Assembly: GCA_038063915.1 (NCBI GenBank)
Contig: JBBTUE010000004.1
Location: 38,719-102,718 of the forward strand
Source: Patescibacteria group bacterium
GTDB taxonomy: Bacteria > Patescibacteriota > Minisyncoccia > Phycocordibacterales > UBA9973
Direction: 5' to 3'
Length of the DNA stretch: 64,000 nt
Shown: piece after piece, positions 1 through 64,000 of the stretch
Layout of the letters: every line of letters starts with the position of its first letter
How positions within the stretch are numbered: the first letter of the stretch is position 1
Program-made: the position numbers and the translations under genes
The notes under the pieces: model-generated
Databases searched by the model: none
What the model was told of the DNA's origin: nothing
Seen by the model: the letters and a program-made list of their open reading frames with translations, nothing else

Positions 1-315
1 CTGAAGCTTTGCGAGCCTTTAGAGCAAGATCATTGTCCCCAGTGCCTATCTTTATCTGGATGGCCTTTGTCTCTGTGGGTTTTGAACCGGCTTTAGCCTT
101 CTTCTGCTTCTTATTCTGTTCATATTGGTACTTACCGAAATCGGCTATCTTTACTATCGGTGGAATAGCATTTGGGGAAATTTCAATCAAATCCAGACCT
201 TCTGCTTGAGCCAAGGCAAAGGCTTCTTTAAAACTTAAAACGCCTAGGTTTTCGCCTTTGCTTGAGATTACACGAATCTCGTTAGCGCGTATTTGATTGT
301 TGATTCTTTCCCTCA
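1..315 (-). CDS. infC: translation initiation factor IF-3, N-terminal portion; the C-terminus runs off the window start. TTG start at 313-315
   Basis: The minus-strand frame reads LRERINNQIRANEIRVISSKGENLGVLSFKEAFALAQAEGLDLIEISPNAIPPIVKIADFGKYQYEQ..., a typical IF-3 N-domain. It is absent from the ORF track because of the non-ATG start; infC commonly uses rare starts. Confidence 0.6.
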
Positions 316-420
316 ATTGCGATTATATTATTCTTTCCGATAGAAATAAATAGATTCCATGCCTGTGATAGGCAGGAGTACCTAAAAGCAATACTAGCAT
401 ATATATGATAGTATGGCAAT

Positions 421-1230
421 ATGTCGGAAGATGTCATAATAACCTATAAAAAAATAGGGGAGACACCCCTAGAGTCCCTAGAAAAAGCTCGCAAAGAGCG
501 GGGAATTGCCACAGATATTCCTATGACCTATGCTGGCCGACTCGATCCCATGGCAGAGGGATTGATGATAATACTTGCAGGTGATGAGTGTAAAAACAAA
601 GAAAAATATTTAGGTCTCGATAAGACGTATGAATTTGAAATACTTGTCGGGTTTACAACTGATACTTATGATTTGCTGGGTTTAATTACATCAGAATATA
701 CAAATTCTTCGCATCTTAACCCTCTCTCTGGGGGCTCCGACGCCGACTCAGAATTTGCATATTCTGATGTAATAAAAGATACAGTTCCTAAATTTATAGG
801 TAATATTACTCAAAAATACCCACCATTTTCTTCAAAGACCGTAAATGGTAAACAATTATTCCAACTCTCAAAAGAGGGTGGATTACCAGAAATTCTCCCA
901 ACCCACGAAGTAACAATCTATAACCTACGCTGTACTAGTACAATGATACAGAAGAAGAAAGATTTGTATAGCGAAGTACAAAGAAGGATAAATCTTGTAC
1001 AAGGCGACTTTCGGCAAAAAGAAATACTAGAGAGTTGGGCTAGAGCATTCAAAGATAGCAATCAACAAGAGTACACCGTTTTATCTTGCATCTGTGAGTG
1101 TAGCAGTGGGACTTACATACGACAACTTGTACATGATATAAGTGAGCAGATAGGTATGCCACTTGTTACGTATTCAATAAAAAGGATAAAAGTAGGAGAG
1201 CATATATTAAATGACAATGTAGGCAAATAG
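421..1230 (+). CDS. truB: tRNA pseudouridine(55) synthase TruB
   Basis: Motifs TYAGRLDPMAEGLMI, KTYEFEILVGFTTDTYD and SGTYIRQL match the TruB family. Confidence 0.75.
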   Translation: MSEDVIITYKKIGETPLESLEKARKERGIATDIPMTYAGRLDPMAEGLMIILAGDECKNKEKYLGLDKTYEFEILVGFTTDTYDLLGLITSEYTNSSHLNPLSGGSDADSEFAYSDVIKDTVPKFIGNITQKYPPFSSKTVNGKQLFQLSKEGGLPEILPTHEVTIYNLRCTSTMIQKKKDLYSEVQRRINLVQGDFRQKEILESWARAFKDSNQQEYTVLSCICECSSGTYIRQLVHDISEQIGMPLVTYSIKRIKVGEHILNDNVGK

Positions 1231-1273
1231 GAGTATAATATAAAAAAATCATCATCCTTAAAAAGTTGGCATC

Positions 1274-1414
1274 ATGAAAAAGATTAATCGTGTCCTTGGG
1301 TTCTTTTACTCGGTCACGATAGGATTAGCTATCGTGATGTTTCCTACCGCAGTAGGATTTTGGGTAATATTACAGTCATATGTAATAAATTTGGTAAAGT
1401 TTTTCTATAAATAA
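1274..1414 (+). CDS. small hydrophobic protein (46 aa), hypothetical
   Basis: ATG at 1274, TAA at 1412-1414. Translation is MKKINRVLGFFYSVTIGLAIVMFPTAVGFWVILQSYVINLVKFFYK, one TM helix. Below the ORF-track size cutoff. Confidence 0.25.
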   Translation: MKKINRVLGFFYSVTIGLAIVMFPTAVGFWVILQSYVINLVKFFYK

Positions 1415-1445
1415 TTGTTGTGCAGTTGAGTTACGTCCTATGTAA

Positions 1446-1488
1446 AAAAAGTAAAAGCCCTGTGCGTTTCTGACCACAGGGTTTTTAT
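1446..1488. terminator. bidirectional rho-independent terminator hairpin
   Basis: ccctgtg-N10-cacaggg stem at 1458-1481, followed by a T-run on plus and an A-run upstream. It lies between convergent genes. Confidence 0.5.
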
Positions 1489-2243
1489 CTTTTCAAGGAC
1501 AAAATTCTCTGCATAAGTACATCCGCTGGAAGGAATTTACCCTCTAGTGGAATATAAAATTTTCCTTTGACTCTACTTTTATCTGCTGACACTGGTAAAC
1601 CACTCTCTGCTAACAGCTCAGCGTCGTTATAATTATCTCCGATAGCCATGACGTTTTTCTTTTCCAACTTAAAAATTTTCCTTGCATGCCTTAGGCCGAG
1701 AGCTTTTGTCTGACTTCCTTTTATTAAAATGTCATAAGCTTCGCCGTTCCAAACAGTCACGAGTCCACCTTCTTTTTTTACTACTTGTTCGATTGCTTTT
1801 ATCTGCCTTGCGCAATGTATTGTTATGATGAATTCTTTTGGCTCATAACCTTTTACACTTTTATTTCTGTTTGTAACTTTTTTTAGTTTTGGAAGTATGT
1901 TCCTCAGTCGTTCGAAACTGTTGATATGCTGGAATATTTTACCCTTATACCAAGTAGCACTTCCATTTTCATAAGTGAGACTAACAAAAGGTAAAACCTC
2001 GCGAAACATCTCTTGGAGCATATACAGCCCTCTACCAGAACTGATATTTATCAGAAGTCCCATTTTATAAAGTTTCCTTATTTGCTCTATTTGTCTTTTT
2101 GCGATAACTTTTGTCTCTAAAGTGGTAATATTGCCAACCTGTTTTATTTTTGTCCCCCTCGGTACGAGTACCCCGTCGACATCAAAAACAACCATCTTTA
2201 TCTTCTTTAATTCATCTTTTGAAATTTGATCAATAGGTTTCAT
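1485..2243 (-). CDS. HAD-superfamily hydrolase (Cof/IIB-like)
   Basis: VFDVDGVL (HAD motif I), GDNYNDAELL (motif IV). Confidence 0.6.
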   Translation of the reverse strand: MKPIDQISKDELKKIKMVVFDVDGVLVPRGTKIKQVGNITTLETKVIAKRQIEQIRKLYKMGLLINISSGRGLYMLQEMFREVLPFVSLTYENGSATWYKGKIFQHINSFERLRNILPKLKKVTNRNKSVKGYEPKEFIITIHCARQIKAIEQVVKKEGGLVTVWNGEAYDILIKGSQTKALGLRHARKIFKLEKKNVMAIGDNYNDAELLAESGLPVSADKSRVKGKFYIPLEGKFLPADVLMQRILSLKR

Positions 2244-2291
2244 TTATGGCTTTATTATACTCTAAAATAGATATGGACCAAACTAGTTCTA

Positions 2292-3272
2292 ATGATAATA
2301 AATGGTATAATCTTCTCTATGAAAAATGTAGTGACCATAGGAGGGGGCACTGGTAGCTATACTGTCCTAGTAGGATTGAAAGATTTGAAAGATGTATCAA
2401 TATCTGCCCTTGTTTCTATGGCGGATGACGGGGGCTCGACTGGCATCCTTCGCGACGAGCTCGGCGTCCTACCCCCGGGAGATATAAGGCAGTGCCTCGT
2501 TGCCCTCAGTGAACATAGCGATATAGTCCGCAAGCTCATAAGCTATAGATTCAGCAGGGGGTCTCTCTCGGGTCATAGTTTTGGGAATATCCTCTTAGCT
2601 GCCCTCGAGAAAGTGACCGGTGACTTTGTGCAAGGAGTTGAAGTTGCTTCAGAAATCCTTAAAGTAAAGGGCACAGTGATACCAATAACAAAAGACAAAG
2701 CCGAGTTGCGAGCCCTACTTTCAGATGGAACTTTAATAAAAAATCAACGAAGTATAGGTAAAACAAATCTTCGAAAGTTAGGCATTAAGAAAATTTTCTA
2801 TAAGAATAGAGTTAGGTTAAATGAAAAAGCAAGAAATTCGATAATAAAAGCAAATTATATAATAATAGGACCTGGCGACTATTATGAATCAGTGGTACCA
2901 AATCTGATCGTCGGTGGATTTAAAGAAGCAATCCAAAAAACTAAAGCAAAAATAATTTTACCAATAAATCTCACAAATAAGAAGATTCACACAAAATATT
3001 GGAAAGTGAGTGACTATGTCAAAAATACAGAAAAGTATTTAGGTAGATCTGTTGATATAGTGCTAGTTAATAGTGAATCACCCTCAACTGCTCAAATGAA
3101 GCGCTATAAACTAAAAGAAGGGGATGGAGTTTTAGTAGAAGACGATTTTAATGATCTACGAGTTATGAGGAGGGACCTATTATCTCCGGCACTTTTTAAT
3201 CACAAAAGAAGCTTTATAAGGCACGATTCTTTAAAACTAGCCAAATGTATAAGTAGTATAATAAAAAAATAA
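2292..3272 (+). CDS. YvcK/CofD-like (UPF0052) gluconeogenesis-factor family protein
   Basis: VTIGGGTGSYTVLVGLK...ALVSMADDGGSTGILRDELGVLPPGDIRQCLVAL matches the YvcK/CofD signature. Confidence 0.7.
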   Translation: MIINGIIFSMKNVVTIGGGTGSYTVLVGLKDLKDVSISALVSMADDGGSTGILRDELGVLPPGDIRQCLVALSEHSDIVRKLISYRFSRGSLSGHSFGNILLAALEKVTGDFVQGVEVASEILKVKGTVIPITKDKAELRALLSDGTLIKNQRSIGKTNLRKLGIKKIFYKNRVRLNEKARNSIIKANYIIIGPGDYYESVVPNLIVGGFKEAIQKTKAKIILPINLTNKKIHTKYWKVSDYVKNTEKYLGRSVDIVLVNSESPSTAQMKRYKLKEGDGVLVEDDFNDLRVMRRDLLSPALFNHKRSFIRHDSLKLAKCISSIIKK

Positions 3273-3273
3273 T

Positions 3274-3843
3274 ATGAAACTCATTCTAGATTTTGATGAT
3301 ACCCTGTCTAATAATAAGCTACTAAAAGAGCATATATATAAATGTCTAGAAGAAGTAGGAGTGCTATCTGCTACATCCGAAAAATATTATAAAGAAGTGC
3401 GCGCTACTAATACCCCGTTCTCTTTGAAAGATTTTCTATCCTCGGTCCTCACTCGTGAAAATACTAAAGGAGATATTGAGATACTTTACGAGAAAATAAT
3501 GGAGATATGCCCAACTCTTTTGGATACGAAGTTATTAGAGATTGTTCGTAAACTTGGCAAAGATAATTGCTATCTTGTGACAAACGGTAACTACGAATAC
3601 CAAATGGATAAAATTGAAAAAAGCAAAATAGTTCAACTTTTCCAAAAAATTATAGTTGTTCCTGGAAGTAAAAAGGAACCTATAGAAAAAATTTGCACTG
3701 ATAATAAAGACGATAAAGTGGTTTTTGTTGATAATAAAGAAGTTTTTTTTAAAGATCTAGATATGAACGTCTGTAATAACCTTACTACTATTCTCTACGA
3801 CGAGTATGGGCTGGAGAGTCTAAAAGGGGTTGTAGTAAAATAG
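3274..3843 (+). CDS. HAD-like hydrolase
   Basis: LDFDDTL (DxDxT), LVTNG, VVFVDNK motifs. Confidence 0.45.
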   Translation: MKLILDFDDTLSNNKLLKEHIYKCLEEVGVLSATSEKYYKEVRATNTPFSLKDFLSSVLTRENTKGDIEILYEKIMEICPTLLDTKLLEIVRKLGKDNCYLVTNGNYEYQMDKIEKSKIVQLFQKIIVVPGSKKEPIEKICTDNKDDKVVFVDNKEVFFKDLDMNVCNNLTTILYDEYGLESLKGVVVK

Positions 3844-3939
3844 GCTTGTTTTACTTGACTTTTTGGTTATTGTTTGCTATAATACTACCCAAAACTGATC
3901 TAATCCTATTTTAAATAAAAATCTAAACTCTGTTTATTT

Positions 3940-4332
3940 ATGGAAAAACAATTGAGTCCAAAAGCAATCAAGCTAAGATTGACTATCTTAGCCCTGGCTA
4001 GTCTTGGCGTAGTCATCTACGGATTACTTTCTTCCATTGACGACAGGTATGCATTCATAGTCATTGTATTTGCTGTCCTATTTGTAGTTTTCTGCGCAGG
4101 GATAATTGGAGAGTCATACCTCTTTCAGGACATTAAATGTAAAGTGATAGATAAAGACGGACGATTCCGTTACACTTATGTATATCGAAATAAAAAAAAG
4201 AATATATACAAGGTGCACGGAAAAGATGGCGGGTGGATTATTCTAAACGAGAATCAAATAAAGATGATTGAAGAAAATCGTCAGAAACGTACCATCCATG
4301 GGGGACATGTAATCCCTGAATTTAGATTATAA
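3940..4332 (+). CDS. membrane protein, hypothetical
   Basis: Two predicted TM helices; no recognisable domain. Confidence 0.4.
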   Translation: MEKQLSPKAIKLRLTILALASLGVVIYGLLSSIDDRYAFIVIVFAVLFVVFCAGIIGESYLFQDIKCKVIDKDGRFRYTYVYRNKKKNIYKVHGKDGGWIILNENQIKMIEENRQKRTIHGGHVIPEFRL

Positions 4333-4465
4333 AAATATTATCAGGACGAGGACGAGGACGAAGACCGCAACCTATTTAAGTTAGGGGCGGTTTTTTTATT
4401 TTGTATGACTATCATTCTTGGGGATTTAATGCTATAAAGATAAAAAACCTCAAAATTAAATAACC

Positions 4466-5077
4466 ATGAAAAAGATAATCATCCCCATCGTTATTCTATT
4501 TGTCTGTTCACAGCTAAAAGGCCAGGAATCCTATATAAGAAATGAAGGAAGTTTTGTAATTTATAAGGTCCCCACGGATCATGACTTCTTTCTAAGTAGC
4601 AGTTATATAAGGCTCAACAAGAAGCACCCCGAGCTTGGATACTTCGTTGAAATTTCCAGCGACGCTAATGTCGGGTTATATGCTACGGGTTTAGCTTATA
4701 ATATGAAGACCAATCGCCAACTCTCTGTTGAAGGAAGTTTCGGTCCAGAGTTTATAAAAGAAATTAGGACAAAGAAATCTGGTCTCGGCGCTACGGGGCA
4801 TGTCTATCTTTCCAATAAAAAATATCTGGATAGAAAGCAGTGGAAGGTACAAACTTTCTTTCAGTTTCATTATTCAGACATGTCTGGCTGGTGGCATCAG
4901 TTTTACGCAACAATATCTCCATTTAAATGGATTAGTCTGGGTGTACTAAATCAGACCCACAGCGTAAAATTTGGAGGACTGATTCATCTAAATTCCCCTG
5001 GTGGTCTCCGACTCTTCTTTGCTGCTGACGGTAAGAGACAGTGTATCGGCCTTAACATTTCTGGTCAGTTAAAATAA
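4466..5077 (+). CDS. secreted protein, hypothetical
   Basis: N-terminal signal peptide MKKIIIPIVILFVCSQLKGQ. Confidence 0.4.
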   Translation: MKKIIIPIVILFVCSQLKGQESYIRNEGSFVIYKVPTDHDFFLSSSYIRLNKKHPELGYFVEISSDANVGLYATGLAYNMKTNRQLSVEGSFGPEFIKEIRTKKSGLGATGHVYLSNKKYLDRKQWKVQTFFQFHYSDMSGWWHQFYATISPFKWISLGVLNQTHSVKFGGLIHLNSPGGLRLFFAADGKRQCIGLNISGQLK

Positions 5078-5102
5078 AATAGATTTCATATAATAAATAA
5101 AA

Positions 5103-5130
5103 CCCTCGATTTCGGTCGAGGGATTTTATT
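5103..5130 (+). terminator. rho-independent terminator
   Basis: ccctcga-tttcgg-tcgaggg hairpin followed by attttatt. Confidence 0.6.
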
Positions 5131-5148
5131 ATATGTTAATATAAGTAT

Positions 5149-5592
5149 ATGAGCATGTTGATAGACAACAGAAAGGCCCACTTTAATTACGAAGTTATTG
5201 AGAAATACGAAGCTGGTATTGAATTGTTCGGCTACGAGGTTAAATCCATAAAAGGTGGCAGGGCAATACTTGCTGGCTCGTTTGCTATTGTCCGTGGCGG
5301 GGAAGTGTATTTGATGAATATGCAGATTCCTCCATATCAAGTAGGCAATACCCCAGAGAGCTATGACCCGACTCGAACTCGCAGGCTACTACTCTCCAAG
5401 AAGCAGATACGCGAGATAGCTCCAAGCGACAACATGAAAGGTTTGACACTGGTACCACTATCACTGTATAGTAAGGGACGCCTTATCAAAGTAGAGCTCG
5501 CAGTCGTAAAAGGTAAGAAGAATTATGATAAGCGCGAGACTATAAAGAAACGCGATATTGATCGGGAGATTGATAGAGAGTATAAAAGGTAA
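5149..5592 (+). CDS. smpB: SsrA-binding protein SmpB
   Basis: NRKAHFNYEVIEKYEAGIELFGYEVKSIKGG...YDPTRTRRLLLSKKQIREI...KGLTLVPLSLY...KVELAVVKGKKNYDKRE; full-length match to the SmpB family. Confidence 0.9.
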   Translation: MSMLIDNRKAHFNYEVIEKYEAGIELFGYEVKSIKGGRAILAGSFAIVRGGEVYLMNMQIPPYQVGNTPESYDPTRTRRLLLSKKQIREIAPSDNMKGLTLVPLSLYSKGRLIKVELAVVKGKKNYDKRETIKKRDIDREIDREYKR

Positions 5593-5613
5593 TTCTTTGA
5601 AAATTTTATATAT

Positions 5614-6005
5614 GGGACTGACGGGCTTCGACAAAGGACCGTCCCATAGATGTGCGTGTCGAGTACTCAGAAATCTCGTTAAACTTTTTGAAAAAGACTA
5701 AGTGCAAACAAAGTCGCTTCAGCAAAATTATCTCCATACTTCGGTATGAATAATTTTGCTTTCGCATTAGCCTAACTTTAGGTCATGCGTTTGTCTACCT
5801 ATTAGACATCCGATATAGTGGGTAGGCATCATTCATCGGGTTACGAATTACAAACCGCTTGATTGTAGTTCCGACAATTAAGAGCTCGGTGTTCACTTTT
5901 TTTGTTTGTTCTCTAGAGTGAATATTTAAACCAATCGAACATTCTACACATGTAGACTCATCTATGAACATCTTTTGCATGGCGGTTCAACTCCGCCCAG
6001 TTCCA
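5614..6005 (+). ncRNA. ssrA: tmRNA (ssrA), immediately downstream of smpB
   Basis: The 5' gggactg pairs with the 3' cagttcc, including the tRNA-Ala-like G3:U70 wobble. The T-arm is ggcgg-ttcaact-ccgcc, discriminator A at 6005, and CCA is not encoded. An internal tag reading frame ends ...NNFAFALA-TAA at 5773-5775. The region is GC-rich relative to its flanks. Confidence 0.85.
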
Positions 6006-6069
6006 CAACTATTTCGATAAATTAAATATTGCTGTACAATAGAGATATTAATAATATACAAGTATTTTT

Positions 6070-6468
6070 ATGAAAGAATTTAAACAATTTTTACTCAGAG
6101 GTAATGTCGTCGACTTGGCAGTTGGTGTCGTAGTCGGTGCGGCTTTTGGAACCATTGTTTCTGCTTTGGTCTCTGATTTACTTACTCCACTTATCGCAGC
6201 TATCGCCAAAGTACCAGACTTTGGAGGGCTATCATTTACAATAAATGGCAGTCAGTTTATGTACGGCCACTTTATTAATGCTCTCATCTCATTCATATTA
6301 GTTGCAGGGGCAGTGTTCTTCTTCGTCGTCAAACCGATGAATATACTCATTGCACGTTCCCGCAAAGCACCATCGACTGACCCAACGACAAAAAAGTGTA
6401 AGGAGTGCCTAAGCGAGATCCCGATTGATGCAAAGCGCTGTTCACACTGTACCCAAGTATTAGCCTAA
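6070..6468 (+). CDS. mscL: large-conductance mechanosensitive channel MscL with a C-terminal Cys4 extension
   Basis: N-terminus MKEFKQFLLRGNVVDLAVGVVVGAAFGTIVSALVSD is canonical MscL TM1. The C-terminal tail CKEC-x13-CSHC looks like a zinc ribbon. Confidence 0.85.
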   Translation: MKEFKQFLLRGNVVDLAVGVVVGAAFGTIVSALVSDLLTPLIAAIAKVPDFGGLSFTINGSQFMYGHFINALISFILVAGAVFFFVVKPMNILIARSRKAPSTDPTTKKCKECLSEIPIDAKRCSHCTQVLA

Positions 6469-6483
6469 AACTCAAATAAATAA

Positions 6484-6514
6484 AAACGCCCTCCTTTTGA
6501 AGGCGTTTTTATTT
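6484..6514 (+). terminator. rho-independent terminator
   Basis: aaacgcc...ggcgttt stem followed by tttatttt. Confidence 0.55.
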
Positions 6515-6525
6515 TACTCACGTTC

Positions 6526-8436
6526 GTGTATAATACCCATACTATGGATCCTAAAAAGAAAGCCCCACAACAGAAAAAGGTGCCTAATATAACCAATCAG
6601 ATCATAATTGCTATCTTCATATTCGCTAGTATTACCATTATTTACTCTATGGTCGCAAGTACGCCTTCCGAGGTGAAAAGCATGTCTATATCTGATGTGG
6701 CTAAAGGTATTAGTACTAGTACCATCGAGCGCATCGATGTATCTGGTCAAGATGTAAATGTGACTTTCAAAGATAAGACAAAAGGTATTGCAAAGAAAGA
6801 AGTCGAAAGCTCGCTCTCCACAACGCTATCAAACTATGGAGTCACAAAAGAAGAGCTCGCGTCCACTCCTATCGAAGTTAAAAGTGAGAGTGGTTTCTTC
6901 TACTGGCTCGCCAATGTCTTGCCGTTCTTGCTTCCAGTTATACTCATAGTATTTTTCATCTGGATGCTGACTCGCCAAGTCAAAGGCGCGGGTATGCAAG
7001 CTTTTACTTTTGGTCAATCAAAGGCTCGCATTACTGACCCAAATGATAAAAATAATCGCGTGACATTCAAAGATGTCGCTGGCGCAAAAGAAGCTAAAGA
7101 AGAATTGAAAGAAATTGTGGACTTCCTAAAGAATCCAAAAAAGTTTCTAGATATAGGTGCTCGTATTCCGAAGGGGGTGATTCTGACTGGTGCACCTGGT
7201 ACAGGTAAGACTTTGCTTGCAAGAGCCGTAGCAGGGGAGGCAAGCGTGCCATTCTTTCATCTGTCTGGTTCTGAATTCGTCGAGATGTTCGTCGGAGTCG
7301 GTGCTTCACGTGTGCGCGATTTATTTAAGATGGCCAAAAAATCTGCCCCAGCGATTATATTCATTGATGAGATCGATGCCGTCGGTCGTGTACGTGGCTC
7401 TGGAGTGGGTGGAGGCAACGACGAACGCGAGCAAACTCTAAACCAAATACTTGTCGAAATGGATGGATTTGAACCAAATGAAAAAGTGATAGTAATGGCA
7501 GCGACGAACCGCTCTGACGTACTTGATCCAGCGCTCCTTCGCCCAGGTCGCTTTGATCGCCGAGTAGTACTTGATCTGCCGGACCGGGCTGATCGTGAGG
7601 AAATACTTTTGATACATTCAATTAAAAAACCTTTCGCAGAAGATGTAAATCTAAAAGTTATTGCCGAGCGTACACCAGGGTTCTCTGGTGCCGACTTGTA
7701 TTCACTTATGAACGAAGGTGCGATACTCGCTGCCCGGGAAGATAGGAAAAAAGTCGCGCAGTTTGACCTAATCCGCTCAATTGAGAAAGTCATGATGGGT
7801 CCAGAGCGTAAGAGTCATTTACTTTCAGTTAAGGAAAAAGAAATCACGGCATACCATGAAGCAGGTCACGCACTTGTGGCATCGGTACTTCCTTATGCAG
7901 ACCCAGTGCACAAAGTATCAATAGTTTCTCGAGGAAGTGCAGGCGGATATACTCTAAAACTTCCACTAGAGGAACGCCGTTTACAAAGTAAGCGTGAATT
8001 CCTAGATGATATCGCTATGGCAATGGGGGGTTATGCTGCTGAGCAGATGATATTTGGTGACATTACGACTGGCCCATCAAATGATTTGCAAGTAGCGACA
8101 GGTCTTGCCCGAGCTATGGTTACACGTTGGGGAATGTCAGATGAGATTGGTCCGATAGCACTTGAGAGTGATGGGGGAAGAACAATGTTTGGCCGTGGGA
8201 TAAACGATCAAGAATACTCTGAGCGTGTCAGTGCGCTTATTGATGGGGAAGTTTCAAAAATTATGAATAATGCGCTAGCGCAAGCTGCAAAAGTACTTAT
8301 AGATAAGCGTAAAGTTCTTGATGCTATAGCTAAAAAACTTGTGGAAGTAGAGACACTCGAGCAAGATGAATACAATCAACTCATAATAGCCCATGGGATT
8401 ACTCCAAAGACTAAAGAAACAATAGTAAAAGCATAA
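6526..8436 (+). CDS. ftsH: ATP-dependent zinc metalloprotease FtsH
   Basis: N-terminal TM, Walker [22 protein letters not shown] region, HEAGHAL zinc site. Confidence 0.95.
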
Positions 8437-8437
8437 A

Positions 8438-8914
8438 ATGCTCAAAAAATTTTGGCAATGGTATGAAAGCAAGTACAAACTAGTCCTCTATACGACGACG
8501 CTTCTTTTCCTCATTCAACTTTTCCACTTATATTGGATGACGACAGACATTGTGATGTTCCGATTGTTCGGGCATATGTTTTTCCCAATTAGTCACTTTT
8601 GGCAGTTGATGATAGCTCTCGCTGACTATACTGAAATCCCAGCTATTATTACTGCATCAATTTTATACATTCACAATCTTCGCTCTGGCTTCAACTGGCG
8701 CAGTGTTCTGTTCCTCTTCCTTATAAATTCTCAATGGCTTCACCTTTTCTGGATTACTGATGAGATTATATATGCACAATTCACTGGTACAGCCCTCGTA
8801 GTACTACCAGTCTGGCTCTCGTGGATTGCCATCTCTATTGATTACCTAGAACTTCCCGTTATGTACGATACGATAGTAAAATCGATAAAGTCGTTGCGAA
8901 AGGTGAGTTCATAA
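8438..8914 (+). CDS. integral membrane protein, hypothetical
   Basis: Four predicted TM helices; no recognisable domain. Confidence 0.4.
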   Translation: MLKKFWQWYESKYKLVLYTTTLLFLIQLFHLYWMTTDIVMFRLFGHMFFPISHFWQLMIALADYTEIPAIITASILYIHNLRSGFNWRSVLFLFLINSQWLHLFWITDEIIYAQFTGTALVVLPVWLSWIAISIDYLELPVMYDTIVKSIKSLRKVSS

Positions 8915-8935
8915 GCTATAGTACATAAAGTATAA

Positions 8936-9009
8936 CCACCCTTAGCTCAGTTGGTTAGAGCACAGAGCTTATACCTCTGGGGTCCTTGGTTCGAATCCAA
9001 GAGGGTGGA
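8936..9009 (+). tRNA. tRNA-Ile (anticodon UAU)
   Basis: Hand-folded cloverleaf: acceptor ccaccct/agggtgg, D-arm gctc/gagc, anticodon stem cagag/ctctg with loop c-t-TAT-a-c, T-arm cttgg-ttcgaat-ccaag, discriminator A. Confidence 0.8.
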
Positions 9010-9019
9010 CATTCATAGA

Positions 9020-9073
9020 CTTCTCCGAAAAAATCGGTCGCGCGCAAGCGCGCGTCCCATTTTTTCGGAGAAG
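9020..9073. repeat. 54-nt near-perfect palindrome (15-bp outer stem plus inner CGCGCG stem)
   Basis: cttctccgaaaaaat-cggtcgcgcgcaagcgcgcgtccc-attttttcggagaag; the outer arms are exact reverse complements. It sits between tRNA-Ile and the left inverted repeat. Confidence 0.7.
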
Positions 9074-9079
9074 TTCAAA

Positions 9080-9245
9080 CTTGTCCTCTCATTCTAGCAT
9101 TTGCGCGAACCTTTTTCGAGCAGAAAGACCAAGAGAACCAATGAACTCCGCCACGCGCGAGTACGCGCGTCTGCCCTCGCCCACCACACTCTCCATGCAT
9201 ATTTAATTTCGCGGGGGACTCTTTTTGATTTGGTATGGGTGGGGG
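9080..9245 (+). repeat. left copy of a 166-bp inverted repeat (partner at 17007-17172)
   Basis: Hand alignment to the reverse complement of 17007-17172 gives 161/166 identities. The ORF-track entries 9075-9269(-), 9101-9343(+), 16932-17150(-) and 17051-17245(+) encode near-identical peptides because they lie in these copies. Confidence 0.9.
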
Positions 9246-9326
9246 CGAGATGTAAGTATATATTAACATTTAGAATTCAATTTAATACATTTGCAAAATG
9301 TGATAAATTGTCGCATAATATGAAAT

Positions 9327-11792
9327 ATGGAAGGAATATCTAATAAAGGCATAGAAAAAAAGGACGAAATCCCGAATTTTCACCAAATTTTTGAGGATAG
9401 GTTAAAAATAAAAAAAATAGTAAAGGATGAACTTGGACTTGATTTGGATAATATAAAGGAGAATTCAAATTCCCCTCTATATACTATTTTTGAGAAACAT
9501 TATAAACAGGAGTACGATGAATTAAATGAAAAGGCCAAGCAATTTAAAAAAGAAGATTTTAAAGACAGTGAAGGCAAGGCAAAAACAGAGTTACAAAAAC
9601 AAAAAATAGAATATGAAAAAAGTGGAGCGGAGAATATTCCCCAAATAAATTACGAAAAAATACTTGCGGACAATCCAGGATTAAAAGAAGTTTTAGATAC
9701 AAAAAGTGCTATCTGGGCTTTGAAAGATTTTAGAATGAAGCGAACATTTGAAATTTTAAATCCAAAAATAGGACTAAAGGTTAAAGAGAAAAACGAAAAA
9801 ATGCTTGGAACAATTCAAGCAGGAATAGAAGACAGTTATGATAAATTAGAAAACGAAGATCAAACCCTTGTTCGACAAGCAGAGTTACTGGAAAATAAAC
9901 AAAATTTGAGCGAGAGCGGGCATATCTGTATTGTTCCTTCTGTTGCAAAAGATTTGGAAGCTATTGGAGACAGGATGCTTACAGGCAAGCCCGTATTTCT
10001 TCACGGACCGACTGGTACTGGTAAAACTTCACTTGCTCGCTATGCGGCTGTTCATTTTACGGGCAAAGATTCTGAAATGGTTTTTTGTAACCCGCAAACA
10101 AAAGAATCAAATGTTTGGGGCAAGACAGGCATAAAACCAGCACCAGGGGGAGCGATTGAGACAGTAGAGATTTACGGTCCTCTTGCGAAAGCAATGGTAG
10201 AAGGCAAGACTGTAATTTTCGATGAATTTACAGCTCTACCAAAAGAGCAAATGGTGTTTATAAAAGGTATTTTCAACGCCAAAGTAGGGGATAAGGTAAA
10301 TATTGTTGGTAATGGTATGGTAGAAATACAGCCTGGCTTTCAGATGATTTTTACGGCAAACTTAAAATCTGAAAAAAATCCAGAGAGACAGGATTTACCA
10401 CCAGAAGTCGCTCGTGAATTTGAACAAAATAATATAAAAATCAATTATATAAACAAGGAAGAGTCATACGACGTTATGCTTTCTCGTATGCTGGGTAAAG
10501 ACGGTTCTTTGGATATGTCTTTTTATGATCTTAATACAACATTGCCAAATCTAGCTCGCGTGATGTCAGAAATACAGGAGTCTTATACTAACGCCACAGA
10601 CAAAGAAGTCGCCAGAAAAGCAGGGGCACTCGATGCTTCTGGTAAAGTTCACTCTTTGAAGAAATTTGTAATGACACAAGGTTCTATTGAAGCTATACTT
10701 TCTTCTTGGAATATAGAGAAAAAAATGAAAAGAACAGAAAAATCTTTTGCTGAATTTTTAGATGAAAGATTTAAGACTGCTTTGACTTTTGAAGAGTATT
10801 CAAAAGAAGACAGAATACTAGCGGCTAAGATTTTGGCTTCCCGTGGTTTTTTACTGACATTAACACCGAAAGAGCTTGGCTTGCCCGACGATGTTTTTAC
10901 CTTTAATACCATAAAAGCAATGCGTGGCGCTGATGCAATAGAGGAGCTAAAATTAGAATCTGGTAAAGTAAAACATTTAAATTTAAAAGAAGTTGCCGAA
11001 CTTGACCCCTTTGATAAGAGAGCATTGCTCATGAAGAAACAAGCTGAAGGACTTTTAGAGGGTGAAACTTTTAATAAAGACGAATTTTTGACTGCTTCAA
11101 GCAAAAGATTTAATAAAATTTTTGGTAAACAACCGTCAGCAGAAGTTATAACGACTACTTATAAACAAGAATCCATAAATTTAGATATAGAGAAAAAGCT
11201 CGAAGAATTTATCTCATTCTATCAACAAAGTAAGATAGACTTACCACCAAACTTTGAGAACGACATAAGGGAGATTTGGGATCGGAATGCAAATGATATT
11301 AAAGAAAGCATAGAACAGAATGGTTTTAATGATATTCTTTTGATGCCTGAAAATATGCCTTTGCCCGATCTTCACTCTAAAATGACCGAAGGATATACAG
11401 CTACATATCAAGGCGATAATTTTAAACAAGGGGGCTCGTTTGCAGGTGCCAAAAGTGAGAAAGTGGATAAACCTAGAATAGTTTTGGTTCATAAAACTCA
11501 AAACTTAAAAGACAATCCTGAACTTGCAAAAACCTTTAACATTAAAGGCGAGGATGCAATTAAATCTGAAATTCTAACTCTCGAGGATTACCTAGTTTTC
11601 CAACGAAAGTATTTTAAAGAAACAGGTAAACACTTAGACGAAGACGGTTGGACTTGGCTTGCCACAAAATCGGGCTCTCGTCTCGTCCACGCGGCTTGGT
11701 ATCCGGATGTTGGTCAGGTCGATGTGGATGCCCGTGGTCTCGGCGATCGGCATGGCGATCTCGGCGCTCGCCCTTCCCGCAGTTTCTACTAA
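9327..11792 (+). CDS. DGR target protein 1: N-terminal coiled-coil region, central MoxR/AAA_5-like AAA+ ATPase, C-terminal C-type-lectin-like variable domain (VR1)
   Basis: Walker A FLHGPTGTGKTSLARYAA, Walker B VIFDEFTAL, sensor IFTANL. The C-terminus GWTWLATKSGSRLV...LGARPSRSFY carries VR1. No signal peptide or TM. Confidence 0.85.
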   Translation: MEGISNKGIEKKDEIPNFHQIFEDRLKIKKIVKDELGLDLDNIKENSNSPLYTIFEKHYKQEYDELNEKAKQFKKEDFKDSEGKAKTELQKQKIEYEKSGAENIPQINYEKILADNPGLKEVLDTKSAIWALKDFRMKRTFEILNPKIGLKVKEKNEKMLGTIQAGIEDSYDKLENEDQTLVRQAELLENKQNLSESGHICIVPSVAKDLEAIGDRMLTGKPVFLHGPTGTGKTSLARYAAVHFTGKDSEMVFCNPQTKESNVWGKTGIKPAPGGAIETVEIYGPLAKAMVEGKTVIFDEFTALPKEQMVFIKGIFNAKVGDKVNIVGNGMVEIQPGFQMIFTANLKSEKNPERQDLPPEVAREFEQNNIKINYINKEESYDVMLSRMLGKDGSLDMSFYDLNTTLPNLARVMSEIQESYTNATDKEVARKAGALDASGKVHSLKKFVMTQGSIEAILSSWNIEKKMKRTEKSFAEFLDERFKTALTFEEYSKEDRILAAKILASRGFLLTLTPKELGLPDDVFTFNTIKAMRGADAIEELKLESGKVKHLNLKEVAELDPFDKRALLMKKQAEGLLEGETFNKDEFLTASSKRFNKIFGKQPSAEVITTTYKQESINLDIEKKLEEFISFYQQSKIDLPPNFENDIREIWDRNANDIKESIEQNGFNDILLMPENMPLPDLHSKMTEGYTATYQGDNFKQGGSFAGAKSEKVDKPRIVLVHKTQNLKDNPELAKTFNIKGEDAIKSEILTLEDYLVFQRKYFKETGKHLDEDGWTWLATKSGSRLVHAAWYPDVGQVDVDARGLGDRHGDLGARPSRSFY
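11671..11780 (+). repeat. DGR variable repeat VR1 (last 110 bp of target 1 before the stop)
   Basis: Aligns to TR 12053-12162 with no gaps. There are 16 mismatches, 15 of them at TR adenines (hand-counted). The GC-rich 3' end tctcggcgctcgcccttcccgc is conserved and resembles an IMH (initiation of mutagenic homing) element. Confidence 0.85.
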
Positions 11793-12052
11793 TTAGGTAG
11801 TTTGTAGTTTGGTATTTGTATTTTTTTTATTACTTTTGTTTTGTATTCGATTTTTTTTCTTCGGTTAGTATAACCACAAGCAATTGATTGGTTTACCGAA
11901 GTGCTTGGGATAAGTGAAAGATGGCCTTGTGTCAGATAATTTATTTTATGTAGAAATAAAAAAGAACTGCAGTTTTGTATTGGGGATGTAGCCCTGATTA
12001 ATAGAGTATGGTTTCCAATCTTGATACGGATAATACAAAGCTAAAAGTGGGG

Positions 12053-12162
12053 CGGGCTCTCGTCTCGTCAACGCGAATTGGAATCCGGATGATGGTCAGG
12101 TCAATGTGAATGCCAATGATCTCGACTATCAGAATGACAATCTCGGCGCTCGCCCTTCCCGC
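12053..12162 (+). repeat. DGR template repeat (TR)
   Basis: In the target frame it encodes GSRLVNANWNPDDGQVNVNANDLDYQNDNLGARPSR: AAY (Asn) codons at the positions that vary in the VRs. 24 adenines in 110 bp. Confidence 0.85.
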
Positions 12163-12166
12163 CGTT

Positions 12167-12544
12167 CTAAGTCGAATTTCTCGAATACTTTATCCAACCT
12201 TGGGTCATTTTTCCTATTTCTTGTAGTTTGCTTTCAATATCCAGATAAACTCTTGCTTCTAGTATTTCACAGTTTAAAGAAATTCTAAAAAGTATTTTCA
12301 GAAGCTCTATTTTTGAATTTGCTTGAGCCAAGACTTTTTCTTTTTCATATTTTGATACTTGATTGGCAAACACAAAAAGCTCAATTCCATCTAATATTGT
12401 TCTTTCTATTTTTTCTCCCAATGTGTATCTTTCGTGTTTTGGAAATTTAAAGATGAGTTTATGTGTAACCTCGTAGAGTACAAAGAGTTTTATTACAACC
12501 GGTATTTCTAATTTTGAGAAGTCCTTATGAGTATTGTTATCCAT
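12167..12544 (-). CDS. avd: Avd-like accessory variability determinant (four-helix-bundle / 23S rRNA IVS protein family)
   Basis: EIPVVIKLFVLYEVTHKLIFKFPKHERYTLGEKIERTILDGIELFVFANQVSK matches the DLxVWKKAxxL...FPKxEKYxLxxQIRRAAxSIxxNIAEG pattern of PF05635/bAvd. It is divergent from the RT, its 5' end overlaps the RT start by 18 bp, and its stop abuts the TR end. Confidence 0.7.
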   Translation of the reverse strand: MDNNTHKDFSKLEIPVVIKLFVLYEVTHKLIFKFPKHERYTLGEKIERTILDGIELFVFANQVSKYEKEKVLAQANSKIELLKILFRISLNCEILEARVYLDIESKLQEIGKMTQGWIKYSRNST

Positions 12545-13516
12545 AAAAGTTATGATGAATTATTTAGTCTTAATAATATGATTCTCGCGTGGAGAATTTT
12601 CAGGCGGGGAAAGACAAGAAAAAAAGATGTAATGGATTTTGAAATGCATTTGGAGGATAATATCTTTTCTTTATATAAAGAAGTAAAAAATGATAAATAC
12701 AAGCATTCATCATATACATATTTTCAGATTTTTGATAATAAGAAACGAGATATTTATAAGGCAGAGGTCAGAGATAGGATAATACATCAGATTATTTATG
12801 ATTATCTACTATCTTGCTTTGAACCTACTTTTATAGCGGACTCCTATGCTTCGAGGAAAAATAAAGGACAATATAAAGCTCTTGACACTTTTTGCTATTT
12901 TATAAAACTTGCTAGTAGTGCTGGCAAAGAATGTTTTGTCTTAAAATGTGATGTCAAAAAGTATTTTGACAGTGTAGATCACGATATTTTACTTGTTTTG
13001 ATAAAAGAAAAAGTTTCCTGTGAAAAAACCTTGAAAATAATAAAAGAAGTCATATCAAGTTATCGTTCATCTACTCCACCTCAAAAAGGTATACCCCTAG
13101 GCAGTATTACAAGCCAGATATTTGCCAATATTTATCTTAATGTATTAGACCAATATGTCAAAAAAGAATTGAAATGCAGATTTTATATCAGATACAATGA
13201 TGACCTCGTGGTTGTTTTTGAAAATAAAAAACACATAGTGGGCATCAGAGATAAAATGATTCTTTTTGTGAAAGAAAAGTTATTTTTAGATATACCTATC
13301 CCAAAAACAAGTATAAGAAAAATCAGATGGGGGGTTGATTTTCTCGGATTTGTAATTTTACCTCAAGCTATCTTACTTAGAGACAAAACGAAGAACAAAA
13401 TCTATTCAAATATAAAGAGGAAAAATATACACTCATATCTTTCCCTTTTAAATCATTGTAATTCTCACAATCTAAAAGCAAAGATTCTGTCGATGGAAAA
13501 AACATATAAAATTTGA
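12527..13516 (+). CDS. DGR reverse transcriptase
   Basis: RT motif A KKYFDSVDHDILL, DGR-specific motif B IPLGSITSQIFANIYLNVLDQYVKK, motif C YNDDLVV. It is ~330 aa with no maturase or endonuclease domain. Confidence 0.9.
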   Translation: MSIVIHKSYDELFSLNNMILAWRIFRRGKTRKKDVMDFEMHLEDNIFSLYKEVKNDKYKHSSYTYFQIFDNKKRDIYKAEVRDRIIHQIIYDYLLSCFEPTFIADSYASRKNKGQYKALDTFCYFIKLASSAGKECFVLKCDVKKYFDSVDHDILLVLIKEKVSCEKTLKIIKEVISSYRSSTPPQKGIPLGSITSQIFANIYLNVLDQYVKKELKCRFYIRYNDDLVVVFENKKHIVGIRDKMILFVKEKLFLDIPIPKTSIRKIRWGVDFLGFVILPQAILLRDKTKNKIYSNIKRKNIHSYLSLLNHCNSHNLKAKILSMEKTYKI

Positions 13517-13528
13517 TAGTATGGTGGC

Positions 13529-15496
13529 ATGGAAGGCATATCTATCATTGAAGCAAAAAAGGCCAAAAAAGAAGGCGAAACCACAGAAACAGGCAACCAT
13601 ACTGAAGCCTTTGCCTTTGTTGAGGAAAATCGAGACTTTTTTGAACACCATGCAAAAGGCAAGATAAAAATAGAACAAGCTCCCGAGGGCTTGGACACTT
13701 TTGCTTTTAATTTGGAAAATAACACTATCTATATCAATTCGATGTTTTATGAAAAGCTCGGCTTTTCTAAAGAAAGGACTATCTTCGCCACCTTGCACGA
13801 AATAGAGCATTTTTTAGAAAAAATTCAGATGCTTTCCGAAGACGGAGGAGAGAAAAATTTTGAAAAATACCTCAAGAAGATAGAAACTTCAAAAGCATTT
13901 GGTTTGATGGATAATTGTGTAGCGGATATTCGTGAGAACAGAACCGTAGTTTCCAAAACTAATAAAGGAATGAAGGATTTGGAAGAAAATATTTATAAAG
14001 AAGTTTTATTTCCAGAAACGGATTTTACTGAGTCTCCTCGCCATATACAATTTTGCCAAGCTATATTGCGTGAAGCAAGAGTAGAGGGCGAACAATGCGA
14101 TGTTTCGCCCGAGGTGCGACAGAAACTTGATGAACTTAAAAAAGTAAAAGGACTTATGAATATAATGACGAATCCTGAGACGCCGATGTCGACACGTTTG
14201 AAATTACAAGATAAATATATTTGGCCGAAAGTGGAGGAACTTTTAGAAAAGGATATTGAAGATAAAAAGAATAAGGAAAATAAAGACGAAAACAAGCCAT
14301 CTGATTCCCAAGATAAAAAAACAGGTGAGGGCAAGGACAATAAACCTGGTGAAAAAAATGATGACACTAAAGGTCAAAAAGGTGAGAAAGATGATAAAAA
14401 AGGTCAACAAAAAGGAAAACCTGAAAAAGGCGAGGTAAAGGAAGGTAACCCCAATAAAATTTTTGCTGATGAATATGAGAAAGCAGAAAAAAAAGTTCCC
14501 AACGCTATACCGATCGAAGATATAAAGAAAGCTTTTAAAGAATGGAAGGAAGAAAAACAGAAAAATAGTCCCGACAAAGCAGATGAGGAATATGCTGAAA
14601 AAATAGGTGTTGAAAAGAAAGATTTGCAAGAATACAGGAGGATTGCAGAAGCATTGCAGAAAATCGTGAATCCAGAAACAAATGTGAGTGTAATGGAAGA
14701 GTTAAAAAACCTTTTTTCAAGAATTATTTCCAAAAGACTCAAAGAGAAACTTGCTCCGAAATATCCAGTTGAAGAAGGCGATGAGTTGGCTGACCCTGCT
14801 CAGCTTGTGTCTGATGTAAAATCCGGCAATTTAAGTCCGAAAGTATGGGAAGATACTGAAATTAAGGAGAGAAAAGGCGACAAATTTGGCGAAGTTGAAA
14901 TAACTCTTATATGTGATAGATCGAGTTCTATGACTGATGGTAATGGTCAAAAAGCGGTTGAGCAAAGAAATTCAGCAGTTTTGATGATGGAAGTTTTGAA
15001 AGATTTTGCAGAAATGTGTGATGAGGAGAAAATGAAGGTGGATAAACCACTTCTAGTAAAATCTGAGATATACAGTTTTGCAAGTAGTTCAGAAGATAAG
15101 ACGCCTCTTAAAAAAATGGGGAAAGAACTCGGTGAAGCTGAGAGAATAAATGTTTTAAAAAAGCTTTTTGATTTGCCGGGTTCTACTACTGATTTTAATT
15201 GTTTGGAAGCTATTAACGAAGGACTGGACAATGAAACCAAACAAAAAATTGCAATAGGAGAATTAAAAAAGATAGTTTTTGTGTTTACTGACGGCGGGAG
15301 TGACAGCGTTGCGCGAGTACAAAAGGCCTTGAAAGGTTTGCGAGATGATGGTATAGTAGTGGTCGGTATTGGACTAACAGAAGCGGGAGAACCCGCAAAG
15401 ACAACGTATGCACCAAACGCGCAAGTAGTAAATAATGTTATTGATTTGCCTATTGTTTTAGGTGAATTGTTAAAGGAGCATTTAAAGGATATTTAG
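13529..15496 (+). CDS. vWA-domain protein with an N-terminal HExxH-containing region and a Lys/Glu/Asp-rich linker
   Basis: N-terminal TLHEIEHF. A K/E/D-rich low-complexity stretch lies at about residues 240-330. The C-terminal vWA domain has LICDRSSSMTDG (MIDAS DxSxS) and FVFTDGGSD. Confidence 0.75.
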   Translation: MEGISIIEAKKAKKEGETTETGNHTEAFAFVEENRDFFEHHAKGKIKIEQAPEGLDTFAFNLENNTIYINSMFYEKLGFSKERTIFATLHEIEHFLEKIQMLSEDGGEKNFEKYLKKIETSKAFGLMDNCVADIRENRTVVSKTNKGMKDLEENIYKEVLFPETDFTESPRHIQFCQAILREARVEGEQCDVSPEVRQKLDELKKVKGLMNIMTNPETPMSTRLKLQDKYIWPKVEELLEKDIEDKKNKENKDENKPSDSQDKKTGEGKDNKPGEKNDDTKGQKGEKDDKKGQQKGKPEKGEVKEGNPNKIFADEYEKAEKKVPNAIPIEDIKKAFKEWKEEKQKNSPDKADEEYAEKIGVEKKDLQEYRRIAEALQKIVNPETNVSVMEELKNLFSRIISKRLKEKLAPKYPVEEGDELADPAQLVSDVKSGNLSPKVWEDTEIKERKGDKFGEVEITLICDRSSSMTDGNGQKAVEQRNSAVLMMEVLKDFAEMCDEEKMKVDKPLLVKSEIYSFASSSEDKTPLKKMGKELGEAERINVLKKLFDLPGSTTDFNCLEAINEGLDNETKQKIAIGELKKIVFVFTDGGSDSVARVQKALKGLRDDGIVVVGIGLTEAGEPAKTTYAPNAQVVNNVIDLPIVLGELLKEHLKDI

Positions 15497-15512
15497 TTAT
15501 ACAATACAAAAC

Positions 15513-16481
15513 ATGGAAAACATATCAAAAATGGCAAAAGCCCCAGAAAAGGCAAAGAAACCTGAAAAGTCTCAAGCAGAACTTCGCCAAGCCATAGAAG
15601 AGCGCCTTTTCGGAATGAAAGGAACTATTAAAGGTGTTATGGAGGAATACAAGCAAGCTTTAGAAGAAGAAACATTTCTAGATAAACAAGGCGAAGAAGA
15701 AGGAAACGGAGAAAAAAGAAGGGAAACAATGCAAGCTAAAATAAATGCGTTCCTTGATAAAGCGGAACAAATGAAAACGAAGTTAGATAGCAAAGAAAAA
15801 TTACCTAACTACACAGAATCAATATCTACTAATTACACTCATCCAGATAATAAAGTAGAAAATATCACTTTCTCTCTGGAAGAAAAATTAGAGGAAAATA
15901 TCGCTATCTACAAAAAAACCAAATTAGACTTGCCTCCAGATTTTGAAGATCAAATCAAAGAAATTTGGGAAAATAATATTGATGAAATACAAAAAGCAAT
16001 GCAAGAGAAAGGCTTTGATGAAATGCTTCTCGTACCTGGCAATATCCCCTTAACAGAATTAAATACTAAAATGACGGATGTATATACTGAAACGTGGGAA
16101 GACAGCGACTTCAAATCTGGCGGTTCTTTTACTGGTGCTAAAAGTGAAAATGTAAATAAACCACGTATAGTACTTGCTCACAAAACTCAAAATCTTGAAG
16201 ACAGACCAGAACTCAAGAAAACTTTAAATATAAAAGGTAAGGATGTAAAAAAGGATCAAACATTAACTTTAGAAGACTATCTAATATTTCAAAGAAAATT
16301 CTTTGAAGAAACCGGCAAACATTTGGATGAATCAGGCTGGACTTGGCTTGCCACAAAATCGGGCTCTCGTCTCGTCTACGCGGATTGGTATCCGGGTGGT
16401 GGTCTGGTCGGTGTGGTTGCCGGTGGTCTCGACTTTCAGATTGACAGTCTCGGCGCTCGCCCTTCCCGCAGTTTCTACTAA
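15513..16481 (+). CDS. DGR target protein 2: coiled-coil N-terminus, paralogous C-type-lectin-like variable domain (VR2)
   Basis: The C-terminal ~180 aa (DLPPDFEDQIKEIWENN...GWTWLATKSGSRLV...GARPSRSFY) is paralogous to the target 1 C-terminus. The 30 bp upstream of the VR and ~75 bp of 3' flank are near-identical to the target 1 locus. Confidence 0.8.
   Translation: MENISKMAKAPEKAKKPEKSQAELRQAIEERLFGMKGTIKGVMEEYKQALEEETFLDKQGEEEGNGEKRRETMQAKINAFLDKAEQMKTKLDSKEKLPNYTESISTNYTHPDNKVENITFSLEEKLEENIAIYKKTKLDLPPDFEDQIKEIWENNIDEIQKAMQEKGFDEMLLVPGNIPLTELNTKMTDVYTETWEDSDFKSGGSFTGAKSENVNKPRIVLAHKTQNLEDRPELKKTLNIKGKDVKKDQTLTLEDYLIFQRKFFEETGKHLDESGWTWLATKSGSRLVYADWYPGGGLVGVVAGGLDFQIDSLGARPSRSFY
16360..16469 (+). 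repeat. DGR variable repeat VR2
   Basis: 16 mismatches to the TR, all at TR adenines (hand-counted). It differs from VR1 at many of the same positions. Confidence 0.85.
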
Positions 16482-16539
16482 TTAGGTAACTTGTAATTTG
16501 GTATTTGTATTTTCTTTTCTTTTTTATTTTGTATTCGCA

Positions 16540-17006
16540 TTTTTTTACCAGGGAGTGATTCTATCGTGCACGCACGGGTGGGTAAGTCCGCGCGTAATCG
16601 CGCGGACTGGGGCAAGCACGAGAGATGTGAGCCTTCGGGCATTACCGCTAGTGGCGTCCATGACTAAAGGATGAGCGCCGAAGAAAAACGAAGTCAGAGA
16701 AATCTAAAAGCGAAAGCGACACACTAAATATAATAATGAAAAGCGTAGAGTGGGGGTGGCGAGGGCGGACTGCTGTAATCAGCAGAGCCCGACCCGGGGA
16801 GAGGAAACTTCCTCTCCCTAAGAGGAAGCGGGCAAATTGCCCGCACAGAGGCACCTAGGCGCGAGTAGCCCTAGCGGTAATGCCCGAGGCGGATGCCGAG
16901 GGTGACACCCCTTTAGTTCGGACATCCTATTTTATAATGAACGAAGGCACCGATGTATTTGGGTTTGAATTCCGCCGCTTCTTCTTAAAAGAAGCCTGAC
17001 CGAGCC
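16540..17006. ncRNA. GC-rich structured non-coding island; candidate structured RNA, family unassigned
   Basis: ~58% GC inside a ~35% GC genome, with no credible ORF. Many hairpins, e.g. gtccgcgcg-taat-cgcgcggac (16590) and a long-range pair ggcattaccgctag(16641)/ctagcggtaatgcc(16876). A G-rich-plus-tetraloop-hairpin motif at 16758 recurs inside the inverted repeat at 17062. Confidence 0.3.
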
Positions 17007-17172
17007 CCCCACCCATATCAAATCAAAAAGAATCCCCCGCGAAATCAAATATGCATGGAGAGTGTGGTGGGCGAGGGCAGACGCGCGTAGTCGCGCGCGG
17101 CGGAGTTCATTGGTTCTCTTGGTCTTTCTGCTCGAAAAAGGTTCGCGCAAATGCTAGAATGAGAGGACAAGC
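17007..17172 (-). repeat. right copy of the 166-bp inverted repeat (partner at 9080-9245)
   Basis: 97% identical to the left copy in inverted orientation. Two of the five differences lie in one hairpin and preserve it: an A-U to G-U change and one loop change. Confidence 0.9.
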
Positions 17173-17271
17173 GAAGCTTGTCCAAGGCGGAGGCAGACGT
17201 GCCAAGCCGGGGTCGCGAGATTTTTCAGCAGAAAAATACTTGTGACGACAAGTAATGTTATAATTTAACTT

Positions 17272-17784
17272 ATGAATTCGGTAGATATGATAAAGATTAG
17301 TCGTGATAAAGGTTTCACACTTATAGAGCTTTTAGTTGTTGTCTCAATAATTAGTTTCCTATCCAGTGTCATATTTTCAACCTTAAACAATGCAAGAGTA
17401 AAAGCTCGAGATTCAGCAAGAATTCAAGATATGCATCAAATGCAACTTGCTTTAGAGCTTTATCGTTCGGCCAATGGAACTTATCCAGTAGGCGGATGGT
17501 TGTATAGTTATGATGCTAGTTGGAATACATTACAAACTGCCCTGACCCCCTATATGAAAACTTTACCAAAAGATCCAAAAAATAGTGCGATTGATCCATG
17601 GTGGACTGGTAATTACACCTATGCATATTATTTTGGTGGTGCATCAAGTTACGATTTAGTGACCCAACTAGAAGATCAAAATAATAAATATAGATGTGAA
17701 CTTAAGCAGTGGATGTTTTATAATGCTGGATCTTCTTGGTGTAGTATAGGTTATAGTAATTATATTTATACAGGCCACCAGTAG
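17272..17784 (+). CDS. type IV pilin-like protein (prepilin-type N-terminal cleavage/methylation domain)
   Basis: KGFTLIELLVVVSIISFLSSVIF class-III signal peptide. Confidence 0.8.
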   Translation: MNSVDMIKISRDKGFTLIELLVVVSIISFLSSVIFSTLNNARVKARDSARIQDMHQMQLALELYRSANGTYPVGGWLYSYDASWNTLQTALTPYMKTLPKDPKNSAIDPWWTGNYTYAYYFGGASSYDLVTQLEDQNNKYRCELKQWMFYNAGSSWCSIGYSNYIYTGHQ

Positions 17785-17795
17785 TATTAATTAAT

Positions 17796-20024
17796 TTACT
17801 CAAAATGTAAATCTAAATTTTTATCGGCAAGGGTTTTTTCAAGTAGGGGAAGGGAGGCGAGAGTGGAATCTTTTTCTATAAGTTTAATTGCTTCAGTTCG
17901 CGCAGCCTCTACCATTTTAATATTTTTTATCGCTTCCATGCCAAGATCGGTGATGCCCCATTGCTTATCTCCAGAGAGTAGCCCTGCACCACGTAAAGAA
18001 AGATCTAGTTCTGCGAGCTCAAATCCACTACTGGCTTTCACCAATGCTTTCAACCTATCTACAGTTTTATCAGTCTTCGCATCAGCAAATAAGTAACAGT
18101 ATGATTGATGAGTACTTCGGATAACACGTCCTCGGAGCTGGTGAAGCTGTGCCAACCCAAAGCGCTCGGCGCCTTCTATAATGATAGATGTAGCATTCGG
18201 AACATTTACTCCTACTTCGATAACAGATGTTGAAACAAGGATGTCTATCTCATGGTCTTTGAATTCTTGCATGATATCTTCCTTTTTTTGTTTAGTCATC
18301 TTTGAGTGCATGACACCAATGCGATATTTAGGAAAAACTTCTTTCGCAAGACGCTTTGCTTCAGCAAGAACTGATTTTGCTATCACAGCTAGCTCCTTAT
18401 CTGGATCGGGTTCATTTATGCGCGGACAAATCACATATACTTGCCTGCCATTTTCTAATTCAAGCCGGACTTTTTCATAGGCCTCTTCTCTTTTGTTTGG
18501 TGACACAATTTCTGTAACAACTTGTTTACGACCAGCGGGCATCTCGTCAATAATACTTAGATCTAGATCACCATAAATGGTTAGTGCAAGTGTCCTAGGG
18601 ATAGGAGTCGCAGTCATAGAAAGGTAATGCGGGGCGTGGCCTTCTTTCTTGGCAAGTTTCATACGCTGATTAGTACCAAAGCGATGCTGTTCGTCTATTA
18701 TTACTAGTCCTAAGTCTTCAAATTCTACAGTCTTGGATATTAGGGCGTGAGTACCTATGACTATTGGTATCTCGCCGTTCTTTACCCATTTGAGGAGTTG
18801 GTTCCTTGAAATCGGAGTCCAAGTTCGGACTTGCTTTCCATTTTCGAAGTGGGCGCTCTTACTTGGGAATTTTCGACAGCCACTGCCTGTAATAAGGCCG
18901 ATGGATATGCCAGTGTGATCAAAGTATTCTATAAAACTCTCATAAAGTTGGGTGGCGAGAACTTCAGTCGGAGCCATGTAAGCAACTTGTAAATTACCGA
19001 AATTCTGCCCTGTCGGTCTATTTTTTATTACTGCATAAGCAACTGTTGCGGCGACAAATGTCTTGCCACTACCGACGTCGCCCTCGATAAGTCGGGACAT
19101 CGGTTTATCTTTTTTAAAATCATCCAAAATAGTGCGAATAACATCACTCTGCGCTTTTGTTGGAGTGAAGGGAAAGCGAGAGATGAAATCTTTAATATCT
19201 GTCTCTGGGATTTTAAGCTTATAGGAAAATAGTTCCTCGTACGCTTTACGTTCCTGCTGGCGTGCAAGCTGGATGAAAAATACTTCCTCGAAAGCGAAAC
19301 GCTTGCGAGCAATCTCGGAATGCTCGGCCTTTTGTGGCATATGTATCCACACAAGGGCCGTATGGAGGGCTGGTAATTTATATCTAGAGATAATATCAGT
19401 GGGTAAGTAATCAACAATATCTTTGGTACAACTTTGTTTGAGTATCTTCTCTACAGCGTGATATATCCATTTCGAAGTTATTCCTCTCGATTCTCCATAA
19501 ATTGGATATCCAAACTGGTGCCCCCGCTCACCTTTTTTAAAAAGTGAATCGTGAATATCAATTGGCAGTATATCCTCGGGATTTATCTCTGGATTCGTTA
19601 GGGTTAGTCCATAAGTTTTATGGTTGGATATTTTCCCAGTGACTCTGACTGTAGAGCCTTCCTTTAGCATTTTTGCTAAATATGGCTGATGAAACCAAAT
19701 GATATTGATTGAACCAGTTAAATCAGAGAGCAGTGCCTGGCCCATAGGTATTTTACTCTTCCAACCTTTCTTGGCTTTAAGTTTAGAAATTGTACCTAAA
19801 ATTGTGGATGTCTCACCCTCTATAAGGTCACTAATATTTTTTACCTCCGATATATCTGTATATCTAGAGGGGAAGTAATAAAGTAAATCACGAATAGTAT
19901 GAAGTCCTAGTCGCGCCAGAGCTCTCTTTTGGTTGGTGTCAATTCTAAACTGTGTTTCAAGTTTATCGTGGAGCTGCATAGTTTGAAGATGGAGGTTTAC
20001 TACCTCCATACATGACAATACCAC
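17796..20024 (-). CDS. recG: ATP-dependent DNA helicase RecG
   Basis: N-terminal wedge/OB region, helicase motifs GDVGSGKTFVAA and DEQHRFG, C-terminal helicase domain; ~740 aa. Confidence 0.85.
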   Translation of the reverse strand: MVLSCMEVVNLHLQTMQLHDKLETQFRIDTNQKRALARLGLHTIRDLLYYFPSRYTDISEVKNISDLIEGETSTILGTISKLKAKKGWKSKIPMGQALLSDLTGSINIIWFHQPYLAKMLKEGSTVRVTGKISNHKTYGLTLTNPEINPEDILPIDIHDSLFKKGERGHQFGYPIYGESRGITSKWIYHAVEKILKQSCTKDIVDYLPTDIISRYKLPALHTALVWIHMPQKAEHSEIARKRFAFEEVFFIQLARQQERKAYEELFSYKLKIPETDIKDFISRFPFTPTKAQSDVIRTILDDFKKDKPMSRLIEGDVGSGKTFVAATVAYAVIKNRPTGQNFGNLQVAYMAPTEVLATQLYESFIEYFDHTGISIGLITGSGCRKFPSKSAHFENGKQVRTWTPISRNQLLKWVKNGEIPIVIGTHALISKTVEFEDLGLVIIDEQHRFGTNQRMKLAKKEGHAPHYLSMTATPIPRTLALTIYGDLDLSIIDEMPAGRKQVVTEIVSPNKREEAYEKVRLELENGRQVYVICPRINEPDPDKELAVIAKSVLAEAKRLAKEVFPKYRIGVMHSKMTKQKKEDIMQEFKDHEIDILVSTSVIEVGVNVPNATSIIIEGAERFGLAQLHQLRGRVIRSTHQSYCYLFADAKTDKTVDRLKALVKASSGFELAELDLSLRGAGLLSGDKQWGITDLGMEAIKNIKMVEAARTEAIKLIEKDSTLASLPLLEKTLADKNLDLHFE

Positions 20025-20097
20025 CTATAGCTATGAGTACGATTAGGAGTATTATCGCTCTTGTGTTCTCGGTCATCTTCATATACTGGAGTAAATA

Positions 20098-20463
20098 CTA
20101 ATTTAGTATTTTATTTATTCGCTCTATGAGCTCATCTAGAGTGAAGTTAGACTTGACCATAAAATCTGTTGCTCCCAGTTCTTGTGCCTTTTTTATATCT
20201 TTTTCTTCAGATAAATTAGAAAATACTATGACTGGGATTTTTTTAAGATGCTCAGTCTCCCTAACTTTTTTTAGTATTTCAAAGCCGTCAAATTTTGGGA
20301 GAATAATATCAAGCAGGATTAAATCAATACCCACTTCTAGTATCATATCCATGCCTTCTTCTCCAGTAGAAGCTGCGATAACTTCGTACTTGTCTTTTTT
20401 GAGTTTACTAACTTCCAAACCTTGGAGGAAACTATCATCTTCTATTACGAGTACTTTCTTCAT
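20098..20463 (-). CDS. single-domain response regulator (CheY-like receiver)
   Basis: VLVIEDD...LILLDIILPKFDGFEIL...K; receiver domain only. Confidence 0.85.
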   Translation of the reverse strand: MKKVLVIEDDSFLQGLEVSKLKKDKYEVIAASTGEEGMDMILEVGIDLILLDIILPKFDGFEILKKVRETEHLKKIPVIVFSNLSEEKDIKKAQELGATDFMVKSNFTLDELIERINKILN

Positions 20464-20485
20464 GGGTATAATTATAACATAAGCA

Positions 20486-21253
20486 TTAATTTATAGGTAA
20501 TGTAACAAAGAATGTCGTACCAGGACTTTCTCCACCAGAGGCGGATCCGCCTTCGGAGGAAAACCATATCTTACCCTTATGGTGTTCGACTATATTCTTT
20601 GCAGTGAATAGCCCAAGGCCCGAGCCGATACTCTCCTTTTTTATTGCATTCGTGGCTCGGAAAAATTTATTGAATATATTGCCTTGATTCTCTTTACTTA
20701 TACCTATTCCATTGTCATGAATAGAAATCTCAATTTCGTTGCTCTCCTTCTTGTGCCTAAGCGACATCACGATCTTGCCGTGTGGCTGGCTATACTTGAT
20801 AGCATTTTCTACTAAGTTTTGGATTACAACCCTCATCATTTCCGTATCGCAGTTTATTTCAGGCAGCCCATCTTCTGGTTTTAGTAACGTCAGCTCAATA
20901 CCTTTATTAAATGTTTCGCCTGAGAATTCAAATAGTATCTGCTCTATAATTTTGAGTAAGTTTATCTTCTCTAGCTTAGGTTCCATATTCATCTCACCAG
21001 TATGATTTAGAGTAAGTAAATTATTCACAAGGGTGATCATGTGTTCATTGCTGTCGAATGCCTTTTTTATAAATCCTTCTTGCTCGACGGTGAGCTTGCC
21101 TAAATCTTTATCTATTAACATTTTGAGAATCCACTTTAACGCTGAGAGTGACGTGCGAAGCTGATGCGCTGAAATAGAAACAAGATTTGCCTTATCAGCG
21201 TTTATCTTTTTTAATTTTTCATTTTCTACTTTTAATTTACTTATCTCGTCCAT
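20486..21253 (-). CDS. sensor histidine kinase, cytoplasmic (HisKA + HATPase_c)
   Basis: H-box SAHQLRTSLSAL, G-boxes DNGIGI and GSGLGL; no TM segments. Confidence 0.85.
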   Translation of the reverse strand: MDEISKLKVENEKLKKINADKANLVSISAHQLRTSLSALKWILKMLIDKDLGKLTVEQEGFIKKAFDSNEHMITLVNNLLTLNHTGEMNMEPKLEKINLLKIIEQILFEFSGETFNKGIELTLLKPEDGLPEINCDTEMMRVVIQNLVENAIKYSQPHGKIVMSLRHKKESNEIEISIHDNGIGISKENQGNIFNKFFRATNAIKKESIGSGLGLFTAKNIVEHHKGKIWFSSEGGSASGGESPGTTFFVTLPIN

Positions 21254-21281
21254 ACTATATAAGTATAGCAGAGTTTTACTG

Positions 21282-21367
21282 CGGAAGCGGTGAGATTCGA
21301 ACTCACGGTCCTTTTTGGGGACGACGGTTTAGTAAACCGTTGATTTAAACCACTCATCCACGCTTCC
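21282..21367 (-). tRNA. type-II (long variable arm) tRNA, Ser-like (G73), apparent anticodon ACU
   Basis: Minus-strand fold: ggaagcg-tg-gatg-agtggtttaa-atc-a-acggt-TTACTAA-accgt-cgtccccaaaaaggacc-gtgag-ttcgaat-ctcac-cgcttcc-g. The anticodon loop places ACT at positions 34-36. Confidence 0.65.
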
Positions 21368-21448
21368 AGTTATCACATACTAGCACAATATTATTTAAAT
21401 AAAAAAAGACTTTTTGGGTAAAAGAAGTAAATATGATAAGGTATCTAC

Positions 21449-21538
21449 GGAGACGTGTCGGAGTGGTCTAACGTACCTCCTTGCTAAGGAGGCAGGCTTT
21501 AATCGGCCTCGTGGGTTCAAATCCCACCGTCTCCGCCA
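21449..21538 (+). tRNA. tRNA-Ser (anticodon GCU), CCA encoded
   Basis: ggagacg...cctcc-ttGCTaa-ggagg-long variable arm-tggg-ttcaaat-ccca-cgtctcc-g-cca; close to E. coli tRNA-Ser. Confidence 0.85.
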
Positions 21539-21557
21539 AAATCTAAACAACAGAGCT

Positions 21558-22151
21558 CTATTTTTTTAGAGTTTTACTATTCTTGAGATCGTTAATTTCT
21601 CTTTCTAATTCTCCTATATGGATTTCTAGTTTCTGTGCTTTCGAAGACAATCTGTCTTCGATGCTCTTCGATTGTTTTCTTAAAGATTCTGCTACTACCA
21701 TCATATCGGTGACATCTTCTATGGCAAGAACTATTATAGATGGATGAGGTTCCTTGCCGTCTTCATCTGTGACATAAATCTGACGACCATTTAGAATCAT
21801 TACTCTACGTCCAATGTCAGGGAACTCATGGGCAACTTGGAAGCCTTTGAAAAATGTTTGTTTGGGTAAAATGTTTTCAAGGAGTGTCCTTAACTCTGGT
21901 ATATTCCACTGACCATTACCAAGTCCATATACTACTTTTCCTTCAGTGTCTTCAAGTTCAGCAGAGAAAGTGTTATAGAAAGCATCATTTGCTGCTAACA
22001 CATGAAACTCTTCATCTAAGATTAATACCGGTTCCCGTACTACATCTACTACGGTTTTTATGTATGTCCAGCTTTTCTCCCAAAATCGCCCAAAGAAATC
22101 AGCCTCGCTTGTTTTAGGACTTTTACCCACATACTCTTTAATTTTAATCAT
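21558..22151 (-). CDS. PAS-domain protein with C-terminal coiled coil
   Basis: PAS-like core VLILDEEFHVLAANDAFYNTF...GRQIYV; next to the HK/RR pair. Confidence 0.5.
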   Translation of the reverse strand: MIKIKEYVGKSPKTSEADFFGRFWEKSWTYIKTVVDVVREPVLILDEEFHVLAANDAFYNTFSAELEDTEGKVVYGLGNGQWNIPELRTLLENILPKQTFFKGFQVAHEFPDIGRRVMILNGRQIYVTDEDGKEPHPSIIVLAIEDVTDMMVVAESLRKQSKSIEDRLSSKAQKLEIHIGELEREINDLKNSKTLKK

Positions 22152-22256
22152 TAGATAAGCTTAGCACAATGCAAGTTATAATGTGCAACATGTAACCCAA
22201 TACTGTGTTCCAATATAAATCAAATAATCATTATTATGGTATGTTATTATTAAATT

Positions 22257-22826
22257 ATGTCAAAAATCTTAGTCGCAATTGCAGTCATATTTGCAATCAT
22301 TGGCAACGTACCTTATTTACGTGATGTTATAAAAGGGAAAGTAAAGCCACATCCGTACACATGGTTTGTATGGTCTATTGTCTCAGCAGTTACATTCTTC
22401 GGACAAGTTGTAAAAGGCGCTGGTATTGGGGCAATACCTACAGGGGTATCTGAGATATTTACAGTTATTATTTTCTTTTTCTCACTCCGATATGGGTTTA
22501 AAAATATTGTGAGACGAGACACTTATTTTCTAATATTTGCTTTGCTCGGATTAATTCCTTGGATATTAACTAAGGATCCGACCATATCTGTAATTATAGT
22601 TGTTAGTATTGACCTTATCGCTTTTATTCCCACACTTCGTAAAACTTATTATTATCCAAGTACCGAGAAACCATTACTCTATAGTATGAATGTCTCACGT
22701 CATATTTTGACCCTATTTTCCTTACAGGCATATAATATAGTAACCACTCTGCACTCTATAGTAATGATAATTATAAACTCATTTATGACTTTCTTCTTAC
22801 TTAAACATAGAGAAAATAGAGGATAA
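22257..22826 (+). CDS. integral membrane protein, hypothetical
   Basis: Five to six predicted TM helices. Confidence 0.4.
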   Translation: MSKILVAIAVIFAIIGNVPYLRDVIKGKVKPHPYTWFVWSIVSAVTFFGQVVKGAGIGAIPTGVSEIFTVIIFFFSLRYGFKNIVRRDTYFLIFALLGLIPWILTKDPTISVIIVVSIDLIAFIPTLRKTYYYPSTEKPLLYSMNVSRHILTLFSLQAYNIVTTLHSIVMIIINSFMTFFLLKHRENRG

Positions 22827-22887
22827 GATTACCTATTAACTTCTAAAAGGTGTATAATATATCTATTATAAATATAATTTATTATAT

Positions 22888-23277
22888 ATGACTAATGACA
22901 AAAAGTTCGAATGGTTACTACGTATAGGGGTAGCAGGAGAATTTATTGGACACGGTATGCTTGCCATACTAGGTAAAGCTGATTGGATAGGTTGGATAAG
23001 TAAAATGCTCGGAGTAGATACACCGACTGCGACTACACTCCTTCTTTTAATAGGAATCTCTGATGTTATCGTCGCATTAATTGTATTATTTAGACCAGTC
23101 AAACCCATACTACTTTGGGCTACACTTTGGGGATTCTGGACAGCATTAGTCAGGCCTCTAGTGGCAAGCCCTGCTTTTGGTGGCACGTCTACGCTCGATT
23201 TTATAGAAAGATTTGCAAACTGGGCTGCACCACTTGCGCTCTATTACTATTATTTATATCAAAGCAGGAAGAATTAA
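22888..23277 (+). CDS. membrane protein, hypothetical (DoxX-like topology)
   Basis: Three to four predicted TM helices. Confidence 0.4.
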   Translation: MTNDKKFEWLLRIGVAGEFIGHGMLAILGKADWIGWISKMLGVDTPTATTLLLLIGISDVIVALIVLFRPVKPILLWATLWGFWTALVRPLVASPAFGGTSTLDFIERFANWAAPLALYYYYLYQSRKN

Positions 23278-23287
23278 TTAAAATTTT

Positions 23288-23458
23288 ATGACATTCATAC
23301 AAACATTACTACAAACTATTTGGGCTTCGATTCTTGTGCTAGGCTGGGTTAAGGTTGTGATAGCGGTAGTCATCATAGCATTACTTTCTCGTGCTCAACC
23401 CCTACTCGGCCTTTTAGGTACTGCAATTTTCATCGCATACTTGGCGCACTGGATTTAA
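23288..23458 (+). CDS. small membrane protein (56 aa), hypothetical
   Basis: MTFIQTLLQTIWASILVLGWVKVVIAVVIIALLSRAQPLLGLLGTAIFIAYLAHWI; below the ORF-track cutoff. Confidence 0.3.
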   Translation: MTFIQTLLQTIWASILVLGWVKVVIAVVIIALLSRAQPLLGLLGTAIFIAYLAHWI

Positions 23459-23475
23459 AATTAGATATATAAAAA

Positions 23476-23506
23476 ATGAGTTGCCTGTGACAGCAACTCA
23501 TTTTTA
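23476..23506. terminator. bidirectional rho-independent terminator
   Basis: atgagttgc-ctgtgaca-gcaactcat (9-bp stem), flanked by an A-run and a T-run between convergent genes. Confidence 0.7.
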
Positions 23507-23524
23507 TTATTTAGGTTAAGGAAT

Positions 23525-24043
23525 TTAATCCCAGATTTTTTTCTTCAAATCGTTTGGGCCAAACCCGCGGGGAAGGAGCTCACTTATTTTCCATATCTCT
23601 ACTTTGGTCATTTTCGTGTCTGCGATAATGACCTCTGTGTCAACTCCAGATAAATGAAATACTTCAAAAATCTCCTGTCTGCATCCACCACACGGGGCAG
23701 TAGGTTCAATGGTGTTACCTTTTCCGTCTTCTGTGTAGGCAATAACCGCAATTGCTACGATATCCTTTATTCGTCCTTCAGAGTTCGCTTTTACTATTGC
23801 GGACCTTTCAGCGCATGTGCCTAAAGGATAGGCTGCGTTCTCAACATTTGATGCAGATATAATGTCGCCATTTTTCATTCGAATAGCGGCACCAACAAAA
23901 AAATGAGAATAGGGCGCATGGGCTTTCATTGCTGCATCCAGTGCTTCAAATAAGAGAGTTCTCTCTTCTGTTGTCAGAGTATGATATTCTTTCGTTATCA
24001 TAATAGGTGTTTTTGATGATTGAATGTCGAAGTTTTTCTTCAA
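23525..24043 (-). CDS. cdd: cytidine deaminase
   Basis: Zinc motifs CAERSAI and PCGGCRQ. Confidence 0.85.
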   Translation of the reverse strand: MKKNFDIQSSKTPIMITKEYHTLTTEERTLLFEALDAAMKAHAPYSHFFVGAAIRMKNGDIISASNVENAAYPLGTCAERSAIVKANSEGRIKDIVAIAVIAYTEDGKGNTIEPTAPCGGCRQEIFEVFHLSGVDTEVIIADTKMTKVEIWKISELLPRGFGPNDLKKKIWD

Positions 24044-24159
24044 TCTATGCTTTTTGTAGATTTTGTCAATGTCTTACTTATCCAAATACTAACCTTGACT
24101 TCACCCCAGATTATGGTTAAGGTAAAGAAAAATCTGTTTAAAAAATAAAAAGAACAACC

Positions 24160-24939
24160 ATGAAAAAGCCTTCTAAAGCCAAAGCATCTCTTCAGCCCAA
24201 AGCGCCGACTCCGCACATAGGTGCGAAGAAAGGGGAGATAGCACCCCTTGTACTACTATCCGGCGACCCAGTTCGTACCGAATGGATCGCAAAGACATTT
24301 TTAAAAAATGTTAGATGTGTCACAAAAGTCCGGGGTCTGCTTGGATTCACCGGCACATATAATGGAGTATTGGTAACAATTATGACGAGCGGTATGGGTC
24401 AGCCGACACTTGGCATTATTGTAACAGAATTGATTACTGTCTATGATGTGAAGAAAATAATCCGGGTTGGCTCTGCTGGTTCACTGCAAGCGCATATAAA
24501 AAAGATGGACATAGTAATTGCAACAGGGGCCAGTACCGATTCCGGTATGAATAACGCCAGATTCCCTTTTTGCCATTTTGCACCAATTGCAGATCCATCT
24601 TAAACGAGGAAGTCTGAGGATGTAGCCAGCAGACTCGGTATAAAAGTTTACGTAGGTGGGATATTGGCCGGTGATAAATTTTATCCTGATATGGATCCCA
24701 CGACTCTGAAATGGAATTGGGGTTCGTGGAAAATTTTTGCCGAGTATGGAGTTCTGGCCGTAGAAATGGAAAGTTCAGAGCTTTTCACCCTGGCTGCCTT
24801 GCATGGGATACAGGCACTGACCCTTCTGACAATAAGCGATACGCTGGCGAGGAAAAGTAAACCTCTCACAAGTGAGCAAAGGGCAAGTTCTTTTGGAAAA
24901 ATGATAAAAATTGCCCTCAGAACTATTACTGGACGATAG
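24160..24939 (+). pseudogene. deoD: purine nucleoside phosphorylase DeoD-type, interrupted by one in-frame TAA (24601-24603); ORFs 24160-24603 and 24664-24939 are in the same frame
   Basis: The N-terminal part HIGAKKGEIAPLVLLSGDPVRTEWIAKTF...IIRVGSAGSL and the C-terminal part GVLAVEMESSELFTLAALHGIQALTLLTISD together make a full DeoD. The sense codons 24604-24663 (TRKSEDVASRLGIKVYVGGI) align gap-free to the E. coli DeoD region [25 protein letters not shown]. The stop replaces exactly one residue. Confidence 0.6.
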
Positions 24940-25240
24940 AGTTTCATATAATAGTAAAAATAAAAAGGCAGAGCTCTTGAATGAGACTGCCTTTTTTGAT
25001 GCTTGGTTTACGGTGATATTTGTTATAATATCTAAATATGGAAGGAATTGAATTTGAGAAAGAGGTCTCTAGACCATCTATGTTTATCAAACAAGAGCCA
25101 CCCAAACAGTCATGGGTAATAAGATTAGTTATGAAAATCTCAGGTGGACACATTAAAACCGAGGAACAAGCCTCAAAGGTTTTAATAATAGCTACCATTA
25201 TATTTTTCTTATTATCAATTTATAATTTCTTTTTCTAATA

Positions 25241-25777
25241 ATGAAAAGACCTAATAAAACTAGAAGTGGTTTTACGCTCATAGAACTTATGGTGGTGATA
25301 TCTGTCATCACTTTTATGTCTAGTGTTGTATTCTCGGCACTCGGCAATGCACGAGCCAAAGCCAAAGATTCTGTTATAAGACAAGAAGTTTTACAACTCG
25401 CCAATCTATTAGAGCTAGAGTATCTTAATACAAGAAGTTATGCAGGAGGGTGGACATGGTTAGATTGGGTTAATACTACTGGTGGGACTAGTGGTACAGC
25501 CAACGATTGTAATTATAGTGCGTGGTTTACTTCAGTAACTTACGGGTCAAAAATGAGAGAAATATGTGACAAAATAGTTAAAAATGAAACTGGTTCTAAT
25601 CTTTTATTAATTTGGCCCACCAACGCCGACAATTCTCAGGTTGGTACCTATAGAATCATGGTCAAACTTCCAAGTAATGGCGCTTATTATGTCTGCAAAG
25701 GAAATAATGGAAAAAGCTCAGTAGGTGATCCATCTGGATGGACTGCACCGGGGTGTTATTTAGATCTTTCTCAATAA
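25241..25777 (+). CDS. type IV pilin-like protein
   Basis: SGFTLIELMVVISVITFMSSVVF prepilin N-terminal domain. Confidence 0.8.
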   Translation: MKRPNKTRSGFTLIELMVVISVITFMSSVVFSALGNARAKAKDSVIRQEVLQLANLLELEYLNTRSYAGGWTWLDWVNTTGGTSGTANDCNYSAWFTSVTYGSKMREICDKIVKNETGSNLLLIWPTNADNSQVGTYRIMVKLPSNGAYYVCKGNNGKSSVGDPSGWTAPGCYLDLSQ

Positions 25778-25835
25778 CTTTCCTTAAATATCTCAGCATC
25801 CTACTGTAATATTAAAATAATGTTATAATCAAATT

Positions 25836-26279
25836 ATGAATTTCAGAAAAACTGATACTGAACTCATTCATTTTTTTCGTCGCATATCCGTGCCGATAGC
25901 TCGGTTTGGATTATTTGTAGTTTTTTTCTGGTTCGGATTATTGAAAGTCATTGGGCTTTCACCTGCAAGTGGTTTAGTGCAAGCCTTATTTGAAAATACT
26001 GTCCACTTTATGTCGTTCCCGACCTTCTTAGTACTTTTTGGATTATTTGAAATGCTTATCGGTATACTCTTTTTGATTCATGGTGCTGAACGCGTAGTCA
26101 TCCCACTTCTTTTTATACATATGATCACGACATTTATGCCACTTTTTCTCCTTCCCCAAGTCACCTGGTCTGGTTTTATGACCCCAACTCTTGAAGGTCA
26201 ATATATTATAAAGAATTTAGCATTAATCGCAGCAGCGGTCGGTATTGCTTCTCATCTACATCCACTACACAAAAGATAA
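25836..26279 (+). CDS. membrane protein, hypothetical
   Basis: Four predicted TM helices. Confidence 0.4.
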   Translation: MNFRKTDTELIHFFRRISVPIARFGLFVVFFWFGLLKVIGLSPASGLVQALFENTVHFMSFPTFLVLFGLFEMLIGILFLIHGAERVVIPLLFIHMITTFMPLFLLPQVTWSGFMTPTLEGQYIIKNLALIAAAVGIASHLHPLHKR

Positions 26280-26595
26280 TATGCAAACAAAGTTAAATAA
26301 ATATTGGATTATAATAGCCTTAATAATAATAGTGAATGTTTCTATTTTTTTGTTTTTCTCTAGCCATCTAGAGAGCTTTGTGGCAGATTATACCGCTTCT
26401 GTAGATACTAGAAGTGGGCTCTAATTATATAGTTTGCTATTTAAAAAGATGGTATAATGGCTACATGGGTCGTTTATTAAACTCATATTTATAAATGTTA
26501 TGATAAGAGGAACTGACCATTAAAAGGTGGTTTTCACCCACGAAAGAGACAGAATGGAGAAATCTATTGCTGTCTCTTTGTGTATAATGTAACTA

Positions 26596-27786
26596 ATGAA
26601 ACAAAAGTCCACATCGGTATCACATAAAAAGAAATGCTCATATTGCGCAGATGCGCCAGTGAACCACAAGCTCTATTATTTAGAGAGTATTGTTTCGTCA
26701 GCTTTTGAGTCTCATATGGCAGGGGTGACAAGGCACGCTCCAAATTTCCTGAAAGATTTTGCCAGTTTCATACCAATAGCACTTTTTAAGGTTCTCATAA
26801 AACTTAAACTAGCACACTTTTCTTCTGATATTGAAAAAGTTTGTTCGTTTCGGTCTCGTGTTATTTGGGAGGAAGCGAAAAGGCGGGGGATTCCCATGGA
26901 ACAAATCATACTTGGTAAAAAGCCACTCGATTGGTATCGAGCAGTTCTAGACGGCAAAGCCATTTATTTTGAAAGTATTCCAATCCAACCACAATTTCTG
27001 GATTTCAAAAAAGATTGGGATAATAAGATAATACTTAAAAAAGAATTATCAAAACATAATATACCTGTACCTTCATATAAAAAACTTTCAATATTTAGAT
27101 TAAGAAATTTAAATAAAATATTTTCAAAATTCAAAACGCCGGTGATTGTAAAACCGCAATTAGGGTCAAGAGCTCGCCACACAGTCACTAATATTAATTC
27201 CCTGAAACATTTTAAAGAGGGAGTAACTATAGCAGGACAAATTTCCCCTTATCTTGTTGTCGAGGAGCATTTGTATGGCCACGTATGTCGGGCAACTCTA
27301 GTCGGTGGAGTGCTCGCGGGATTTTATAAGGGGGAGTTGCCATTCATAATTGGTGATGGAGAAAAAACAATTCAAGAATTGATAAAAGAGAAAGACAGAG
27401 GGCGAATCGAGCGCTATCATATTCGTGTAGTAGATGAATTGCACGATCACATACTACGATCAGGTTTTACTATCGATGATATTTTGCCGAAAGAAATGTA
27501 TTTACCACTTTCTCATCGCACAGGCCAACTGTTTGGAGGGATGACCTCAGAGATGATAGATGAACTTCACCCGAGTTTTATTCCTATTTTAGAGAAAGCA
27601 GCAGGCGTTATCGGTCTGTCCGTCATAGGACTTGATTGTATTATTCCTGATCCAACTAAAGATGCGAGCGGGCAAAGATGGGGAATTATCGAATGCAATA
27701 CTCTGCCATTTATAAATATGCACTACTACGCACTCGTTGGTAAACCTCGCAACATCGCCGGCATGATTTGGGATTTGTGGAAATAA
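26596..27786 (+). CDS. ATP-grasp domain protein (cyanophycin-synthetase/RimK-like fold)
   Basis: PVIVKPQLGSRARHTV...VVEEHLYGHVCRATLVGG...GLDCIIPDP...GIIECNTLPF matches an ATP-grasp core; the N-terminal domain is uncharacterised. Confidence 0.5.
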   Translation: MKQKSTSVSHKKKCSYCADAPVNHKLYYLESIVSSAFESHMAGVTRHAPNFLKDFASFIPIALFKVLIKLKLAHFSSDIEKVCSFRSRVIWEEAKRRGIPMEQIILGKKPLDWYRAVLDGKAIYFESIPIQPQFLDFKKDWDNKIILKKELSKHNIPVPSYKKLSIFRLRNLNKIFSKFKTPVIVKPQLGSRARHTVTNINSLKHFKEGVTIAGQISPYLVVEEHLYGHVCRATLVGGVLAGFYKGELPFIIGDGEKTIQELIKEKDRGRIERYHIRVVDELHDHILRSGFTIDDILPKEMYLPLSHRTGQLFGGMTSEMIDELHPSFIPILEKAAGVIGLSVIGLDCIIPDPTKDASGQRWGIIECNTLPFINMHYYALVGKPRNIAGMIWDLWK

Positions 27787-28461
27787 TTAATGCGCTACTG
27801 TAAAACCGACGACTTTTTTGGCTCCAAATTTTTTAAATAGTTTCATTATCTCCCGCAAAGTTGCGCCTGTTGTCGTCACGTCGTCTACTATTATTATAGT
27901 TCTTCCTTTTATATCATTAAAATTTTTAACTTCAAATGCCCCGTGGATATTTTGGATTCTCTTTGCGCGATTGGCGATTCGTGCTTGGGGTATAGTATCA
28001 ATATTTTTGACTATAAAATCGTCTCTCAGTTCAAGAGCTCCACTACCTTCACTGAGACAAAATTGCTTCCCTATGATTTCGGCTTGGTTGTATCCACGTG
28101 ATTTTCCGCGCGATCTTGAGACTGGTACAGGTACTACATATATGGTTCTACCTTGCGAATACTCTCTAATATCAGATATATCTTCAATCCTCCCTTCGTA
28201 CAATAACTGCCCTAGTCTTTCCCCAAGATGTCGATGCTTGTGGTACTTTAGATCCCAAATAGCTTTTTTAACTACAGGGTCACGGTAGTCGTATAGCGCA
28301 TATATATTGCTGTCCGTCTCACGTTCAGCTATACGTATCTTGGAAATACAGTTATCACATATAATTTCTCCTCGAATATGACAAGAGATACATGATCTCG
28401 GAAATAATATATCAAGTAGCCAATTTACCACCGACTTCATAGGTTTTATTCTTTGTTCCAC
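27787..28461 (-). CDS. comF: ComF-family competence protein (phosphoribosyltransferase domain)
   Basis: N-terminal zinc-finger CISCHIRGEIICDNC, C-terminal PRTase motif IIIVDDVTTTGATL. Confidence 0.8.
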   Translation of the reverse strand: MEQRIKPMKSVVNWLLDILFPRSCISCHIRGEIICDNCISKIRIAERETDSNIYALYDYRDPVVKKAIWDLKYHKHRHLGERLGQLLYEGRIEDISDIREYSQGRTIYVVPVPVSRSRGKSRGYNQAEIIGKQFCLSEGSGALELRDDFIVKNIDTIPQARIANRAKRIQNIHGAFEVKNFNDIKGRTIIIVDDVTTTGATLREIMKLFKKFGAKKVVGFTVAH

Positions 28462-28505
28462 AGCCTTATTTTACTATAGCTATGCTATACTAGATAGTAC
28501 GCAAT

Positions 28506-29654
28506 ATGGATAATTCACTAAAGAAAATCATATCTTCTGGCTTGGAGAGCTTATCTAAAATCTTTACTTCCAACAAATCATCAAGTAATGCCCTCGGTAT
28601 CGATATTGGTTCTTCGTCGATCAAAGTTGTTCAGCTTAAGAAAAAAGGAGGCAAGGCAATACTTGAGACGTACGGAGCACTTTCCCTTGGCCCATATGGT
28701 AAATCTGAAGTTGGGGCGATAGCCAGTCTTCAAACAGAAGACATCGCTCGCGCACTTGTAGATCTAATGAAAGAGTCAAACGTTACGACCAAGTCTGGAG
28801 TTGTTGCTATCCCATCATCTTCAAGTTTGATTTTTACTATTTCCCTGCCAAGCAGGGTTACAGAGGATCAATTGCCTAGTATTGTACCCATTGAAGCTCG
28901 TAAGTATATACCAGTTCCTATTTCTGAAGTAAGCCTCGATTGGTTCATGGTTCCTCCTGAGATTTCAGTATTTGATAATAGTACTATTCCACAACCAAGC
29001 AATACAGCAGATGTTGATCCAAATATAGAAGTTTTAGTGGTAGCAATACACAACGATATACTGTCTCGCTACCAAGATATTCTTTCAAAGACAGATATCC
29101 GCGCGGAGTCCTTTGAAATGGAGATATTTAGTAATATAAGGTCTTCTTTTGGACATGATTTAACACCGATACTCTTTATAGATTTTGGAGCTTCCAAGAC
29201 CAAGTTATCTATTGTCGAAGGTGGAGTTGTGCGTGTTTTCCATATAGTTAATAGAGGCTCACAAGACATAACCCGTAATATTTCTTCGTCCCTAGGTATC
29301 TCATTTGAAGAGGCTGAAAAGTTAAAGCGGTCAGTTGGACTAAATGAAGCAAGCAATTCCCAGGTGGCAGATATAGTGCGTTTGTCGGTGGATTACATCT
29401 TTTCAGATACAAATAGTGTTGTACTTGCCTACGAGAAGAAGTATAATAAGAGTATAAGTAAAGTTATATTAGTCGGTGGAGGCTCACTCATAAGAGGTCT
29501 TCTTGAGAAAGCTATAGAAAGTCTCCATACAGAAGTAGTGCACGGGGATCCGTTTTCTAAAACAGAGGCTCCAGCGTTCCTTAAACCAGTTCTAGAACTT
29601 AGTGGTCCAGAGTTCTCAGTTGCAGTTGGGCTCGCGCTCCGACAATTATCGTAA
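28506..29654 (+). CDS. pilM: type IV pilus assembly protein PilM
   Basis: LGIDIGSSSIKVVQLKKKGGKAILETYG actin-like ATPase fold; first gene of the pil locus. Confidence 0.8.
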   Translation: MDNSLKKIISSGLESLSKIFTSNKSSSNALGIDIGSSSIKVVQLKKKGGKAILETYGALSLGPYGKSEVGAIASLQTEDIARALVDLMKESNVTTKSGVVAIPSSSSLIFTISLPSRVTEDQLPSIVPIEARKYIPVPISEVSLDWFMVPPEISVFDNSTIPQPSNTADVDPNIEVLVVAIHNDILSRYQDILSKTDIRAESFEMEIFSNIRSSFGHDLTPILFIDFGASKTKLSIVEGGVVRVFHIVNRGSQDITRNISSSLGISFEEAEKLKRSVGLNEASNSQVADIVRLSVDYIFSDTNSVVLAYEKKYNKSISKVILVGGGSLIRGLLEKAIESLHTEVVHGDPFSKTEAPAFLKPVLELSGPEFSVAVGLALRQLS

Positions 29655-29660
29655 TATATT

Positions 29661-30350
29661 ATGGAGAATTCATTTCAAACATCATTCATACCAAAGAAAC
29701 CTATATCTACTACAAGTAGTAGCGGTAAGTCTACTCGTCCTCCGACTAGCATTTTTACTGCCCTGTCTTTCTTCGTGCTTATTATTGTAGGAGCTCTATG
29801 TGTCGGTCTCTTTTTATATAAGAATTATCTAATAAAAGAAAAGCAAACACTATCAACATCTCTCGAGAGGGTCCGGGATACGTTTGAAAAAGATACTATA
29901 GATGAACTCGAACTCTATGATAAGAGGTCATCTGCAGCAAAAAGAGTTCTAAGTCAGCATATAGTACTTACTCCACTATTTACTTTACTTGGTGCTATTA
30001 CCATACCGCAAGTTCAATATACTAATTTTAGACATGAAACAGGAAGTCAAGGATTTCAAGTTCTACTCACAGGTGTTGCTAATGACTATAAGTCGGTTGC
30101 TCTTCAGGCTGATGCATTCAATAGTGCAAAAGGGCGTTCATTTAAGAATGTTGTTTTTTCAGATATCAATAAAGACAAAAATAATAATGTTAATTTTCAT
30201 GTAGAGTTTACCGTAGACCCGAATCTGCTTGCATATGATAAAAATATACTACTTGAGCAATCTCAACCAAAGCTACAACCAACTGCCTTGCCAGTTGTTA
30301 ATCCAACTGAAGCTGAGACTGCAGTGCCAGTAGATAATAAACCACAATAA
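29661..30350 (+). CDS. pilN: PilN-like pilus assembly protein
   Basis: Single N-terminal TM plus periplasmic domain; follows pilM. Confidence 0.5.
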   Translation: MENSFQTSFIPKKPISTTSSSGKSTRPPTSIFTALSFFVLIIVGALCVGLFLYKNYLIKEKQTLSTSLERVRDTFEKDTIDELELYDKRSSAAKRVLSQHIVLTPLFTLLGAITIPQVQYTNFRHETGSQGFQVLLTGVANDYKSVALQADAFNSAKGRSFKNVVFSDINKDKNNNVNFHVEFTVDPNLLAYDKNILLEQSQPKLQPTALPVVNPTEAETAVPVDNKPQ

Positions 30351-30352
30351 TT

Positions 30353-30952
30353 ATGAAATTTATTTTTTCAATTTTACTTCTAATAATATCAGGCATACTA
30401 TTCTTTACGATAGTAGATCCTCTCTATGGCGATGTATCAAAATTACGCACTGAAGTAGCAACTTATAACATCGCACTTGATAATTCGACAGATTTACAAA
30501 AAACAAGAGATCAGTTAGTAGATAATTACAAGAACATAAATAAAGATGACAAAGAGAGACTTGATCACTTCCTTCCAAATACAGTTAATAATATTAAATT
30601 TATACTAGAAATCGAACGCATTGCGAACTCTCATAGTATGCCAGTGAAAAATATTAGATTCGAACCACAAAAGACTTCGGATGTTAAAACTACGGCAAAT
30701 GGAAATACCACAGTTATCACTTCTAGCGACCCCTCCGCTTCTCTTCCATACGGCTCTTTCCCGATTGAATTTACGACGGAAGGTGACTACAATACATTTG
30801 TATTATTTCTTAAAGATATTGAGCGCAATCTACGCCTAGTAGATGTAAAATCCATTAACTTCACGGTCCCTCAGTTAGACAAAACTACACTTGGAATTGA
30901 TCCAAATAATTATACTTATAATTTAAAAGTTGAAACTTATTGGCTAAAATAG
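30353..30952 (+). CDS. pilO: PilO-like pilus assembly protein
   Basis: N-terminal TM, coiled-coil, then periplasmic domain; called by position. Confidence 0.5.
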   Translation: MKFIFSILLLIISGILFFTIVDPLYGDVSKLRTEVATYNIALDNSTDLQKTRDQLVDNYKNINKDDKERLDHFLPNTVNNIKFILEIERIANSHSMPVKNIRFEPQKTSDVKTTANGNTTVITSSDPSASLPYGSFPIEFTTEGDYNTFVLFLKDIERNLRLVDVKSINFTVPQLDKTTLGIDPNNYTYNLKVETYWLK

Positions 30953-30953
30953 T

Positions 30954-31610
30954 ATGAACACAACTTACAATAAATTTTTAATATTGATTGCACTAGTCGC
31001 TATCACCTCTGGAGTATTTACATATGTTTCTAATAATTTAGATGTATTACCATCTACTCAGACATCGTCCGCTCTATCCACGTCTTCTTCTCAAGGAGGT
31101 ATCCCAACTACTGATACAGTTAGTGACGTCAATGATAAAATATCACAAGATACAGCCTTCTTGACCACTTTGGTTTCTCTTACAAAAATCCAAATCAATA
31201 CATCGATATTCTCTGATGCAGGGTTCAAAGCTCTCAAAGACAATACTGTAGTGATAGAACAGGTTACCCCAGGTAGGCCAAATCCTTTTGCTCCTGTGAA
31301 TAATAATGTATTTACAAGCAACACCCCAGCATCCCCAGTAGTAACAAATGAGCCAACCCAAGTTACAGATAAGTCTGCGTTACTCTCTGGTGGAGTTGAA
31401 GATGTTAACGACAATACGATTACTTATTTTGATTACGGTCCGACAGAAAGCCTCGGTAAATCTACTCCGCCAGTAAAGCAGTCGCTCATAGGTAACTTTG
31501 TTACTAGTGTCACTAACTTGAAACCAAAGACTGCATATTTCTTTCGAGCAGTTGCAAAGATAAATGGGACGGTGCACAATGGAGAAATAATTTCATTTAC
31601 TACAAACTAG
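30954..31610 (+). CDS. membrane-anchored protein, hypothetical (PilP/PilQ-substitute position)
   Basis: N-terminal TM, Ser/Thr-rich region, β-rich C-terminus; position between pilO and pilB. Confidence 0.3.
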   Translation: MNTTYNKFLILIALVAITSGVFTYVSNNLDVLPSTQTSSALSTSSSQGGIPTTDTVSDVNDKISQDTAFLTTLVSLTKIQINTSIFSDAGFKALKDNTVVIEQVTPGRPNPFAPVNNNVFTSNTPASPVVTNEPTQVTDKSALLSGGVEDVNDNTITYFDYGPTESLGKSTPPVKQSLIGNFVTSVTNLKPKTAYFFRAVAKINGTVHNGEIISFTTN

Positions 31611-31611
31611 T

Positions 31612-33348
31612 ATGATACTTCTTGAATCTCTAGTAAAAAATAATGTACTCCGCGAAGATCAAATACCAGAAGTTATAAGAATTGCCGATGAGAAATATAG
31701 TGGCAACATAGACGAAGCTTTGCTTGATTTAAATATAGACGAAGACAAAATTCTTGAGGTTAAGGGTTCTATTTTTAATATTCCAGTTAGGATTATTGAT
31801 CCACAAAGTGTTGAACCCTCGATACTCAAACTTATTCCAGTCGACGCTGCAAAAATATATCACTTCTTACCAATCGGAGAGAGTGACAGTGTTCTTGAGA
31901 TAGGAATAATTGACCCAGAAAATGTTCAGGCAATGGATGCCCTAACTTTTATTACAGCAAAATTAAATAAACCCTTCAAACTATTTTTAATAAAAACTTC
32001 TACATATAACAAACTACTCGGAACTTATGAAGGTATTGACAGTCAAGTTGATCAAGCACTATCCGAGCTTGATGCCGAGATTGCTGATACTAAAGATGAT
32101 GGAGTAACAATAGAATCAAATACAAAAACATCTGATAGCTTAAAGCCAGGAGAAGAGGAACGAATCGTAGAAGATGCACCGATAATAAAAATTGTGGCAG
32201 TAATACTTCGCCACGCAACAGAGGGGAGAGCGTCTGATATCCACATCGAAAATGTTGGCGATAAAATCAGAGTGCGTTTCCGTGTTGATGGTACACTCCA
32301 TACTTCGATTGTTCTACCTATCAGTGTTTATAATGGTGTTGTTGCTCGTATTAAAATCCTTGCGAAGTTGCGCCTGGATGAAAAACGTAAACCGCAAGAC
32401 GGTGGATTTTCAGCTAAAATTGACGGTCGCAAGATTGATTTTCGTGTTTCAACTATGCCATCTTACTATGGTGAGAAGGTTGAAATGAGAATACTTGATC
32501 CAGAGCGAGGAATACAGAAGCTAGATCAACTGGATATGTCACCAGAGAATTTAATGATGGTGAAAGAAGCGCTAGATAAACCTTACGGATTGATATTAAT
32601 CACTGGTCCGACAGGATCAGGTAAGAGCACTACTCTCTACTCTATGATAAACGAACTCGATCACGAAGCGCAGAATATTATTTCACTAGAAGATCCAGTT
32701 GAGTACCATATTGATGGGGTGAATCAATCCCAAGTCATGCCTGAGATTGGCTATACTTTTGCTTCGGGCTTGCGTTCAATACTTCGTCAGGACCCAGATA
32801 TTATAATGGTAGGAGAGATCCGCGACAAAGAGACTGCCGAACTCGCCATCCAAGCTGCTCTTACTGGTCACTTGGTTTTCTCAACTCTCCATACTAATAC
32901 TGCAGTCGGAGCCATCCCTCGTCTTATCGATATGGGAATCGACCCATATCTAATTGCACCTACTTTAGTGCTTTGTATTGCTCAGCGTCTTGCTCACCGT
33001 ATTCATCCTACTTCTCGCCACGCAACTCCGATAGATGAAGCTACCAAACTCATGTTTGATAAGCAATTCCATGACCTACCAGTAGAGTTTAAATCTAAGT
33101 TAAATATAGGTGATACAGTTTATGAAGCCAAGCCGTCTGCCGAGTGTCCATCAGGGCTTCGCGGGCGCATATCACTGTTTGAAATGTTTAAGGTAGACAA
33201 AGAAATGCAGAGTATAATACTGAAGAAACCTGAAGAACAGGAAATATATAAACTAGCAAGGTCAAGAGGTATGCTTACACTGCGAGAAGATGCTATCATG
33301 AAATCTGCTAATGGTCTCATACCATTTAAAGAAATCTATAATTACTAG
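31612..33348 (+). CDS. pilB: type IV pilus assembly ATPase PilB (GspE family)
   Basis: N-terminal GspE_N domain, Walker A LITGPTGSGKSTTL, Asp/His boxes, tetracysteine CPxC motif. Confidence 0.9.
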   Translation: MILLESLVKNNVLREDQIPEVIRIADEKYSGNIDEALLDLNIDEDKILEVKGSIFNIPVRIIDPQSVEPSILKLIPVDAAKIYHFLPIGESDSVLEIGIIDPENVQAMDALTFITAKLNKPFKLFLIKTSTYNKLLGTYEGIDSQVDQALSELDAEIADTKDDGVTIESNTKTSDSLKPGEEERIVEDAPIIKIVAVILRHATEGRASDIHIENVGDKIRVRFRVDGTLHTSIVLPISVYNGVVARIKILAKLRLDEKRKPQDGGFSAKIDGRKIDFRVSTMPSYYGEKVEMRILDPERGIQKLDQLDMSPENLMMVKEALDKPYGLILITGPTGSGKSTTLYSMINELDHEAQNIISLEDPVEYHIDGVNQSQVMPEIGYTFASGLRSILRQDPDIIMVGEIRDKETAELAIQAALTGHLVFSTLHTNTAVGAIPRLIDMGIDPYLIAPTLVLCIAQRLAHRIHPTSRHATPIDEATKLMFDKQFHDLPVEFKSKLNIGDTVYEAKPSAECPSGLRGRISLFEMFKVDKEMQSIILKKPEEQEIYKLARSRGMLTLREDAIMKSANGLIPFKEIYNY

Positions 33349-33392
33349 TGTGTATAGTAAAATATATATAACTGTACTATAATACCTTATAT

Positions 33393-33782
33393 ATGGAACC
33401 TAGAAAGAAAATTTTTATTATCGACGATGACAGCTTCTTACTCGATATGTATGCACTAAAGTTTAATCAGTCAAACTTTAGTGTAACTACTGCACTTGGG
33501 CCTGAGCCCGCACTCGAGAAGTTCCACCAAGGCTATATACCCGATGTTATTCTTCTTGATATTGTTATGCCAGTCATGGATGGATTTGAACTTATGGAAA
33601 AATTAAAAGAAGAAAATTTAGCACAATCTGCTATCTTTATTATACTTTCAAATCGTGGTCAACCTTCAGATATTGCAAGAGGTGAGTCTTTAGGTGCCGC
33701 AGGATATATAGTAAAAGCTTCAAGTACGCCATCAGAAGTGATAGACAAAGTTAATAGTATTATAAATAGCACTAAGAAATAA
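33393..33782 (+). CDS. response regulator receiver protein (PilH/PilG-like)
   Basis: IFIIDDD...VILLDIVMPVMDGFEL...K; standalone receiver inside the pil operon. Confidence 0.8.
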   Translation: MEPRKKIFIIDDDSFLLDMYALKFNQSNFSVTTALGPEPALEKFHQGYIPDVILLDIVMPVMDGFELMEKLKEENLAQSAIFIILSNRGQPSDIARGESLGAAGYIVKASSTPSEVIDKVNSIINSTKK

Positions 33783-33789
33783 TATTAAA

Positions 33790-34848
33790 ATGAATCATCA
33801 AAAATTATTAGATGAATTGTTGACTAGTTTAATGCATGAAGATGGATCAGATCTACATTTGGGTGCGGATCGTAAACCTGCCATGCGTGTAAATGGTCAA
33901 CTTCTTTTTCTTACAAACCAAGATGTTCTTAGCCGTGACGACATGGTTGGGATACTGACTATACTTGTTGGCTCTAAGAGAACTGATAAATTTCTGATAG
34001 ATAAAGAAATTGACTTCTCGTACTCGTTTAAGAATACTACCCACCTTCGAGGCAACGCATTTTTCCAAAGAGGATCCATATGTATAGCGCTTCGTCTGAT
34101 TCCTAAGGCTAAAACTTTAGAAGACTTGAATTTACCACCAATACTCGCAAGTTTTACAACTAAAAACCAAGGATTTTTCCTAGTAGTCGGACCTGTTGGC
34201 CAGGGTAAATCTACTACACTCTCGACTATGATAAATATGATAAATAAAGACAGGGCTGCTCATATTGTAACTATCGAGGATCCCATTGAATTTATATATG
34301 AGCCAGATAAATCGATTATTGATCAGCGAGAGATAGGGGATGATACAAAAGATTTCTCTGTTGCCCTCAAATCAGTTTTCCGTGAAGACGTAAATGTTAT
34401 ATTTATTGGTGAAATGCGCTCTCCTGAGACTATCGCGGCTGCTGTAACTGCTGCGGAAACTGGGCACCTTGTCTTCTCGACGCTACATACTAATAATGCT
34501 GCTCAGACTATTGATCGTATTATAGATTCATTTCCATCGGCTCAACAAGATCAGATTAGACTTCAATTATCTTCTAGTTTACTTGGAGTCTTCTCACAGC
34601 GTCTAATCCCTCGTATATCGGGAGGGCGCGTTCCGGCTTATGAACTTCTCATAAACAATAATGCGGTATCAAATCTAATCAGAGAGAAACGAACTCATGA
34701 GATCAGTAATGTCATCGAGACTTCTTCTGAGCAAGGAATGGTAGATATGAATCGATCTCTTGTCGAATTAGTCCAAAAAGGGGAAATTACCATGGAGTCA
34801 GCTTATCAGTACTCCGTTAACCCTAAAGCTCTTGAACGCATGCTCTAA
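33790..34848 (+). CDS. pilT: twitching motility / pilus retraction ATPase PilT
   Basis: Walker A VVGPVGQGKSTTL; PilT family. Confidence 0.9.
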   Translation: MNHQKLLDELLTSLMHEDGSDLHLGADRKPAMRVNGQLLFLTNQDVLSRDDMVGILTILVGSKRTDKFLIDKEIDFSYSFKNTTHLRGNAFFQRGSICIALRLIPKAKTLEDLNLPPILASFTTKNQGFFLVVGPVGQGKSTTLSTMINMINKDRAAHIVTIEDPIEFIYEPDKSIIDQREIGDDTKDFSVALKSVFREDVNVIFIGEMRSPETIAAAVTAAETGHLVFSTLHTNNAAQTIDRIIDSFPSAQQDQIRLQLSSSLLGVFSQRLIPRISGGRVPAYELLINNNAVSNLIREKRTHEISNVIETSSEQGMVDMNRSLVELVQKGEITMESAYQYSVNPKALERML

Positions 34849-34851
34849 TTT

Positions 34852-36060
34852 ATGTTATTCAACTATGAAGCCATATCAAATACCGGTGAGAAGAAGAAAG
34901 GATCTGTAGATGCTGGGTCTAAAGATTTAGCAATCTCAGCAATTCAAAGGAGAGGTCTGATAGTTGTGTCTATTAATGAAGGAGAAAGAAAGAAAGGTTT
35001 GATGCAAATGACATTTTTCGAGAAGGGTATTGCTATGAAAGACGTGGTTATAATGTCACGACAAATATCGACCTTATTTGAAGCCCAAGTTTCTGCTCTT
35101 AAAGCTTTCAATCTCCTTGCTACTAATACTGAAAATAAAGCCCTAGTAAAAGTTTTAACCAATGTTTCTGATGATATATCATCTGGTATTTCTATTTCAG
35201 AAGCTTTAGCCAAGCACCCAGAGGCTTTCTCTGTTTTCTATGTAAATATGGTTAAAGCTGGGGAAGAATCTGGTAAACTCACCCAGACATTTTCATATTT
35301 AGCTGAATATCTAGATAGACAATACCAACTTACTTCTAAGACTAAAAATGCCCTAATTTATCCAGGATTTGTAGTCGCTGTCTTTTTACTTGTTATGACT
35401 ATGATGTTCGTATTTATCGTGCCTAGGCTTGCTACTATTATTCAAGAATCTGGACAGGCTGTGCCGTTCTCTACTAAAATCGTCATGGGCATTAGTAGTT
35501 TACTTGTAAAATATGGTATTTTTATCTTAGTTGCACTTATAGCTTTTATGGCTTACGTTATACGATTTAGTCGGACAGATAGAGGTAAGCGCTACTTAGA
35601 TAGGATAAAGATAACAGCTCCAGTATTTAAAAATATATATTCAAAGCTATATTTATCGCGTATTTCAGATAATATGGACACAATGCTTTCATCTGGCATT
35701 CCTATTATCCGTGCGATTGAACTTACCGGGAATGTGGTTGGTAATAGTATTTACGAAGACATATTAAAAGATGTAACTGAGAAAGTTAAAGGAGGAGGCT
35801 CGTTCTCAGAGGCCTTATCTGCTCATCCAGAGATACCATCAATCATGGCTGGCATGGTTCGTGTCGGGGAAGAGACTGGGTCGATGGGTAACATTCTAAA
35901 AACACTTGGGCATTTCTATAGTCGTGAAGTTAACGATGCTGTCGATACTCTGGTCGGGCTCATCGAGCCACTTATGATTGTGGCGCTTGGTCTTGGAGTC
36001 GGACTCCTACTCGCATCAGTTCTCATGCCTATATACAACGTTGCTTCTGGGGTTCATTAA
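34852..36060 (+). CDS. pilC: type IV pilus platform protein PilC (GspF family)
   Basis: Two T2SSF domains and three TM segments. Confidence 0.9.
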   Translation: MLFNYEAISNTGEKKKGSVDAGSKDLAISAIQRRGLIVVSINEGERKKGLMQMTFFEKGIAMKDVVIMSRQISTLFEAQVSALKAFNLLATNTENKALVKVLTNVSDDISSGISISEALAKHPEAFSVFYVNMVKAGEESGKLTQTFSYLAEYLDRQYQLTSKTKNALIYPGFVVAVFLLVMTMMFVFIVPRLATIIQESGQAVPFSTKIVMGISSLLVKYGIFILVALIAFMAYVIRFSRTDRGKRYLDRIKITAPVFKNIYSKLYLSRISDNMDTMLSSGIPIIRAIELTGNVVGNSIYEDILKDVTEKVKGGGSFSEALSAHPEIPSIMAGMVRVGEETGSMGNILKTLGHFYSREVNDAVDTLVGLIEPLMIVALGLGVGLLLASVLMPIYNVASGVH

Positions 36061-36180
36061 AAGATATCCACAGTTGCCCCTAGTTGCATACATTTAAAGG
36101 AGATTCATGATATAATAATAGTATTAAAAATAAGGTCGCGTCTTTTTATAAAGGACACATTAATAGAATTAAATTTAAGT

Positions 36181-36714
36181 ATGAAATATAATAAAGGTTT
36201 TACGCTCATCGAACTCTTGGTGGTCATCGCCATCATTGGTATCCTTGCGTCAGTTGTGCTCGCTGCTCTTACGAATGCAAGAGTTAAGGGTCAACAGGCT
36301 GCTGTTCAGTCTCAAGTTTCAAATATGCGTGCCCAAGCAGAGCTCTTCTATGCTACAAATGGTCACTACGGTATGAATAGTGGTGTCGCTGGTGCTGGTT
36401 TTGGTGCTGCCGCAGGTTCTACTATTATGCCTACAGCTTCTTGTGCTACAGAAGTTGCCGCTGGTACTGGTAGTATGTTCCTCCAAGCAACATCTGGTAG
36501 TTTAGGTGCTTTGATAAAGGGTGTTTGTTCATCTGGTGCGACAGCTATAACTGCAAAACTTGATCCTCTTGCTAGTACAACAGTCGGTGCTGTTGCTTGG
36601 GGAATCCTAGCTCAAGCTCCAGGAACTAATATCTTCTACTGTGCAGATAGTACTGGTGCTTCAAAGGCTTATACTACTGCTACAGTATTTGCAACAACAG
36701 TATTTTGCCCATAG
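36181..36714 (+). CDS. pilA: type IV pilin (candidate major pilin)
   Basis: KGFTLIELLVVIAIIGILASVVLAAL prepilin leader plus hydrophobic helix; Gly/Ala-rich body. Confidence 0.85.
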   Translation: MKYNKGFTLIELLVVIAIIGILASVVLAALTNARVKGQQAAVQSQVSNMRAQAELFYATNGHYGMNSGVAGAGFGAAAGSTIMPTASCATEVAAGTGSMFLQATSGSLGALIKGVCSSGATAITAKLDPLASTTVGAVAWGILAQAPGTNIFYCADSTGASKAYTTATVFATTVFCP

Positions 36715-36740
36715 AGACTTGCTATCTTATATAGCTTTAA

Positions 36741-36772
36741 AACACTATCCACAAGGGATAGTGTTTTATTTT
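36741..36772 (+). terminator. rho-independent terminator after the pilin gene
   Basis: aacactatcc-acaag-ggatagtgtt followed by ttatttt. Confidence 0.75.
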
Positions 36773-36827
36773 GCAAATGGTATAATGGTTTTTATAAGAT
36801 ATATTAGTCATAATAAATTCATTCTCT

Positions 36828-37349
36828 ATGAAATATAATACAAAACACACCCTTAGACAGTCAGGCTTTACACTAATAGAATTAATGGTTGCTATATCTA
36901 TAATAGTAATTTTATCTCTCATAGTCATGGCATCACTTAACTCTGGGAAAGATAAAGGTAATGATTCTAAAGTTCAATCTCATCTTAAGTCTATGATAAA
37001 TCAGGCTCAACTGTATGTTGGACCGGCAAATGCGCAAGCCGCCTCAACAACAGCAATAACTACTGGCGATGGAGGGGGTACTGGCAATTTATTTAATAGT
37101 AATATTACTACAAATAATGGTCTATATCGTTTAATAGTCGGCTTGCCTACTGGAACAATTATCTATTATGCATCTGAAGCAACAGCTCCAGTAGCAGGAG
37201 GTAAATGGGCTATCGCAGCCTCAACATCAAAGGGATCTTATTGCGTTGACTATACTACTGCACTTAAATCAAACACAGCTGGGACTTCTATGACAGCAGC
37301 TAATGCATCGACTCAGTGGACTAGTTTAGCTGGATCATACGTTTGTTAA
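36828..37349 (+). CDS. type IV pilin (second pilin paralog)
   Basis: SGFTLIELMVAISIIVILSLIVMASL prepilin N-terminus. Confidence 0.8.
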   Translation: MKYNTKHTLRQSGFTLIELMVAISIIVILSLIVMASLNSGKDKGNDSKVQSHLKSMINQAQLYVGPANAQAASTTAITTGDGGGTGNLFNSNITTNNGLYRLIVGLPTGTIIYYASEATAPVAGGKWAIAASTSKGSYCVDYTTALKSNTAGTSMTAANASTQWTSLAGSYVC

Positions 37350-37365
37350 ATAAATCATTTCCTGA

Positions 37366-37400
37366 AAACTCTCTCTAGCTCAGACTAGGGAGAGTTTTTA
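37366..37400 (+). terminator. rho-independent terminator
   Basis: aactctctctag...ctagggagagtt hairpin followed by tttta. Confidence 0.6.
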
Positions 37401-37430
37401 GTTTCCGCGTCAAAATGATATAATATCTAT

Positions 37431-38249
37431 ATGTTTGTCCTAATTTTTATATTGATTTTCTTACTCGGTACTATAATTGGTAGCTTCCTCAATGTTGTCA
37501 TCTATCGCTTCAATACTGGTAAATCTATAGCAAAAGGTAGATCTATATGCCTGTCTTGTAGTCACACACTTTCTTGGTATGAGCTCATACCAATCTTTTC
37601 TTTTCTTATCCAATCTGGACGTTGTCGCAGTTGTGCAAGCTCCATATCTCACCAATATCCAGTAGTTGAATTTATTACAGGTTTGGTATTTACACTTATA
37701 GCGTATCACTTCCTACCTATACTAGGGTTCTCACAGATTTCATACGTCATACTCACTAGTTTACTTGTATTCATGTTCTCTATATTGATAGTCATATCTG
37801 TCTACGATATTCGGCATAAGATTATCCCAGATAAGTTGGTATATATCTTTTCATTTATTTCATTTGTTTCAATCTTTATAAATCAAACTGGAATCGGTTC
37901 TTTTTTTGTAAAAGCATCATATCTGGATATAGTTTCTGGGCCTCTGCTAGCACTACCCTTTGCTCTTCTTTGGTTACTATCTCGAGGTAAATGGATGGGA
38001 TTAGGGGATGCAAAGCTTGTGCTTGGTATAGGATGGATGCTCGGACTTACAAAAGGACTTGCCGCCATTATACTATCATTTTGGATAGGGGCTGTGGTAG
38101 GTATATTAATTATGTTGCTTTCACACAAAAAAGTAGGAGCTAAAACTGAGATACCCTTTGCTCCGTTTTTAATAATAAGTACTCTAGTAGTAATCCTGTA
38201 TAATATAGATATCTTTCGTTTGGCCAGTTTATTTAATTTCAACATTTAA
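37431..38249 (+). CDS. pilD: prepilin peptidase PilD (A24 family)
   Basis: N-terminal zinc-binding CLSCSH...CRSC motif, multi-TM, conserved Asp residues. Confidence 0.9.
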   Translation: MFVLIFILIFLLGTIIGSFLNVVIYRFNTGKSIAKGRSICLSCSHTLSWYELIPIFSFLIQSGRCRSCASSISHQYPVVEFITGLVFTLIAYHFLPILGFSQISYVILTSLLVFMFSILIVISVYDIRHKIIPDKLVYIFSFISFVSIFINQTGIGSFFVKASYLDIVSGPLLALPFALLWLLSRGKWMGLGDAKLVLGIGWMLGLTKGLAAIILSFWIGAVVGILIMLLSHKKVGAKTEIPFAPFLIISTLVVILYNIDIFRLASLFNFNI

Positions 38250-38936
38250 ATGAAAAAAATATTTTATAGAAAAATCAAACGAGATAAAGACCTACCTAGT
38301 CGGCAGGTTCTATCTGCAAGCAAGCAGGCAGGCATGACTCTGGTGGAGCTCATGGTGGTTCTTGGAATTTTTATGATTGTTGCAGGGCTTACAATATTTG
38401 ATTATGGAAAATTTCGCTCAACTGTATCTCTTCAGAATTTAGCAGATGATATAGCCCTTTCTGTACGCCGTGCTCAGAATTATGCCATAGGTGTCCGTAG
38501 TTCGCAGTCATCAGTGTTTACTAATGGTTATGGTATACACTTTACTACAGCGACTTCATCATCCGACGTTCTCTCTGGTACAAGTAAATCGTTCATTGTA
38601 TTTTCTGATATATCTCTAAACAGAGCTTACAATTATCCAGCAGGCAATGCGTCATGTGGTAGCCCGACTGCCGGTAACGAATGTGTAGATGTACTTACAA
38701 TTACGAGTGCGGATTATATTTCATCTATATGCCCGAATAGTGTGCCTGCTAACTGCGCCTCTGGTTCGAGCTATACTGATATTTCTTTCTTGCGTCCCGA
38801 TCCAGATGCTTATATCTATGCTTGCACACCTACATGTAATACTTATTCAAGTATAGATATTATAATAAAAAATAGTCAAAGTGGTAGTACTAAAACTATA
38901 ACAATTTCAAACACTGGCCAGATTAGTATTAAATAA
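38250..38936 (+). CDS. pseudopilin / minor pilin
   Basis: AGMTLVELMVVLGIFMIVAGLTIF prepilin-type N-terminus; the true start may be an internal Met. Confidence 0.65.
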   Translation: MKKIFYRKIKRDKDLPSRQVLSASKQAGMTLVELMVVLGIFMIVAGLTIFDYGKFRSTVSLQNLADDIALSVRRAQNYAIGVRSSQSSVFTNGYGIHFTTATSSSDVLSGTSKSFIVFSDISLNRAYNYPAGNASCGSPTAGNECVDVLTITSADYISSICPNSVPANCASGSSYTDISFLRPDPDAYIYACTPTCNTYSSIDIIIKNSQSGSTKTITISNTGQISIK

Positions 38937-38937
38937 T

Positions 38938-39513
38938 ATGAGAACTAATTTATCAAAACAAAATGGGTTCACATTGGTTGAGATTATGGTTGCCACCTCT
39001 ATCTTCATGGTCATTATGATTGTTGCTCTTGGAGCGCTTATTACCTCATCAGACACTGCCAAGAAGGCTCAGGCCCTTCGTACTGCCATGGACAATGTAA
39101 GTTTTGCTATGGAGAGTATGACTCGTTCTTTACGTATGGGGACAAATTATACTTGTGGGAATACTGTTTCATTAGATGGATCCTCACCGACCGATTGCCC
39201 AAGTGGGGCTGGGGCGGTAGCATTTGTTCCTTATAGTGGATTAGGAGTACTTCCTCGAACAGTTGCCTATAAATTAAACCAGAGAGCAGATAATACATTT
39301 GCATTGCAACGTTGTAACCCAACTTGTCTTGATATGGTATCGTCTGATGTTAACGTAGATTATTTAAAGTTTTTCTTGAATGGTTCTTCGAGTACTCTAG
39401 ATACAATACAGCCGAGTATTAGTATCTTGATAAGAGGTACAGTTACTATAAAAGGTCAAGGTACGGTATTTGCTATTCAGACCAGTGTATCACAGCGTTC
39501 AGCTGAGTATTAA
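38938..39513 (+). CDS. pseudopilin / minor pilin
   Basis: NGFTLVEIMVATSIFMVIMIVALGALI. Confidence 0.65.
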   Translation: MRTNLSKQNGFTLVEIMVATSIFMVIMIVALGALITSSDTAKKAQALRTAMDNVSFAMESMTRSLRMGTNYTCGNTVSLDGSSPTDCPSGAGAVAFVPYSGLGVLPRTVAYKLNQRADNTFALQRCNPTCLDMVSSDVNVDYLKFFLNGSSSTLDTIQPSISILIRGTVTIKGQGTVFAIQTSVSQRSAEY

Positions 39514-39514
39514 T

Positions 39515-40153
39515 ATGAGACTATACAACTTACAAAAAAATAAGGAATCTGTCCGAATTGCCAAGCAAGGCGGATTTACCCTCATAGAGACTATGATTGC
39601 CGTTTTTATATTAGCAGCAGCCATTACTACATTGATTGGTCTCATATCTACTAGTCTATTTTCTTCGCGATATGCAAAGAATGATATCATTGCAAACTAC
39701 CTCATTCAAGAAGCTATTGACTATGCAAGAAATGACCGCGATACTACTGCATATCAGCATAACCTAAGTGGGACCTGGGCTAGCTTTCTAGGACACTATG
39801 GGTACCCAAGCTCAATGTGTTTTGCTGGTAACGGTTGTAAATTCGAACCATCAGCACAAGGTAGTTCGACGATTGACGCAATTAGTGTTTGTTCGGGGAC
39901 TCTAACGTGGGGAAGCGTCGGTTGTGAAATTTTGAATTACGATCAAAATGCTGCGAATAAGGATTTCTATACTTATGCTACTCCGTCTGGCTATACTGTC
40001 AGTAACTTTAAAAGAAAAGTTGTTATGACTGTTACACCTATAAATGGTCAGGCAACAGACCAGTTAAATATATCAGTTACAGTAGAATGGTTAAATGGTA
40101 ATTTACCAAAGTCGAGGGTATTTCGTACTAGTCTTCTAAATTGGAAACAATAA
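39515..40153 (+). CDS. pseudopilin / minor pilin (PilV-like); start moved to the internal ATG at 39515
   Basis: GGFTLIETMIAVFILAAAITTLIGLIS. The ORF-track start at 39470 would overlap the previous gene by 44 bp. Confidence 0.6.
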   Translation: MRLYNLQKNKESVRIAKQGGFTLIETMIAVFILAAAITTLIGLISTSLFSSRYAKNDIIANYLIQEAIDYARNDRDTTAYQHNLSGTWASFLGHYGYPSSMCFAGNGCKFEPSAQGSSTIDAISVCSGTLTWGSVGCEILNYDQNAANKDFYTYATPSGYTVSNFKRKVVMTVTPINGQATDQLNISVTVEWLNGNLPKSRVFRTSLLNWKQ

Positions 40154-40154
40154 T

Positions 40155-40625
40155 ATGGCGAAAAAAAATAAACAGATAAATAATAGAGGATATGCAATTT
40201 TATTTGCGGTTGTTATTGTTAGTGTTATATCGCTTATATCTGTCGGTCTATCAAATACAACTTACAAGCAGTTAGTGCTATCTTCGCTTGCCAACGACTC
40301 CCAATCATCTTATTTTCAATCAGATATGGCTACAGAGTGTGCGCTTTACGCCGAGAATATTGTAGGAATGGTAGCGCTACCCTCACCGTGGAACTGTGGG
40401 ATTAATTCTAGTGGGAGTAGCTATTCCCTGACTAAAACATTTGATAGTATTAAATATACCCTAGCTAGTTCAAGTGGCCCTACGATTCCGTGTTTTGAAT
40501 TTGATGTTCAAGATGTAACTGGTCCCCCAGTCAGTGCAATAATAAAAGCGAGAGGATATAATATTTGTAATAAAACAAGCTCTAAAGCAGTCGAACGCGA
40601 AATCCGTATAGATGTTAGATATTAG
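40155..40625 (+). CDS. minor pilin-like protein (PilX-like)
   Basis: RGYAILFAVVIVSVISLISVGLS N-terminal hydrophobic helix; last gene of the pilin block. Confidence 0.45.
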   Translation: MAKKNKQINNRGYAILFAVVIVSVISLISVGLSNTTYKQLVLSSLANDSQSSYFQSDMATECALYAENIVGMVALPSPWNCGINSSGSSYSLTKTFDSIKYTLASSSGPTIPCFEFDVQDVTGPPVSAIIKARGYNICNKTSSKAVEREIRIDVRY

Positions 40626-42653
<2,028 letters not shown>

Positions 42654-42671
42654 ATATGTTATTCTCATTGT

Positions 42672-42950
42672 ATGAAACTAGATGATATTAAAAAGTTGGC
42701 CGAGATGGCGCGGATTGATATGAGTGATGAGGAACTAGTTGAAATCGCAAAGGATTTTGACTCTATTTTGGCGTACGTGGGACAAATCCAGGAAATTTCG
42801 GAATTATCTGATACCAAGAAAGATTATGCACTCGAGAATGTTATGCGGGAAGATGTGATTACTAATAAGTCTGGGGAATATACCGATAGTATTCTTGCTC
42901 AAATGCCAGATACTCAAGATGGATTCCTGAAAGTTAAACAAATACTATGA
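42672..42950 (+). CDS. gatC: Asp/Glu-tRNA amidotransferase subunit C
   Basis: ~92 aa; IDMSDEELVEIAKDFDSILAYV matches GatC. Confidence 0.8.
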   Translation: MKLDDIKKLAEMARIDMSDEELVEIAKDFDSILAYVGQIQEISELSDTKKDYALENVMREDVITNKSGEYTDSILAQMPDTQDGFLKVKQIL

Positions 42951-44362
42951 TTGACTTGAAAACTCTTACAATAGAAAAGGCTCACGACGCACTCAAGAAG
43001 GGAGACTTTTCTGTGGCTGATTTAGTAAATGCTTACATAGATGTGATTAAAGAAAAAAATCCTGATATAAATGCATACCTTGAAATTTATAACGATGTTA
43101 TAGCTCAAGCCGAGAGAGCGCAAGAAATGTTTAAGACTGGAACAGCTACACTCATGACTGGCATACCGATTTCTCTTAAAGACAATATGCTCGTGGAAGG
43201 GCATATAGCCTCAGCCGGGTCTAAAATTTTAGAAAATTATAAAGCAACTTACGACGCAGGTGTGGTAGAGCAATTAAAATCAAAAGGTGCAGTTATTATC
43301 GGACGAGCAAATATGGACGAATTTGCCATGGGTTCGTCGACAGAGACAAGTGCCTATGGTAATACCAAGAATCCAGTGGATACTACTCGAGTACCCGGAG
43401 GCACTTCAGGTGGATCAGTAGCATCTGTTGCTATGAATGGGGCTCTAGTATCGCTGGGCAGTGATACAGGGGGATCTGTGAGGCAACCAGCATCATTTTG
43501 TGGGGTGGTCGGCATGAAGCCAACTTATGGCGGTATATCTCGTTTTGGTATCATATCTATGGCTAGTTCTCTTGACCAGGTTGGCCCTATAGGGAAAACT
43601 GTTCGAGACGTTGAGATTCTCTACGAAGCGATAAGTGGGTACGATAAAAATGATAGTACTTCAATCCCGACTGAAAAAAGAAAAAATCCGTCGTCACTCA
43701 AAAACAAAATTGGTATTCCGCGCTCATTTCTCTCTGGTGACGGTATAGACAAAGAAGTGCTCATAAATTTTGAAAAAAGTTGCGAGAGATTAAAGACTGC
43801 AGGATACGAGTTAGTAGATGTGTCACTTCCTCTTATTAAATACTCACTCGCTGTTTACTACATTATCATGCCGGCAGAAGTATCAAGTAATCTTGCTCGC
43901 TACGATGGAATGCGCTATGGACTATCTGTGTCTGCTGATAAACTCTATGATGTGTATACAAAGACAAGAGGTTCTGGATTTGGTAGAGAAGTTCGGAGAA
44001 GAATACTACTCGGTACTTATATTCTTTCCCATGGTTATTACGATGCTTACTACAACAAAGCAGTGAAGGTTCGCGATGCAATTTGCGCTGAGCTTGCAAA
44101 TATTTTCCAAGAAGTTGATGCTATCATTACTCCGACTGTACCATTCCCACCATTTAAATTTGGCGAAAAATCGAAAGACCCCATATCTATGTATATGTCT
44201 GACTTATTTACAGTACCAGCCAATATTGCAGGTTTACCGGCAATATCTATCCCATCAGGTAATACAGAAAGTGGATTACCTCTCGGGCTACATATAATGG
44301 CACCAAAACTTCGCGAAGATATACTCTGGAGCATTGGTACGTCCTTTGAGAATAAAGCGTAA
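42947..44362 (+). CDS. gatA: Asp/Glu-tRNA amidotransferase subunit A
   Basis: Amidase signature GGSSGGSVASVA...GSDTGGSVRQPA; overlaps the gatC stop by 4 bp. Confidence 0.9.
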   Translation: MIDLKTLTIEKAHDALKKGDFSVADLVNAYIDVIKEKNPDINAYLEIYNDVIAQAERAQEMFKTGTATLMTGIPISLKDNMLVEGHIASAGSKILENYKATYDAGVVEQLKSKGAVIIGRANMDEFAMGSSTETSAYGNTKNPVDTTRVPGGTSGGSVASVAMNGALVSLGSDTGGSVRQPASFCGVVGMKPTYGGISRFGIISMASSLDQVGPIGKTVRDVEILYEAISGYDKNDSTSIPTEKRKNPSSLKNKIGIPRSFLSGDGIDKEVLINFEKSCERLKTAGYELVDVSLPLIKYSLAVYYIIMPAEVSSNLARYDGMRYGLSVSADKLYDVYTKTRGSGFGREVRRRILLGTYILSHGYYDAYYNKAVKVRDAICAELANIFQEVDAIITPTVPFPPFKFGEKSKDPISMYMSDLFTVPANIAGLPAISIPSGNTESGLPLGLHIMAPKLREDILWSIGTSFENKA

Positions 44363-44380
44363 AGCTAGTATAATAAGTCA

Positions 44381-45055
44381 ATGGCTGATGTAAAATCTAA
44401 ATCGAGTGACGGTGGGATTATGGGAGGGGACGTCGGTCTCTGGATCGTTGTTGGGATTGTCGTGGTCGCTATTACAATTTTTGGTATAACAGAGCCACTT
44501 TTTTCTCCAGATTCTGCTTTTAATAATATCGCAGATTTTCTTAAACCAATCCTAGTCTTTCTCACCAGCTCCCGTACTTGGATTGTTATTGGTATTATAT
44601 CCTCGTCATTTTCTATACTTTGTATTGCCGTGATTATATTTTCTCTAGTTAGAATGAGAGAAATTCAAATCCACGAAAAAAAGGAACTTGACCATGAGAT
44701 ACAAGAAGCACTTCTTCGAGACAAAGAAACATCACGCAATGAAAATCCTAGATGGCATTATATCCTTACTCTTATGGAGAGCTCAAATGAATCTGATTGG
44801 CGTGTCGCTATAATTGAAGCAGATACGATGCTCGATGAGGCACTCGCAAGAGAAGGTATAGTAGGGGAGACTCTCAGTGAGAAACTCGAACAGGCTCGCA
44901 CTAATGGTTATGCTTATATTCAAAATGCTTGGGATGCGCATCTAGTCAGGAATCAGATTGCACATGCTGGCTCGGAATTCTCATTATCACAAGTTGAAGG
45001 TCGTAGGGTGGTACGACTTTTCCAAACCTTTTTTGAAGAAATAGGGGTTATATAG
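44381..45055 (+). CDS. membrane-anchored protein, hypothetical
   Basis: Two TM helices then a cytoplasmic helical domain. Confidence 0.4.
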   Translation: MADVKSKSSDGGIMGGDVGLWIVVGIVVVAITIFGITEPLFSPDSAFNNIADFLKPILVFLTSSRTWIVIGIISSSFSILCIAVIIFSLVRMREIQIHEKKELDHEIQEALLRDKETSRNENPRWHYILTLMESSNESDWRVAIIEADTMLDEALAREGIVGETLSEKLEQARTNGYAYIQNAWDAHLVRNQIAHAGSEFSLSQVEGRRVVRLFQTFFEEIGVI

Positions 45056-45083
45056 AAAAAGAGTCCATATGGACTCTTTTTCT
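45056..45083. terminator. bidirectional terminator hairpin
   Basis: aaaaagagtcc-atat-ggactcttttt. Confidence 0.7.
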
Positions 45084-45087
45084 ATTG

Positions 45088-45161
45088 CGCAGTCGACGGG
45101 ACTCGAACCCGCAACCTCCCACGTGACAGGCGGGTGCTCTAACCAGTTGAGCTACGACTGC
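45088..45161 (-). tRNA. tRNA-Asp (GUC)
   Basis: gcagtcg...cccgc-ctGTCac-gtggg...gcggg-ttcgagt-cccgt-cgactgc-g. Confidence 0.85.
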
Positions 45162-45188
45162 AAATATTTTTTCAGGTTTCCCTGAATG

Positions 45189-45261
45189 TGTCGACGACAG
45201 GGATCGAACCTGTGACCTGAGGCTTATGAGTCCTCCGCTCTACCAACTGAGCTACGCCGAC
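45189..45261 (-). tRNA. tRNA-Met (CAU), elongator-type (G1-C72 paired)
   Basis: gtcggcg-ta-gctc-agttggta-gagc-g-gagga-ctCATaa-gcctc-aggtc-acagg-ttcgatc-cctgt-cgtcgac-a. Confidence 0.75.
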
Positions 45262-45302
45262 ATTATCGGCAAGACATTGATGGCATGTCACCTGCCGACT
45301 TG

Positions 45303-45373
45303 TTGCGGGGGATCGAATCGAACGACCGTCTTAAGGTTATGAGCCTTACGAGATACCATTTCTCTACCCCGCT
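45303..45373 (-). tRNA. initiator tRNA-fMet (CAU)
   Basis: agcgggg...taagg-ctCATaa-cctta...ggtcg-ttcgatt-cgatc-ccccgca-a. The 1:72 pair is unpaired (A1xA72) and the 3' end CCCCGCAAC matches the E. coli initiator. Confidence 0.75.
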
Positions 45374-45488
45374 ATATAAAAATGCTCTAGAAGAGCCGTA
45401 TTGCATATTGTACTTAAAATTAAGAATTTTGCAATCATTACTTTTCGTTTGAAAAAGAGTTGTAATTATAGTAACATCAACCCATGTC

Positions 45489-45561
45489 GCCGTTATAGCT
45501 CAGGCAGTAGAGCACGTTCTTGGTAAGAACGAGGTCATCAGTGCAAGTCTGATTAACGGCT
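45489..45561 (+). tRNA. tRNA-Thr (GGU)
   Basis: gccgtta...cgttc-ttGGTaa-gaacg...taacggc-t; the T-loop tgcaagt is non-canonical. Confidence 0.7.
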
Positions 45562-45568
45562 CAAGTTT

Positions 45569-45639
45569 GCCGATATAGTTCAGTGGTAGAACACTACTTT
45601 CGTAAAGTAGGAACGTGGGTCCGATTCCCACTTTCGGCT
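45569..45639 (+). tRNA. tRNA-Thr (CGU)
   Basis: gccgata...ctact-ttCGTaa-agtag...gtggg-tccgatt-cccac-tttcggc-t; one U-U mismatch in the acceptor stem. Confidence 0.65.
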
Positions 45640-45664
45640 CTGAAAATTTTGGTATAATAAACAA

Positions 45665-46552
45665 ATGTCTAAAGATACTGAAACGATAAAAAAAGAAATT
45701 GAAGCGTTAGAAGGCGACATGGCAAGTGCCGATTTCTGGGACGATAAAGATAAGGCAAAAAGTACTATCAAGAAAATCGGAGAATTAAAAGATGAGCTTT
45801 TAGGTAGTGAGAAGTATGATAAGGGCAACGCGATACTCTCTGTTCTCTCTGGGGCAGGAGGGGATGACGCAGAAGATTTCTCCGCTATTCTTCTTCGTAT
45901 GTATATGAAGTATGTAGAGAAGCGTGGCTGGCAAATAAGCCTAATACACGAGAACAAGAATGATGTCGGTGGCTATAGAAATGTATCCATAGAAGTTATA
46001 GGGAAAGGTGCTTATGGTGCTCTTAAAAATGAATCCGGAGTGCATCGTTTGGTACGTATATCACCTTTTAATGCTAAATCTTTGCGTCACACATCATTTT
46101 CTCTTGTCGAAGTAATTCCAAAAATAGAGAAGAATAATAATGCGATAGAAATACCACCCGATGAATTGAAAATTGAGTTTTCGAAATCTGGTGGTCCAGG
46201 TGGTCAGAATGTAAACAAGCGTGAGACTGCAGTGCGAATAGTTCACATACCTACAAACATTGCAGTTCATGTCACGACCGAGCGTTCTCAAGAGCAAAAT
46301 CGTGAAAGGGCACTGGAAATACTCAAAGGAAAACTATTTAAGAAGCGCGCCGAAGATGAAGCACGGATTGCGCAAGGGTTAGCTGTATCAAAAACTACAG
46401 ATATAGAATGGGGGAATCAAATTCGTAACTATGTCCTACACCCTTACAAATTGGTGAAAGATTTACGCACAGGTGTCGAGACTTCGAATGTTGACTCAGT
46501 ATTAGAGAGTGGTGAACTCGAGGCATTCATTGAAGCCGAGGCTCATATATGA
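45665..46552 (+). CDS. prfB: peptide chain release factor 2, short form without the N-terminal frameshift leader
   Basis: SPF tripeptide (RISPFNAKS) and GGQ motif (SGGPGGQNVNKRETAVRIVHIPT). It starts at a position equivalent to ~residue 70 of E. coli RF2, with a tRNA immediately upstream. Confidence 0.85.
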   Translation: MSKDTETIKKEIEALEGDMASADFWDDKDKAKSTIKKIGELKDELLGSEKYDKGNAILSVLSGAGGDDAEDFSAILLRMYMKYVEKRGWQISLIHENKNDVGGYRNVSIEVIGKGAYGALKNESGVHRLVRISPFNAKSLRHTSFSLVEVIPKIEKNNNAIEIPPDELKIEFSKSGGPGGQNVNKRETAVRIVHIPTNIAVHVTTERSQEQNRERALEILKGKLFKKRAEDEARIAQGLAVSKTTDIEWGNQIRNYVLHPYKLVKDLRTGVETSNVDSVLESGELEAFIEAEAHI

Positions 46553-46568
46553 TATCCTTAATTGGTAA

Positions 46569-47246
46569 ATGATTTACTTTAATAATGTTACAAAAAAATA
46601 CACAGATAACATGTCGCTTGATAATGTTACAATATCGATATCATCTGGCGAGTTTGTCTCTGTTGTTGGTCACTCTGGTGCTGGTAAGACTACACTAACC
46701 AAGCTTATTCTGGCCGAAGAATCACCGACTGAAGGAACGATTTTTTTTGAATCAACTGATATTCATAAACTATCTAATAAAGATTTAACTAACTTTCGAC
46801 GCAAGGTTGGGGTAGTTTTCCAGGATTTTCGACTGCTTCCTAATAAGACGGCCTACGAAAATATAGCCTTTGCAATGGAAGCAACTGGTAAAGATGACGA
46901 AGAAATAGCTCAAGATGTGCCTCATGTGCTTGAATTGGTGGATTTGGCAAATAGGGCGACTCATTTCCCTCACCAGCTCTCAGGGGGGGAAAAGCAACGC
47001 TTAGCAATAGCTCGGGCTATTATCACTCAACCAGAGCTCATTATTGCCGACGAACCAACAGGTAACCTAGATCCCGTAAATACTAATGAAGTCATAAACA
47101 TCCTAAAGAAAATCAATGATTTAGGTACCACTGTCATACTTACTACTCACAACAGAAATGTCATAGATCAGGTTAAAAAAAGAGTTATAACGCTCGAAAA
47201 TGGACGTGTCATAAGAGATGATAAAGACGGTAAGTATATGATATAA
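46569..47246 (+). CDS. ftsE: cell-division ABC ATPase FtsE
   Basis: Walker A GHSGAGKTT, signature LSGGEKQRLAIARA, Walker B IIADEPTGNLD; followed by ftsX. Confidence 0.85.
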   Translation: MIYFNNVTKKYTDNMSLDNVTISISSGEFVSVVGHSGAGKTTLTKLILAEESPTEGTIFFESTDIHKLSNKDLTNFRRKVGVVFQDFRLLPNKTAYENIAFAMEATGKDDEEIAQDVPHVLELVDLANRATHFPHQLSGGEKQRLAIARAIITQPELIIADEPTGNLDPVNTNEVINILKKINDLGTTVILTTHNRNVIDQVKKRVITLENGRVIRDDKDGKYMI

Positions 47247-47253
47247 TGCCCAT

Positions 47254-48177
47254 ATGTTTTTGACTCATGCTAAAAGGATTGTGCGTTCCGGATATCGCAA
47301 TTTTATGCGTAGCGGATTCACATCGCTTGCCTCAATACTGATGATGGTTATAACGCTTTTCGTTATAACTAGTCTTATTTATATACAAACTGCTCTGCAA
47401 ACGTCTCTAAATGATATAAAAGAAAAAGTAGATGTTACTATATATTTTGTTCCTGGAGCAGATGAGCCGTCAATTTTAAATTTAAAGACATCACTGTCTA
47501 AACTTCCCGAAGTTAAAGACGTCGTCTATATATCTGACGAGGAAGCATTGATAGGATTTAAAGAAAAACACGCCAATGATTATCTCACTCTCCAAGCCTT
47601 AGATGAGCTAAGTAGTAATCCTCTAGGGGCTACACTCAATGTCCGGGCCCACGACCCGTCGCAATATGAGAGTATTACGAAATATTTTGAGAATGATAAC
47701 GCACTATCAAAAGGTACACTAAATATTATAGATAAAATTGATTACCACCAGAACAAGGTCGTCATAGATAGATTGACGTCTATTATCGCTGGAGCACAAA
47801 GATTAGGTTTTGCGATATCTCTTATTCTTATTCTTATATCCATCATCATTACTTTTTCTACTATCAGGCTCATTATATACATGTCTCGTGAAGAGATAGG
47901 TGTCATGAAGCTAGTTGGTGCTGGGTCAAGGTATATACGTGGGCCATTTATAGTCTCTGGTATGTTTGTGGGGCTCACAGCGAGCTTGGTCACTATTTTA
48001 CTATTCATACCGATATCCATATGGCTGGGTAATCAAGCCACTGATTTTCTGGGCATAAATTTATTTACATACTTTAAATCAAACTTCTTGCAGCTATTTA
48101 TTATCATGCTAGGAACAGGGGTACTTCTCGGAAGTATTTCAAGTTTCTTTGCTATTGCTCGCTATCTAAGAAAATAA
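47254..48177 (+). CDS. ftsX: cell-division permease FtsX
   Basis: Four TM helices and a large periplasmic loop, FtsX topology; downstream of ftsE. Confidence 0.8.
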   Translation: MFLTHAKRIVRSGYRNFMRSGFTSLASILMMVITLFVITSLIYIQTALQTSLNDIKEKVDVTIYFVPGADEPSILNLKTSLSKLPEVKDVVYISDEEALIGFKEKHANDYLTLQALDELSSNPLGATLNVRAHDPSQYESITKYFENDNALSKGTLNIIDKIDYHQNKVVIDRLTSIIAGAQRLGFAISLILILISIIITFSTIRLIIYMSREEIGVMKLVGAGSRYIRGPFIVSGMFVGLTASLVTILLFIPISIWLGNQATDFLGINLFTYFKSNFLQLFIIMLGTGVLLGSISSFFAIARYLRK

Positions 48178-48180
48178 TAT

Positions 48181-49872
48181 ATGAAGAAGAAGCGGAATTC
48201 ACCTAAAAGAAAGATCTCCAAGAAAAAATTAGAAACATGTAAATATATTTTCGTCGTCGGTGGGGTTATGTCTGGAGTAGGCAAGGGAATTGCTACAGCT
48301 TCTATCGGCAAAGTACTTTCGGCTAGAGGTCTGAAAGTTAATCTGATGAAGATAGACCCATATCTCAATGTTGACGCTGGTACTATGAATCCGACAGAGC
48401 ACGGAGAAGTCTTTGTACTTGATTCTGGCCTTGAAACTGATCAAGATATGGGTAATTATGAGCGATTTTTAGGGCGGGATCTTGGTGTGGGTGACTATAT
48501 GACTAGTGGTATGGTATATCGTTCTGTCATTGAACGTGAACGTAATTTGGGCTATGGTGGTAAATTTGTTGAAGCTATACCACATGTCAGGGATGAGATT
48601 ATCGATAGGATAATGAAAGCAGCAGACGCATCAAATTCTGATGTTTCAGTTGTAGAGATTGGTGGTACAATAGGTGACTTCCAGAATGCACTCTATATAG
48701 AAGCAGCACGCGTACTCAAAATGAGAAATCCAGGAAGTGTGCTATTTGTCATGGTCTCGTATTTACCGGTCCCTTCTACTATCGGGGAAATGAAGACAAG
48801 ACCAACTCAACATGCGATACGTGAACTCAATTCGTACGGTGTTCAAGCTGATATAGTCATTGCTCGTTCGACTCACCCCCTCGATAAAAAACGTAAAGAA
48901 AAGTTAGCCATATGGTGTAATGTCATCGCGGATCATATAATATCGGCGCCTGATGTTAAATCTATTTACGATGTACCACTTAATTTTGAACGCGATAAAC
49001 TTTCTGAAATAATTATTAAAGATCTTAGTATCAAAACCAAACAAAAACCTGATCTTAGAGAATGGAAAGAGTTTGCAAAACATGCTCACAATGGCAAGGG
49101 AACTATCAAGATAGGTATTGTAGGGAAATACTTTGATACTGGTGATTTTATCCTATCTGATGCCTATCTATCTGTTATCGAGGCAATTAAATTCTCTGCA
49201 TATCATTTGGGTTTCAAGCCAGAGATTTCTTGGCTCAATGCCAAAGATTATGAAGAGACTCCAAGAAAAATATCTGAACTTGCAAAGTATGATGGGATTA
49301 TTGTTCCAGGTGGATTTGGTGAATCTGGTATCGAAGGTAAAATAATGACAGCAAACTTTGCTCGCAAGAATAAGATTCCATATTTTGGACTCTGCTATGG
49401 CATGCAGATTATGGTGATAGAGTATGCTAGAGATGTGCTAGGGCTAAAAGATGCCAACACGACTGAGATAAATTCTAAAACATTAAATCCTATTATTGAT
49501 ATTTTGCCAGATCAAAAAGAAAAACTTGCTCGGAGAGATTATGGCGGGTCAATGAGGCTTGGCGCGTATGACTGCAAGCTTAAAAAAGGTACTATTGCGG
49601 AGAAGGCATATAATAAAAATCTAATTTCTGAACGGCATCGCCATCGCTATGAAGTCAATAATGACTATAGAGAAAAACTTGAAAAAGCAGGTCTCGTTTT
49701 TTCGGGTGTTTCTCCAGATGGAAAACTTGCTGAAATTGCTGAATTATCTCCATCCAAGCACCCCTTTTATCTTGGAACGCAGTTTCATCCTGAATTAAAA
49801 GCCCGACCACTCTCTCCGCATCCACTTTTCTCAGCTTTTATGAAAGCTTGTATAAAAAGAAAGAAAAAATAA
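48181..49872 (+). CDS. pyrG: CTP synthase
   Basis: N-terminal synthetase domain KYIFVVGGVMSGVGKGIATASIG, C-terminal glutamine amidotransferase GLCYGMQ. Confidence 0.95.
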   Translation: MKKKRNSPKRKISKKKLETCKYIFVVGGVMSGVGKGIATASIGKVLSARGLKVNLMKIDPYLNVDAGTMNPTEHGEVFVLDSGLETDQDMGNYERFLGRDLGVGDYMTSGMVYRSVIERERNLGYGGKFVEAIPHVRDEIIDRIMKAADASNSDVSVVEIGGTIGDFQNALYIEAARVLKMRNPGSVLFVMVSYLPVPSTIGEMKTRPTQHAIRELNSYGVQADIVIARSTHPLDKKRKEKLAIWCNVIADHIISAPDVKSIYDVPLNFERDKLSEIIIKDLSIKTKQKPDLREWKEFAKHAHNGKGTIKIGIVGKYFDTGDFILSDAYLSVIEAIKFSAYHLGFKPEISWLNAKDYEETPRKISELAKYDGIIVPGGFGESGIEGKIMTANFARKNKIPYFGLCYGMQIMVIEYARDVLGLKDANTTEINSKTLNPIIDILPDQKEKLARRDYGGSMRLGAYDCKLKKGTIAEKAYNKNLISERHRHRYEVNNDYREKLEKAGLVFSGVSPDGKLAEIAELSPSKHPFYLGTQFHPELKARPLSPHPLFSAFMKACIKRKKK

Positions 49873-49899
49873 TCCCGACTTTAATCGGGATTATTTTTT
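49872..49899. terminator. bidirectional terminator
   Basis: atcccga-ctttaa-tcgggat followed by tattttttc. Confidence 0.7.
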
Positions 49900-49900
49900 C

Positions 49901-50635
49901 TTATTTTAAAGCATCTTCTCCGTCGCGGAGTCTACTTTCTGCTATTATTTTTAATATTTCGTCTTCGTCATCAGTGATAATGTAGAGATTTGTGTCTTCT
50001 AAATTTATCAACCCATATTTTTCTGCTAGGACTTCTTTTATGATCTTATCAAATGGTTCCCAAAACTCAGAACCAAACAATATCACAGGTATTCTACCAA
50101 TTTTCCCAGTTTGCTGGAGGGTCAACATTTCAAAAAGTTCATTCAATGTTCCAAAGCCACCAGCACAAAATACGCATACCTCTGTCATGTATGACATTGA
50201 CACTTGCCTGGCAAAGAAGAAGTAGAATGGTATCTCATTCGTAACGTATTTATTTGTCATTTGTTCACGAGGTAGCCTGATGGTAAGGCCTACTGATTTA
50301 CCACCTGCATCATTTGCTCCACGACTTACTGCCTCCATAATACCTGCACCACCGCCAGAGAGGATGATGTATCCTAGCTCTTTTGATATACGATAGGCTA
50401 GGTCTCTTGCTTTCTGATATGATGGGTGAGTTTCCTCGAGCCTTGCTGAACCGTAAAATGTCACCGAAGGGGTGAATTCACTAATCATGTCGATTCCTTG
50501 GCGGAATTCCTCCTGTATCATACAGAGCTTCGTCTCTTCGTCATTATCCCCGTATAGAGTAATACAACCTTCCTTTATATCATCAACTGTTAATTTCTTT
50601 GGTCTGTAAACTGTTTTCTTTTCATTTTCATTCAT
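49901..50635 (-). CDS. LOG-family protein (cytokinin riboside 5'-monophosphate phosphoribohydrolase-like, TIGR00730)
   Basis: GGGAGIMEAV...PGGFGTLNELFEMLTLQQTGK. Confidence 0.8.
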   Translation of the reverse strand: MNENEKKTVYRPKKLTVDDIKEGCITLYGDNDEETKLCMIQEEFRQGIDMISEFTPSVTFYGSARLEETHPSYQKARDLAYRISKELGYIILSGGGAGIMEAVSRGANDAGGKSVGLTIRLPREQMTNKYVTNEIPFYFFFARQVSMSYMTEVCVFCAGGFGTLNELFEMLTLQQTGKIGRIPVILFGSEFWEPFDKIIKEVLAEKYGLINLEDTNLYIITDDEDEILKIIAESRLRDGEDALK

Positions 50636-50739
50636 AGGCCCTATTTTACCTTAAAATTTTATCCAATACAATTAGCATTGACAAAAAACACTATAATCAT
50701 TATTATGGGAGAAAATACTCTAAAAATAAACCTATCGTT

Positions 50740-51360
50740 ATGAATAATAATTCAATCACTCCTTCGGAGAAGGAAAATGAAGCCAAAAATTTATTGACCT
50801 CGGAAGAATTTGAAAAGCTGAAAAAATACTTCGGTATTAGCAAGGAGAATTTTTCTAAACAAACTAACCAATATTTCATTGATAAGGGGAACAAGATATT
50901 AACTACCTTGCCTGCTGGTACAACACTCCGGGTACGAGAAAAAAGTGGCAAAAAAGAACTCCAATTCAAATTGCCAACCGACGATGGTACTGATGAGTAC
51001 CATTACGATATGAACAATGAAGAGGTTTACAATAAATTAGTTATATCTGGATTTCTACCGGATGGTAAGGTCTCGGAGAAGTTGCTAAGTTTAGGAATAG
51101 AAGGCCCGTATCTTTACAAAGGGCAAGTTCATACCCATAGAGCTGAGACAAAAGCCACGAGTTTAAACACATGGGAAGGTGTCACGATATGTCTGGATGA
51201 GAGCTATTATCCTAATGGGTCCAAGGATTTTGAAATCGAGATCGAATCAGGAAGTATGAAAATGAGTAACACTGTTCTTCGGGACATCTTAAACATGTTC
51301 AACATTCCAAGAAGAGTAGCTAAGAATAAGGTTACCCGCTTCCTCGAATCAATAAGTTAA
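50740..51360 (+). CDS. CYTH-domain (triphosphate tunnel metalloenzyme / CyaB-like) protein
   Basis: TTLRVREKSGKKELQFK and EIEIE acidic β-strand motifs. Confidence 0.5.
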   Translation: MNNNSITPSEKENEAKNLLTSEEFEKLKKYFGISKENFSKQTNQYFIDKGNKILTTLPAGTTLRVREKSGKKELQFKLPTDDGTDEYHYDMNNEEVYNKLVISGFLPDGKVSEKLLSLGIEGPYLYKGQVHTHRAETKATSLNTWEGVTICLDESYYPNGSKDFEIEIESGSMKMSNTVLRDILNMFNIPRRVAKNKVTRFLESIS

Positions 51361-51424
51361 CGAGGGAAAAAAGAGAATAAATAAATTGCCTCATTGATAT
51401 GGGGCTTTTTATATGTTCGGACTA

Positions 51425-51919
51425 TCAGTTTGGGAATTGCATACTAATTTCTAGTTGCCTTATATCTTCCAAATCGACATCTCTCGCAATCTTTGATTTA
51501 TAAGAAATAAGGGACTTTTTCGGAATAACCGGTACGACGATGCCATACACTTCCATATCTTCACTAACTGTAAGATCTCTATGCGCTGGGACCCAAACTT
51601 TTTTAGATTTATCAAAAATTTTCACTTCATCTCTTCCGGCGATGTCAATTTCTTGATTTTCATACTTTAGCGTCATCAATTTTAAATCCCATTCATCGTC
51701 GAGATAATGCTCTGGTCCGTAAATAATATATTGTTTAACCTCTGGGTATAAATCATCAAAACGATCATCAGGAATACCTATATCTATATCAGCGAGATCA
51801 CGCTTTGATCCATATAGTCGCGCAGCGAATCCGCCAGATATTTGAAAAGGGATAGAGTGTTTTTGTAATAATCCAACAATCCATCTAAATGCGCCCTCAG
51901 TGTTTTTTTCTTCTTTCAT
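51425..51919 (-). CDS. nucleotidyltransferase-fold protein (Lnu/ANT-like)
   Basis: ISGGFAARLYGSKRDLADIDIGI (GS...DxD NTase motif). Confidence 0.5.
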   Translation of the reverse strand: MKEEKNTEGAFRWIVGLLQKHSIPFQISGGFAARLYGSKRDLADIDIGIPDDRFDDLYPEVKQYIIYGPEHYLDDEWDLKLMTLKYENQEIDIAGRDEVKIFDKSKKVWVPAHRDLTVSEDMEVYGIVVPVIPKKSLISYKSKIARDVDLEDIRQLEISMQFPN

Positions 51920-51924
51920 TGGTT

Positions 51925-52080
51925 TATTGTAACAAATCGAGTAACTGACCAGGGAATTTCGATCCTTACAGGATCAGTACACCTTTTCCATTCGCGGGTA
52001 CACTCATATGGAAAAGGTCTTCTCGTCCCTGACAGAAGCAAAGACGTTTGCTTCTTATCGGCAGCATCTCGCGGAGCTCG
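51925..52080 (-). other. array of four stable hairpins downstream of tRNA-Gln, upstream of the nucleotidyltransferase gene
   Basis: On minus: ggcagca-N15-tgctgcc; agaagcaaa-cgtc-tttgcttct; ccttttccat-N16-atggaaaagg; gatcct-gta-aggatc. Confidence 0.4.
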
Positions 52081-52083
52081 CTG

Positions 52084-52154
52084 CTGCCGATCAGGGACTC
52101 GAACCCCAATACCATCCTCCAGAGGGATGTGTCCTACCATTAGACGAATCGGCA
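52084..52154 (-). tRNA. tRNA-Gln (CUG)
   Basis: tgccgat...catcc-ctCTGga-ggatg-gtat-tgggg-ttcgagt-ccctg-atcggca-g; U1-A72 and G73 as in bacterial tRNA-Gln. Confidence 0.75.
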
Positions 52155-52242
52155 ATGTCGATATATTACCATAAAAAAGGGGAAATAGGCCAAAATAAAA
52201 TACCTTCCGCACTAAAAGCGCGGAAGGTATATACGTCAATAT

Positions 52243-53469
52243 TTACGAGAACATTTCTTTTGCTACGTTTTCTGTGTATATAGGTGTCATTGCGACTCCC
52301 ATACCGTTGCAGTCAGCGATAGTAAATACATTACCACTTGGAGAAATGTGTAGGGCAGGTTTTTTATTTTCAGTGAAGCCCATTATGCCACTCCACCTCT
52401 TTTCGATAGTGTATTTTCCTCCCTTCAATATGTGGCAGGAAAGAAACTTTTCAAGCACCCTCTGGACTTTTTCAGTTGTTCCAAATTGGGTTGTTTTCTC
52501 AGTCTCAAAATCTTCATCTCTTGCTCCACCCAGCATAACTCTGTTTCCGAGGTTTCTGAAATATATGAACCCCTCATTATAGTGGAAAGTTCCGTCAAGT
52601 TTGAGGTTTTCAATTGGGCCAGTCAAAAGAATTTGACCTCTTGCTGGTGTTATAGTCACACTATCTGTAATATATCTCGTGAAGGCGTTGGTACAGAGAA
52701 TTAGTCTGAATGACTTAAAATCACCACGATTAGTGTGAACAACCACCCAATTGTTATTTTCTTCAAAAGTGACAAGCTCGGTATTATTTATGATGGTTAC
52801 TCCTAAAGATAATACTCTTTGAGTAAGAGCACTAACCAATCTTCCACTATGAAGACTACCTTCAAACTTGTTTTTAATAAGTTTATCAAATCCAGATAAA
52901 CCAAGATTGTCAGACTTGTCTACTATAGTAAATGTCTGGTCGGTGCCAGTGATTTCCCTCATCTTTCGATTTATATCACCAAGCATACAGAGTACGGGGT
53001 TCACTTTCAGACTGTCGTCAAAGCATTCATAGCCACCGCAAGGACTATAACCAATAAGTCCGTCGCCAAGAACTTTGCGCATTTTTTGGATACCTTTATA
53101 TCTCATTTCAATAAGGGACCAAACTTCGTCGCCCATAGTACTCATATCTGAAATTATTTCGCTTGGGCTCCCGAAGCAGGCAAAGCCTGCATTGCGGGTA
53201 GATGCCCCAGTTGGAATGTTTCCTCTCTCGATGATTAATATATTCAGGTGAGGGTATTCGTTTTTTAGGTTCCAAGCAGTCCAAAGACCACTTAAGCCTC
53301 CACCAACTATAATCACATCTCTGTGGCCATAATAGCTTTCTTCCCATACTGATATAGTATGAGGTTCATTTGACAAAGAGTTTCTTATCATGTTTTCGAT
53401 TTTGTTCATACGAATACTATAATACTTATACATATTCGTCAAATACCATGCTTCGAATGCTATTGACAC
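52243..53469 (-). CDS. FAD-dependent oxidoreductase (DAO family)
   Basis: Rossmann motif IIVGGGLSGLWTAWNL; ~400 aa DAO-like. Confidence 0.7.
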   Translation of the reverse strand: MSIAFEAWYLTNMYKYYSIRMNKIENMIRNSLSNEPHTISVWEESYYGHRDVIIVGGGLSGLWTAWNLKNEYPHLNILIIERGNIPTGASTRNAGFACFGSPSEIISDMSTMGDEVWSLIEMRYKGIQKMRKVLGDGLIGYSPCGGYECFDDSLKVNPVLCMLGDINRKMREITGTDQTFTIVDKSDNLGLSGFDKLIKNKFEGSLHSGRLVSALTQRVLSLGVTIINNTELVTFEENNNWVVVHTNRGDFKSFRLILCTNAFTRYITDSVTITPARGQILLTGPIENLKLDGTFHYNEGFIYFRNLGNRVMLGGARDEDFETEKTTQFGTTEKVQRVLEKFLSCHILKGGKYTIEKRWSGIMGFTENKKPALHISPSGNVFTIADCNGMGVAMTPIYTENVAKEMFS

Positions 53470-53669
53470 AATTGACTTTTTTGTATAATATTGAAATTAT
53501 CTAAACAAGATTAGTTGTTTGACAAAAATAGGTCTATATTTAAAACACAGCCTGATACTATATACAGGTTATAGCTCAAGCTATAAATGTGCCCGGACTA
53601 CGGATTATAACCTATAATAATTTAACGACTTTTCTATTCCAATCATTTTAAACCAACAGAGATTTTACA

Positions 53670-54059
53670 ATGAAAAAGCAATTTCTTGTAATGTTCCTGG
53701 CCGCCATGACAGTGTCATTGGCCGCCATCGCTTGGTCACCACCCGCAGTAAACACTGCTAAAATTATGAAGCCGGTGATCGAAAAAGCTGTTTTTGCAAA
53801 TTTGAGCTGCGTCACTGATCAACTGTTCCTGCTGCCCGGAGGTGCTGCCACAGACATTGTGGTAACACAAAATATTTCTTCTGAAGTGGTCCTTTTTGAT
53901 GTGAACTGCATAACCCAGAAGCTGTCCGGAGGTACTGTTTCGCCTGATAACATGGTTGCTGTAAGTAATGATAATAATAAAGAGAAAAATACCCAGGAAA
54001 AAATTACCACTGATGCAACCGGCGCTTATAACACCAGGGAACCTGATCAATTGGAATAA
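53670..54059 (+). CDS. small secreted protein, hypothetical (locally higher GC)
   Basis: Signal peptide MKKQFLVMFLAAMTVSLAAIA. Confidence 0.4.
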   Translation: MKKQFLVMFLAAMTVSLAAIAWSPPAVNTAKIMKPVIEKAVFANLSCVTDQLFLLPGGAATDIVVTQNISSEVVLFDVNCITQKLSGGTVSPDNMVAVSNDNNKEKNTQEKITTDATGAYNTREPDQLE

Positions 54060-54094
54060 AAAGAAAAAATAAAAGATTTAAAAGCAATGAAACA

Positions 54095-54127
54095 AACCGG
54101 AACGAAAGTTCCGGTTCGTTTATTTTT
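54095..54127 (+). terminator. strong rho-independent terminator
   Basis: aaccggaac-gaaa-gttccggtt followed by cgtttatttttt. Confidence 0.85.
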
Positions 54128-54173
54128 TACCCCCTTTCAATTTCTCTAAAAACAATGTAAAGTAGATGTCTAT

Positions 54174-55646
54174 ATGGCCCACGCCGAAGTGGTAATACGT
54201 TTTGAAAACGTTTCATTTGAATACGGGCACAACAAACACATTTTAGATAATGTGGATTTTTCTATACGCCGTGGGATGAAGGTCACTATCATGGGCCAAA
54301 ATGGCGCCGGCAAGAGTACTATATTCTCCCTCATCACTGGCGCAAATACACCCGAAGATGGACAAGTGCATCTTGCACAGCGCACAACTATCGCCCTCTC
54401 TCGCCAAGTCATACCTCGAGATGAGCTCGATCTCTCGGTAAGAGATTTTTTTCAGAAATGCTTTAAAGAAAAAGTATATGATATAGATCCAAAGATAGAT
54501 GAGGCGCTAGAGGTTGTGAATTTAAAGGGCCACGAAAAAGTCCACGATCGTATAGTAAAGTCATTCTCTGGTGGTCAGCAAGCACGATTACTCCTTGCGT
54601 CAGCTTTGATACAGGAGCCAGATATACTTCTCCTAGATGAACCTACAAACAACTTGGACAAAGCCGGTATCGCACATTTGACGGACTTTCTAGTGAAATA
54701 CAAGAAGACGGTGATGGTAATTTCTCACGATGCCCACTTCCTAAACTCTTTCACTGATGCAGTGCTTTATCTTGATGTCTATACCAGGAAGATAGAGCAA
54801 TATGTCGGCAACTATACTGATGTTCGAGATCAGATTACAGTGCGTATGGAGCGTGAGAATCGCAAGAATGCACTTCTCTCAAAAGAAATCCAAGCCAAGA
54901 AGGATCAAGCCAATGCTTTTGCGATGAAGGGTGGCAATCTTCGTGCTGTAGCCAAGCGCATGCGAGAACTCGCGGAAGATTTAGAAGAAGAAAAAGTAGA
55001 CGTTCGTAAAGAAGATAAAACTATTCGCCCGTTCACGATACCAGCTCAGCCAGATATTGTAGGCGATATTGTCGCGCTCACTTCTCTTTCAATTTTCAAG
55101 AATGGTAAATTAAAAAAGGTTAAAGCCAATATTAAGCTCCGCAAAAATAAACATCTCTTACTCTCTGGTCCAAATGGTATAGGCAAGAGCACCCTACTCG
55201 AATCACTTGCAAATGCTACTGCGGAGGGCGCAGTTATTACATCTGGAGTCAGAGTTGGATATTATAGGCAAGATTTCTCGACGCTCAATTTCAATGACAC
55301 AGTTTACGAATCGCTTGCTGACGTATCAAGAAGTGTGACAGGTAGAGTAGACGAAGAGAAGATTCGTGCCATTGTAGCAGGGTTTCTGATAACTGGGGAT
55401 ATGGTCCACACGAGGATAGGTAGCCTCTCCGAAGGCCAAAAAGGCCTAGTAGCCTTTGCTCGGCTCGTAATAGAGCAGCCGGGGCTCTTGATACTCGATG
55501 AGCCTACGAATCATATAAACTTCCGCCACCTACCAATCATAGCCAAAGCACTCGACGGATATATGGGTGCAATGATTATCGTATCTCACGTGCCGGAATT
55601 CATATCTCAAATTCGTATCGACGATACACTTGACTTAGATAAATAA
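54174..55646 (+). CDS. ABC-F family ATPase (tandem ABC domains, no TMD)
   Basis: Two Walker A motifs (GQNGAGKST and GPNGIGKST), two signature motifs (FSGGQQARL and LSEGQKGL), and an inter-domain linker. Confidence 0.85.
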   Translation: MAHAEVVIRFENVSFEYGHNKHILDNVDFSIRRGMKVTIMGQNGAGKSTIFSLITGANTPEDGQVHLAQRTTIALSRQVIPRDELDLSVRDFFQKCFKEKVYDIDPKIDEALEVVNLKGHEKVHDRIVKSFSGGQQARLLLASALIQEPDILLLDEPTNNLDKAGIAHLTDFLVKYKKTVMVISHDAHFLNSFTDAVLYLDVYTRKIEQYVGNYTDVRDQITVRMERENRKNALLSKEIQAKKDQANAFAMKGGNLRAVAKRMRELAEDLEEEKVDVRKEDKTIRPFTIPAQPDIVGDIVALTSLSIFKNGKLKKVKANIKLRKNKHLLLSGPNGIGKSTLLESLANATAEGAVITSGVRVGYYRQDFSTLNFNDTVYESLADVSRSVTGRVDEEKIRAIVAGFLITGDMVHTRIGSLSEGQKGLVAFARLVIEQPGLLILDEPTNHINFRHLPIIAKALDGYMGAMIIVSHVPEFISQIRIDDTLDLDK

Positions 55647-55676
55647 TATTTAATTCCTAGATGTTATAATATAACT

Positions 55677-56021
55677 ATGATTTTCCAAATTTTACATATA
55701 CGGAGTGCTATAAAAGAAGCCAAAGAAGACCCTGGGAATTTTGCAGGGTCGCAAGCTCGCGATGTGATTTTTGGCATTATACTCATACCGTTGATAATAG
55801 TATTACTTGGGCTTACTTTTCTATTCTTCCTTGCATATACAAAGTTCCTCGGGGGGCCGTACTTATTTTTCAAAATAGTTTTCATTATAGGACTTATAGT
55901 TTCATTTACTTTTGGCTCTATTGTGTATAAACTCACATCAGTACTTAGACGTACAACCAAAAAAGTAGTGAATAAAACTATTGAAAATGTTTCAAATGTT
56001 GATGTAACTGATAAAAAATAA
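55677..56021 (+). CDS. membrane protein, hypothetical
   Basis: Two TM helices. Confidence 0.35.
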   Translation: MIFQILHIRSAIKEAKEDPGNFAGSQARDVIFGIILIPLIIVLLGLTFLFFLAYTKFLGGPYLFFKIVFIIGLIVSFTFGSIVYKLTSVLRRTTKKVVNKTIENVSNVDVTDKK

Positions 56022-56052
56022 AGACCCTCGCGCATTGCTTGAGGGTCTCATT
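56012..56052. terminator. bidirectional terminator hairpin
   Basis: agaccctc-N11-gagggtct, with an A-run upstream on plus that is a T-run on minus. Confidence 0.6.
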
Positions 56053-56062
56053 CCTAAATATT

Positions 56063-56632
56063 TTATTTTGGATTTTTTATTATATATTCAGCCTTTGGTT
56101 GATCGGGGTTGGCCAGGTCAATACCCAAAGCCTCGTTTCTCTGTGTTACATGAAGTCCTATCTTCACACCCCTCTCTCTTTCAATAACAAACACCATATT
56201 CGAAAGGAATGCACTGCTACAGATGACTATCACTGTATCAGCTTCAACCTCCATTACCTCAGTAAATCCTGGGGAATCAAATGACACTGTAGCCGCATCT
56301 ACGTCCAGGTTATCTGACCAAATGAGCTTTGAGGCAAGTATTATTCCGCGGAGTCTATCCACTGTCTCAGCCATGTCTCTTCTCGTTGCAGAAATGATAG
56401 TTACTTTACCTACGCAATATTCATCAATTTCAGTAATATCTCCTGGTAATAAGGATTTGTTTATTAAAACGAATCTCTTTGTAGTGTTCTTTTTCATACA
56501 AAAGGTTTTAAGTTTTTTATAACAATACCTCATTTCAATAATTCTGTCAAATGCAACATAAAACTGCGTGTAACCATAGGCAACACGCAGCTTTTTTATT
56601 ATCGAACAATGAAATTTTAATCCGTTTTCCAC
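56063..56632 (-). CDS. hypothetical protein
   Basis: ORF only; no recognisable motif. Confidence 0.4.
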   Translation of the reverse strand: MENGLKFHCSIIKKLRVAYGYTQFYVAFDRIIEMRYCYKKLKTFCMKKNTTKRFVLINKSLLPGDITEIDEYCVGKVTIISATRRDMAETVDRLRGIILASKLIWSDNLDVDAATVSFDSPGFTEVMEVEADTVIVICSSAFLSNMVFVIERERGVKIGLHVTQRNEALGIDLANPDQPKAEYIIKNPK

Positions 56633-57468
56633 CAGTTCATCCTGATTCCAAACATTGTACTGATTGGATCAGCGAAATTATTAAAATCATTTTGAAGCTG
56701 GCTATTTGGTCCCTGCTGGTTAGATTTGATCCTGTAATTTACGTTCACCATTTTTACCCCTGCAAACAATTCAAATGCGCTGTATTTAGATTTTTTCGGC
56801 ATAAATTTGTAGTAAACGCAGGCATTCATCGTACTGACAGAGTTACTTGAAATAGTTGCATGGAATTGGTTGTTTGGTATTTGAACTTCAGTCTCAGAGC
56901 TTTTCATTAGTGAATATTCTGCACTGAGTCCAAAATTACTTAAATCTCCTCTTAAACCTATACCCCCAGAGAAAATATTTTTTTTCCAGGAGTAGTTGCT
57001 GGATCTTGGCAACACTGTAAGTACTGCTTCAACTTTTCCCCGCAAAGCATCTTTATAAGAGACATTTGCTGATAATCCGGCTCCGAAGTAGTTTTCAGTT
57101 TTCTTTGGCTGGCTGTTATACAGTGGTATCATTCTGATTGCACCACCGATTCCACCGGCAATTTTAATATCATCGTTGGTCATCGATTCTTTATTTTGCC
57201 CAACTCCGATGACAATAAGCCTGGATTTTTCGAAAGGTTTTTGCCCAGTAGCGTTTAGGGTTTGTTTAAGGTCAAAAGTGTAGAATATTCCTGTATTGCC
57301 GTCTTTGATGTTATAAACCCCTGTCCAGTTACCGTTCAAAACTTTCTGGGAGGTCCCGGCATTATCCTTGCCAAAGTCAAATCCTAAGGTTATTTCACTG
57401 AAATACTTCTGTGCAGTTGCTGTGGTGTATACCAAAGCCATTAAAGCAATAACTATTAACTTTCTCAT
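56617..57468 (-). CDS. secreted β-rich protein, hypothetical (porin/β-barrel-like composition)
   Basis: Signal peptide MRKLIVIALMALVYTTATAQ, alternating hydrophobic β-strand pattern, aromatic C-terminus. Confidence 0.4.
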   Translation of the reverse strand: MRKLIVIALMALVYTTATAQKYFSEITLGFDFGKDNAGTSQKVLNGNWTGVYNIKDGNTGIFYTFDLKQTLNATGQKPFEKSRLIVIGVGQNKESMTNDDIKIAGGIGGAIRMIPLYNSQPKKTENYFGAGLSANVSYKDALRGKVEAVLTVLPRSSNYSWKKNIFSGGIGLRGDLSNFGLSAEYSLMKSSETEVQIPNNQFHATISSNSVSTMNACVYYKFMPKKSKYSAFELFAGVKMVNVNYRIKSNQQGPNSQLQNDFNNFADPISTMFGIRMNWWKTD

Positions 57469-57552
57469 TGTTGTATGAAATTTTATGGTTCACAATATTT
57501 TGTACTCTTATTAACATTTATAGGGATAAAAGTCAAGGGGGGAGGTTCTCAT

Positions 57553-57588
57553 ACCAAAACAGCCCCGACTTAGGTTGGGGCTGTTTTG
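57553..57588 (-). terminator. 13-bp perfect hairpin just past the stop of the 57595-59205 gene
   Basis: ccaaaacagcccc-N10-ggggctgttttgg. Confidence 0.45.
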
Positions 57589-57594
57589 GTATAA

Positions 57595-59205
57595 CTACTT
57601 ATTTTTTGATATATCTATACCAGAGTTGAATGAGGTTGTATTGGGTGCATTTGTCAGGTCTTTTCCTATTTTTTTTGTAATGGCAAAGTTTTCAACATTT
57701 ATTTTTTCAAAGTTTTTCAATCGGTTTTCAAATATAGCAATATTTTTCTTTATCTCTTTTATTTCTTTTTTATCAGTTGTCCTTTCTAATTCATTCTGGA
57801 AATTAATTATTCCCTGTTTTGTATTTTTTATATCTATATCTCGTCCTCTTGTTTCCCACTCTTGGTCAAAAGCTGCTATTAGATCATTTAGAGATAGAAT
57901 ATTTTTCTTGCCATTTATTTTTACGTAAAATATAAATTCTACGTTTTTCTCTTTTTCTATTTTCGCCATCTCTTCTAATTTGAGCTTGGTGAGGTCTTGA
58001 AATTCTTCATCTGAGGCGTATAGAGCAATAGCCTTCTCAGCATCTTTCTTTTCTTGCATTTCCTTGATAATCACATCAATACCTAGCTCCTTTGTCTTAT
58101 TGACAGTTTTCATTTTTTTAATATTTTCTACTCCTTCTTTGAGGTTTTTTGCATCAAGTACAGTATCTGCTACATCTGTAAAACCGATAACCCGCATCGG
58201 GATTTCTTGCTCAGTAGCAGTAAGTATATAATTTCCTAGTTCCTCCTTATTTTGTTCCATAGATGGACTTTTATCGAAAAACGCATATGCCTTTTTAAAA
58301 CCCTTTGTCTTAAACGTATTCCAATCCGTCTCTATTTTTACTTCAGGTTTTTCAGGTTCTACATTAACTATCTCTACTTCACCACCACCTTCTAGTAAAG
58401 CCTCTAGAGCTATTTTTGTTCTTGCGCCTAGCTTGCCATCAAGCAAAGTTCCAGCAGCTGTCTGGTCGTATTTCTCTAGAATTCTTTTTATAACTTCTGG
58501 TTTATTTTTCTCTAAATAAGCAAACAAATCAGTTTGGAAGTTAAGAACATTATTTATTCGGAATCCGTATTTTTGTGCTATTTTTCCAAGATCTCCCGGT
58601 TTGATATTGGATTCGTTATTAAAGAAGGAGTTATTTAATCCTGTTGGAGTAATAGCACCTTCCTTGGTTTTCGACTTTGTGTAGAGTGGAAGAGGGCTAT
58701 CTTTTGTATCCATAGTATCTTTAAGGTTAGCGCTCTTCGTATTAGTGGTGTCACCGAATACTCCTTCAGCAGTTTTATTGCCGGCCATACTCGCCATAGA
58801 TATACCAGTAGCTATACCAGTAACCATGGCTTTTCTTCTATTTCTTTTTATAAAATTCCAGAATTTTTTAAAAATATTCTCTCTCTCTTTTTTGAATAGT
58901 TGATCTCTAGTGACAACTTTATTTGTACCAGTCTTCTCATTTTTCAACACGCCATCCATATCTTCATCTGGAGGATATTTATTAAGGAGTTGTTGTTTTA
59001 CTACTTCTACGTCGATATTATTATTCACTATTTTTTTACTGCTCTCTAGCGCGCCTTGCACTTCTGGTTTGCTTGGTACCTGACTTTTAAAAAATTCTCC
59101 AGCTTTGTTGATAGTATTCTCTCCGAGTGAGACTGACGAAGCCCCGTCTTTGAGTGACGTTTCTTCTATATTGCTTTCCTTGAGATTTTGTTTCCTTTTA
59201 TCCAT
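57595..59205 (-). CDS. large membrane-anchored protein with a putative peptidoglycan-binding-like segment; start placed at the internal Met (ORF-track start 59304 would overlap the divergent PduO gene)
   Basis: TM segment AMVTGIATGISMASMAG; DGKLGARTKIALEALL resembles the PG_binding_1 motif; K/E-rich. Confidence 0.45.
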   Translation of the reverse strand: MDKRKQNLKESNIEETSLKDGASSVSLGENTINKAGEFFKSQVPSKPEVQGALESSKKIVNNNIDVEVVKQQLLNKYPPDEDMDGVLKNEKTGTNKVVTRDQLFKKERENIFKKFWNFIKRNRRKAMVTGIATGISMASMAGNKTAEGVFGDTTNTKSANLKDTMDTKDSPLPLYTKSKTKEGAITPTGLNNSFFNNESNIKPGDLGKIAQKYGFRINNVLNFQTDLFAYLEKNKPEVIKRILEKYDQTAAGTLLDGKLGARTKIALEALLEGGGEVEIVNVEPEKPEVKIETDWNTFKTKGFKKAYAFFDKSPSMEQNKEELGNYILTATEQEIPMRVIGFTDVADTVLDAKNLKEGVENIKKMKTVNKTKELGIDVIIKEMQEKKDAEKAIALYASDEEFQDLTKLKLEEMAKIEKEKNVEFIFYVKINGKKNILSLNDLIAAFDQEWETRGRDIDIKNTKQGIINFQNELERTTDKKEIKEIKKNIAIFENRLKNFEKINVENFAITKKIGKDLTNAPNTTSFNSGIDISKNK

Positions 59206-59290
59206 ATATACTAATCTGCGGTTAATTATGTGCACATTATACCAGATACTAGTACTATTACTAGGATGCTCTATGATATACTGCCTAGGT

Positions 59291-59905
59291 ATGAAGGACG
59301 ACAAGAAACACTTGAAAAGGGAGAAAAATATACTCTATACAGGCTTTGGCGACAAAGGAACTACAACTCTCTTTGGTTGTAAGCAAGAGAGGATATCTAA
59401 AAGTGCTAATATCGTAGAGGCTCTGGGGTCTATCGACGAGCTCAATGCATATCTGGGACTAGTGAAAGTTTATTCAGAAATGGACAAACTAAAAATAAAA
59501 GGAGGTGGTAAAACAATCTCATACTGCGATGCTCTAGCAGAAATTCAGCAAGTTTTGTTTATCATCCAAGCAGAACTAGCAGGGTCAGACATGACCGTAC
59601 AAGATAGGGAAGTAAAAAATATCGAGGATCTTATTAATAAAATCGCTGATATACTCCCACCTATAACTACATTTACTATCTCCGGTGGCAGTGTTGCTTC
59701 TGCATCGCTTGATGTGGCTCGGACGCTTGCCCGTCGTGCAGAACGCAGGATTGTATCAGTGATGGAAGAAGGACATAGGAAAATAGGTCTTGGAACTATA
59801 TCTTATTTAAATAGGCTTTCAAGCGTACTTTTTGCCCTTTCAAGGTATGCAAACTATGTCCTATCGATACCAGAGGATCACCCTACTTATCTTAAAGATG
59901 AATAA
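59291..59905 (+). CDS. PduO-type ATP:cob(I)alamin adenosyltransferase (MMAB family)
   Basis: ILYTGFGDKGTTTLFGCKQERISKSANIVEALGSIDELNAYLGLV matches the IYTKTGDKGxTSL...RVxAYGxVDELN pattern. Start moved from 59105 to the ATG at 59291. Confidence 0.75.
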   Translation: MKDDKKHLKREKNILYTGFGDKGTTTLFGCKQERISKSANIVEALGSIDELNAYLGLVKVYSEMDKLKIKGGGKTISYCDALAEIQQVLFIIQAELAGSDMTVQDREVKNIEDLINKIADILPPITTFTISGGSVASASLDVARTLARRAERRIVSVMEEGHRKIGLGTISYLNRLSSVLFALSRYANYVLSIPEDHPTYLKDE

Positions 59906-59911
59906 ACAGAT

Positions 59912-60841
59912 ATGAAAATTTTTACAAAAACAGGCCTTGACGGCCCGATATTCATAATAGTCGCTGCGATTCTCTGGGCACTCGACGGTGTGATACGTAG
60001 ATATTTATATAGTTTGCCACCCATCACGATTATATTCTTTGAGCATCTGATTGGTCTTATTATTCTCACTCCGTTTATCTGGAAGAAATTATTCACAGAA
60101 AGAATCAATAAAAAAGACGTCGGGCTTTTGGTGATCATAGCTATTTTAAGTGGTCTACTCGGAACGCTGTGGTTTACGACAGCGTTGCTCAAAGTTCACT
60201 TTATATCTTTCTCTGTAGTGTTTTTACTTCAGAAACTTCAACCAATTTTTGCCATCGGTTCTGCCTCCATATTCTTGAAAGAAAAGTTAGATAAGCGGTA
60301 TATAAAATGGGCACTGCTTGCTATAGTGGCTGCGTATTTTGTAACCTTCAAGAATGGTCATGTTGATTTAGCCACTGGCGAGGGGACTATCGTAGCAGCA
60401 CTCTACGCACTAGGTGCGGCTTTTGCCTGGGGAACATCTACTACGTTTTCTAAAATGGTTTTAACTAAGATTTCTTTTGGAGTTAGTACATTCTATAGAT
60501 TCTTGTTTACAAGTATCATTACCGCGTTTGTAATTTTAATATTAGGTTATGGAAATTCTCTGACTTTACCGACGCTTGGTCAGTTCGGTTTATTTACTTT
60601 AATAGCTGTCTCGACAGGTATGGTTGCGCTCGTAATTTATTACAGAGGTCTGGCAAGAACTCCGGTCCATATATCTACAATCCTAGAGCTCACTTTCCCT
60701 TTCATTGCAATATTTATTGATACTGTGCTATATAATAGTGTATTATCATTATCACAATGGGTCGCTACTTTTATACTTGTTTTTGCAATTTACAAGGTAG
60801 CTCGCTTACAATCATATGCTGTTTCAAGCAAGACAAATTAA
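59912..60841 (+). CDS. EamA/DMT-family transporter
   Basis: Ten TM helices in two EamA-like halves. Confidence 0.6.
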   Translation: MKIFTKTGLDGPIFIIVAAILWALDGVIRRYLYSLPPITIIFFEHLIGLIILTPFIWKKLFTERINKKDVGLLVIIAILSGLLGTLWFTTALLKVHFISFSVVFLLQKLQPIFAIGSASIFLKEKLDKRYIKWALLAIVAAYFVTFKNGHVDLATGEGTIVAALYALGAAFAWGTSTTFSKMVLTKISFGVSTFYRFLFTSIITAFVILILGYGNSLTLPTLGQFGLFTLIAVSTGMVALVIYYRGLARTPVHISTILELTFPFIAIFIDTVLYNSVLSLSQWVATFILVFAIYKVARLQSYAVSSKTN

Positions 60842-61187
60842 AGGAATCGGTAGGGGTCATAAAATTGGTTTCCCAACTATTAATCTACTCATACCAGAAG
60901 GTTTTCATATAGATGAGGGTATATACGCCGTTTGGGTAGTTATAGATAATCTAACTTATAAGGGAGCTTTGCATTATGGCCCAATACCAACCTTTGACTT
61001 AAAAGATAAAACTTTGGAAGTCCATTTAATTGATGTAACAGATGGAGATGCTCCGGAAACTTTCGGGAAAGAAATAGAAATCGATGTTGTTGAGAGAATT
61101 AGAGATATAAGATATTTTGATACTGCACTTGAGCTCGCCACTGCTATAAGTGAAGATGTCCAGAAAGTAAAATTGATATTAAAATAA
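60816..61187 (+). CDS. riboflavin kinase (monofunctional flavokinase domain)
   Basis: GIGRGHKIGFPTINL matches the RFK motif GRGxxLGFPTANL. Confidence 0.75.
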   Translation: MLFQARQIKGIGRGHKIGFPTINLLIPEGFHIDEGIYAVWVVIDNLTYKGALHYGPIPTFDLKDKTLEVHLIDVTDGDAPETFGKEIEIDVVERIRDIRYFDTALELATAISEDVQKVKLILK

Positions 61188-61195
61188 CCAATTAG

Positions 61196-61762
61196 TTAAT
61201 TGGAATTTGTTAATTTGATATAAATATCGTCACTTGTGACCAGATTACATGCCCCTCCGACGCTTGCATTGTCGGTCGGGTAGTTTTGAGTTCCATTTCT
61301 TCCATACGAGGCCACTACAGAGTAGGCGACGTCAATGGAATTTACACATACATGATAGTCTGGATCAAAAACATAAGAGTGATTCCAAAGGTCGGTTGCA
61401 CTTACTGCGTAAGGTCCCTTCCATCTAGCAATATCTGTGGCATTCCAACTGCATGTTCCGGATGAAAAAACACTTGGAGCCGCTAATAATCCAGCATTTG
61501 CATCTATTAGGTCAACTTCGGGGTTTGAGACTTCATCTACTTCACAACCATTGGGCCACTTTGATGTATCATTTTCAAGCATAACTATCGAGCTCCGGAG
61601 ATTTTTTATTTCAAGAGTTGCTTTTACATTCTCAGCTTCTATTTTTGCGTTATTCATTGTTACCATTATGATACTTGCTAATATACCAATAATTGCAATA
61701 ACAATAAGAAGCTCTAAGACAGTAAAACCCCCAGTTTTTTTAGTTTTTTTGGGCACAGTCAT
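61196..61762 (-). CDS. type IV pilin-like protein
   Basis: GGFTVLELLIVIAIIGILASIIMVTM prepilin N-terminus. Confidence 0.75.
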   Translation of the reverse strand: MTVPKKTKKTGGFTVLELLIVIAIIGILASIIMVTMNNAKIEAENVKATLEIKNLRSSIVMLENDTSKWPNGCEVDEVSNPEVDLIDANAGLLAAPSVFSSGTCSWNATDIARWKGPYAVSATDLWNHSYVFDPDYHVCVNSIDVAYSVVASYGRNGTQNYPTDNASVGGACNLVTSDDIYIKLTNSN

Positions 61763-61862
61763 ATTTTAACGCAAATTAGGTAATAATACTATTTAGTTAG
61801 CGTTATTGACAACAGTTTTTATTATCATAAAATATAGTATTATAAAGGTAAGATAAAGATTT

Positions 61863-63170
61863 ATGAATAATTCAACACGAAAATTTAAAGAAATGTTCAA
61901 AGACCCAGTAGTACGTACGGTGGTCGTAAGTTTTCTTACTATTGTTGTTACTCTCGGTCTTATATTTGGGGCTGCTTGGTATTATCGTGGAAAAATTTTC
62001 CAATTACTTGCCACAAATTATGAAATCAATCAAAAAAATTCAAGCTCAAATTTGGTTTTTGATCCTAGGTCAAAAGAAGAAACTTCCTCATCCAACGGTG
62101 CACCACTAGTCCAAGCTAAGGAAGATAATGTTGTAAATGCAGTAAAGAGGGCCAAGCCTGCTGTGGTGTCTATTATTATTAGTAAAGAAGTCCCAAAGTA
62201 TGATGTTTCTTACGATCAAGGAGGTGATCCATTTGGTGGGATGTTCCCAGGCTTTTTCTTTCAAACTCCAACATATAAACAAAATGGTACAGAGAAAAAG
62301 CAACTTGGTAGCGGCTCTGGATTTTTAATTTCTTCCGATGGCATGATAGTCACAAATAAACATGTAGTTGCCGACAGCGATGCTATATACGAGGTGCTTT
62401 TAAATAATGGCAAGAAATACACAGCAAAAGTTCTCGCTCGTGACGGGGTTCTTGATGTCGCAATAGTTAAAATTAGCGCATCAGATCTACCGTATCTTAA
62501 TTTAGCTGATTCAGATACTCTCGATGTTGGAGAAAGTGTCATAGCTATCGGTAATGCACTGGGGGAATTTAAAAATACCGTTTCTGTCGGTGTTGTATCA
62601 GGACTCTCTCGATCTGTTGTAGCTGGAAATGGCATGGGCCAGTCAGAAAGACTCGACAAGGTTATCCAAACTGATGCTGCAATTAACCCAGGTAATTCTG
62701 GTGGCCCACTTCTAAATATCCATGGCGATGTTATCGGTATAAATGTTGCAGTCGTACAAGGTTCTTCGAACGTTGGATTTGCATTGCCTATTAACAGTGT
62801 AAAGAGTGCCATAAATTCTGTTAAAAGTAGTGGTAAAATTGTCCGACCATATGTCGGAATTCGTTATATCAATGTGACTGCAGAGCTGAAGGCCAAGAAT
62901 AATTTGACTGTTGATTATGGAGTACTAGTGCAAAGAGGAGCAACTACCACGGATCTCGCAGTTGTTCCAGGTTCACCGGCTGATAAAGCAGGGATAGTTG
63001 AAAATGATATTATTCTAGAGATAGATGGTACCAAGATTGATGAAAATCAGAACTTCGCGTATCTTATACGAGATAAAAAAGTAGGCGATACTGTGACTAT
63101 GAAAGTATTGTCAAAAGGCATCGTAAAAACTGTCACCCTTCGCCTCGAAGCCGCTCCAGATAATCTATAG
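61863..63170 (+). CDS. htrA: HtrA/DegP-family serine protease (trypsin-like + PDZ)
   Basis: N-terminal TM; catalytic motifs TNKHVV, D and GNSGGPLLN; C-terminal PDZ domain. Confidence 0.9.
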   Translation: MNNSTRKFKEMFKDPVVRTVVVSFLTIVVTLGLIFGAAWYYRGKIFQLLATNYEINQKNSSSNLVFDPRSKEETSSSNGAPLVQAKEDNVVNAVKRAKPAVVSIIISKEVPKYDVSYDQGGDPFGGMFPGFFFQTPTYKQNGTEKKQLGSGSGFLISSDGMIVTNKHVVADSDAIYEVLLNNGKKYTAKVLARDGVLDVAIVKISASDLPYLNLADSDTLDVGESVIAIGNALGEFKNTVSVGVVSGLSRSVVAGNGMGQSERLDKVIQTDAAINPGNSGGPLLNIHGDVIGINVAVVQGSSNVGFALPINSVKSAINSVKSSGKIVRPYVGIRYINVTAELKAKNNLTVDYGVLVQRGATTTDLAVVPGSPADKAGIVENDIILEIDGTKIDENQNFAYLIRDKKVGDTVTMKVLSKGIVKTVTLRLEAAPDNL

Positions 63171-63207
63171 AGTTCGCTTATTTTTATAGAGAGTATATAA
63201 TAGTTTT

Positions 63208-63537
63208 ATGGTTGATCTAAAAGAACTTCAAAAAGAAGTAATGAGAAATAAGATTGAGAAGGGGTTTAATACGACTGATGTCGCGCTTGAGTTTTGTCGT
63301 GCCCACGAAGAGCTTTCTGAAGCTTTTTCAAAATTTAGTAAGAATCAAGACGGAGTTGCAGAAGAGTTTGCTGATGTCGCTGTTTTTTTACTTGGCATGG
63401 CTGAAATACTTGGTTATGATTTAGAAAAAGAACTAGTTAATAAAATTGAAATTAATAAGAAAAGAAAATATAGAAAAGAAAAGTCCCCAGATGGTAAAGA
63501 TATTTTTATAAGAATCAAAACGGTTGAAGATCAATAA
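63208..63537 (+). CDS. MazG-like nucleoside triphosphate pyrophosphohydrolase
   Basis: ALEFCRAHEELSEA...EEFADVAVFLLGMAEILGYDLEKEL EExxE/D motif helices. Confidence 0.65.
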   Translation: MVDLKELQKEVMRNKIEKGFNTTDVALEFCRAHEELSEAFSKFSKNQDGVAEEFADVAVFLLGMAEILGYDLEKELVNKIEINKKRKYRKEKSPDGKDIFIRIKTVEDQ

Positions 63538-63569
63538 AAAATCCGCCTAAACTTAGGCGGATTTTTTAT
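63536..63569. terminator. bidirectional rho-independent terminator
   Basis: atccgcctaa-ac-ttaggcggat, preceded by aaaaaa and followed by tttttt. Confidence 0.85.
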
Positions 63570-64000
63570 ATTCTACGAATGAATAAGGGATAGGATTATC
63601 TAGATAGTCTTCACGCGCTGTTTCTTGCCATACATTTTTATCTATAGCGGGGAATAGAGTGTCGCCTTCAAAATCTTTATGAATTTCTGTGATGTAGAGT
63701 TTATTTGCTTTACCTATCCCTTGCCTATATATCTCTCCTCCACCAATTATAAATACTTCGACTTGGTCTTGGTTCTCTTCAAACCCTCTACCTTGCTCAA
63801 GGGATGCGACACGCAATGCTTCATCAAGTGACCCTACTATGTCTATGTCAGCTTTGAAGTAATTCACATCACGAGTTATGATAATATTTCTCCTATTTTG
63901 TAGGGGTTTGCCTATACTCTCATATGTCTTCCTACCCATGATTACTGTGTGACCGCGAGTTTTATTGCTAAAGTGCTTCATGTCTTCAGGCAAGTCCCAG
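63553..64000 (-). CDS. folA: dihydrofolate reductase; the N-terminus runs off the window end
   Basis: LPEDMKHFSNKTRGHTVIMGRKTYESIGKPLQNRRNIIITR matches the DHFR signature. The reading frame is open to 64000 (WDLPEDM...). Confidence 0.8.
   Translation of the reverse strand, partial: WDLPEDMKHFSNKTRGHTVIMGRKTYESIGKPLQNRRNIIITRDVNYFKADIDIVGSLDEALRVASLEQGRGFEENQDQVEVFIIGGGEIYRQGIGKANKLYITEIHKDFEGDTLFPAIDKNVWQETAREDYLDNPIPYSFVEYKKSA

Follow-up and report, generated by a model that had tools for sequence, protein, structure and literature searches.

Inverted repeats around a Patescibacteria DGR as candidate modules of a structured non-coding element in cargo islands

The two 166-nt inverted repeats that bracket a DGR in the window (the whole stretch of DNA analysed here, 64 kb) appear, on comparison with relatives, to mark the cargo ends in small integrative islands that form a family in Paceibacteria, and they are not DGR-specific. 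An earlier note on this DNA had tied the repeats to the DGR cassette; the same module backbone carries non-DGR cargo elsewhere. Our preferred explanation, in which we have moderate confidence, is that the arms are the first ∼170 nt (the 5′ module) of a structured non-coding element in the backbone of these islands, with a function of the folded strand, gene conversion between the copies and exchange of the cargo between them.

RESULTS

The repeat arms and the cargo between them

Repeat finding and base-by-base comparison place the arms at 9080-9245 and 17006-17171, with a spacing of 7760 nt. Each is 166 nt long and 161/166 positions are complementary (97.0%). The length, the number of mismatches and the left arm had been read correctly before, but the right arm had been placed one base off, at 17007-17172. 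The five mismatches (left / reverse-complemented right) are 9153 A/G, 9161 G/C, 9205 A/G, 9219 C/T and 9233 G/A. The edges of the arms are sharp, similarity ending abruptly on both sides. Sensitive blastn and nhmmer searches found only these two copies of the arm in the window. A weak match of 24 nt at 16747-16770, a seeming ‘third copy’, lacks colinearity with the arm and is a motif internal to the body described below, and the small ORFs that cross the arms are not supported as coding by the substitution pattern. The features of the locus are as follows.

8936-9010, plus strand: tRNA-Ile(TAT), found by ARAGORN and Rfam; the insertion lies downstream of its 3′ end
9019-9074, no strand: palindrome with 27-bp arms, a GCGCGC core and T-runs on both strands, bidirectional-terminator-like
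9080-9245, plus strand: left arm, a copy of the 5′ module only, inward-reading, with an AT-rich spacer and then target gene 1 after it
9291-9319, plus strand: promoter-like site TTGCAA-17-CATAAT, after the left arm and before the target 1 ATG, from a consensus scan only
9327-11792, plus strand: DGR target 1, an AAA_5 (MoxR-like) ATPase, with C-terminal variable region VR1 at 11671-11784
12053-12166, plus strand: DGR template repeat (TR), from repeat finding and TR/VR mismatches
12167-12544, minus strand: avd accessory gene (bAvd), domain match
12527-13516, plus strand: DGR reverse transcriptase, RVT_1 match
13529-15496, plus strand: vWA-domain protein, domain match
15513-16481, plus strand: DGR target 2, with VR2 at 16360-16473
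16550-17005, minus strand: body of the structured element (the ‘GC-rich island’), in all distal copies; non-coding, with covarying hairpins and a long-range helix (GGGCATTACCGCTAG ... CTAGCGGTAATGCCC)
17006-17171, minus strand: right arm, the 5′ module of the full-length element, inward-reading and continuous with the body
17172-17271, plus strand: displaced ancestral trailer of tRNA-Ile, a conserved small structured element moved ∼8 kb by the insertion

The arms thus bracket target1(AAA_5)-TR-avd-RT-vWA-target2 and the GC-rich stretch, in agreement with the gene content noted earlier. The differences between TR and VR1 and between TR and VR2 fall at TR adenines in 15/17 and 16/17 cases, and the cargo is a genuine complete DGR (RT, Avd, TR and two VRs). 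The promoter-like site at 9291-9319 implies that target 1 is independent of transcription through the left arm. A chimeric join at the repeat had been named as what would undercut the observation. An assembly artefact is ruled out by an independent assembly (L003) in which the left junction is identical, and by a locus with the same architecture from a different species and study (L026).

The arms delimit the cargo of integrative islands

Inward-facing inverted pairs of the module occur in the window and in L026, L097, L101, L109, L111 and L115, with 4-9 kb between the arms, and L026 carries the same DGR between its pair. The 166-bp unit, which the earlier note had proposed seeking in other genomes and contigs, is therefore found there, although it encloses other cargo as well. 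Across the islands the cargo includes type II restriction-modification with a C-protein, MvaI/BcnI endonuclease, methylases, LexA/S24, a pPIWI-associated nuclease, an AAA_15/21 ATPase and the DGR.

The order in complete islands is a tRNA or tmRNA gene, a large serine recombinase, the module, the cargo operon and, at the far end, an inward-pointing full-length element. The neighbouring genes are those for tRNA-Arg, -Leu, -Asp or -Ile, or tmRNA. The serine recombinase adjoins the near-end module in L020, L100, L101, L111, L116 and L118, and a large serine recombinase (Resolvase, Recombinase and zinc-ribbon domains) is present in L020, L101, L111, L116 and L118. Its best NCBIfam matches are CcrB, XisF and CcrA, all with scores far below the family cut-offs. 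It is bracketed by its own 119-nt inverted repeats and lies outside the module pair. The palindrome at 9019-9074 is homologous to part of the ‘IR-A’ repeats around the serine recombinase, with 87-93% identity over 27-38 nt to L020, L101 and L111 (blastn).

In the window itself, tblastn detected no serine recombinase, the sole match being an antisense translation of tmRNA. With the recombinase part missing, the island in the window is probably immobile on its own. Recombinase-less units do not share one insertion site: those of the window and L026 follow tRNA-Ile, and that of L097 lies upstream of FtsH. Genes for replication or a relaxase are absent from all the islands examined, no match was obtained in phage records, plasmid records or IMG/VR contigs, and a literature search returned no description of these repeats, islands or RNA.

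The insertion beside tRNA-Ile has uninterrupted counterparts in relatives; the earlier note had proposed looking for such sites, with tRNA-Ile directly followed by the pilin gene. In L009, a closer relative, tRNA-Ile abuts RecG, and in five others (L011, L018, L044, L059 and L076) it is followed directly by its own trailer element, which in the window sits outside the right arm. The earlier note had called the position of the left arm, next to tRNA-Ile and a palindrome, typical of integration sites; the palindrome is terminator-like and not obviously an attachment site. A direct repeat, CTTGTCC, is found at 9080-9086 and, as the first bases of the trailer, at 17177-17183, the junction forming the dyad GGACAAG-CGAAG-CTTGTCC. 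This heptamer is, however, the native start both of the module (L026, L077, L106) and of the ancestral trailer (L011, L059), so a target-site duplication is not required to explain it. Between the window and L026 the unit shows 83% identity, against 72-76% for the flanking FtsH and RecG, and closer relatives are without it; transfer of the island between species appears to be implied. The suggestion that the arms are the ends of a mobile unit accordingly holds in part: they bracket the cargo of tRNA/tmRNA-linked islands, with an empty site and a unit better conserved than its flanks, but the recombinase lies outside the pair.

The arms evolve in concert

Within a genome the two arms are 97.0% and 96.5% identical, whereas between genomes identity is 91.5-94.4%, and five fixed differences are common to both arms of a genome. 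That arms are more alike within than between genomes indicates gene conversion. The arms thus evolve in concert, which in turn demonstrates recombination between them. L118 and L115 share the same cargo (98.5%), but the far-end module of L118 has diverged, which argues that the inverted arrangement is older than the identity of the arms. All the junction-spanning contigs (L003, L020, L026, L100, L101, L111, L116 and L118) have one orientation, as reported by assemblies, which give the majority form. In each, the near-end module leads to the promoter side of the cargo and the far-end module leads to the body. L101 and L109 were considered as two orientations of one island, but proved to be the same orientation viewed from opposite flanks.

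A variable hairpin with conserved pairing

The central hairpin of the module reads ACGCGCG-AGTA-CGCGCGT in the left arm and GCGCGCG-ACTA-CGCGCGT in the right. On the inward-reading strand the closing A-U pair becomes G-U, and there is one change in the loop. These differences had been described as compensatory. Pairing is indeed kept and the loop change is as written, but the stem change is one-sided and pairing-preserving, not a true double compensatory change. True compensatory changes come from the homologues, among which the stem of the hairpin takes at least five unrelated sequences while its flanks stay invariant, a pattern which argues that the structure is selected. Across 22 distinct module sequences, 97.7% of the cells in the six outer pairs are paired, with double changes in four of the six. 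The module as a whole is 93% paired, compared with 31-55% when the partners are slid, and its covariation score was reached by 0/500 shuffles, although several of the module sequences are closely related, so that these controls overstate the significance. Helices predicted for the inward strand contain 49 G-U cells and a single A-C cell, which favours the inward-reading strand.

The module and its hairpin therefore show the compensatory changes by which a structured non-coding RNA is recognised, and what is conserved in the module, as the homologues show, is structure and not sequence. Selection on structure rather than drift, as the earlier note proposed, agrees with these data, and the homologous stems and their double changes give good support to its option that the arms are two copies of a structured element.

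The structure is visible by comparison only. A single arm sequence folded no more stably than its shuffled versions, whichever strand was used (z = −1.3 and 0.0). In L101/L109 the two arms of one island have entirely different hairpins between flanks that are 100% identical, an arrangement which the island-element model leaves unexplained. A guide-like role for the variable hairpin or module was considered and rejected, as there was no meaningful complementarity to the adjacent tRNA or tmRNA. Rfam 15 gave no meaningful match even at E≤10 for either arm, the body or a typical family member, and a scan of the window returned tRNA and tmRNA plus noise.

The GC-rich island is the body of a larger element

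The right repeat and the GC-rich island had been treated as separate features. We find instead that they form one conserved non-coding element of ∼620 nt on the minus strand, from 17171 down to about 16550, of which the right arm is the first part. In typical relatives the full-length element is ∼710 nt, and the body measures ∼450-510 nt across complete islands. The body is not duplicated, being present at the far end only, whereas the module is present at both ends. Over module and body together, RNAalifold predicts 118 pairs, of which 22 show compensatory changes and which include a long-range helix of ∼38 bp, the structure of the body being drawn from 7 sequences only. Variable sites in the body are spread evenly over codon positions (29/29/25), indels are not a multiple of three in 13/16 cases and there are stops in every frame, as expected of non-coding sequence. 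A decayed serine-recombinase gene was ruled out as its source. The strand signal of the body is ambiguous. RNAalifold energy is lower for the opposite strand (−107.6 versus −95.2 for the inward strand), a measure biased towards the G/U-rich strand, while the ratio of G-U to A-C cells (42:20) puts the inward strand ahead. Consensus scans revealed no conserved inward promoter at the element.

DISCUSSION

Interpretation of the paired modules

Under our preferred explanation, the element would act as a folded single strand, most likely as RNA, with transcription running inward from both cargo ends. The near-end module would then be a leader or insulator for the cargo, while at the far end the module would open an ornate RNA of ∼620 nt. 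That the arms are nearly identical would be a by-product of gene conversion between two functional copies, and their homology would allow cargo to be swapped between islands, with occasional inversion of the 7.8-kb segment possible. In the window a terminator-like hairpin precedes the left arm, and the scans gave no conserved inward promoter; both count against this view. More tentatively, and with somewhat less than even confidence, we suggest that the right arm and GC island represent a class of large ornate RNA that has not been described before and is confined to the serine-recombinase cargo/defence islands of Patescibacteria, a class whose 5′ domain is reused in inverted form at the other cargo end and whose interchangeable hairpin may be a specificity element for island regulation or recombination.

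The arms could instead be the terminal inverted repeats of a transposon-like unit, recognised as DNA by a recombinase or transposase acting in trans, with the DGR as passenger. At 166 nt and 97% identity they have the form of terminal inverted repeats, such as transposons and MITEs possess, and the pairs around cargo in seven loci, the recombinase-less units at different sites, the 7-bp direct repeat, the empty site and the breaking of contigs inside the arms, as at repeats, are all in keeping with this. It is nevertheless unlikely, given that the hairpin keeps its pairing and not its sequence and may differ between the arms of one unit, that the far-end arm runs unbroken into ∼450 nt of unduplicated structured body, that the L118 arms have diverged, that CTTGTCC is native to module and trailer, and that in the 64 kb there are no dispersed copies beyond the two arms and no transposase in or near the unit. 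A recent segmental duplication without function, or an assembly chimera, would also give high arm identity (97%) and assemblies that break within the repeat. We give this reading, already refuted, practically no weight: the paired architecture recurs in a second species, known from a separate study, and at over 20 metagenome loci, and the module is better conserved (92-94%) than the flanking genes (72-76%).

Recombination between the arms, as shown by their concerted evolution, also raises the question of a DNA inversion switch, in which a flip of the 7.8 kb changes the end that faces an outside promoter. Complete islands do have a serine recombinase just outside a segment with long inverted repeats, as in the Gin/Cin layout, and both window arms carry an outward promoter-like TCGAAA-17-TGnTAGAAT. 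A right-flank contig (L001) has left-arm alleles at two sites, although bubble collapse at 8x coverage explains these equally well. However, each junction-spanning contig has the single orientation, the recombinases are of the large integrase/excisionase type (CcrB/XisF-like) and not Hin/Gin-type invertases, and in the window no such gene adjoins the segment, so that we regard a switch as quite improbable. Slightly more doubtful still is that the element folds as single-stranded DNA, for example as a priming site or second-strand origin after uptake or excision of the island, the inverted modules providing one copy per strand. Covariation fits DNA hairpins equally well, which counts against the RNA view, and the promoter not found in scans, the ambiguous strand signal of the body, the pilin/competence-type genes encoded by the hosts and the implied transfer between species would all be compatible with it. 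On the other hand, many conserved pairs of the module are G-U (G-T), which is less favourable in DNA, the module is on both strands but the body on one only, and none of the islands has a replication or relaxase gene.

Significance and comparison with known systems

The repeats would belong to the backbone of integrative cargo islands that form a family not described before in Patescibacteria, a group whose mobile elements are poorly known, and the comparison shows that a whole DGR can be carried and swapped as a single cargo module, in the company of restriction-modification and other defence systems. They also lead to a candidate large structured non-coding element of about 620-710 nt, clearly covarying and outside any Rfam family; RNAs of this size are rare and tend to be informative. 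Paired inverted modules that evolve in concert offer a testable system for the likeness of island ends, cargo swapping and a possible flip of the 7.8-kb cassette.

In organisation the islands resemble staphylococcal cassette chromosome (SCC) elements and other large-serine-recombinase islands (CcrA/B/C, XisF), which are also small site-specific islands with exchangeable cargo, inverted repeats at their ends, insertion by a conserved housekeeping RNA or protein gene and a recombinase of the same broad family. In contrast to these, the recombinase here is no orthologue of Ccr or XisF, tRNA/tmRNA genes serve as targets, structured repeats of 170-240 nt surround the cargo and not the recombinase, one end has the additional structured body and the window copy lacks a recombinase. 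Phages Mu (G/Gin) and P1 (C/Cin) have an invertible segment of several kb between inverted repeats, which are long in P1, with the serine recombinase gene immediately outside. The complete islands resemble them in this layout, but differ in their integrase-type recombinase, uniform orientation, covarying hairpin and the extension of one arm into a large structured element. ROOL and GOLLD are large ornate bacterial non-coding RNAs of unknown function, found near tRNA genes in mobile elements. Like them, the present element is GC-rich, non-coding and multi-helical, with long-range pairing, in a mobile element beside tRNA genes. It has no similarity to either Rfam model at E≤10, comes from a different phylum, has its first module duplicated in inverted form and is a predicted RNA only. 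Finally, as with DGRs of prophages and other mobile elements, a complete DGR is here the cargo of a horizontally moving unit; unlike DGRs generally, its flanking repeats belong to the carrier island, which more often bears restriction-modification or other defence genes.

The inverted repeat and the cassette it encloses

The long inverted repeat that an earlier note had described around the cassette of a diversity-generating retroelement (DGR) is real. A repeat search returned two arms of 166 nt each, at 9080-9245 and 17006-17171, which are 97% complementary and have 7760 nt between them. Base-by-base comparison gives 161 matches out of 166, with mismatches at 9153, 9161, 9205, 9219 and 9233 (left arm numbering) and a likeness that stops sharply on either side; the right-arm coordinates of the note were one base off and are corrected here. 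No third copy was found within the 64-kb window by sensitive blastn or with an nhmmer profile. The features concerned are:

Left of the arms: FtsH; a 158-aa ORF; tRNA-Ile(TAT), 8936-9010; a palindrome, 9019-9074
9327-11792: AAA_5-type ATPase target gene (DGR target 1)
12053-12166: DGR template repeat
12167-12544, minus strand: avd
12527-13516: DGR reverse transcriptase
13529-15496: vWA gene
15513-16481: second DGR target
Right of the arms: a pilin-like gene; RecG

The DGR is genuine, since 15/17 and 16/17 of the template-to-variable differences in the two variable repeats fall at adenines. It varies the C-terminus of a MoxR-like ATPase (the AAA_5 protein), which is partnered with the vWA protein. 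The ~66-nt stretches 3' of both variable regions (11792-11857 and 16481-16546) are 87% identical, and both contain TTTTGTATTCG. The stretch ~16550-17250 has 52-56% GC, against 28-40% in the surrounding cassette. Elsewhere in the window, a tRNA-Ser whose anticodon is the unusual ACT (21281-21367, minus strand) stands back to back with tRNA-Ser(GCT) (21449-21538, plus strand); the pair is also present in the relatives' contigs L012 and L020, and is therefore kept across the lineage.

The window derives from a Hainich groundwater Patescibacteria MAG, and in other assemblies of its population the contigs are interrupted within the repeat. L004 stops at 9152, L001 begins at 17047 and L007 corresponds exactly to the interior, 9205-17046, as is expected of normal assembly behaviour at a repeat. 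A further assembly of this population, L003, crosses the left junction and is identical to the window there. An assembly artefact is ruled out by this identical junction and by the like architecture in a second species (L026, below), the breaks elsewhere being those expected for a repeat. Positions 1-125 of L001, the right-flank contig from another sample (window 17047-17171), carry left-arm bases at the equivalents of 9153 and 9161, for which bubble collapse at 8x coverage and gene conversion are equally good accounts.

Insertion beside tRNA-Ile

Relatives were located through RecG homologues and their contigs. Among them a common order is kept, with HK-RR-RecG converging on tRNA-Ile-FtsH-MscL-SmpB-tmRNA. 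The empty site whose existence the earlier note had proposed to check is found in L009 (RecG 85% amino-acid identity), which lacks the unit and in which the RecG stop codon directly adjoins tRNA-Ile. In five relatives (L011, L018, L044, L059 and L076) tRNA-Ile precedes a terminator hairpin and a conserved trailer of ~80 nt. Because this trailer lies beyond the right arm in the window (17172-17271, plus strand, immediately outside the arm), the segment from ~9011-9087 to ~17171-17176 is an insert; the insertion lies beside tRNA-Ile. A direct repeat, CTTGTCC, is present at 9080-9086 and 17177-17183, with a dyad at the right junction (GGACAAG-CGAAG-CTTGTCC). It is not assignable as a target-site duplication, since TGTCC is the native start both of the trailer and of the repeat unit (L026, L077, L106).

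The same DGR unit, with two arms, occupies the same location in L026, which is from a different species and a different study (RecG 78% amino-acid and 72% nucleotide identity to the window). Its tRNA-side arm adjoins the tRNA and lacks the first 24 nt. The unit is 83% identical overall between the two genomes and the arms 92-94%, against 72-76% for FtsH and RecG. As the unit is thus better conserved than its neighbours, while relatives closer to the window than L026 are without it, the comparison points to horizontal movement.

The structured element of the trailer (window 17172-17265) lies at 4565-4660 in L011 and at 21485-21575 in L018, where 31 nt of it recur ~60 nt away, and is present in L058 too. 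RNAalifold gives it three helices, with compensatory changes in 13 of 26 pairs, and Rfam holds no matching family. Possible identities are a small RNA, a structured terminator and an attachment site. In L020 (6830-6904, 9428-9817) the orientation of tRNA-Ile with respect to FtsH is reversed; SmpB and tmRNA, contrary to the window, are on the strand opposite FtsH; and a serine-recombinase island sits at the tmRNA 3' end. This arrangement points to local rearrangement at this insertion hot spot.

Paired repeats at the ends of a carrier island

Each arm is a copy of a module, the first ~170 nt of a longer structured element whose remainder we call the body. Metagenome contigs were scanned with exact patterns from two blocks common to the window and the diverged L020 copy, giving 25 loci with the element; the same scan of viral contigs gave 0. 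Many metagenome contigs terminate within the element. In five of them (L097, L101, L109, L111, L115) nhmmer detects inward-facing inverted module pairs, with arms 4-9 kb apart.

The layout recurs. A tRNA or tmRNA gene is followed by a large serine recombinase (Resolvase, Recombinase and zinc ribbon), a spacer of ~25-50 nt, an inward-reading module, a 73-aa XRE-type regulator and the cargo, and at the far end by a second module, inward-reading too. Complete islands additionally have inverted repeats of 111-119 nt (IR-A, 95-99% identical) bracketing the recombinase gene:

L020: 9812-9930 / 11398-11516
L101: 9-119 / 1602-1712
L111: 7014-7132 / 8591-8709
L116: 6653-6765 / 8236-8348

The final ~39 codons of the recombinase ORF lie in one IR-A arm, which adjoins the tRNA/tmRNA 3' end; a flip of the bounded segment would leave the ORF intact with an altered tail and promoter context. 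The window palindrome is terminator-like on both strands and homologous to the GCGCGC hairpin within IR-A.

The backbone is modular and its cargo exchangeable. Among the genes carried are those for MvaI/BcnI endonuclease, several methylases, LexA/S24 proteins, NUDIX, a pPIWI-associated nuclease and an AAA_15/21 ATPase pair. In the window and L026 the DGR takes their place, and recombinase and regulator are absent; L097 is another unit without a recombinase. The repeats belong to a carrier island, as its paired ends, and are not a feature of the DGR. That the same backbone carries restriction-modification and ATPase defence cargo hints at a role of the window DGR in a conflict or defence system.

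Structure and history of the module

The central hairpin has at least five unrelated stems across the aligned copies, every variant being enclosed by the invariant flanks AATGAACTCCGCC and TCTGCCCTC:

GCGCG-AGTA-CGCGC
CGACGAGC-TAAA-GCTCGTCG
CGACGAGAC-AAG-GTCTCGTCG
CACGCACGC-AAG-GCGTGCGTG
CGCTCCGAC-CAAA-GTCGGAGCG

Over 22 distinct module sequences, the six outer pairs of the hairpin are 97.7% paired, with double changes in 4 of 6, and the whole proposed fold is 93% paired, compared with 31-55% for slid partners. In 500 shuffles the covariation score was never reached, a generous control given that the 22 sequences are related. It is structure rather than sequence that is conserved. The predicted helices contain 49 G-U cells against 1 A-C cell on the inward strand, which argues that the inward-reading strand is the one that folds; structural selection acts on this single strand. 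The idea of selection on the hairpin, which the earlier note drew from two differences between the arms, was correct in essence, and the homologues lend it strong further support. Those two differences occur in the right arm only, the left-arm version being present in both L026 arms.

Arm identity is 97.0% within the window and 96.5% within L026, whereas between genomes it is 91.5-94.4%, and five fixed differences are common to both arms of one genome. These values show that the arms recombine and are kept alike through gene conversion. Cargo of L118 and L115 is 98.5% identical over 7.6 kb, and yet the far-end module of L118 is a diverged paralogue. The inverted pair is thus the old and presumably the functional state, and the near-identity of the arms is secondary. 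The two ends of one island can have entirely different central hairpins (CACGCACGC-AAG-GCGTGCGTG vs CGACGAGC-TAAA-GCTCGTCG; L101 1767-1939 vs 11068-11237, L109 2101-2270 vs 10855-11027), with flanks that match without a single difference over 100 nt and 50 nt, a contrast that our model leaves without explanation.

A structured body at the far end

All far-end modules run uninterrupted into a conserved body of ~450-510 nt, seen in the window, L026, L095, L097, L099, L101, L103, L109, L111, L113, L115 and L118. The GC-rich stretch of the window is the remainder of the element that begins with the right arm. The full element extends there from 17171 to ~16550 on the minus strand (~620 nt), and in L109 over ~710 nt. 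The body is non-coding, since its variable sites spread evenly over codon positions (29/29/25), 13 of 16 indels have lengths that are not multiples of three, and stops occur in every frame. For seven sequences of module plus body, RNAalifold gives a predicted fold of 118 pairs, of which 22 show compensatory changes; the fold includes a long-range helix of ~38 bp (GGGCATTACCGCTAG...CTAGCGGTAATGCCC in the window, ATTTCC/GGAAAT in L026, GGGAATTTCC/GGAATTCCC in L095) and covarying hairpins (for example AGTCCGCGCG-ATTA-CGCGCGGACT vs GAGTTTTTGTG-ATTA-CACAAAAACTC). The strand is less certain than for the module: G-U to A-C counts of 42:20 favour the inward strand, but by consensus energy the opposite, G/U-rich strand scores better. 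In the non-DGR islands L095, L109, L111 and L115 the inner end of the body has a motif, GAATACGAAAC, similar to TTTTGTATTCG.

Proposed working and alternatives

We propose that the module heads two convergent units, one leading into the cargo and the other being the start of a large, predicted structured RNA. Arm identity would be a by-product of gene conversion, and would also supply homology for cargo exchange and possibly inversion. Several observations count against this inward reading. A search for a conserved inward promoter gave none. At the left arm, a terminator lies 5' of the arm and target 1 has its own promoter-like site (TTGCAA-17-CATAAT) 3' of it. An outward promoter-like site (TCGAAA-17-TGnTAGAAT) in each window arm (9091-9119, minus strand; 17132-17160, plus strand) also counts against it; its predicted start is at the arm's outer edge, the right-arm copy faces the pilin-like gene, and it is weakly conserved outside the window, with a weaker -10 element in relatives.

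The rival explanations are that the arms are DNA-level terminal repeats, that the element is a single-stranded-DNA origin, or that the arms form an inversion switch. Against the switch, every junction-spanning contig in the assemblies examined, which record the majority form, has one and the same orientation.

With respect to known systems, the best models for the island recombinases are CcrB, XisF and CcrA, with scores far below the family cut-offs. Either arm, the body and a typical relative gave no match to Rfam families, nor did phage and plasmid records match the element, and we found no description of the far-end structure in the literature. The far end of the island carries a candidate new large structured element.

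Follow-up and report, generated by a model that had tools for sequence, protein, structure and literature searches.

The retroelement and its repeats

Positions 9327-16481 of the window (the whole stretch of Patescibacteria DNA that was analysed, 64,000 nucleotides in length) hold five open reading frames and three copies of a 110-nt repeat. Target gene 1 (T1; 9327-11792, forward strand, 821 aa) codes for a MoxR-class AAA+ ATPase with a C-terminal variable domain of predicted C-type-lectin (CLec) type, and target gene 2 (T2; 15513-16481, forward strand, 322 aa) for an N-terminal helical hairpin joined to a variable domain of predicted CLec/FGE fold. Between them lie a template repeat (TR; 12053-12162, forward strand), an avd gene (12167-12544, minus strand, 125 aa), a reverse transcriptase gene (RT; 12527-13516, forward strand, 329 aa) and a gene for a protein that has a HEIEH motif in its N-terminal part and ends in a vWA domain (HExxH-vWA protein; 13529-15496, forward strand, 655 aa). 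The remaining repeat copies are variable repeats on the forward strand, VR1 (11671-11780) inside T1 and VR2 (16360-16469) inside T2; an independent repeat search of the DNA recovered the same three-copy family.

The original prediction identified this region as a diversity-generating retroelement (DGR) on the basis of hand-counted mismatches between the repeats, and a gap-free computed alignment reproduces those counts. TR and VR1 differ at 16 positions, 15 of them TR adenines (nine A>G, four A>C and two A>T), with T>G at 12127 as the sole exception; TR and VR2 likewise differ at 16 positions, all of them TR adenines (ten A>G and six A>T). TR contains 24 adenines in 110 nt, and the enrichment of mismatches at these sites, on which the prediction turned, holds (hypergeometric P of 1.6e-11 for VR1 and 1.1e-13 for VR2). 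The same pattern is evident at 13 related loci, and in all 393 of 433 TR-VR mismatches, from 14 loci and 29 VRs, fall at adenines. Two details need amendment. First, the VRs are not the last 110 coding base pairs of their genes, since each is followed by three further codons (SFY) and then the stop. Second, the statement that the two VRs often disagree in the base they carry at a shared site was too strong: nine adenines are altered in both, and at six of these nine the base is the same.

TR itself lies outside any long forward-strand open reading frame. Its in-frame translation is GSRLVNANWNPDDGQVNVNANDLDYQNDNLGARPSR, and all 24 adenines occupy codon position 1 or 2. Each VR could encode about 1.7e14 protein variants and would never acquire a stop codon.

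Reverse transcriptase and accessory protein

The RT matches Pfam RVT_1 and carries IPLGSITSQ and YNDD motifs; the motif IPLGSITSQIFANIYLNVLD is found in its reading frame. The best match among solved structures is 8ub7_A (E 7.8e-34, residues 9-296), a 328-aa 'Reverse transcriptase' which, from its length and IGSLTSQLFANVY motif, we take to be the Bordetella bRT. Structures of group II intron or retron RTs reach only about 1e-16, in agreement with the expectation that the enzyme should lie closer to DGR RTs than to either of these groups. With LGSITSQ, an intact YNDD and a DGR RT as its best solved match, the protein has the sequence characteristics of a DGR RT.

DGRs carry an accessory protein (Avd or HRDC) next to TR and RT, and the one that adjoins both here is assigned to the Avd family by Pfam bAvd (1.8e-15; 57.8 bits, above the cut-off of 40); NCBIfam DivGenRetAVD also matches (1.3e-19), at 70.5 bits, below its curated cut-off of 80. 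RT and Avd had both been placed next to TR, and both are there, but avd is antisense to the TR/RT strand and overlaps the start of the RT gene head-to-head by 18 nt.

Boundaries of the repeats and a structured RNA domain

The GC-rich 3' block that was said to be invariant spans 22 nt at the 3' end of TR (12141-12162, forward strand) and is identical at the 3' ends of VR1 (11759-11780) and VR2 (16448-16469), also on the forward strand. Divergence begins at the very next base, which is C in TR and A in both VRs (12163), and homology of TR with the VRs runs on for 4 nt in all, to 12166. This C>A boundary difference is also seen in most related loci, and in the alignment the 3' flanks of VR1 and VR2 are alike and that of TR is unlike them. 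A shared block with a differing boundary is the arrangement of IMH and IMH*, and we therefore describe the block as IMH-like from its sequence. No significant GC-rich hairpin or cruciform was found within about 120 nt 3' of either VR, and no terminator-like site was detected; a GC-rich inverted repeat downstream of the IMH is an accessory feature, present in about 34% of DGRs and not required for membership (PMC5758913).

Directly 5' of TR, the noncoding interval 11859-12042 is as conserved as the adjoining coding sequence across 10 loci. An alignment of 13 sequences supports a structured RNA domain of three helical elements. Pairing holds in 95.7% of cells, and compensatory change is seen at 13 of the 33 pairs; none of 500 shuffles reached 13 such pairs, and slid controls gave 0-5. 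G-U pairs favour the forward strand. The domain, for which Rfam gave no match at gathering score or E<=1 across 8900-17300, is probably the protein-binding part of the DGR RNA. The 3' edge of TR is predicted to form a duplex with an upstream GAACUGC at 11964-11970. On the 3' side of TR the sequence is that of avd in antisense, and there is little covariation there.

The target proteins and the HExxH-vWA protein

The AAA+ part of T1 (aa 222-348) contains a Walker A (GPTGTGKT) and a Walker B (VIFDE) motif, both kept in homologues. It matches Pfam AAA_5 (2.7e-12) and, weakly, bpMoxR (0.0051), and among solved structures NorQ is closest to it. Over its C-terminal 260 aa T1 is a paralogue of T2, and both targets end in related variable domains. 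These model confidently as a C-type-lectin/FGE fold, although identity to solved proteins of this kind - TvpA (2y3c), Mtd (1yu0), TaqVP (5vf4) and FGE-family proteins - is only 8-16%, Pfam FGE-sulfatase and DUF1566 give no match in the domain, and family-specific N-terminal helices and strands are additional to the solved DGR variable proteins. As in DGRs generally, the VRs occupy the 3' ends of their target genes, and the fold that they encode part of is predicted to tolerate variation.

The vWA domain of the HExxH-vWA protein (Pfam VWA 4.6e-8) retains an intact MIDAS (DRSSS...TDG). All 14 of the homologues compared keep HE[IV]EH, DxSxS and TDG unchanged, and the conservation of HExxH hints at a peptidase.

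Genomic setting and related cassettes

The cassette is enclosed, together with a second structured RNA, by 166-nt inverted repeats that adjoin a tRNA gene. The left arm (9080-9245) lies just downstream of a forward-strand tRNA-Ile(TAT) (8936-9010; ARAGORN and Rfam) and is 97% complementary to the right arm (17006-17171), which is continuous with conserved sequence after the RNA in many genomes. Homologous flanking repeats occur in three other genomes (L001, L002 and L098), and in L002 the equivalent arm abuts a tRNA-Thr(GGT). The arms are more alike within one genome than between orthologous positions.

The enclosed RNA, here called X (16545-16945, forward strand), is a highly structured noncoding element of about 400 nt with a minimum free energy of -168 kcal/mol (z -7.6), covariation across 60 sequences and many G-U pairs on the forward strand. 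It is present in 117 of 119 metagenome loci and adjoins the DGR without belonging to it; Rfam gave nothing at E<=1 (8900-17300) and only chance-level matches at E<=10 (16500-17200). In other genomes the repeat-flanked site beside X is occupied by a DNA methylase, a ResIII helicase and Shedu, or by Shedu alone, and 148 open reading frames upstream of X are enriched in restriction-modification (R-M) components, Shedu, HNH and SocA. In the window, the GC content of the cassette is below that of its flanks, and the cassette is followed closely by a type IV pilin-like gene (17272-17784) that is outside the inverted-repeat unit and absent in L001.

The five-gene cassette - MoxR-type AAA+-variable fusion, TR, (avd), RT, HExxH-vWA and small variable protein - recurs in Patescibacteria, and all the relatives found are in Patescibacteria/Paceibacterota MAGs. 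Some sit among housekeeping genes and have neither X nor inverted repeats. Large serine recombinases occur near related cassettes in two genomes (L037 and L009). The cassette keeps a nucleotide identity of about 82% across differing genomic contexts, which shows that it is inherited and moved as a unit.

Is the element still homing?

As far as sequence can establish it, the identity of the element is confirmed: this is a real and intact DGR in a tiny groundwater bacterium, and it alters the ends of two related binding proteins. We are confident in the wider reading, that 9327-16481 is an intact chromosomal 'TR-(avd)-RT' DGR of Patescibacteria (CPR) embedded in a MoxR-vWA module, including the mechanism and function proposed for it here. 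By analogy with the DGR of Bordetella phage BPP-1, a forward-strand transcript would include, besides TR, the structured domain on its 5' side (11859-12042) and antisense avd sequence. RT and Avd would bind this transcript and reverse-transcribe TR, inserting random bases opposite its adenines, and the resulting cDNA would then replace VR1 or VR2, the IMH block fixing the 3' boundary.

Does this still happen? A DGR can become a fossil, in which VRs diversified in the past persist as ordinary fixed alleles after homing has ended. Two other, independent assemblies from the same aquifer (L004 and L005) have exactly the VR2 of the window, proteins identical to T1 and T2 are found on 2-3 contigs and the protein collection contains no near-identical variants with other VRs; among these assembled consensus sequences no heterogeneity of the VRs was seen at population level, and the non-adenine T>G is common to VR1 of the window and of L001. 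This would be expected of a fossil, yet the same-aquifer comparison is between low-coverage consensus assemblies that probably represent one population. Against a fossil, none of the five reading frames is disrupted, conservation extends to the RT catalytic motifs, the Walker motifs and the MIDAS, and every TR adenine is kept at codon position 1 or 2. Furthermore, the VRs of the window and L001 differ at many adenine sites while TR is 97% conserved between them, so diversification continued after these lineages split. We consider a fossil element unlikely, and homing, which the original prediction took to be current or recent, may be ongoing.

What do the variable proteins do?

We propose that the diversified domains act as cytoplasmic ligand sensors in a conflict or defence module. 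One sensor would be fused to the MoxR-class AAA+ ATPase and the other would be separate, behind its helical hairpin, both working with the adjacent HExxH-vWA protein as partner and serving neither as surface adhesins nor as phage tail fibres. The classic proposal for CPR is different, namely that DGRs vary surface ligand-binding proteins for episymbiotic attachment to changing hosts. Dependence on host cells is assumed for CPR bacteria, the CLec-fold proteins diversified by other DGRs include surface or receptor-binding ones such as Mtd and TvpA, and the pilin-like gene downstream would fit such a role. Neither T1, T2 nor the HExxH-vWA protein has a signal peptide or transmembrane segment, however: their maximum 19-residue hydropathy is 1.04-1.14, as against 2.57 for the neighbouring pilin. 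T1 is, in addition, fused to an ATPase of cytoplasmic type, and the pilin gene is neither within the inverted-repeat unit nor present in L001. The R-M and Shedu genes at the equivalent site beside X elsewhere favour a cytoplasmic conflict sensor, and we consider an adhesin role unlikely. The suggested defence role draws on these associations and on the lack of any export signal. Against it, PADLOC returned only generic RT matches and a weak AAA match for the cassette proteins, related cassettes can lie among housekeeping genes, and Pfam revealed no third component of VMAP type.

Many DGRs are viral, and a phage-borne, tropism-switching element like that of BPP-1 might account for the low GC content of the cassette and for the serine recombinases near two of its relatives. 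This is highly improbable: T2 relatives and X are both absent from the 2.9 million contigs of IMG/VR, the cassette has FtsH, tmRNA, tRNA and RecG as neighbours with no phage structural genes in or beside it, its targets have AAA+ or coiled-coil N-termini instead of tail-fibre domains, and most CPR DGR RTs fall in a cellular clade, CPR clade 2 (Roux et al. 2021, PMC8144416). A group II intron, retron or defence RT (DRT) identity for the RT, with the repeats as remnants of gene duplication, can be set aside almost entirely, for the matches to such models in NCBIfam and PADLOC (no DGR-RT family being among the NCBIfam matches listed) are far under the curated cut-offs, a DGR RT is the best solved match by 17 orders of magnitude with Avd adjoining, Rfam gives no match to a group II intron RNA or a retron RNA across the region, and duplication remnants would neither differ at adenines only nor keep the noncoding copy as the conserved one.

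Comparison with known systems

The order of TR, reverse-strand avd and RT in a CPR host is the B3 TR-(avd)-RT architecture, to which 90% of CPR DGRs belong (Wu et al. 2018, PMC5758913). CPR B3 elements share with the cassette their gene order, including an avd between TR and RT that is read from the other strand, their host phylum, targets with an N-terminal AAA+ and a C-terminal VR, multiple targets and a chromosomal, not viral, location. We find no essential difference, and the element is a good example of the commonest DGR class reported from CPR rather than a discovery. UVR4 targets match the Midasin AAA domain (Wu et al. 2018, PMC5758913), a passage of PMC10907252 that cites Paul et al. 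2017 describes AAA-ATPase-CLec as the target architecture most common in CPR, and the RTs of CPR are a clade apart (PMC10907252). What the cassette adds, though some of this may already be in Paul et al. 2017, is a confidently modelled CLec/FGE fold, left open for the UVR classes by Wu et al., a HExxH-vWA partner and a small second target that are always in the cassette, a structured RNA domain 5' of TR, and a subclade at an inverted-repeat-bounded site beside X.

With the BPP-1 DGR (mtd-avd-TR-brt) the cassette shares adenine-specific transfer from TR to VR, the pairing of Avd with RT, a CLec-fold variable domain with a C-terminal VR and a GC-rich IMH-like block, and bRT aligns with the cassette RT over 288 residues, the IGSxTSQxFAN motif included. 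The two differ in that BPP-1 is phage-borne and the cassette cellular. BPP-1 has a dedicated spacer 3' of TR where the cassette has an inverted, antisense avd; the conserved structured RNA of the cassette lies 5' of TR instead, and no hairpin follows its VRs. The BPP-1 target is a tail-fibre protein, whereas the cassette has two targets with AAA+ or coiled-coil N-termini.

DGRs are also known to diversify MoxR-vWA (VMAP) ternary conflict systems, examples being those of cyanobacteria, gammaproteobacteria and Thiohalocapsa (Kaur et al. 2020, PMC7159879; Dore et al. 2024, PMC10907252). They likewise encode a MoxR-class AAA+, a vWA protein with MIDAS and a DGR-diversified CLec/FGS sensor together, as proteins predicted to be cytoplasmic and in a defence-like context. 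By sequence, the cassette possesses the first two of the three components, the ATPase and the vWA protein with MIDAS, but Pfam and PADLOC detected no VMAP, peptidase (trypsin or caspase), TIR or EAD/adaptor family in its five proteins. Because the third component was not detected, we do not class the cassette as a VMAP ternary system and regard it only as similar in its working. The vWA protein of the cassette has, moreover, a HExxH motif of its own. The variable domain is carried by the vWA protein in VMAP systems and fused to the MoxR ATPase in the cassette, and the host is a multicellular bacterium in the one case and a reduced CPR cell in the other.

A complete two-target retroelement

A three-copy repeat, recovered unaided by a repeat search (11671-11784, 12053-12166 and 16360-16473), underlies the diversity-generating retroelement (DGR) predicted in this region. 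In a gap-free alignment of the template repeat (TR, 12053-12162) with the first variable repeat (VR1, 11671-11780), 15 of 16 mismatches fall at TR adenines (nine A>G, four A>C and two A>T), the sole exception being a T>G at 12127, and with the second (VR2, 16360-16469) all 16 do so (ten A>G and six A>T). With 24 adenines among the 110 nt of the TR, the hypergeometric probability of this enrichment is 1.6e-11 for VR1 and 1.1e-13 for VR2; the computed alignment thus bears out the adenine-specific divergence originally counted by hand. All 24 adenines occupy codon positions 1 or 2, mostly in AAY asparagine codons, and 22 are altered in at least one VR; adenine substitution in the TR frame cannot produce a stop codon, and about 1.7e14 peptides are computed to be reachable per VR. 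Two details of the original prediction need amending. First, the VRs are not literally the last 110 coding bp of their genes, as three further codons precede each stop. Second, nine adenines are indeed changed in both VRs, but six of these carry the same base in each, so the claim of different bases at many shared sites holds only in part.

The final 22 nt of the TR, TCTCGGCGCTCGCCCTTCCCGC, are identical in all three copies, and are followed by C in the TR and by A in both VRs. Beyond this boundary base the flanks of VR1 and VR2 are alike and that of the TR resembles neither; no hairpin or terminator was found after the VRs or around the TR.

An avd gene adjoins the TR and the reverse transcriptase (RT) gene as described, but on the minus strand (12167-12544), overlapping the RT start by 18 nt. 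Its product is recognised by bAvd (1.8e-15) and by the NCBIfam DGR-Avd model (1.3e-19), in the latter case at 70.5 bits, short of the curated threshold of 80. The RT (12527-13516, plus strand) matches RVT_1 and, when compared with all solved structures, is closest to 8ub7_A (E 7.8e-34, residues 9-296), in an alignment that takes in both IGSxTSQxFAN and YxDD; judging by its length and motifs, we take this structure to be bRT of the Bordetella phage. Matches to group II intron and retron RTs stand at about 1e-16, and the window RT therefore does not side with these enzymes, in keeping with the DGR claim. The locus has its components, is intact, carries the adenine-specific pattern and recurs in other genomes, and that it is a DGR we regard as practically certain. 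By homology with the Bordetella phage BPP-1 system, RT-Avd would copy the TR RNA, inserting bases at random opposite A, and the resulting cDNA would replace VR1 or VR2 up to the GC-rich block at the 3' end (IMH; IMH* in the TR).

Distribution and diversification of the cassette

The five-gene cassette, in the order T1 (AAA-CLec), TR, (avd), RT, HExxH-vWA protein and T2 (T1 and T2 being the target genes that end in VR1 and VR2), is conserved in many contigs of Patescibacteria (CPR). One related locus, L001, shares the genomic context of the window, with SmpB, tmRNA, FtsH, tRNA-Ile and RecG; in the window, tmRNA lies at 5614-6008, FtsH at 6526-8436 and RecG at 17796-20024, along with a type IV pilin-like gene (17272-17784) that is absent at the corresponding place in L001. 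A second locus, L002, is ~82% identical across window positions 9289-16535 only, its cassette being flanked by methyltransferase, tRNA-Thr and ribonucleotide reductase genes, and the cassettes of three others (L158, L159 and L161) are placed among housekeeping genes. Variants have three targets (L009, L159) or inserted genes (L158).

Arrays of AAA-T1, vWA and T2 genes also occur without RT or avd in the DNA examined (L019:2555-10181, L032:7028-12289 and L010:1463-5417), which suggests that the MoxR-vWA-CLec module is the functional unit and TR-avd-RT its diversifier. For these arrays, with as many as four VR-type genes, the diversifier could either operate in trans or have disappeared.

Over 14 loci with 29 VRs, TR adenines account for 393 of 433 TR-VR mismatches, the non-adenine mismatches being mostly C>A at the IMH/IMH* boundary. 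The TRs of the window and L001 are 97% identical but their VRs differ at many adenine sites, indicating that diversification continued after the lineages split. The original prediction of an element that is, or recently was, actively homing is thus supported as regards past diversification. Homing may continue today, but two other assemblies from the same aquifer (L004 and L005, 99.9% identical) carry the same VR2 as the window, and the exact T1 and T2 proteins (MEK7585985.1 and MEK7585989.1, both on a 169-kb contig) were found on 2-3 contigs. An exact-sequence look-up of the RT protein returned no contig.

Variable domains within a MoxR-vWA module

T2 (15513-16481, plus strand) has no Pfam match and belongs to a family of 223 members of about 322 aa, hypervariable exactly at the VR columns; those members that carry a taxon name are Patescibacteria MAGs. 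A viral origin was rejected, as neither T2 relatives nor the structured RNA downstream of T2 (RNA X, below) had a match in IMG/VR; the lack of T2 relatives there agrees with the cellular clade of CPR DGRs described by Roux et al. (PMC8144416). Comparison of the variable-domain fold gave scores of 8.3 for OvoA, 7.5 for SUMF2, 7.2 for both TvpA and EgtB, 6.4 for Mtd, 5.0 for TaqVP and 5-6 for many animal CTLDs, which places the VR in the fold expected for DGR targets. Wu et al. 2018 (PMC5758913) left open the fold of the AAA-linked CPR VR classes; structural prediction suggests that this previously unclassified class has a CLec/FGE fold.

T1 (9327-11792, plus strand, 821 aa) carries a dynein/MoxR-type AAA domain (AAA_5, 2.7e-12), and its C-terminus has no match in Pfam. 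The closest solved structure to the AAA domain is NorQ, an ATPase of the MoxR family whose working partner is a vWA protein, and the Walker A (GPTGTGKT) and Walker B (VIFDE) motifs are conserved among homologues. The vWA protein (13529-15496, plus strand), for which sequence comparison found no solved relative, has a vWA domain with a MIDAS (DRSSS...TDG) that is likewise conserved, and an N-terminal HE[I/V]EH that is invariant in 14 of 14 homologues.

How does this locus relate to known systems? The architecture TR-(avd)-RT, termed B3, characterises 90% of CPR DGRs but hardly occurs outside the CPR, and the CPR 'UVR4' targets match a Midasin-type AAA domain (Wu et al. 2018, PMC5758913). DGR-diversified MoxR-vWA conflict systems, the VMAP ternary systems, are known from cyanobacteria and gammaproteobacteria, and in these it is the vWA protein to which the CLec/FGS domain is joined (Kaur et al. 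2020, PMC7159879; Dore et al. 2024, PMC10907252). In the window, by contrast, the variable domain is fused to the MoxR ATPase and the vWA protein bears HExxH, and the cassette proteins show no recognisable VMAP or classical effector domain. We therefore file the locus in the known CPR DGR class: it works like the VMAP ternary systems, but is not a member. PADLOC made no defence-system assignment other than to generic RT models. Complete and with two targets, the window DGR cleanly exemplifies the dominant class of CPR genomes and is not a new kind of system. As such it can serve as a reference locus, and its small cassette could lend itself to reconstitution; the more novel leads are its RNA elements and its inverted-repeat position.

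Structured RNAs in and beside the cassette

The 260 nt of noncoding sequence that separate the T1 stop from the TR match the coding sequence in conservation, with 0.72-0.91 per 20-nt bin over 10 loci and 90-97% against L001. Within it lies a structured RNA domain (11859-12042, plus strand), for which RNAalifold on 13 sequences gives three helical elements at 11896-12042; a 5' hairpin, CTTCGG (11859) with CCGAAG (11896), was read from the sequence and lies outside the predicted and counted structure. Across the 13 sequences pairing holds in 95.7% of cells, and compensatory changes occur at 13 of the 33 pairs, a level reached by 0 of 500 shuffles, slid controls giving 0-5; G-U pairs indicate the plus strand. 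An invariant GAACUGC (11964-11970) is predicted to form a duplex with GCCGUUC at the TR 3' edge (12161-12167), and GGGG (12049-12052) may pair with CCCU (12153-12156), with only two compensatory events across both.

The RT-Avd of BPP-1 is wrapped by RNA from either side of the TR, and a duplex between the upstream and downstream parts matters for function (bioRxiv 10.1101/2023.10.23.563531). Here, what follows the TR in the RNA is antisense avd with weak covariation, so that RT-Avd probably binds to the 5' domain as its platform, which suggests how DGRs with an inverted avd assemble the RT-Avd-RNA complex.

RNA X (16545-16945, plus strand) is a GC-rich, structured RNA of ~400-430 nt, with conserved sequence continuing to about 17179 and a folding energy of -168 kcal/mol (z -7.6). 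An invariant 20-mer matches at least 119 metagenome contigs, in 117 of which a sequence profile detects X, mostly at full or near-full length. Covariation is seen at 13 pairs among 60 non-redundant copies (for example UA 29 / GC 27 and CG 35 / UA 23), and many G-U pairs in these sequences fix the plus strand, which four sequences could not decide. RNase P, SRP, 6S and group II domain V were rejected as identities on an informal inspection of conserved motifs. X is not specific to DGRs, and usually directly follows a gene of ~250 aa with a P/E-rich N-terminus and a winged-helix-like C-terminus; the window lacks this gene, and X comes after target 2. The L002 copy is a mini-version of ~190 nt without the central domain. 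X is an abundant, unannotated large structured RNA of Patescibacteria that merits separate study.

A defence-rich genomic position

The cassette and X are enclosed by 166-nt inverted-repeat arms (9080-9245 and 17006-17171, 97% complementary), the left arm coming next after tRNA-Ile(TAT). Homologous arms are present in L001 (3551-3692 / 11541-11709), where the left arm likewise adjoins a tRNA-Ile. The surroundings of L002 are different, and its 200-nt arms (418-617 / 8186-8385) begin within the tRNA-Thr 3' end. Arms also flank L098 (1-65 / 8911-8975), and none were found around the cassettes of L158, L159, L161 and L030. Arm sequence follows X in about 20 loci, the tRNA adjacency of X and arms being confined to some loci. 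Arms differ at 5 positions within a genome against 12-15 between orthologous arms, which points to gene conversion between them; no inverted isomer was found among the metagenome loci examined, all less than 90% identical to the window. Folded alone, the arms give unremarkable z-scores (-1.7 and -1.2) and so are not obviously RNA by themselves. Neither they nor the 5' domain or X had an Rfam match at gathering score, E<=1 or E<=10. Between tRNA-Ile and the left arm the window also has a hairpin with a 27-nt perfect stem (ACTTCTCCGAAAAAATCGGTCGCGCGC / GCGCGCGTCCCATTTTTTCGGAGAAGT, 9019-9074), missing at the orthologous place in L001.

In two loci that have both arms and no DGR the cargo is defence-related, consisting of a DNA methylase with a ResIII helicase and Shedu in L114 and of Shedu with an ABC transporter in L083. 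Among 148 ORFs upstream of X (loci L039-L157, for example L114:1391-7174 and L083:1288-7057), the commonest families are R-M methylases (C5, N4/N6 and D12), ResIII, Eco57I, type I S subunits, Shedu (as SduA), HNH and SocA (SocA/Panacea). The cassette therefore holds a variable, defence-rich position in the window's lineage. About 20 loci have large serine recombinases in the vicinity of X, and L037 and L009 have them close to related DGR cassettes; the arm-bounded segment could be an invertible or mobile defence slot.

What, then, might the variable proteins do? No hydrophobic segment or signal-like N-terminus was found in T1, the vWA protein or T2, and the alternative that the variable proteins are adhesins seems to us improbable. 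Domain content, the lack of export signals and the genomic context instead favour variable CLec domains acting as cytoplasmic sensors coupled to the MoxR ATPase and its HExxH-vWA partner, a conflict or defence role being the leading, if still tentative, interpretation. Dore et al. 2024 (PMC10907252), who cite Paul et al. for AAA-ATPase-CLec as the commonest target architecture of CPR DGRs, propose that the ATPase transduces a signal sensed by the variable domain. The location of a diversified MoxR-vWA module where other genomes keep R-M or Shedu speaks for the commonest DGR targets of microbial 'dark matter' being immune sensors. A fuller model, speculative and as a whole rather unlikely, would give CPR bacteria a cytoplasmic MoxR-vWA-metallopeptidase immune sensor with the DGR as its adaptive arm, the sensor being carried in this lineage as cargo in a tRNA-adjacent, inverted-repeat-bounded and possibly invertible or mobile defence slot marked by the widespread, previously undescribed X and its partner winged-helix gene, with CPR DGR RNAs positioning RT-Avd by pairing of the 5' domain with the TR 3' edge and not by a 3' spacer.

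Recurrent change at a template thymine

Nearly all non-adenine differences at TR thymines in VR bodies are T>G, mostly at 5'-TA-3'. The T at TR position 12127 corresponds to G at 11745 in VR1, and the same TR position is affected in three related loci (L001, L025 and L098). This recurrent T>G may come from a second kind of RT error or from strong selection for Asp: TAT>GAT (Tyr>Asp) recurs in six VRs of four loci, with the neighbouring adenines re-randomised.

Follow-up and report, generated by a model that had tools for sequence, protein, structure and literature searches.

A DGR cassette in Patescibacteria joins a lectin-fused MoxR-class ATPase to a conserved vWA partner

What do the hypervariable target proteins of CPR DGRs do, and where in the cell do they do it? 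Roux et al. 2021 (PMC8144416) settled neither the function of these targets nor whether they are truly non-membrane proteins. Here we analyse one such locus in a 64,000-nt stretch of Patescibacteria DNA (the window; all coordinates are positions in it), and ask which proteins accompany its targets, how firmly they are linked and what the assembly might do.

A complete DGR with two targets

A complete DGR cassette occupies positions 9327–16481, with one template repeat (TR) and two variable repeats (VRs; Table 1). A DGR-type reverse transcriptase (RT) bearing a form of I/LGxxxSQ, the hallmark of DGR RTs, adjoins the TR, the accessory protein Avd is present on the opposite strand with its start overlapping that of the RT by 18 nt, and a VR lies in a C-terminal C-type-lectin-fold (CLec) domain; these are the features by which a DGR is recognized. 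VR1, at the 3′ end of target 1 (T1), departs from the TR at 16 positions, 15 of them TR adenines and the last a T>G change, and all 15 differences of VR2, at the 3′ end of target 2 (T2), fall at adenines (30/31 for the two repeats pooled). The TR has 16 A-containing codons, eight of them AAY, such that mutagenesis cannot create a stop codon and could yield about 1.7e14 protein variants. By its adenine-specific differences and stop-proof codons the DGR appears to be of the active type, and the mutual divergence of VR1, VR2 and TR at A positions is an indirect sign of ongoing mutagenic homing. Through RT, Avd and TR, codons templated on adenines are probably recoded in the lectin-fold tip of each target.

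The genes are closely packed, with operon-like gaps of 12 nt between the RT stop codon and the vWA ORF and of 16 nt between the vWA stop codon and T2, and a 166-nt inverted repeat encloses the entire cassette. A type IV pilin-like gene (17272–17784) lies directly beyond the right arm of this repeat.

Table 1 Features of the cassette, in window coordinates
Feature	Position	Strand	Match or remark
Inverted repeat, left arm, 166 nt	9080–9245	.	
T1, 821 aa	9327–11792	+	Pfam AAA_5; VR1
T1 AAA_5 core, aa 222–348	9990–10370	+	Pfam AAA_5, E 2.7e-12
T1 Walker A GPTGTGKT, aa 227–234	10005–10028	+	
T1 GPL motif, helix-2 insert region	10173–10196	+	
T1 Walker B VIFDEF, aa 296–301	10212–10229	+	
T1 sensor 1 FTANL, aa 342–346	10350–10364	+	
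T1 candidate Arg finger VAREF	10407–10421	+	
T1 C-terminal beta-hairpin, helices and C-type-lectin/FGE-fold domain, ~aa 606–821	11142–11789	+	
VR1	11671–11784	+	
TR	12053–12166	+	24 adenines
Avd accessory protein	12167–12544	-	Pfam bAvd, E 1.8e-15
DGR RT	12527–13516	+	RVT_1, E 7e-23; PADLOC RT, 5e-45
RT motif LGSITSQ	13097–13117	+	
RT motif YNDD	13193–13204	+	
vWA protein, 655 aa	13529–15496	+	Pfam VWA, E 4.6e-8
N-terminal HExxH domain, aa ~24–250	13598–14278	+	
HEIEHF, aa 90–95	13796–13813	+	
NxxxDxxxN	within 13910–13942	+	
HxQ	14042–14050	+	
vWA domain, complete MIDAS	14900–15493	+	Pfam VWA, 4.6e-8
MIDAS DxSxS (DRSSSM), aa 463–468	14915–14932	+	
MIDAS T, in GSTTDF, aa 551–556	within 15179–15196	+	
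MIDAS D, in FTDGGS, aa 586–591	within 15284–15301	+	
T2, 322 aa	15513–16481	+	VR2
VR2	16360–16473	+	
Inverted repeat, right arm	17006–17171	.	97% complementary to left arm

A MoxR-class ATPase with a variable tip and a vWA neighbour

T1 begins with a charged, poorly conserved stretch (aa 1–200), followed by the AAA+ region, a conserved middle and the CLec-fold C-terminus that carries VR1. Its AAA+ catalytic motifs are near-invariant across 20 homologues. Searched against the PDB, the ATPase profile matches NorQ (3.7e-7) and CbbQ/NirQ/NorQ (6e-4), with NorQ and CbbQ the top matches for single sequence and profile alike, and T1 also matches the GvpN NCBIfam model (1.7e-8). A helix-2 insert and a pre-sensor-1 beta-hairpin define the MoxR clade, AAA+ clade 7; the NorQ alignment appears to cover the helix-2 insert region of T1, with a GPL motif common to both. 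As judged from these matches, the T1 ATPase is a single AAA+ module of MoxR class (the CbbQ/NorQ/GvpN group) and NorQ/CbbQ-like. The C-terminal part of T1 (~aa 606–821) is paralogous to aa ~104–322 of T2, which joins a charged N-terminus of about 100 aa to the same pre-CLec and CLec module.

The vWA protein runs from an N-terminal HExxH domain through a variable K/E/G-rich linker (aa ~245–305) and a conserved middle to a C-terminal vWA domain, whose MIDAS residues are invariant across 14 homologues. In the HExxH motif, H90 and E91 occur in 99/99 representatives and H94 in 83/99. A structural model places three strands ahead of a helix (81–103) carrying the motif, matching the zincin active-site arrangement; this fold evidence is weak and suggests a zincin-like domain, a putative peptidase. 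None of the viral contigs searched for the vWA family carries a member.

All three proteins are predicted to be cytoplasmic. T1, T2 and the vWA protein show no signal peptide, lipobox or TM segment, their maximum Kyte–Doolittle values in 19-residue windows are at most 1.14, their N-termini are charged and their ORFs begin at the earliest start codon possible after the preceding stop; absence of a signal peptide is not proof of a cytoplasmic site, because export routes in Patescibacteria are poorly known. An earlier note on this DNA had described T1 as a full AAA+ module of MoxR type, with Walker A, Walker B and sensor, fused to a DGR-diversified lectin-fold domain and devoid of signal peptide or TM segment, and had placed a vWA/MIDAS protein with an N-terminal HEIEHF motif directly after the RT. 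The motif, profile and hydropathy results agree with that description throughout.

Reciprocal linkage of the ATPase and vWA genes

The earlier note had further paired the two proteins and staked its reading on an AAA+/MoxR-like ATPase region, on a T1 free of signal peptide and TM segment, and on synteny of the vWA gene in other genomes; all three hold. Among related Patescibacteria loci, 14 have enough flanking DNA to be informative (11 found from the vWA side and three from the AAA side), and the AAA and vWA genes are both present in every one. Approached from the vWA gene, the AAA gene is found in 11/11 loci whose upstream flank extends to 3 kb or more; approached from distant AAA homologues (43–58% identity), the vWA gene lies in the cassette in 3/3, including one with altered gene order. 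Four loci (L016, L017, L021 and L032) have no RT within the locus, yet keep the pair, as do two (L019 and L023) in which the RT is only 37–38% identical and the C-terminal domain is of a different class; in L019, 15/16 TR/VR differences fall at adenines. The linkage holds over 43–90% protein identity and two DGR lineages. No further conserved gene was seen in the related loci, where the pilin-like gene is not a conserved neighbour either. This synteny, reciprocal across divergent genomes, supports the vWA/HExxH gene as a real partner of the T1 ATPase.

Between genomes, conservation of the cassette proteins is similar to or higher than that of PrfB, FtsE and RecG, and both here and in related loci the cassette is flanked by housekeeping genes rather than defence islands. 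Toxin–antitoxin genes occur in or beside some cassettes: L032 has AbiEii and L033 an NTase pair.

A possible programmable client remodeller

We favour, with moderate confidence, a reading of this locus as a chromosomal DGR cassette of Patescibacteria (Paceibacterota-type) built around a two-gene MoxR–vWA client remodeller, not a surface adhesin. By analogy with CbbQ–CbbO, NorQ–NorD and midasin, T1 would form a hexameric ring displaying six variable lectin-fold domains, a single vWA protein would dock on that ring and hold the client through its MIDAS ion, and ATP hydrolysis would pull or remodel targets captured by the variable domains. The HExxH domain might then cleave the client, and T2 could be a second receptor, free or exchangeable, that has the pre-CLec module in common with T1. 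The DGR would in this way change which clients an intracellular remodeller accepts, with invader proteins, or proteins or other molecules acquired from the host bacterium, as candidate clients.

A bolder form of this reading, which we think quite unlikely, makes the cassette a widely kept, vertically maintained, organelle-like machine of Paceibacterota, in which an AAA+ ring with retroelement-programmable substrate receptors is coupled to a MIDAS adaptor-protease. Were it true, the cassette would be an "unfoldase/protease with variable receptors", working inside the cell and somatically diversifiable, with which an episymbiont captures and processes foreign proteins of open-ended variety, either host-derived cargo or invaders. 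Such a DGR function would be neither adhesion nor abortive-infection sensing.

Alternative roles

The earlier note read the locus as perhaps an anti-phage or anti-MGE sensor, an analogy also drawn by Dore et al. 2024. Here the variable lectin domain would bind an invader molecule, the AAA+ module would transduce the signal and the vWA/HExxH protein would be the effector that cleaves proteins of the invader or the host, with abortive infection as a possible outcome. Published DGR-diversified MoxR–vWA–VMAP conflict systems provide a precedent (PMC7159879, PMC10907252), and the putative peptidase domain of the vWA partner, the predicted cytoplasmic location of every component and the toxin–antitoxin genes near some cassettes all fit. 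However, PADLOC-DB 2.0 returned no system-level match for the cassette proteins, only generic RT models and a P-loop-only 'mad8' match (aa 209–258), with nothing for the vWA protein, Avd or T2; VMAP, trypsin, caspase, TIR and nuclease domains are absent from the cassette; and its neighbours are housekeeping genes. Conservation at or above the level of PrfB, FtsE and RecG also argues against defence, as rapid turnover and a patchy distribution are usual for defence genes. We regard this role as unlikely.

The classical DGR role, in which T1 and T2 are exported non-classically, their variable lectin domains attach to the host bacterium's surface and the AAA+ and vWA parts aid assembly or export, is very unlikely in our judgement. 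Host-interaction roles for CPR DGRs were proposed by Paul et al. 2017, according to PMC10907252; vWA domains are often adhesive, a pilin-like gene sits beside the right inverted-repeat arm, and housekeeping-level conservation would suit an obligate episymbiont function. Against it, T1, T2 and the vWA protein all lack a signal peptide, lipobox and TM segment, an ATPase fused to the binding domain requires cytoplasmic ATP, and the pilin gene shows no conservation across the other loci. Finally, the idea that the vWA gene is an unrelated passenger, caught by chance inside the DGR cassette, is effectively refuted by the synteny data, given co-occurrence that is reciprocal in 14/14 informative loci and survives sequence divergence, a second DGR lineage, lack of an RT and changed gene order, gaps of just 12–16 nt, and the characteristic pairing of MoxR-class ATPases with vWA proteins described in PMC9976466 and PMC13036017.

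Comparison with known systems

T1 is a member of the CPR AAA-CLec target class, and the target itself shows no difference from it. AAA-CLec fusion is reported by Dore et al. 2024 (PMC10907252), citing Paul et al. 2017, as the commonest architecture of CPR DGR targets; a signal-transducer role for the ATPase has likewise been put forward in print, and Wu et al. 2018 (PMC5758913) reported Midasin-type AAA matches in CPR targets and a 'B3' architecture in 90% of CPR DGRs. These targets ('UVR4'/Midasin-matching, P-loop 'g1'; PMC5758913) agree with the present locus in host phylum, and with T1 in having an AAA_5/Midasin-type ATPase N-terminal to a C-terminal VR and in lacking a TM segment and signal peptide; the order target, TR, reverse-strand avd, RT is likewise consistent with 'B3'. 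The novelty implied by the earlier note was thus overstated, as both AAA-CLec fusions and DGR-diversified MoxR–vWA conflict systems are already in print. What the present locus adds is a structurally confirmed CLec fold for its VR class, and a conserved HExxH-vWA partner and a short T2 as fixed parts of the unit, points that we did not find in the searchable literature. Nor did we find there a two-gene system in which the ATPase bears the CLec domain, the vWA protein bears the HExxH domain and VMAP is absent, and a conserved vWA adaptor of the AAA-CLec ATPase seems to be unreported. The commonest CPR target type is half of a MoxR–vWA pair, one that persists where the RT is lacking or another DGR lineage has taken its place and evolves at core-gene pace, and the conserved adaptor turns an "unknown variable protein" into one open to concrete tests.

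The nearest solved relatives of the T1 ATPase belong to CbbQ–CbbO and NorQ–NorD, which like the present pair consist of two genes, an AAA_5 ATPase and a partner with a C-terminal vWA/MIDAS domain; in these systems the ATPase forms a ring and the vWA/MIDAS domain of the partner engages the client. Each serves a single fixed client (Rubisco or nitric oxide reductase) and has no variable domain, and their ATPases, at about 270 aa, lack the N- and C-terminal extensions of T1. CbbO and NorD are not known to carry an HExxH domain. Like the pair, Midasin/Rea1 has AAA_5 modules, a MIDAS domain and a charged linker of low complexity, but it is one giant eukaryotic chain with six AAA modules and a D/E-rich linker, whereas the pair divides ATPase and MIDAS between two proteins and has a K/E/G-rich linker.

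The vWA–MoxR–VMAP ternary conflict systems with DGR-diversified FGS domains (Kaur, Burroughs, Iyer and Aravind 2020, PMC7159879; Dore et al. 2024, PMC10907252) share with this cassette a MoxR-class ATPase, a vWA-MIDAS protein and a DGR-diversified FGE/CLec domain, and their targets too are mostly predicted to be cytoplasmic. We nevertheless rejected assignment to this class. Pfam finds no VMAP family among the cassette proteins (bpMoxR scores 16 bits against a cutoff of 27), and there is no trypsin, caspase or TIR effector and no Trypco/EAD adaptor domain; CLec is fused to the ATPase, and occurs on T2, rather than on the vWA protein, which instead carries an N-terminal HExxH domain and no known effector domain. 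The RT is of CPR lineage and not of clade 5, conservation is at housekeeping level, and the host is a reduced-genome Patescibacterium. This MoxR/vWA/DGR design is unlike that of the ternary systems of multicellular bacteria, which is evidence for more than one origin or rearrangement of the combination.

A two-target retroelement with a MoxR-class ATPase among its targets

The window contains a complete diversity-generating retroelement (DGR) with two targets, in which five closely packed genes accompany three copies of a 114-nt repeat. Only 12 nt separate the reverse transcriptase (RT) gene from the vWA gene, and 16 nt separate the vWA gene from target 2 (T2). With the intergenic copy set as the template repeat (TR), the variable repeat of target 1 (VR1) shows 16 differences, 15 of them on template adenines, and that of T2 (VR2) shows 15, all on adenines. 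Adenine occurs in 16 TR codons, 8 of which are AAY. Mutation cannot create a stop codon at any of the 16, and about 1.7e14 different protein versions can arise. Pfam, NCBIfam and PADLOC searches of sub-regions (N terminus, middle and C-terminal part of target 1 (T1), vWA N terminus and T2) returned no significant match besides AAA_5, VWA, bAvd and RVT_1. Every motif quoted in the earlier note lies at its expected position.

Coordinates of cassette components, flanking elements and compared loci (window positions unless a related Patescibacteria locus, L-number, is named)
Feature	Position	Strand	Length	Remarks
T1	9327-11792	+	821 aa	Pfam AAA_5, aa 222-348, E 2.7e-12
Avd (accessory protein)	12167-12544	-	125 aa	Pfam bAvd, 1.8e-15
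RT	12527-13516	+	329 aa	Pfam RVT_1, 7e-23
vWA protein	13529-15496	+	655 aa	Pfam VWA, aa 458-620, 4.6e-8
T2	15513-16481	+	322 aa	Pfam: none
VR1	11671-11784			T1 end
TR	12053-12166			intergenic
VR2	16360-16473			T2 end
Inverted-repeat arms	9080-9245 / 17006-17171
Inverted-repeat arms, L001	418-617 / 8186-8385
Inverted-repeat arms, L002	5323-5464 / 13314-13455
Signal-peptide ORF	4466-5077	+	203 aa
tRNA-Ile	8936-9010			anticodon TAT
Terminator-like hairpin	~9021-9070
GC-rich stretch	16540-16990			T2 to right arm
Type IV pilin-like gene	17272-17784	+
tRNA-Ser	21281-21367	-		anticodon ACT (ARAGORN)
tRNA-Ser	21449-21538			anticodon GCT
Duplicate stretch, L019	7547-8148 / 12250-12851			100% identical, VR included
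Duplicate stretch, L016	9055-9354 / 11837-12136			100% identical, VR included
DUF6922 + AbiEii, L032	3850-4727
NTase_sub_bind + Polbeta pair, L033	17621-18294

Profile matches assign the T1 ATPase module to the MoxR class, of the CbbQ/NorQ/GvpN kind. An NCBIfam GvpN match (1.7e-8) stands beside AAA_5, and the best solved relative is NorQ (E 1.5e-4 for the sequence alone, 3.7e-7 for a profile built on 20 sequences), followed by CbbQ/NirQ/NorQ and then CbbQ in the PDB, bearing out the AAA+/MoxR-like reading of the earlier note. T1 homologues show almost no variation in Walker A, Walker B, sensor 1 or the arginine region LPPEVAREF, and the alignment with NorQ covers the region of the putative helix-2 insert, with a GPL motif common to both. 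The lectin/FGE fold that the same note proposed for the T1 C terminus is confirmed, although Pfam returned no match to this domain; many animal C-type lectins are among its resemblances. T2 has the same lectin-fold module, preceded by a short hairpin-and-helix stretch. A weak PDB match of T1 aa 741-798 to 9waq ('VP14465'), first taken for a DGR variable protein, was rejected as chance because 'VP14465' is a Vibrio T6SS immunity protein.

Cassette conservation and predicted protein location

Across the compared loci, cassette proteins are conserved at or above the level of housekeeping proteins. In a syntenic Paceibacterota MAG (L002), T1 (85% identity), the vWA protein (89%) and T2 (84%) compare with SmpB (84%), FtsH (93%) and RecG (80%); in L016, the ATPase (82%) and vWA protein (65-70%) compare with PrfB (54-62%) and FtsE (62%); and in L029, the ATPase core (71%) and vWA protein (72-75%) compare with PrfB (59-64%), FtsE (66%) and FtsX (53%). 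Cassette neighbours vary by genome and are all housekeeping genes: ftsH and recG, prfB-ftsEX, pheST and gyrB, or gatB and gap. The viral contigs searched yielded no member of the vWA family, and PADLOC found no catalogued defence system in the cassette. Taken together, this conservation, these neighbours and the absence of viral carriage and of a PADLOC system are more in keeping with a core function maintained by vertical descent than with a typical defence island. The interpretation in the earlier note is thus supported in part: its architecture and ATPase-vWA partnership hold, but the defence role is unsupported given the PADLOC result and the housekeeping neighbours, and we consider the defence-sensor version of the MoxR-vWA system, anti-phage or anti-MGE sensing, unlikely.

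No signal peptide or transmembrane segment is predicted for T1, T2 or the vWA protein, because no 19-residue window in any of them exceeds a Kyte-Doolittle hydropathy of 1.14. All three N termini are charged and none of the ORFs can be extended upstream, in agreement with the earlier claim that T1 lacks both features. A role in surface attachment is improbable.

The ATPase and vWA genes form a stable unit

We mapped the window proteins onto 28 loci found by scanning a single genome of each species and seven from protein look-ups, and read the usual gene order as AAA-CLec / (T2) / TR / Avd(-) / RT / vWA / T2. An AAA gene is present in all vWA loci whose upstream DNA extends to 3 kb or more (L001, L002, L012, L016, L017, L019, L021, L022, L028, L029 and L030), and each locus with an AAA homologue at 43-58% identity (L033, L034 and L035) contains a VWA gene, located upstream of the ATPase in L034. 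The proposed synteny of the two genes in other genomes therefore holds from both sides of the pair. This linkage effectively excludes the vWA gene as a mere passenger, a reading to which we give almost no weight.

The retroelement itself is less constant. In four loci (L016, L017, L021 and L032) the genes for AAA-CLec, the vWA protein and T2-like proteins remain, while RT and Avd are absent from the locus. L019 and L023 retain both the ATPase (in L019, 85% identical to the window protein) and its vWA partner (65% and 68-73% identical in L019 and L023, respectively), yet their RT shares only 37-38% identity with the window RT, and their two targets end in a C-terminal domain from another sequence class; L019 has its own TR, and 15 of the 16 TR/VR differences there fall on adenines. 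The stable unit is ATPase, vWA protein and short target, and the retroelement and variable domain class are exchangeable. Separately, the two VR copies of L019 are identical and share an in-frame stop codon, perhaps as an artefact of assembly. Class-B loci hold stretches of hundreds of identical bases, shared either by a short target and the C-terminal part of the ATPase gene or by two short targets; such stretches could reflect gene conversion in the recent past or repeats that collapsed during assembly.

The vWA family comprises 414 clusters at 90% identity, from Patescibacteria in all cases where the source names the organism, with identity of 60-90% along the whole protein. In a 14-sequence alignment, the HExxH motif (H90, E91, H94), E97, the D128-N137 stretch and the full MIDAS set (D463, S465, S467, T553, D588) are invariant, and the K/E/G-rich linker is variable. 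Among 99 full-length representatives of the family, H90, E91 and Q174 occur in all, D133 and H172 in 96 each, N129 in 94, N137 in 89 and H94 in 83, with alanine replacing H94 in 15. A profile of the N-terminal domain matched 295 clusters among 1.84 billion representative proteins, nearly all sharing one architecture, and the full-length matches are mostly 600-750 aa; 6 of 10 scanned proteins matched Pfam VWA at E<=0.01, and none of the 10 has a Pfam-named N-terminal domain. A PDB profile search matched the vWA part alone and tied the HExxH domain to no named family.

Inverted repeats and neighbouring elements

An inverted repeat of 142-200 nt, 96-97% complementary, encloses the whole cassette in the window and two close relatives (L001 and L002); L022 has no bracketing inverted repeat. 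The L001 arms have diverged from those of the window but retain a GC hairpin and a long-range pairing with apparent compensatory changes. The arms have no Rfam match, and RNAfold gives a z-score of just -1.84. The repeat may represent a structured element, of RNA or of DNA, or else form the termini of a segment that is mobile or invertible; the chromosomal position of the cassette differs between genomes.

Several short hairpins (GCGCG-ATTA-CGCGC, CTGCTG-ATTA-CAGCAG) lie in the GC-rich stretch before the right arm, and after each come GCCCTCGCCACC-like motifs resembling motifs within the arms; the stretch has no convincing ORF and no Rfam match. Directly upstream of the left arm lies tRNA-Ile(TAT), followed by a terminator-like hairpin; tRNA-Ile with a UAU anticodon is uncommon in bacteria. 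Further downstream, tRNA-Ser(ACT) is divergent from the normal tRNA-Ser(GCT); a serine tRNA with A34 is unusual. About 100 nt past the right arm, a type IV pilin-like gene encodes an N-terminal FTLIELLVV motif, a neighbour not conserved in related loci. Elsewhere, at 4466-5077, an ORF encodes a classic N-terminal signal peptide. Toxin-antitoxin-type genes lie within or directly beside two related cassettes, one of them (L032) RT-less with four or five T2-like genes.

Proposed mechanism and relation to known systems

Our analysis shows that two proteins have their lectin-fold tips diversified by the DGR, a MoxR-class ATPase predicted to be cytoplasmic and a short paralogue, and that the ATPase has an obligate genomic partner, a vWA protein that bears a MIDAS and a conserved HExxH domain. 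By analogy with the CbbQ-CbbO, NorQ-NorD and midasin paradigms, described in part in PMC9976466 and PMC13036017, a T1 hexamer would display variable receptors, the vWA protein would dock onto the ring and grip a client through its MIDAS, and ATP hydrolysis would remodel the captured client, which the HExxH domain may cleave. We regard this intracellular MoxR-vWA machine, taken as a whole, as moderately probable.

A target of this type is not unprecedented, as AAA-CLec DGR targets of CPR bacteria are already published. Dore et al. 2024 (PMC10907252), citing Paul et al. 2017, give CLec fused to an AAA ATPase as the DGR target architecture observed most often in CPR bacteria, and suggest that the ATPase passes on signals which the C-terminal region senses. 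Wu et al. 2018 (PMC5758913) report a CPR-typical DGR architecture, P-loop NTPase targets and Midasin-type AAA matches for one CPR VR class; Roux et al. 2021 (PMC8144416) note that CPR targets have no transmembrane domains and leave their nature open. In the papers searched, no vWA or HExxH partner is mentioned for the DGR cassettes of CPR bacteria. Ternary vWA-MoxR-VMAP conflict systems with DGR diversification are known (Kaur et al. 2020, PMC7159879; Dore et al. 2024, PMC10907252), but the window cassette is not a member, because it lacks two of their defining features, a VMAP protein and a CLec domain on the vWA protein. It is instead a two-component design, MoxR-CLec with HExxH-vWA, within a class of targets, the AAA-CLec DGR targets of CPR bacteria, that is already in the literature.

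Follow-up and report, generated by a model that had tools for sequence, protein, structure and literature searches.

Where one template repeat serves two target genes, how are the two acceptor sites told from the template, and what keeps the DNA around them alike? The question is raised by a diversity-generating retroelement (DGR) of a tiny CPR bacterium, which we analysed within a window of 64 kb (64,000 nucleotides, the whole stretch of DNA under study). The route by which DGR cDNA locates and enters its target is described as still incompletely understood (PMC12875486). In BPP-1 a hairpin or cruciform with a 7-10-bp GC-rich stem and a GRNA loop promotes homing (Guo et al. 2011, PMC3240598). 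Just 34% of DGRs have a GC-rich inverted repeat after the IMH, and if the IMH does not differ from IMH*, recognition must reach further downstream (Wu et al. 2018, PMC5758913). Multi-target DGRs, the IMH and downstream cis elements are therefore already known as such, and the present locus bears on what the downstream signal is when it is not a hairpin.

The DGR is complete and occupies positions 9327-16546 of the window, with one template repeat (TR) and two targets; all of its features except avd lie on the forward strand. The first target gene (9327-11792) is an open reading frame for an AAA_5 (MoxR-like) ATPase (Pfam AAA_5, E=2.7e-12) with a C-terminal variable domain. Its variable repeat, VR1, is defined by 110 nt of homology to the TR (11671-11780) and includes a GC-rich, IMH-like 3′ end (11760-11780). 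VR1 is preceded by a 22-nt coding block (11649-11670) and followed by the last three codons of the gene, the stop codon and a short spacer (11781-11796). Next come a tandem heptamer that we call Box A (GTAGTTT GTAGTTT GG, 11797-11812), which matches the pattern GTARYTTGTARYTTGR, and a T/G-rich unstructured tract with TTTGTAT repeats (11813-11858) that includes a second motif, Box B (TTTTGTATTCG, 11839-11849). A conserved, structured non-coding RNA region of 194 nt (11859-12052) lies directly 5′ of the TR (12053-12162), and the TR has no Box A after it. The accessory gene avd (12167-12544, reverse strand; Pfam bAvd, E=1.8e-15, above the cut-off) is situated between the TR and the reverse transcriptase gene (12527-13516; Pfam RVT_1, E=7e-23). 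A gene for a vWA-domain protein (13529-15496; Pfam VWA, E=4.6e-8) separates the reverse transcriptase from the second target, a 322-aa open reading frame paralogous to target 1 (15513-16481). Here the 22-nt block (16338-16359) is identical to that at 11649-11670, and neither copy has a counterpart in the TR. It is followed by VR2 (16360-16469, defined by TR homology and ending in the IMH-like segment 16449-16469), a second Box A (GTAACTT GTAATTT GG, 16486-16501, again matching the pattern) and a T-rich tract (16502-16546) with Box B at 16527-16537. Similarity to the VR1 flank ends at 16546.

The motif I/LGxxxSQ is a signature of DGR reverse transcriptases, and the translated reverse transcriptase contains both LGSITSQ and YNDD. 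Its best NCBIfam match was a group II intron reverse transcriptase, which scored below the cut-off of that model, and its nearest relatives were found in DGR cassettes of CPR/Patescibacteria, with 51-81% identity. The locus thus combines a reverse transcriptase beside a TR, adenine-biased TR/VR mismatches, Avd and an IMH/IMH*-type repeat end, as is characteristic of DGRs. Its layout is that of architecture B3, TR-(avd)-RT with two targets, in which TR and reverse transcriptase share a strand and avd is on the opposite one; the gene order with the vWA gene between reverse transcriptase and target 2 recurs in two related loci, L212 and L215. With the multi-target and B3 DGRs already described (PMC5758913) it shares the use of one TR for at least two targets with different states at the adenine sites, the opposite-strand avd between TR and reverse transcriptase, and the combination of a CPR-type DGR with a P-loop NTPase target. 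That survey describes neither an alternative downstream motif nor concerted evolution of VR flanks. RNAalifold on 12 loci predicted 33 base pairs in the structured region 11859-12052, of which 13 showed compensatory changes, and this region probably forms the 5′ portion of the DGR RNA. A search of positions 8900-17300 against Rfam at E<=1 gave no relevant family, and the GC skew signal was too weak for the direction of replication to be called.

The two VRs were compared with the TR and with each other. The TR contains 24 adenines. VR1 differs from it at 16 positions, 15 of them adenine sites and one other (T12127), and all 15 mismatches between VR2 and the TR fall at TR adenines. VR1 and VR2 differ from one another at 17 positions; at non-adenine positions they are identical, with the exception of T12127, which is changed in VR1. 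The first-pass annotation had taken the second gene to be a target that is diversified independently of the first, and the distribution of mismatches in VR2, together with adenine-site states unlike those of VR1, bears this out. The pattern indicates that the identity of the VR scaffold is kept by TR-templated homing. A three-way alignment confined homology to the TR to 11671-11780. The 21-nt GC-rich end CTCGGCGCTCGCCCTTCCCGC is common to VR and TR, after which the VRs read AGTTTCT and the TR CGTTCT, a contrast between VR and TR that was also seen just after the GC-rich end in most related loci. Beyond this point the VRs continue as AGTTTCTACTAA... and the TR as CGTTCTAAG... and then as the antisense of avd. 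Because the TR region contains no homologue of the 3′ flank or of the upstream 22 nt, cDNA copied from the TR cannot overwrite either. The earlier suggestion that cDNA homing repeatedly overwrites the VR together with its flank therefore holds for the VR scaffold but not for the flank or the upstream block.

The likeness of the two loci outside the VRs was then delimited. The C-terminal 222 aa of the targets are 59% identical at the protein level, so that the paralogy, first placed over some 180 aa, extends further than had been estimated. Coding DNA of the two targets is about 66% identical; the stretch from -500 to -136 is likewise at 66%, and upstream 30-nt windows range from 47 to 80%. Immediately before the VR identity rises to 100% over 22 nt (the block described above, which had been put at 30 nt), and here the codons of conserved residues are identical in six of six cases, as against 37 of 93 (40%) further upstream. 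Behind the stop codon the two loci agree in 58 of 67 alignment columns (87%) over 66 nt (11793-11858 versus 16482-16546), a little less than the 75 bp or so originally proposed, and past this flank identity falls abruptly to about 40%. The local alignment score of the flanks was 46, compared with 18.7 +/- 2.4 and a maximum of 28 in 2000 dinucleotide shuffles (z=11), and nowhere else in the 64-kb window did the flank score above 19. The likeness of the flanks thus goes beyond T-rich base composition. At 87% against about 66%, the flanks are clearly more alike than the coding sequence, and the proposal of a specially maintained flank survives the comparison that could have overturned it.

To see how this likeness arose we turned to the closest relative of the locus, L001, which shares about 16 kb of synteny and the same two-target layout. 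In coding sequence located 136-500 nt ahead of the VR end, identity is 83-85% between orthologues of the window and L001 and 66% between paralogues. As the coding sequence groups by orthologue, the duplication of the target is older than the split between the window and L001. The flanks behave differently: seven informative sites group the sequences by genome and none by orthologue. Across the last codons, stop and spacer, identity is 100% between the two loci of either genome and 69% between the window and L001. In the 22-nt upstream block both window loci have GCC where both L001 loci have GCT. The 66 nt upstream of the identical block are a mosaic, with three sites grouping by genome, five by orthologue and six crossed, as would be expected of traces left by conversion tracts of varied length. 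The same tendency was apparent in 11 multi-target loci, where mean identity is 82% for the flanks of paralogues and 63% for the coding sequence next to them, the extremes being L012 and L017 with flanks at 96-100% and coding sequence at 55%. These data show that the flanks evolve in concert within each genome, and they point to gene conversion between the targets. Within-genome derived states that are absent from the orthologues of the sister genome, and mosaic tract boundaries, are both features of paralogues known to undergo gene conversion. What would set the present case apart from ordinary concerted evolution is that conversion appears to have its centre in a segment kept nearly identical by a retroelement, so that the DGR would indirectly maintain the substrate for recombination.

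The upstream 22-nt block was also considered as a conserved DNA signal in its own right and rejected, since its synonymous sites vary freely between genomes; it appears to be homogenised within each genome rather than to be a conserved element.

Homogenisation could in principle be the whole explanation, the flanks being functionless and alike either through spill-over of recombination from the homogenised VR or through a recent partial duplication. Within-genome homogenisation is indeed real, the upstream block behaves as this account predicts, being identical within a genome and free to change between genomes, and the T-rich tract after Box A is also largely genome-specific. A recent duplication, however, is contradicted by the age of the duplication relative to the split from L001, and the account as a whole was further weakened by the sequence that follows the stop codon.

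Box A was first spotted in a side-by-side listing of the sequences, 100 nt each, that follow all IMH-like sites of the related loci. It is a tandem heptamer, GTARYTT GTARYTT GR, with the consensus GTAGCTT GTAGCTT GA, and the pattern given above was written to cover its variants. Of some 40 VRs in about 24 related CPR DGR loci nearly all have it, starting 12-27 nt past the IMH-like end. Within the 64-kb window the pattern matched solely at 11797-11812 and 16486-16501, both at VR ends, even when two mismatches were permitted. Among 63 loci related by their reverse transcriptase there were 16 exact matches in 10 loci, all on the strand of the reverse transcriptase and directly after a VR. With mismatches permitted, 20 loci had a Box A behind 30 of their 32 VRs and behind no TR, of which there were about 14; the two VRs without a clear copy are duplicated, degenerate sites in L009. 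The surmise that the 3′ flank holds a conserved cis element is in this respect well founded. Three further cassettes reached independently, through homologues of target 2, also carry Box A (L212, L214 and L215). In L215 one VR has the second heptamer alone and no copy is close to the consensus, and in L214 one of five tandem VRs has no Box A and still looks diversified. A DUF6922-AbiEii pair lies downstream of the gene carrying that VR.

Nine of the 16 positions of Box A are invariant in 21-24 distinct copies, and two more vary only between A and G or between C and T, bar one or two exceptional copies. This conservation spans reverse transcriptases that are 51-81% identical and target domains that are 41-87% identical. 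On either side of it, the spacer between stop codon and Box A is variable in length and sequence, and the tract beyond is the largely genome-specific one noted above. Spill-over from the VR leaves unexplained why nine positions should stay invariant while reverse transcriptases and target domains fall to 41-55% identity and both the spacer and the T-rich tract vary, and for Box A we disfavour it; that hitch-hiking alone accounts for the flanks is distinctly unlikely. Its conservation across genomes and its specificity for VRs suggest instead that Box A is selected for a function in cis. Box B is a weaker and less specific motif near the end of many flanks.

The specificity of Box A is that of a motif in its context. 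Among the matches listed for the consensus 16-mer in metagenome and viral contigs, 7 of 156 were at DGR VR ends, and most of the others listed were chance matches or unrelated arrays of a GCTTGNA heptamer. By itself, then, the 16-mer is no global identifier of DGR targets. A Box A-like segment in the same sense, TTCTTGTAGTTTG, occurs about 60-75 nt after the TR. It is the antisense of the avd codons K-L-Q-E, and as the variation at its wobble position (T/C/G/A) does not follow that of Box A, we treated the likeness as coincidence.

The flanks were also examined for structure. The first-pass annotation had suggested a hairpin or cruciform of the Bordetella or Legionella type, which would guide homing. 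As DNA, the flank alone folds with energies of only -0.4 to -1.5 kcal/mol. Folding energies at the VR2 locus match those of shuffled sequences on both strands, and longer windows at VR1 reach -10.7 and -11.2 kcal/mol solely through structure outside the flank (z -1.6 and -1.3). In the first 90 nt after either VR the longest perfect stem of an inverted repeat is 3-4 bp, and stems are similarly short at comparable positions across the Box A clade. The one recurrent candidate, and the one point in favour of a hairpin, is AGCT-TGT-AGCT within the consensus Box A, a 4-bp inverted repeat. In 7 of 21 distinct copies one pair out of the four is broken, the paired fraction of 88% is no higher than in shuffles (85.6%; 55 of 500 shuffles reach 88%), and in the window both Box A copies have the mini-stem either mismatched or reliant on G-T pairs. 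Known elements have GC-rich stems of 7-10 bp with GRNA loops (PMC3240598), and nothing of this BPP-1 type, with a 4-nt loop and 4-34 bp downstream of the VR, was present. The suggested hairpin is thus extremely improbable as the guide to homing here. The more distant DGRs among the loci of the same scan, in many of which TR/VR pairs could be identified, often have stems of 5-14 bp at the corresponding position after the VR (L015, L024, L025, L027, L031, L044, L045, L046 and L053), several with 4-nt loops such as GTAA, GAAA or ATAA; elements of this sort promote homing in BPP-1 (PMC3240598).

Recognition could alternatively be guided by RNA, with a segment of the DGR RNA 5′ of the TR (AAUACAAAGCUA) pairing with the sense-strand flank (TAGCTTGTA / TTTGTATT) in the manner of the EBS-IBS pairing of group II introns. 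Complementarities of 6-9 nt do exist in several loci. An 8-mer search for pairing between flank and DGR RNA found no consistent site, however, and predicted duplexes with a locus's own flank were no better than those with the flanks of other genomes. The segment is moreover already paired in a covarying internal stem, and it stays constant while the R and Y positions of Box A vary. We consider guidance of this kind highly unlikely.

A third possibility is that Box A and its surroundings are an element of gene expression, unrelated to homing, that belongs to the target family: a terminator without a hairpin, a site for 3′-UTR stability or binding, or a downstream promoter. Such an element would have come down together with the C-terminal domain, and as a promoter after VR1 it would serve the DGR RNA. 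Box A is in fact always found with one family of homologous C-terminal domains, the conserved structured RNA that precedes the TR starts right where the VR1 flank stops, and the tract would be U-rich in mRNA. Against this, neither flank (11781-11858 and 16470-16546) contains a match to an intrinsic terminator, sought as a GC-rich stem with a T run behind it, or to a sigma-70-like promoter, sought as -35/-10 hexamers 16-18 nt apart, Box A is equally conserved after VRs followed by unrelated DNA, and it is located where other DGRs have the homing hairpin. Since Box A always accompanies the same C-terminal domain, a role in expression is not separable from a role in the DGR on these grounds, and we rate an expression element unlikely rather than negligible.

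Taking these results together, we think it probable, though well short of certain, that the flanks reflect a clade-specific acceptor-site element defined by its sequence, combined with gene conversion between the two targets. Each target would end in an acceptor module of about 200 bp, comprising in order 22 nt of coding sequence, the 110-nt VR with its IMH-like end, the last codons and stop, a variable spacer, Box A and the T-rich tract. Three processes would act on it. In the first, which the sequence pattern shows, adenine-mutagenic cDNA from the single TR repeatedly replaces the VR, keeping non-adenine positions identical (bar T12127) and randomising the adenine sites independently in each gene. 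In the second, suggested by the comparative conservation, Box A would be under purifying selection as the cis mark of the acceptor site, telling VR from TR from the position in which DGRs of the Bordetella phage type place a GC-rich hairpin or cruciform. In the third, to which the phylogenetic incongruence points, ordinary gene conversion between the modules, seeded in the near-identical VR, would homogenise whatever lies beyond the reach of the TR: the upstream 22 nt, the stop and spacer, and the T-rich tract.

Marking the acceptor site for homing would be the most economical function for Box A, given its position and the contrast between VR and TR; the position, specificity and conservation of the motif are what suggest a role in homing at all. 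That Box A is defined by sequence and not by structure suggests recognition by a protein or ribonucleoprotein, such as the RT-Avd complex or a host factor. The points that weigh against the explanation are that the 16-mer is not DGR-specific globally, and that there are a VR without Box A in L214, degenerate sites in L009 and a half-site in L215.

The arrangement resembles that of BPP-1 (PMC3240598) in several ways. In both, the VR is at the 3′ end of the target gene and has a GC-rich IMH-like end in common with the TR, VR and TR part just after that end, and a downstream cis element is present at the VR and absent at the TR. The distance of the element is somewhat flexible in both, 4-34 bp in BPP-1 and 12-27 nt here. 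In BPP-1 structure matters and the sequence of the stem does not, whereas the candidate element described here, whose function is putative, has no inverted repeat: it is a heptamer repeated directly in tandem, conserved in sequence and set in unstructured, AT-rich DNA.

We put forward tentatively, as possible rather than probable, the more specific proposal that the Box A clade reads its acceptor sites through a 16-nt tag that replaces the hairpin, with the RT-Avd ribonucleoprotein or a host protein as reader, and that the module is kept uniform by conversion. If so, the acceptor module would amount to a portable 'diversify-me' cassette, and the tag could be used to direct or to block targeting. 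The hairpin is the only characterised downstream signal, and roughly one DGR in three has one that can be detected (PMC5758913). Box A, which is present after nearly every VR and no TR across a whole clade free of hairpins, offers a concrete, mutable and testable candidate for the missing signal, and clades with hairpins and clades with tags provide a natural experimental contrast. In the literature that we covered, which leaves out the CPR survey of Paul et al. 2017, neither a conserved motif other than a hairpin nor homogenised flanks were described. The flanks show besides that concerted evolution of DGR targets can extend past the TR-templated region, which bears on how VR boundaries, the age of targets and their acquisition are inferred from sequence.

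As for the target proteins themselves, 223 homologues of target 2 were found in CPR metagenomes, none of them with a Pfam domain. By sequence the variable domain has no relatives in Pfam or the PDB. The last 177 residues gave a confident structure model with a pLDDT of 97.6; a Foldseek search of this model against solved structures yielded no significant match, and the weak matches that it returned were to proteins of the C-type-lectin fold, including FGE and Mtd.

The 194-position interval directly 5′ of the TR (window 11859–12052) contains a conserved structured RNA. Thirty-three base pairs are predicted, and 13 of these show compensatory changes in a comparison of 12 loci. The predicted pairs include a long-range stem, TTTTGTATT/AATACAAA, which ends approximately 10 nt short of the TR. 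With avd encoded on the opposite strand, this RNA probably forms the functional 5′ portion of the DGR RNA in this architecture.

A second non-coding stretch, at window 16550–17005, separates the VR2 flank from the right copy of an inverted repeat. Its GC content is 52–56%, as against about 35%, and it is 82% conserved in L001, the closest relative, which has the same two-target layout. Strong local hairpins are present, for example GTCCGCGCG-TAAT-CGCGCGGAC at 16586–16607. An Rfam search of the stretch gave no match at E≤1, and it may represent an undescribed structured RNA.

The inverted repeat is 166 nt long, with copies at window 9080–9245 and 17006–17171 that are 97% identical and enclose the whole DGR cassette. 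The cassette of L001 is enclosed by the same pair (5323–5483 and 13313–13481). Every copy carries a GC-rich hairpin and an outward-facing promoter-like site. Recombination between the two copies would invert the DGR cassette. Immediately 5′ of the cassette is a tRNA-Ile gene with anticodon TAT (window 8936–9010). When window 5147–21276 was compared with L001, the cassette was 83% identical over 8.2 kb, more than the flanking housekeeping genes (70–78%). A pilin-like gene at window 17272–17784 has no counterpart in L001. Further to the right, ARAGORN predicted, on the reverse strand (21281–21367), a tRNA-Ser whose anticodon, ACT, is unusual, adjoining a tRNA-Ser(GCT); the pair spans 21281–21538. 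Within target 2, an N-terminal helical hairpin (residues 40–97, window 15630–15803) shows weak sequence similarity to Vps4 MIT domains, with an E-value of 0.011 that is not significant alone.

Box A, the 16-nt tandem heptamer that follows the VRs and is a candidate acceptor-site tag, has exceptions at related loci. L214 (JBFOMN010000966.1, 1–8800) contains five tandem target paralogues and a vWA gene, and no RT was found within this fetched stretch. Box A is retained by four of the five paralogues. It is missing from the paralogue that ends at 3786, after which comes a DUF6922-AbiEii toxin-antitoxin pair; the set offers a natural test of whether Box A is required. In L009 (9130–9243 and 13855–13968), the two targets are 100% identical over 500 nt or more, a stretch that takes in the VR, and have therefore not been diversified since duplication. 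Box A is degenerate at this locus (TTAGGTTGTATTTTTGA).

The matches listed from the 16-mer scan for the Box A consensus also included long arrays of the GCTTGNA heptamer, such as CTTGTAGCTTGTAGCTTGTAG..., from contigs of marine and viral origin. The arrays, which occur in L070, L083, L101, L107, L123 and L159 as well as in further metagenome or viral contigs, are unrelated to DGRs.
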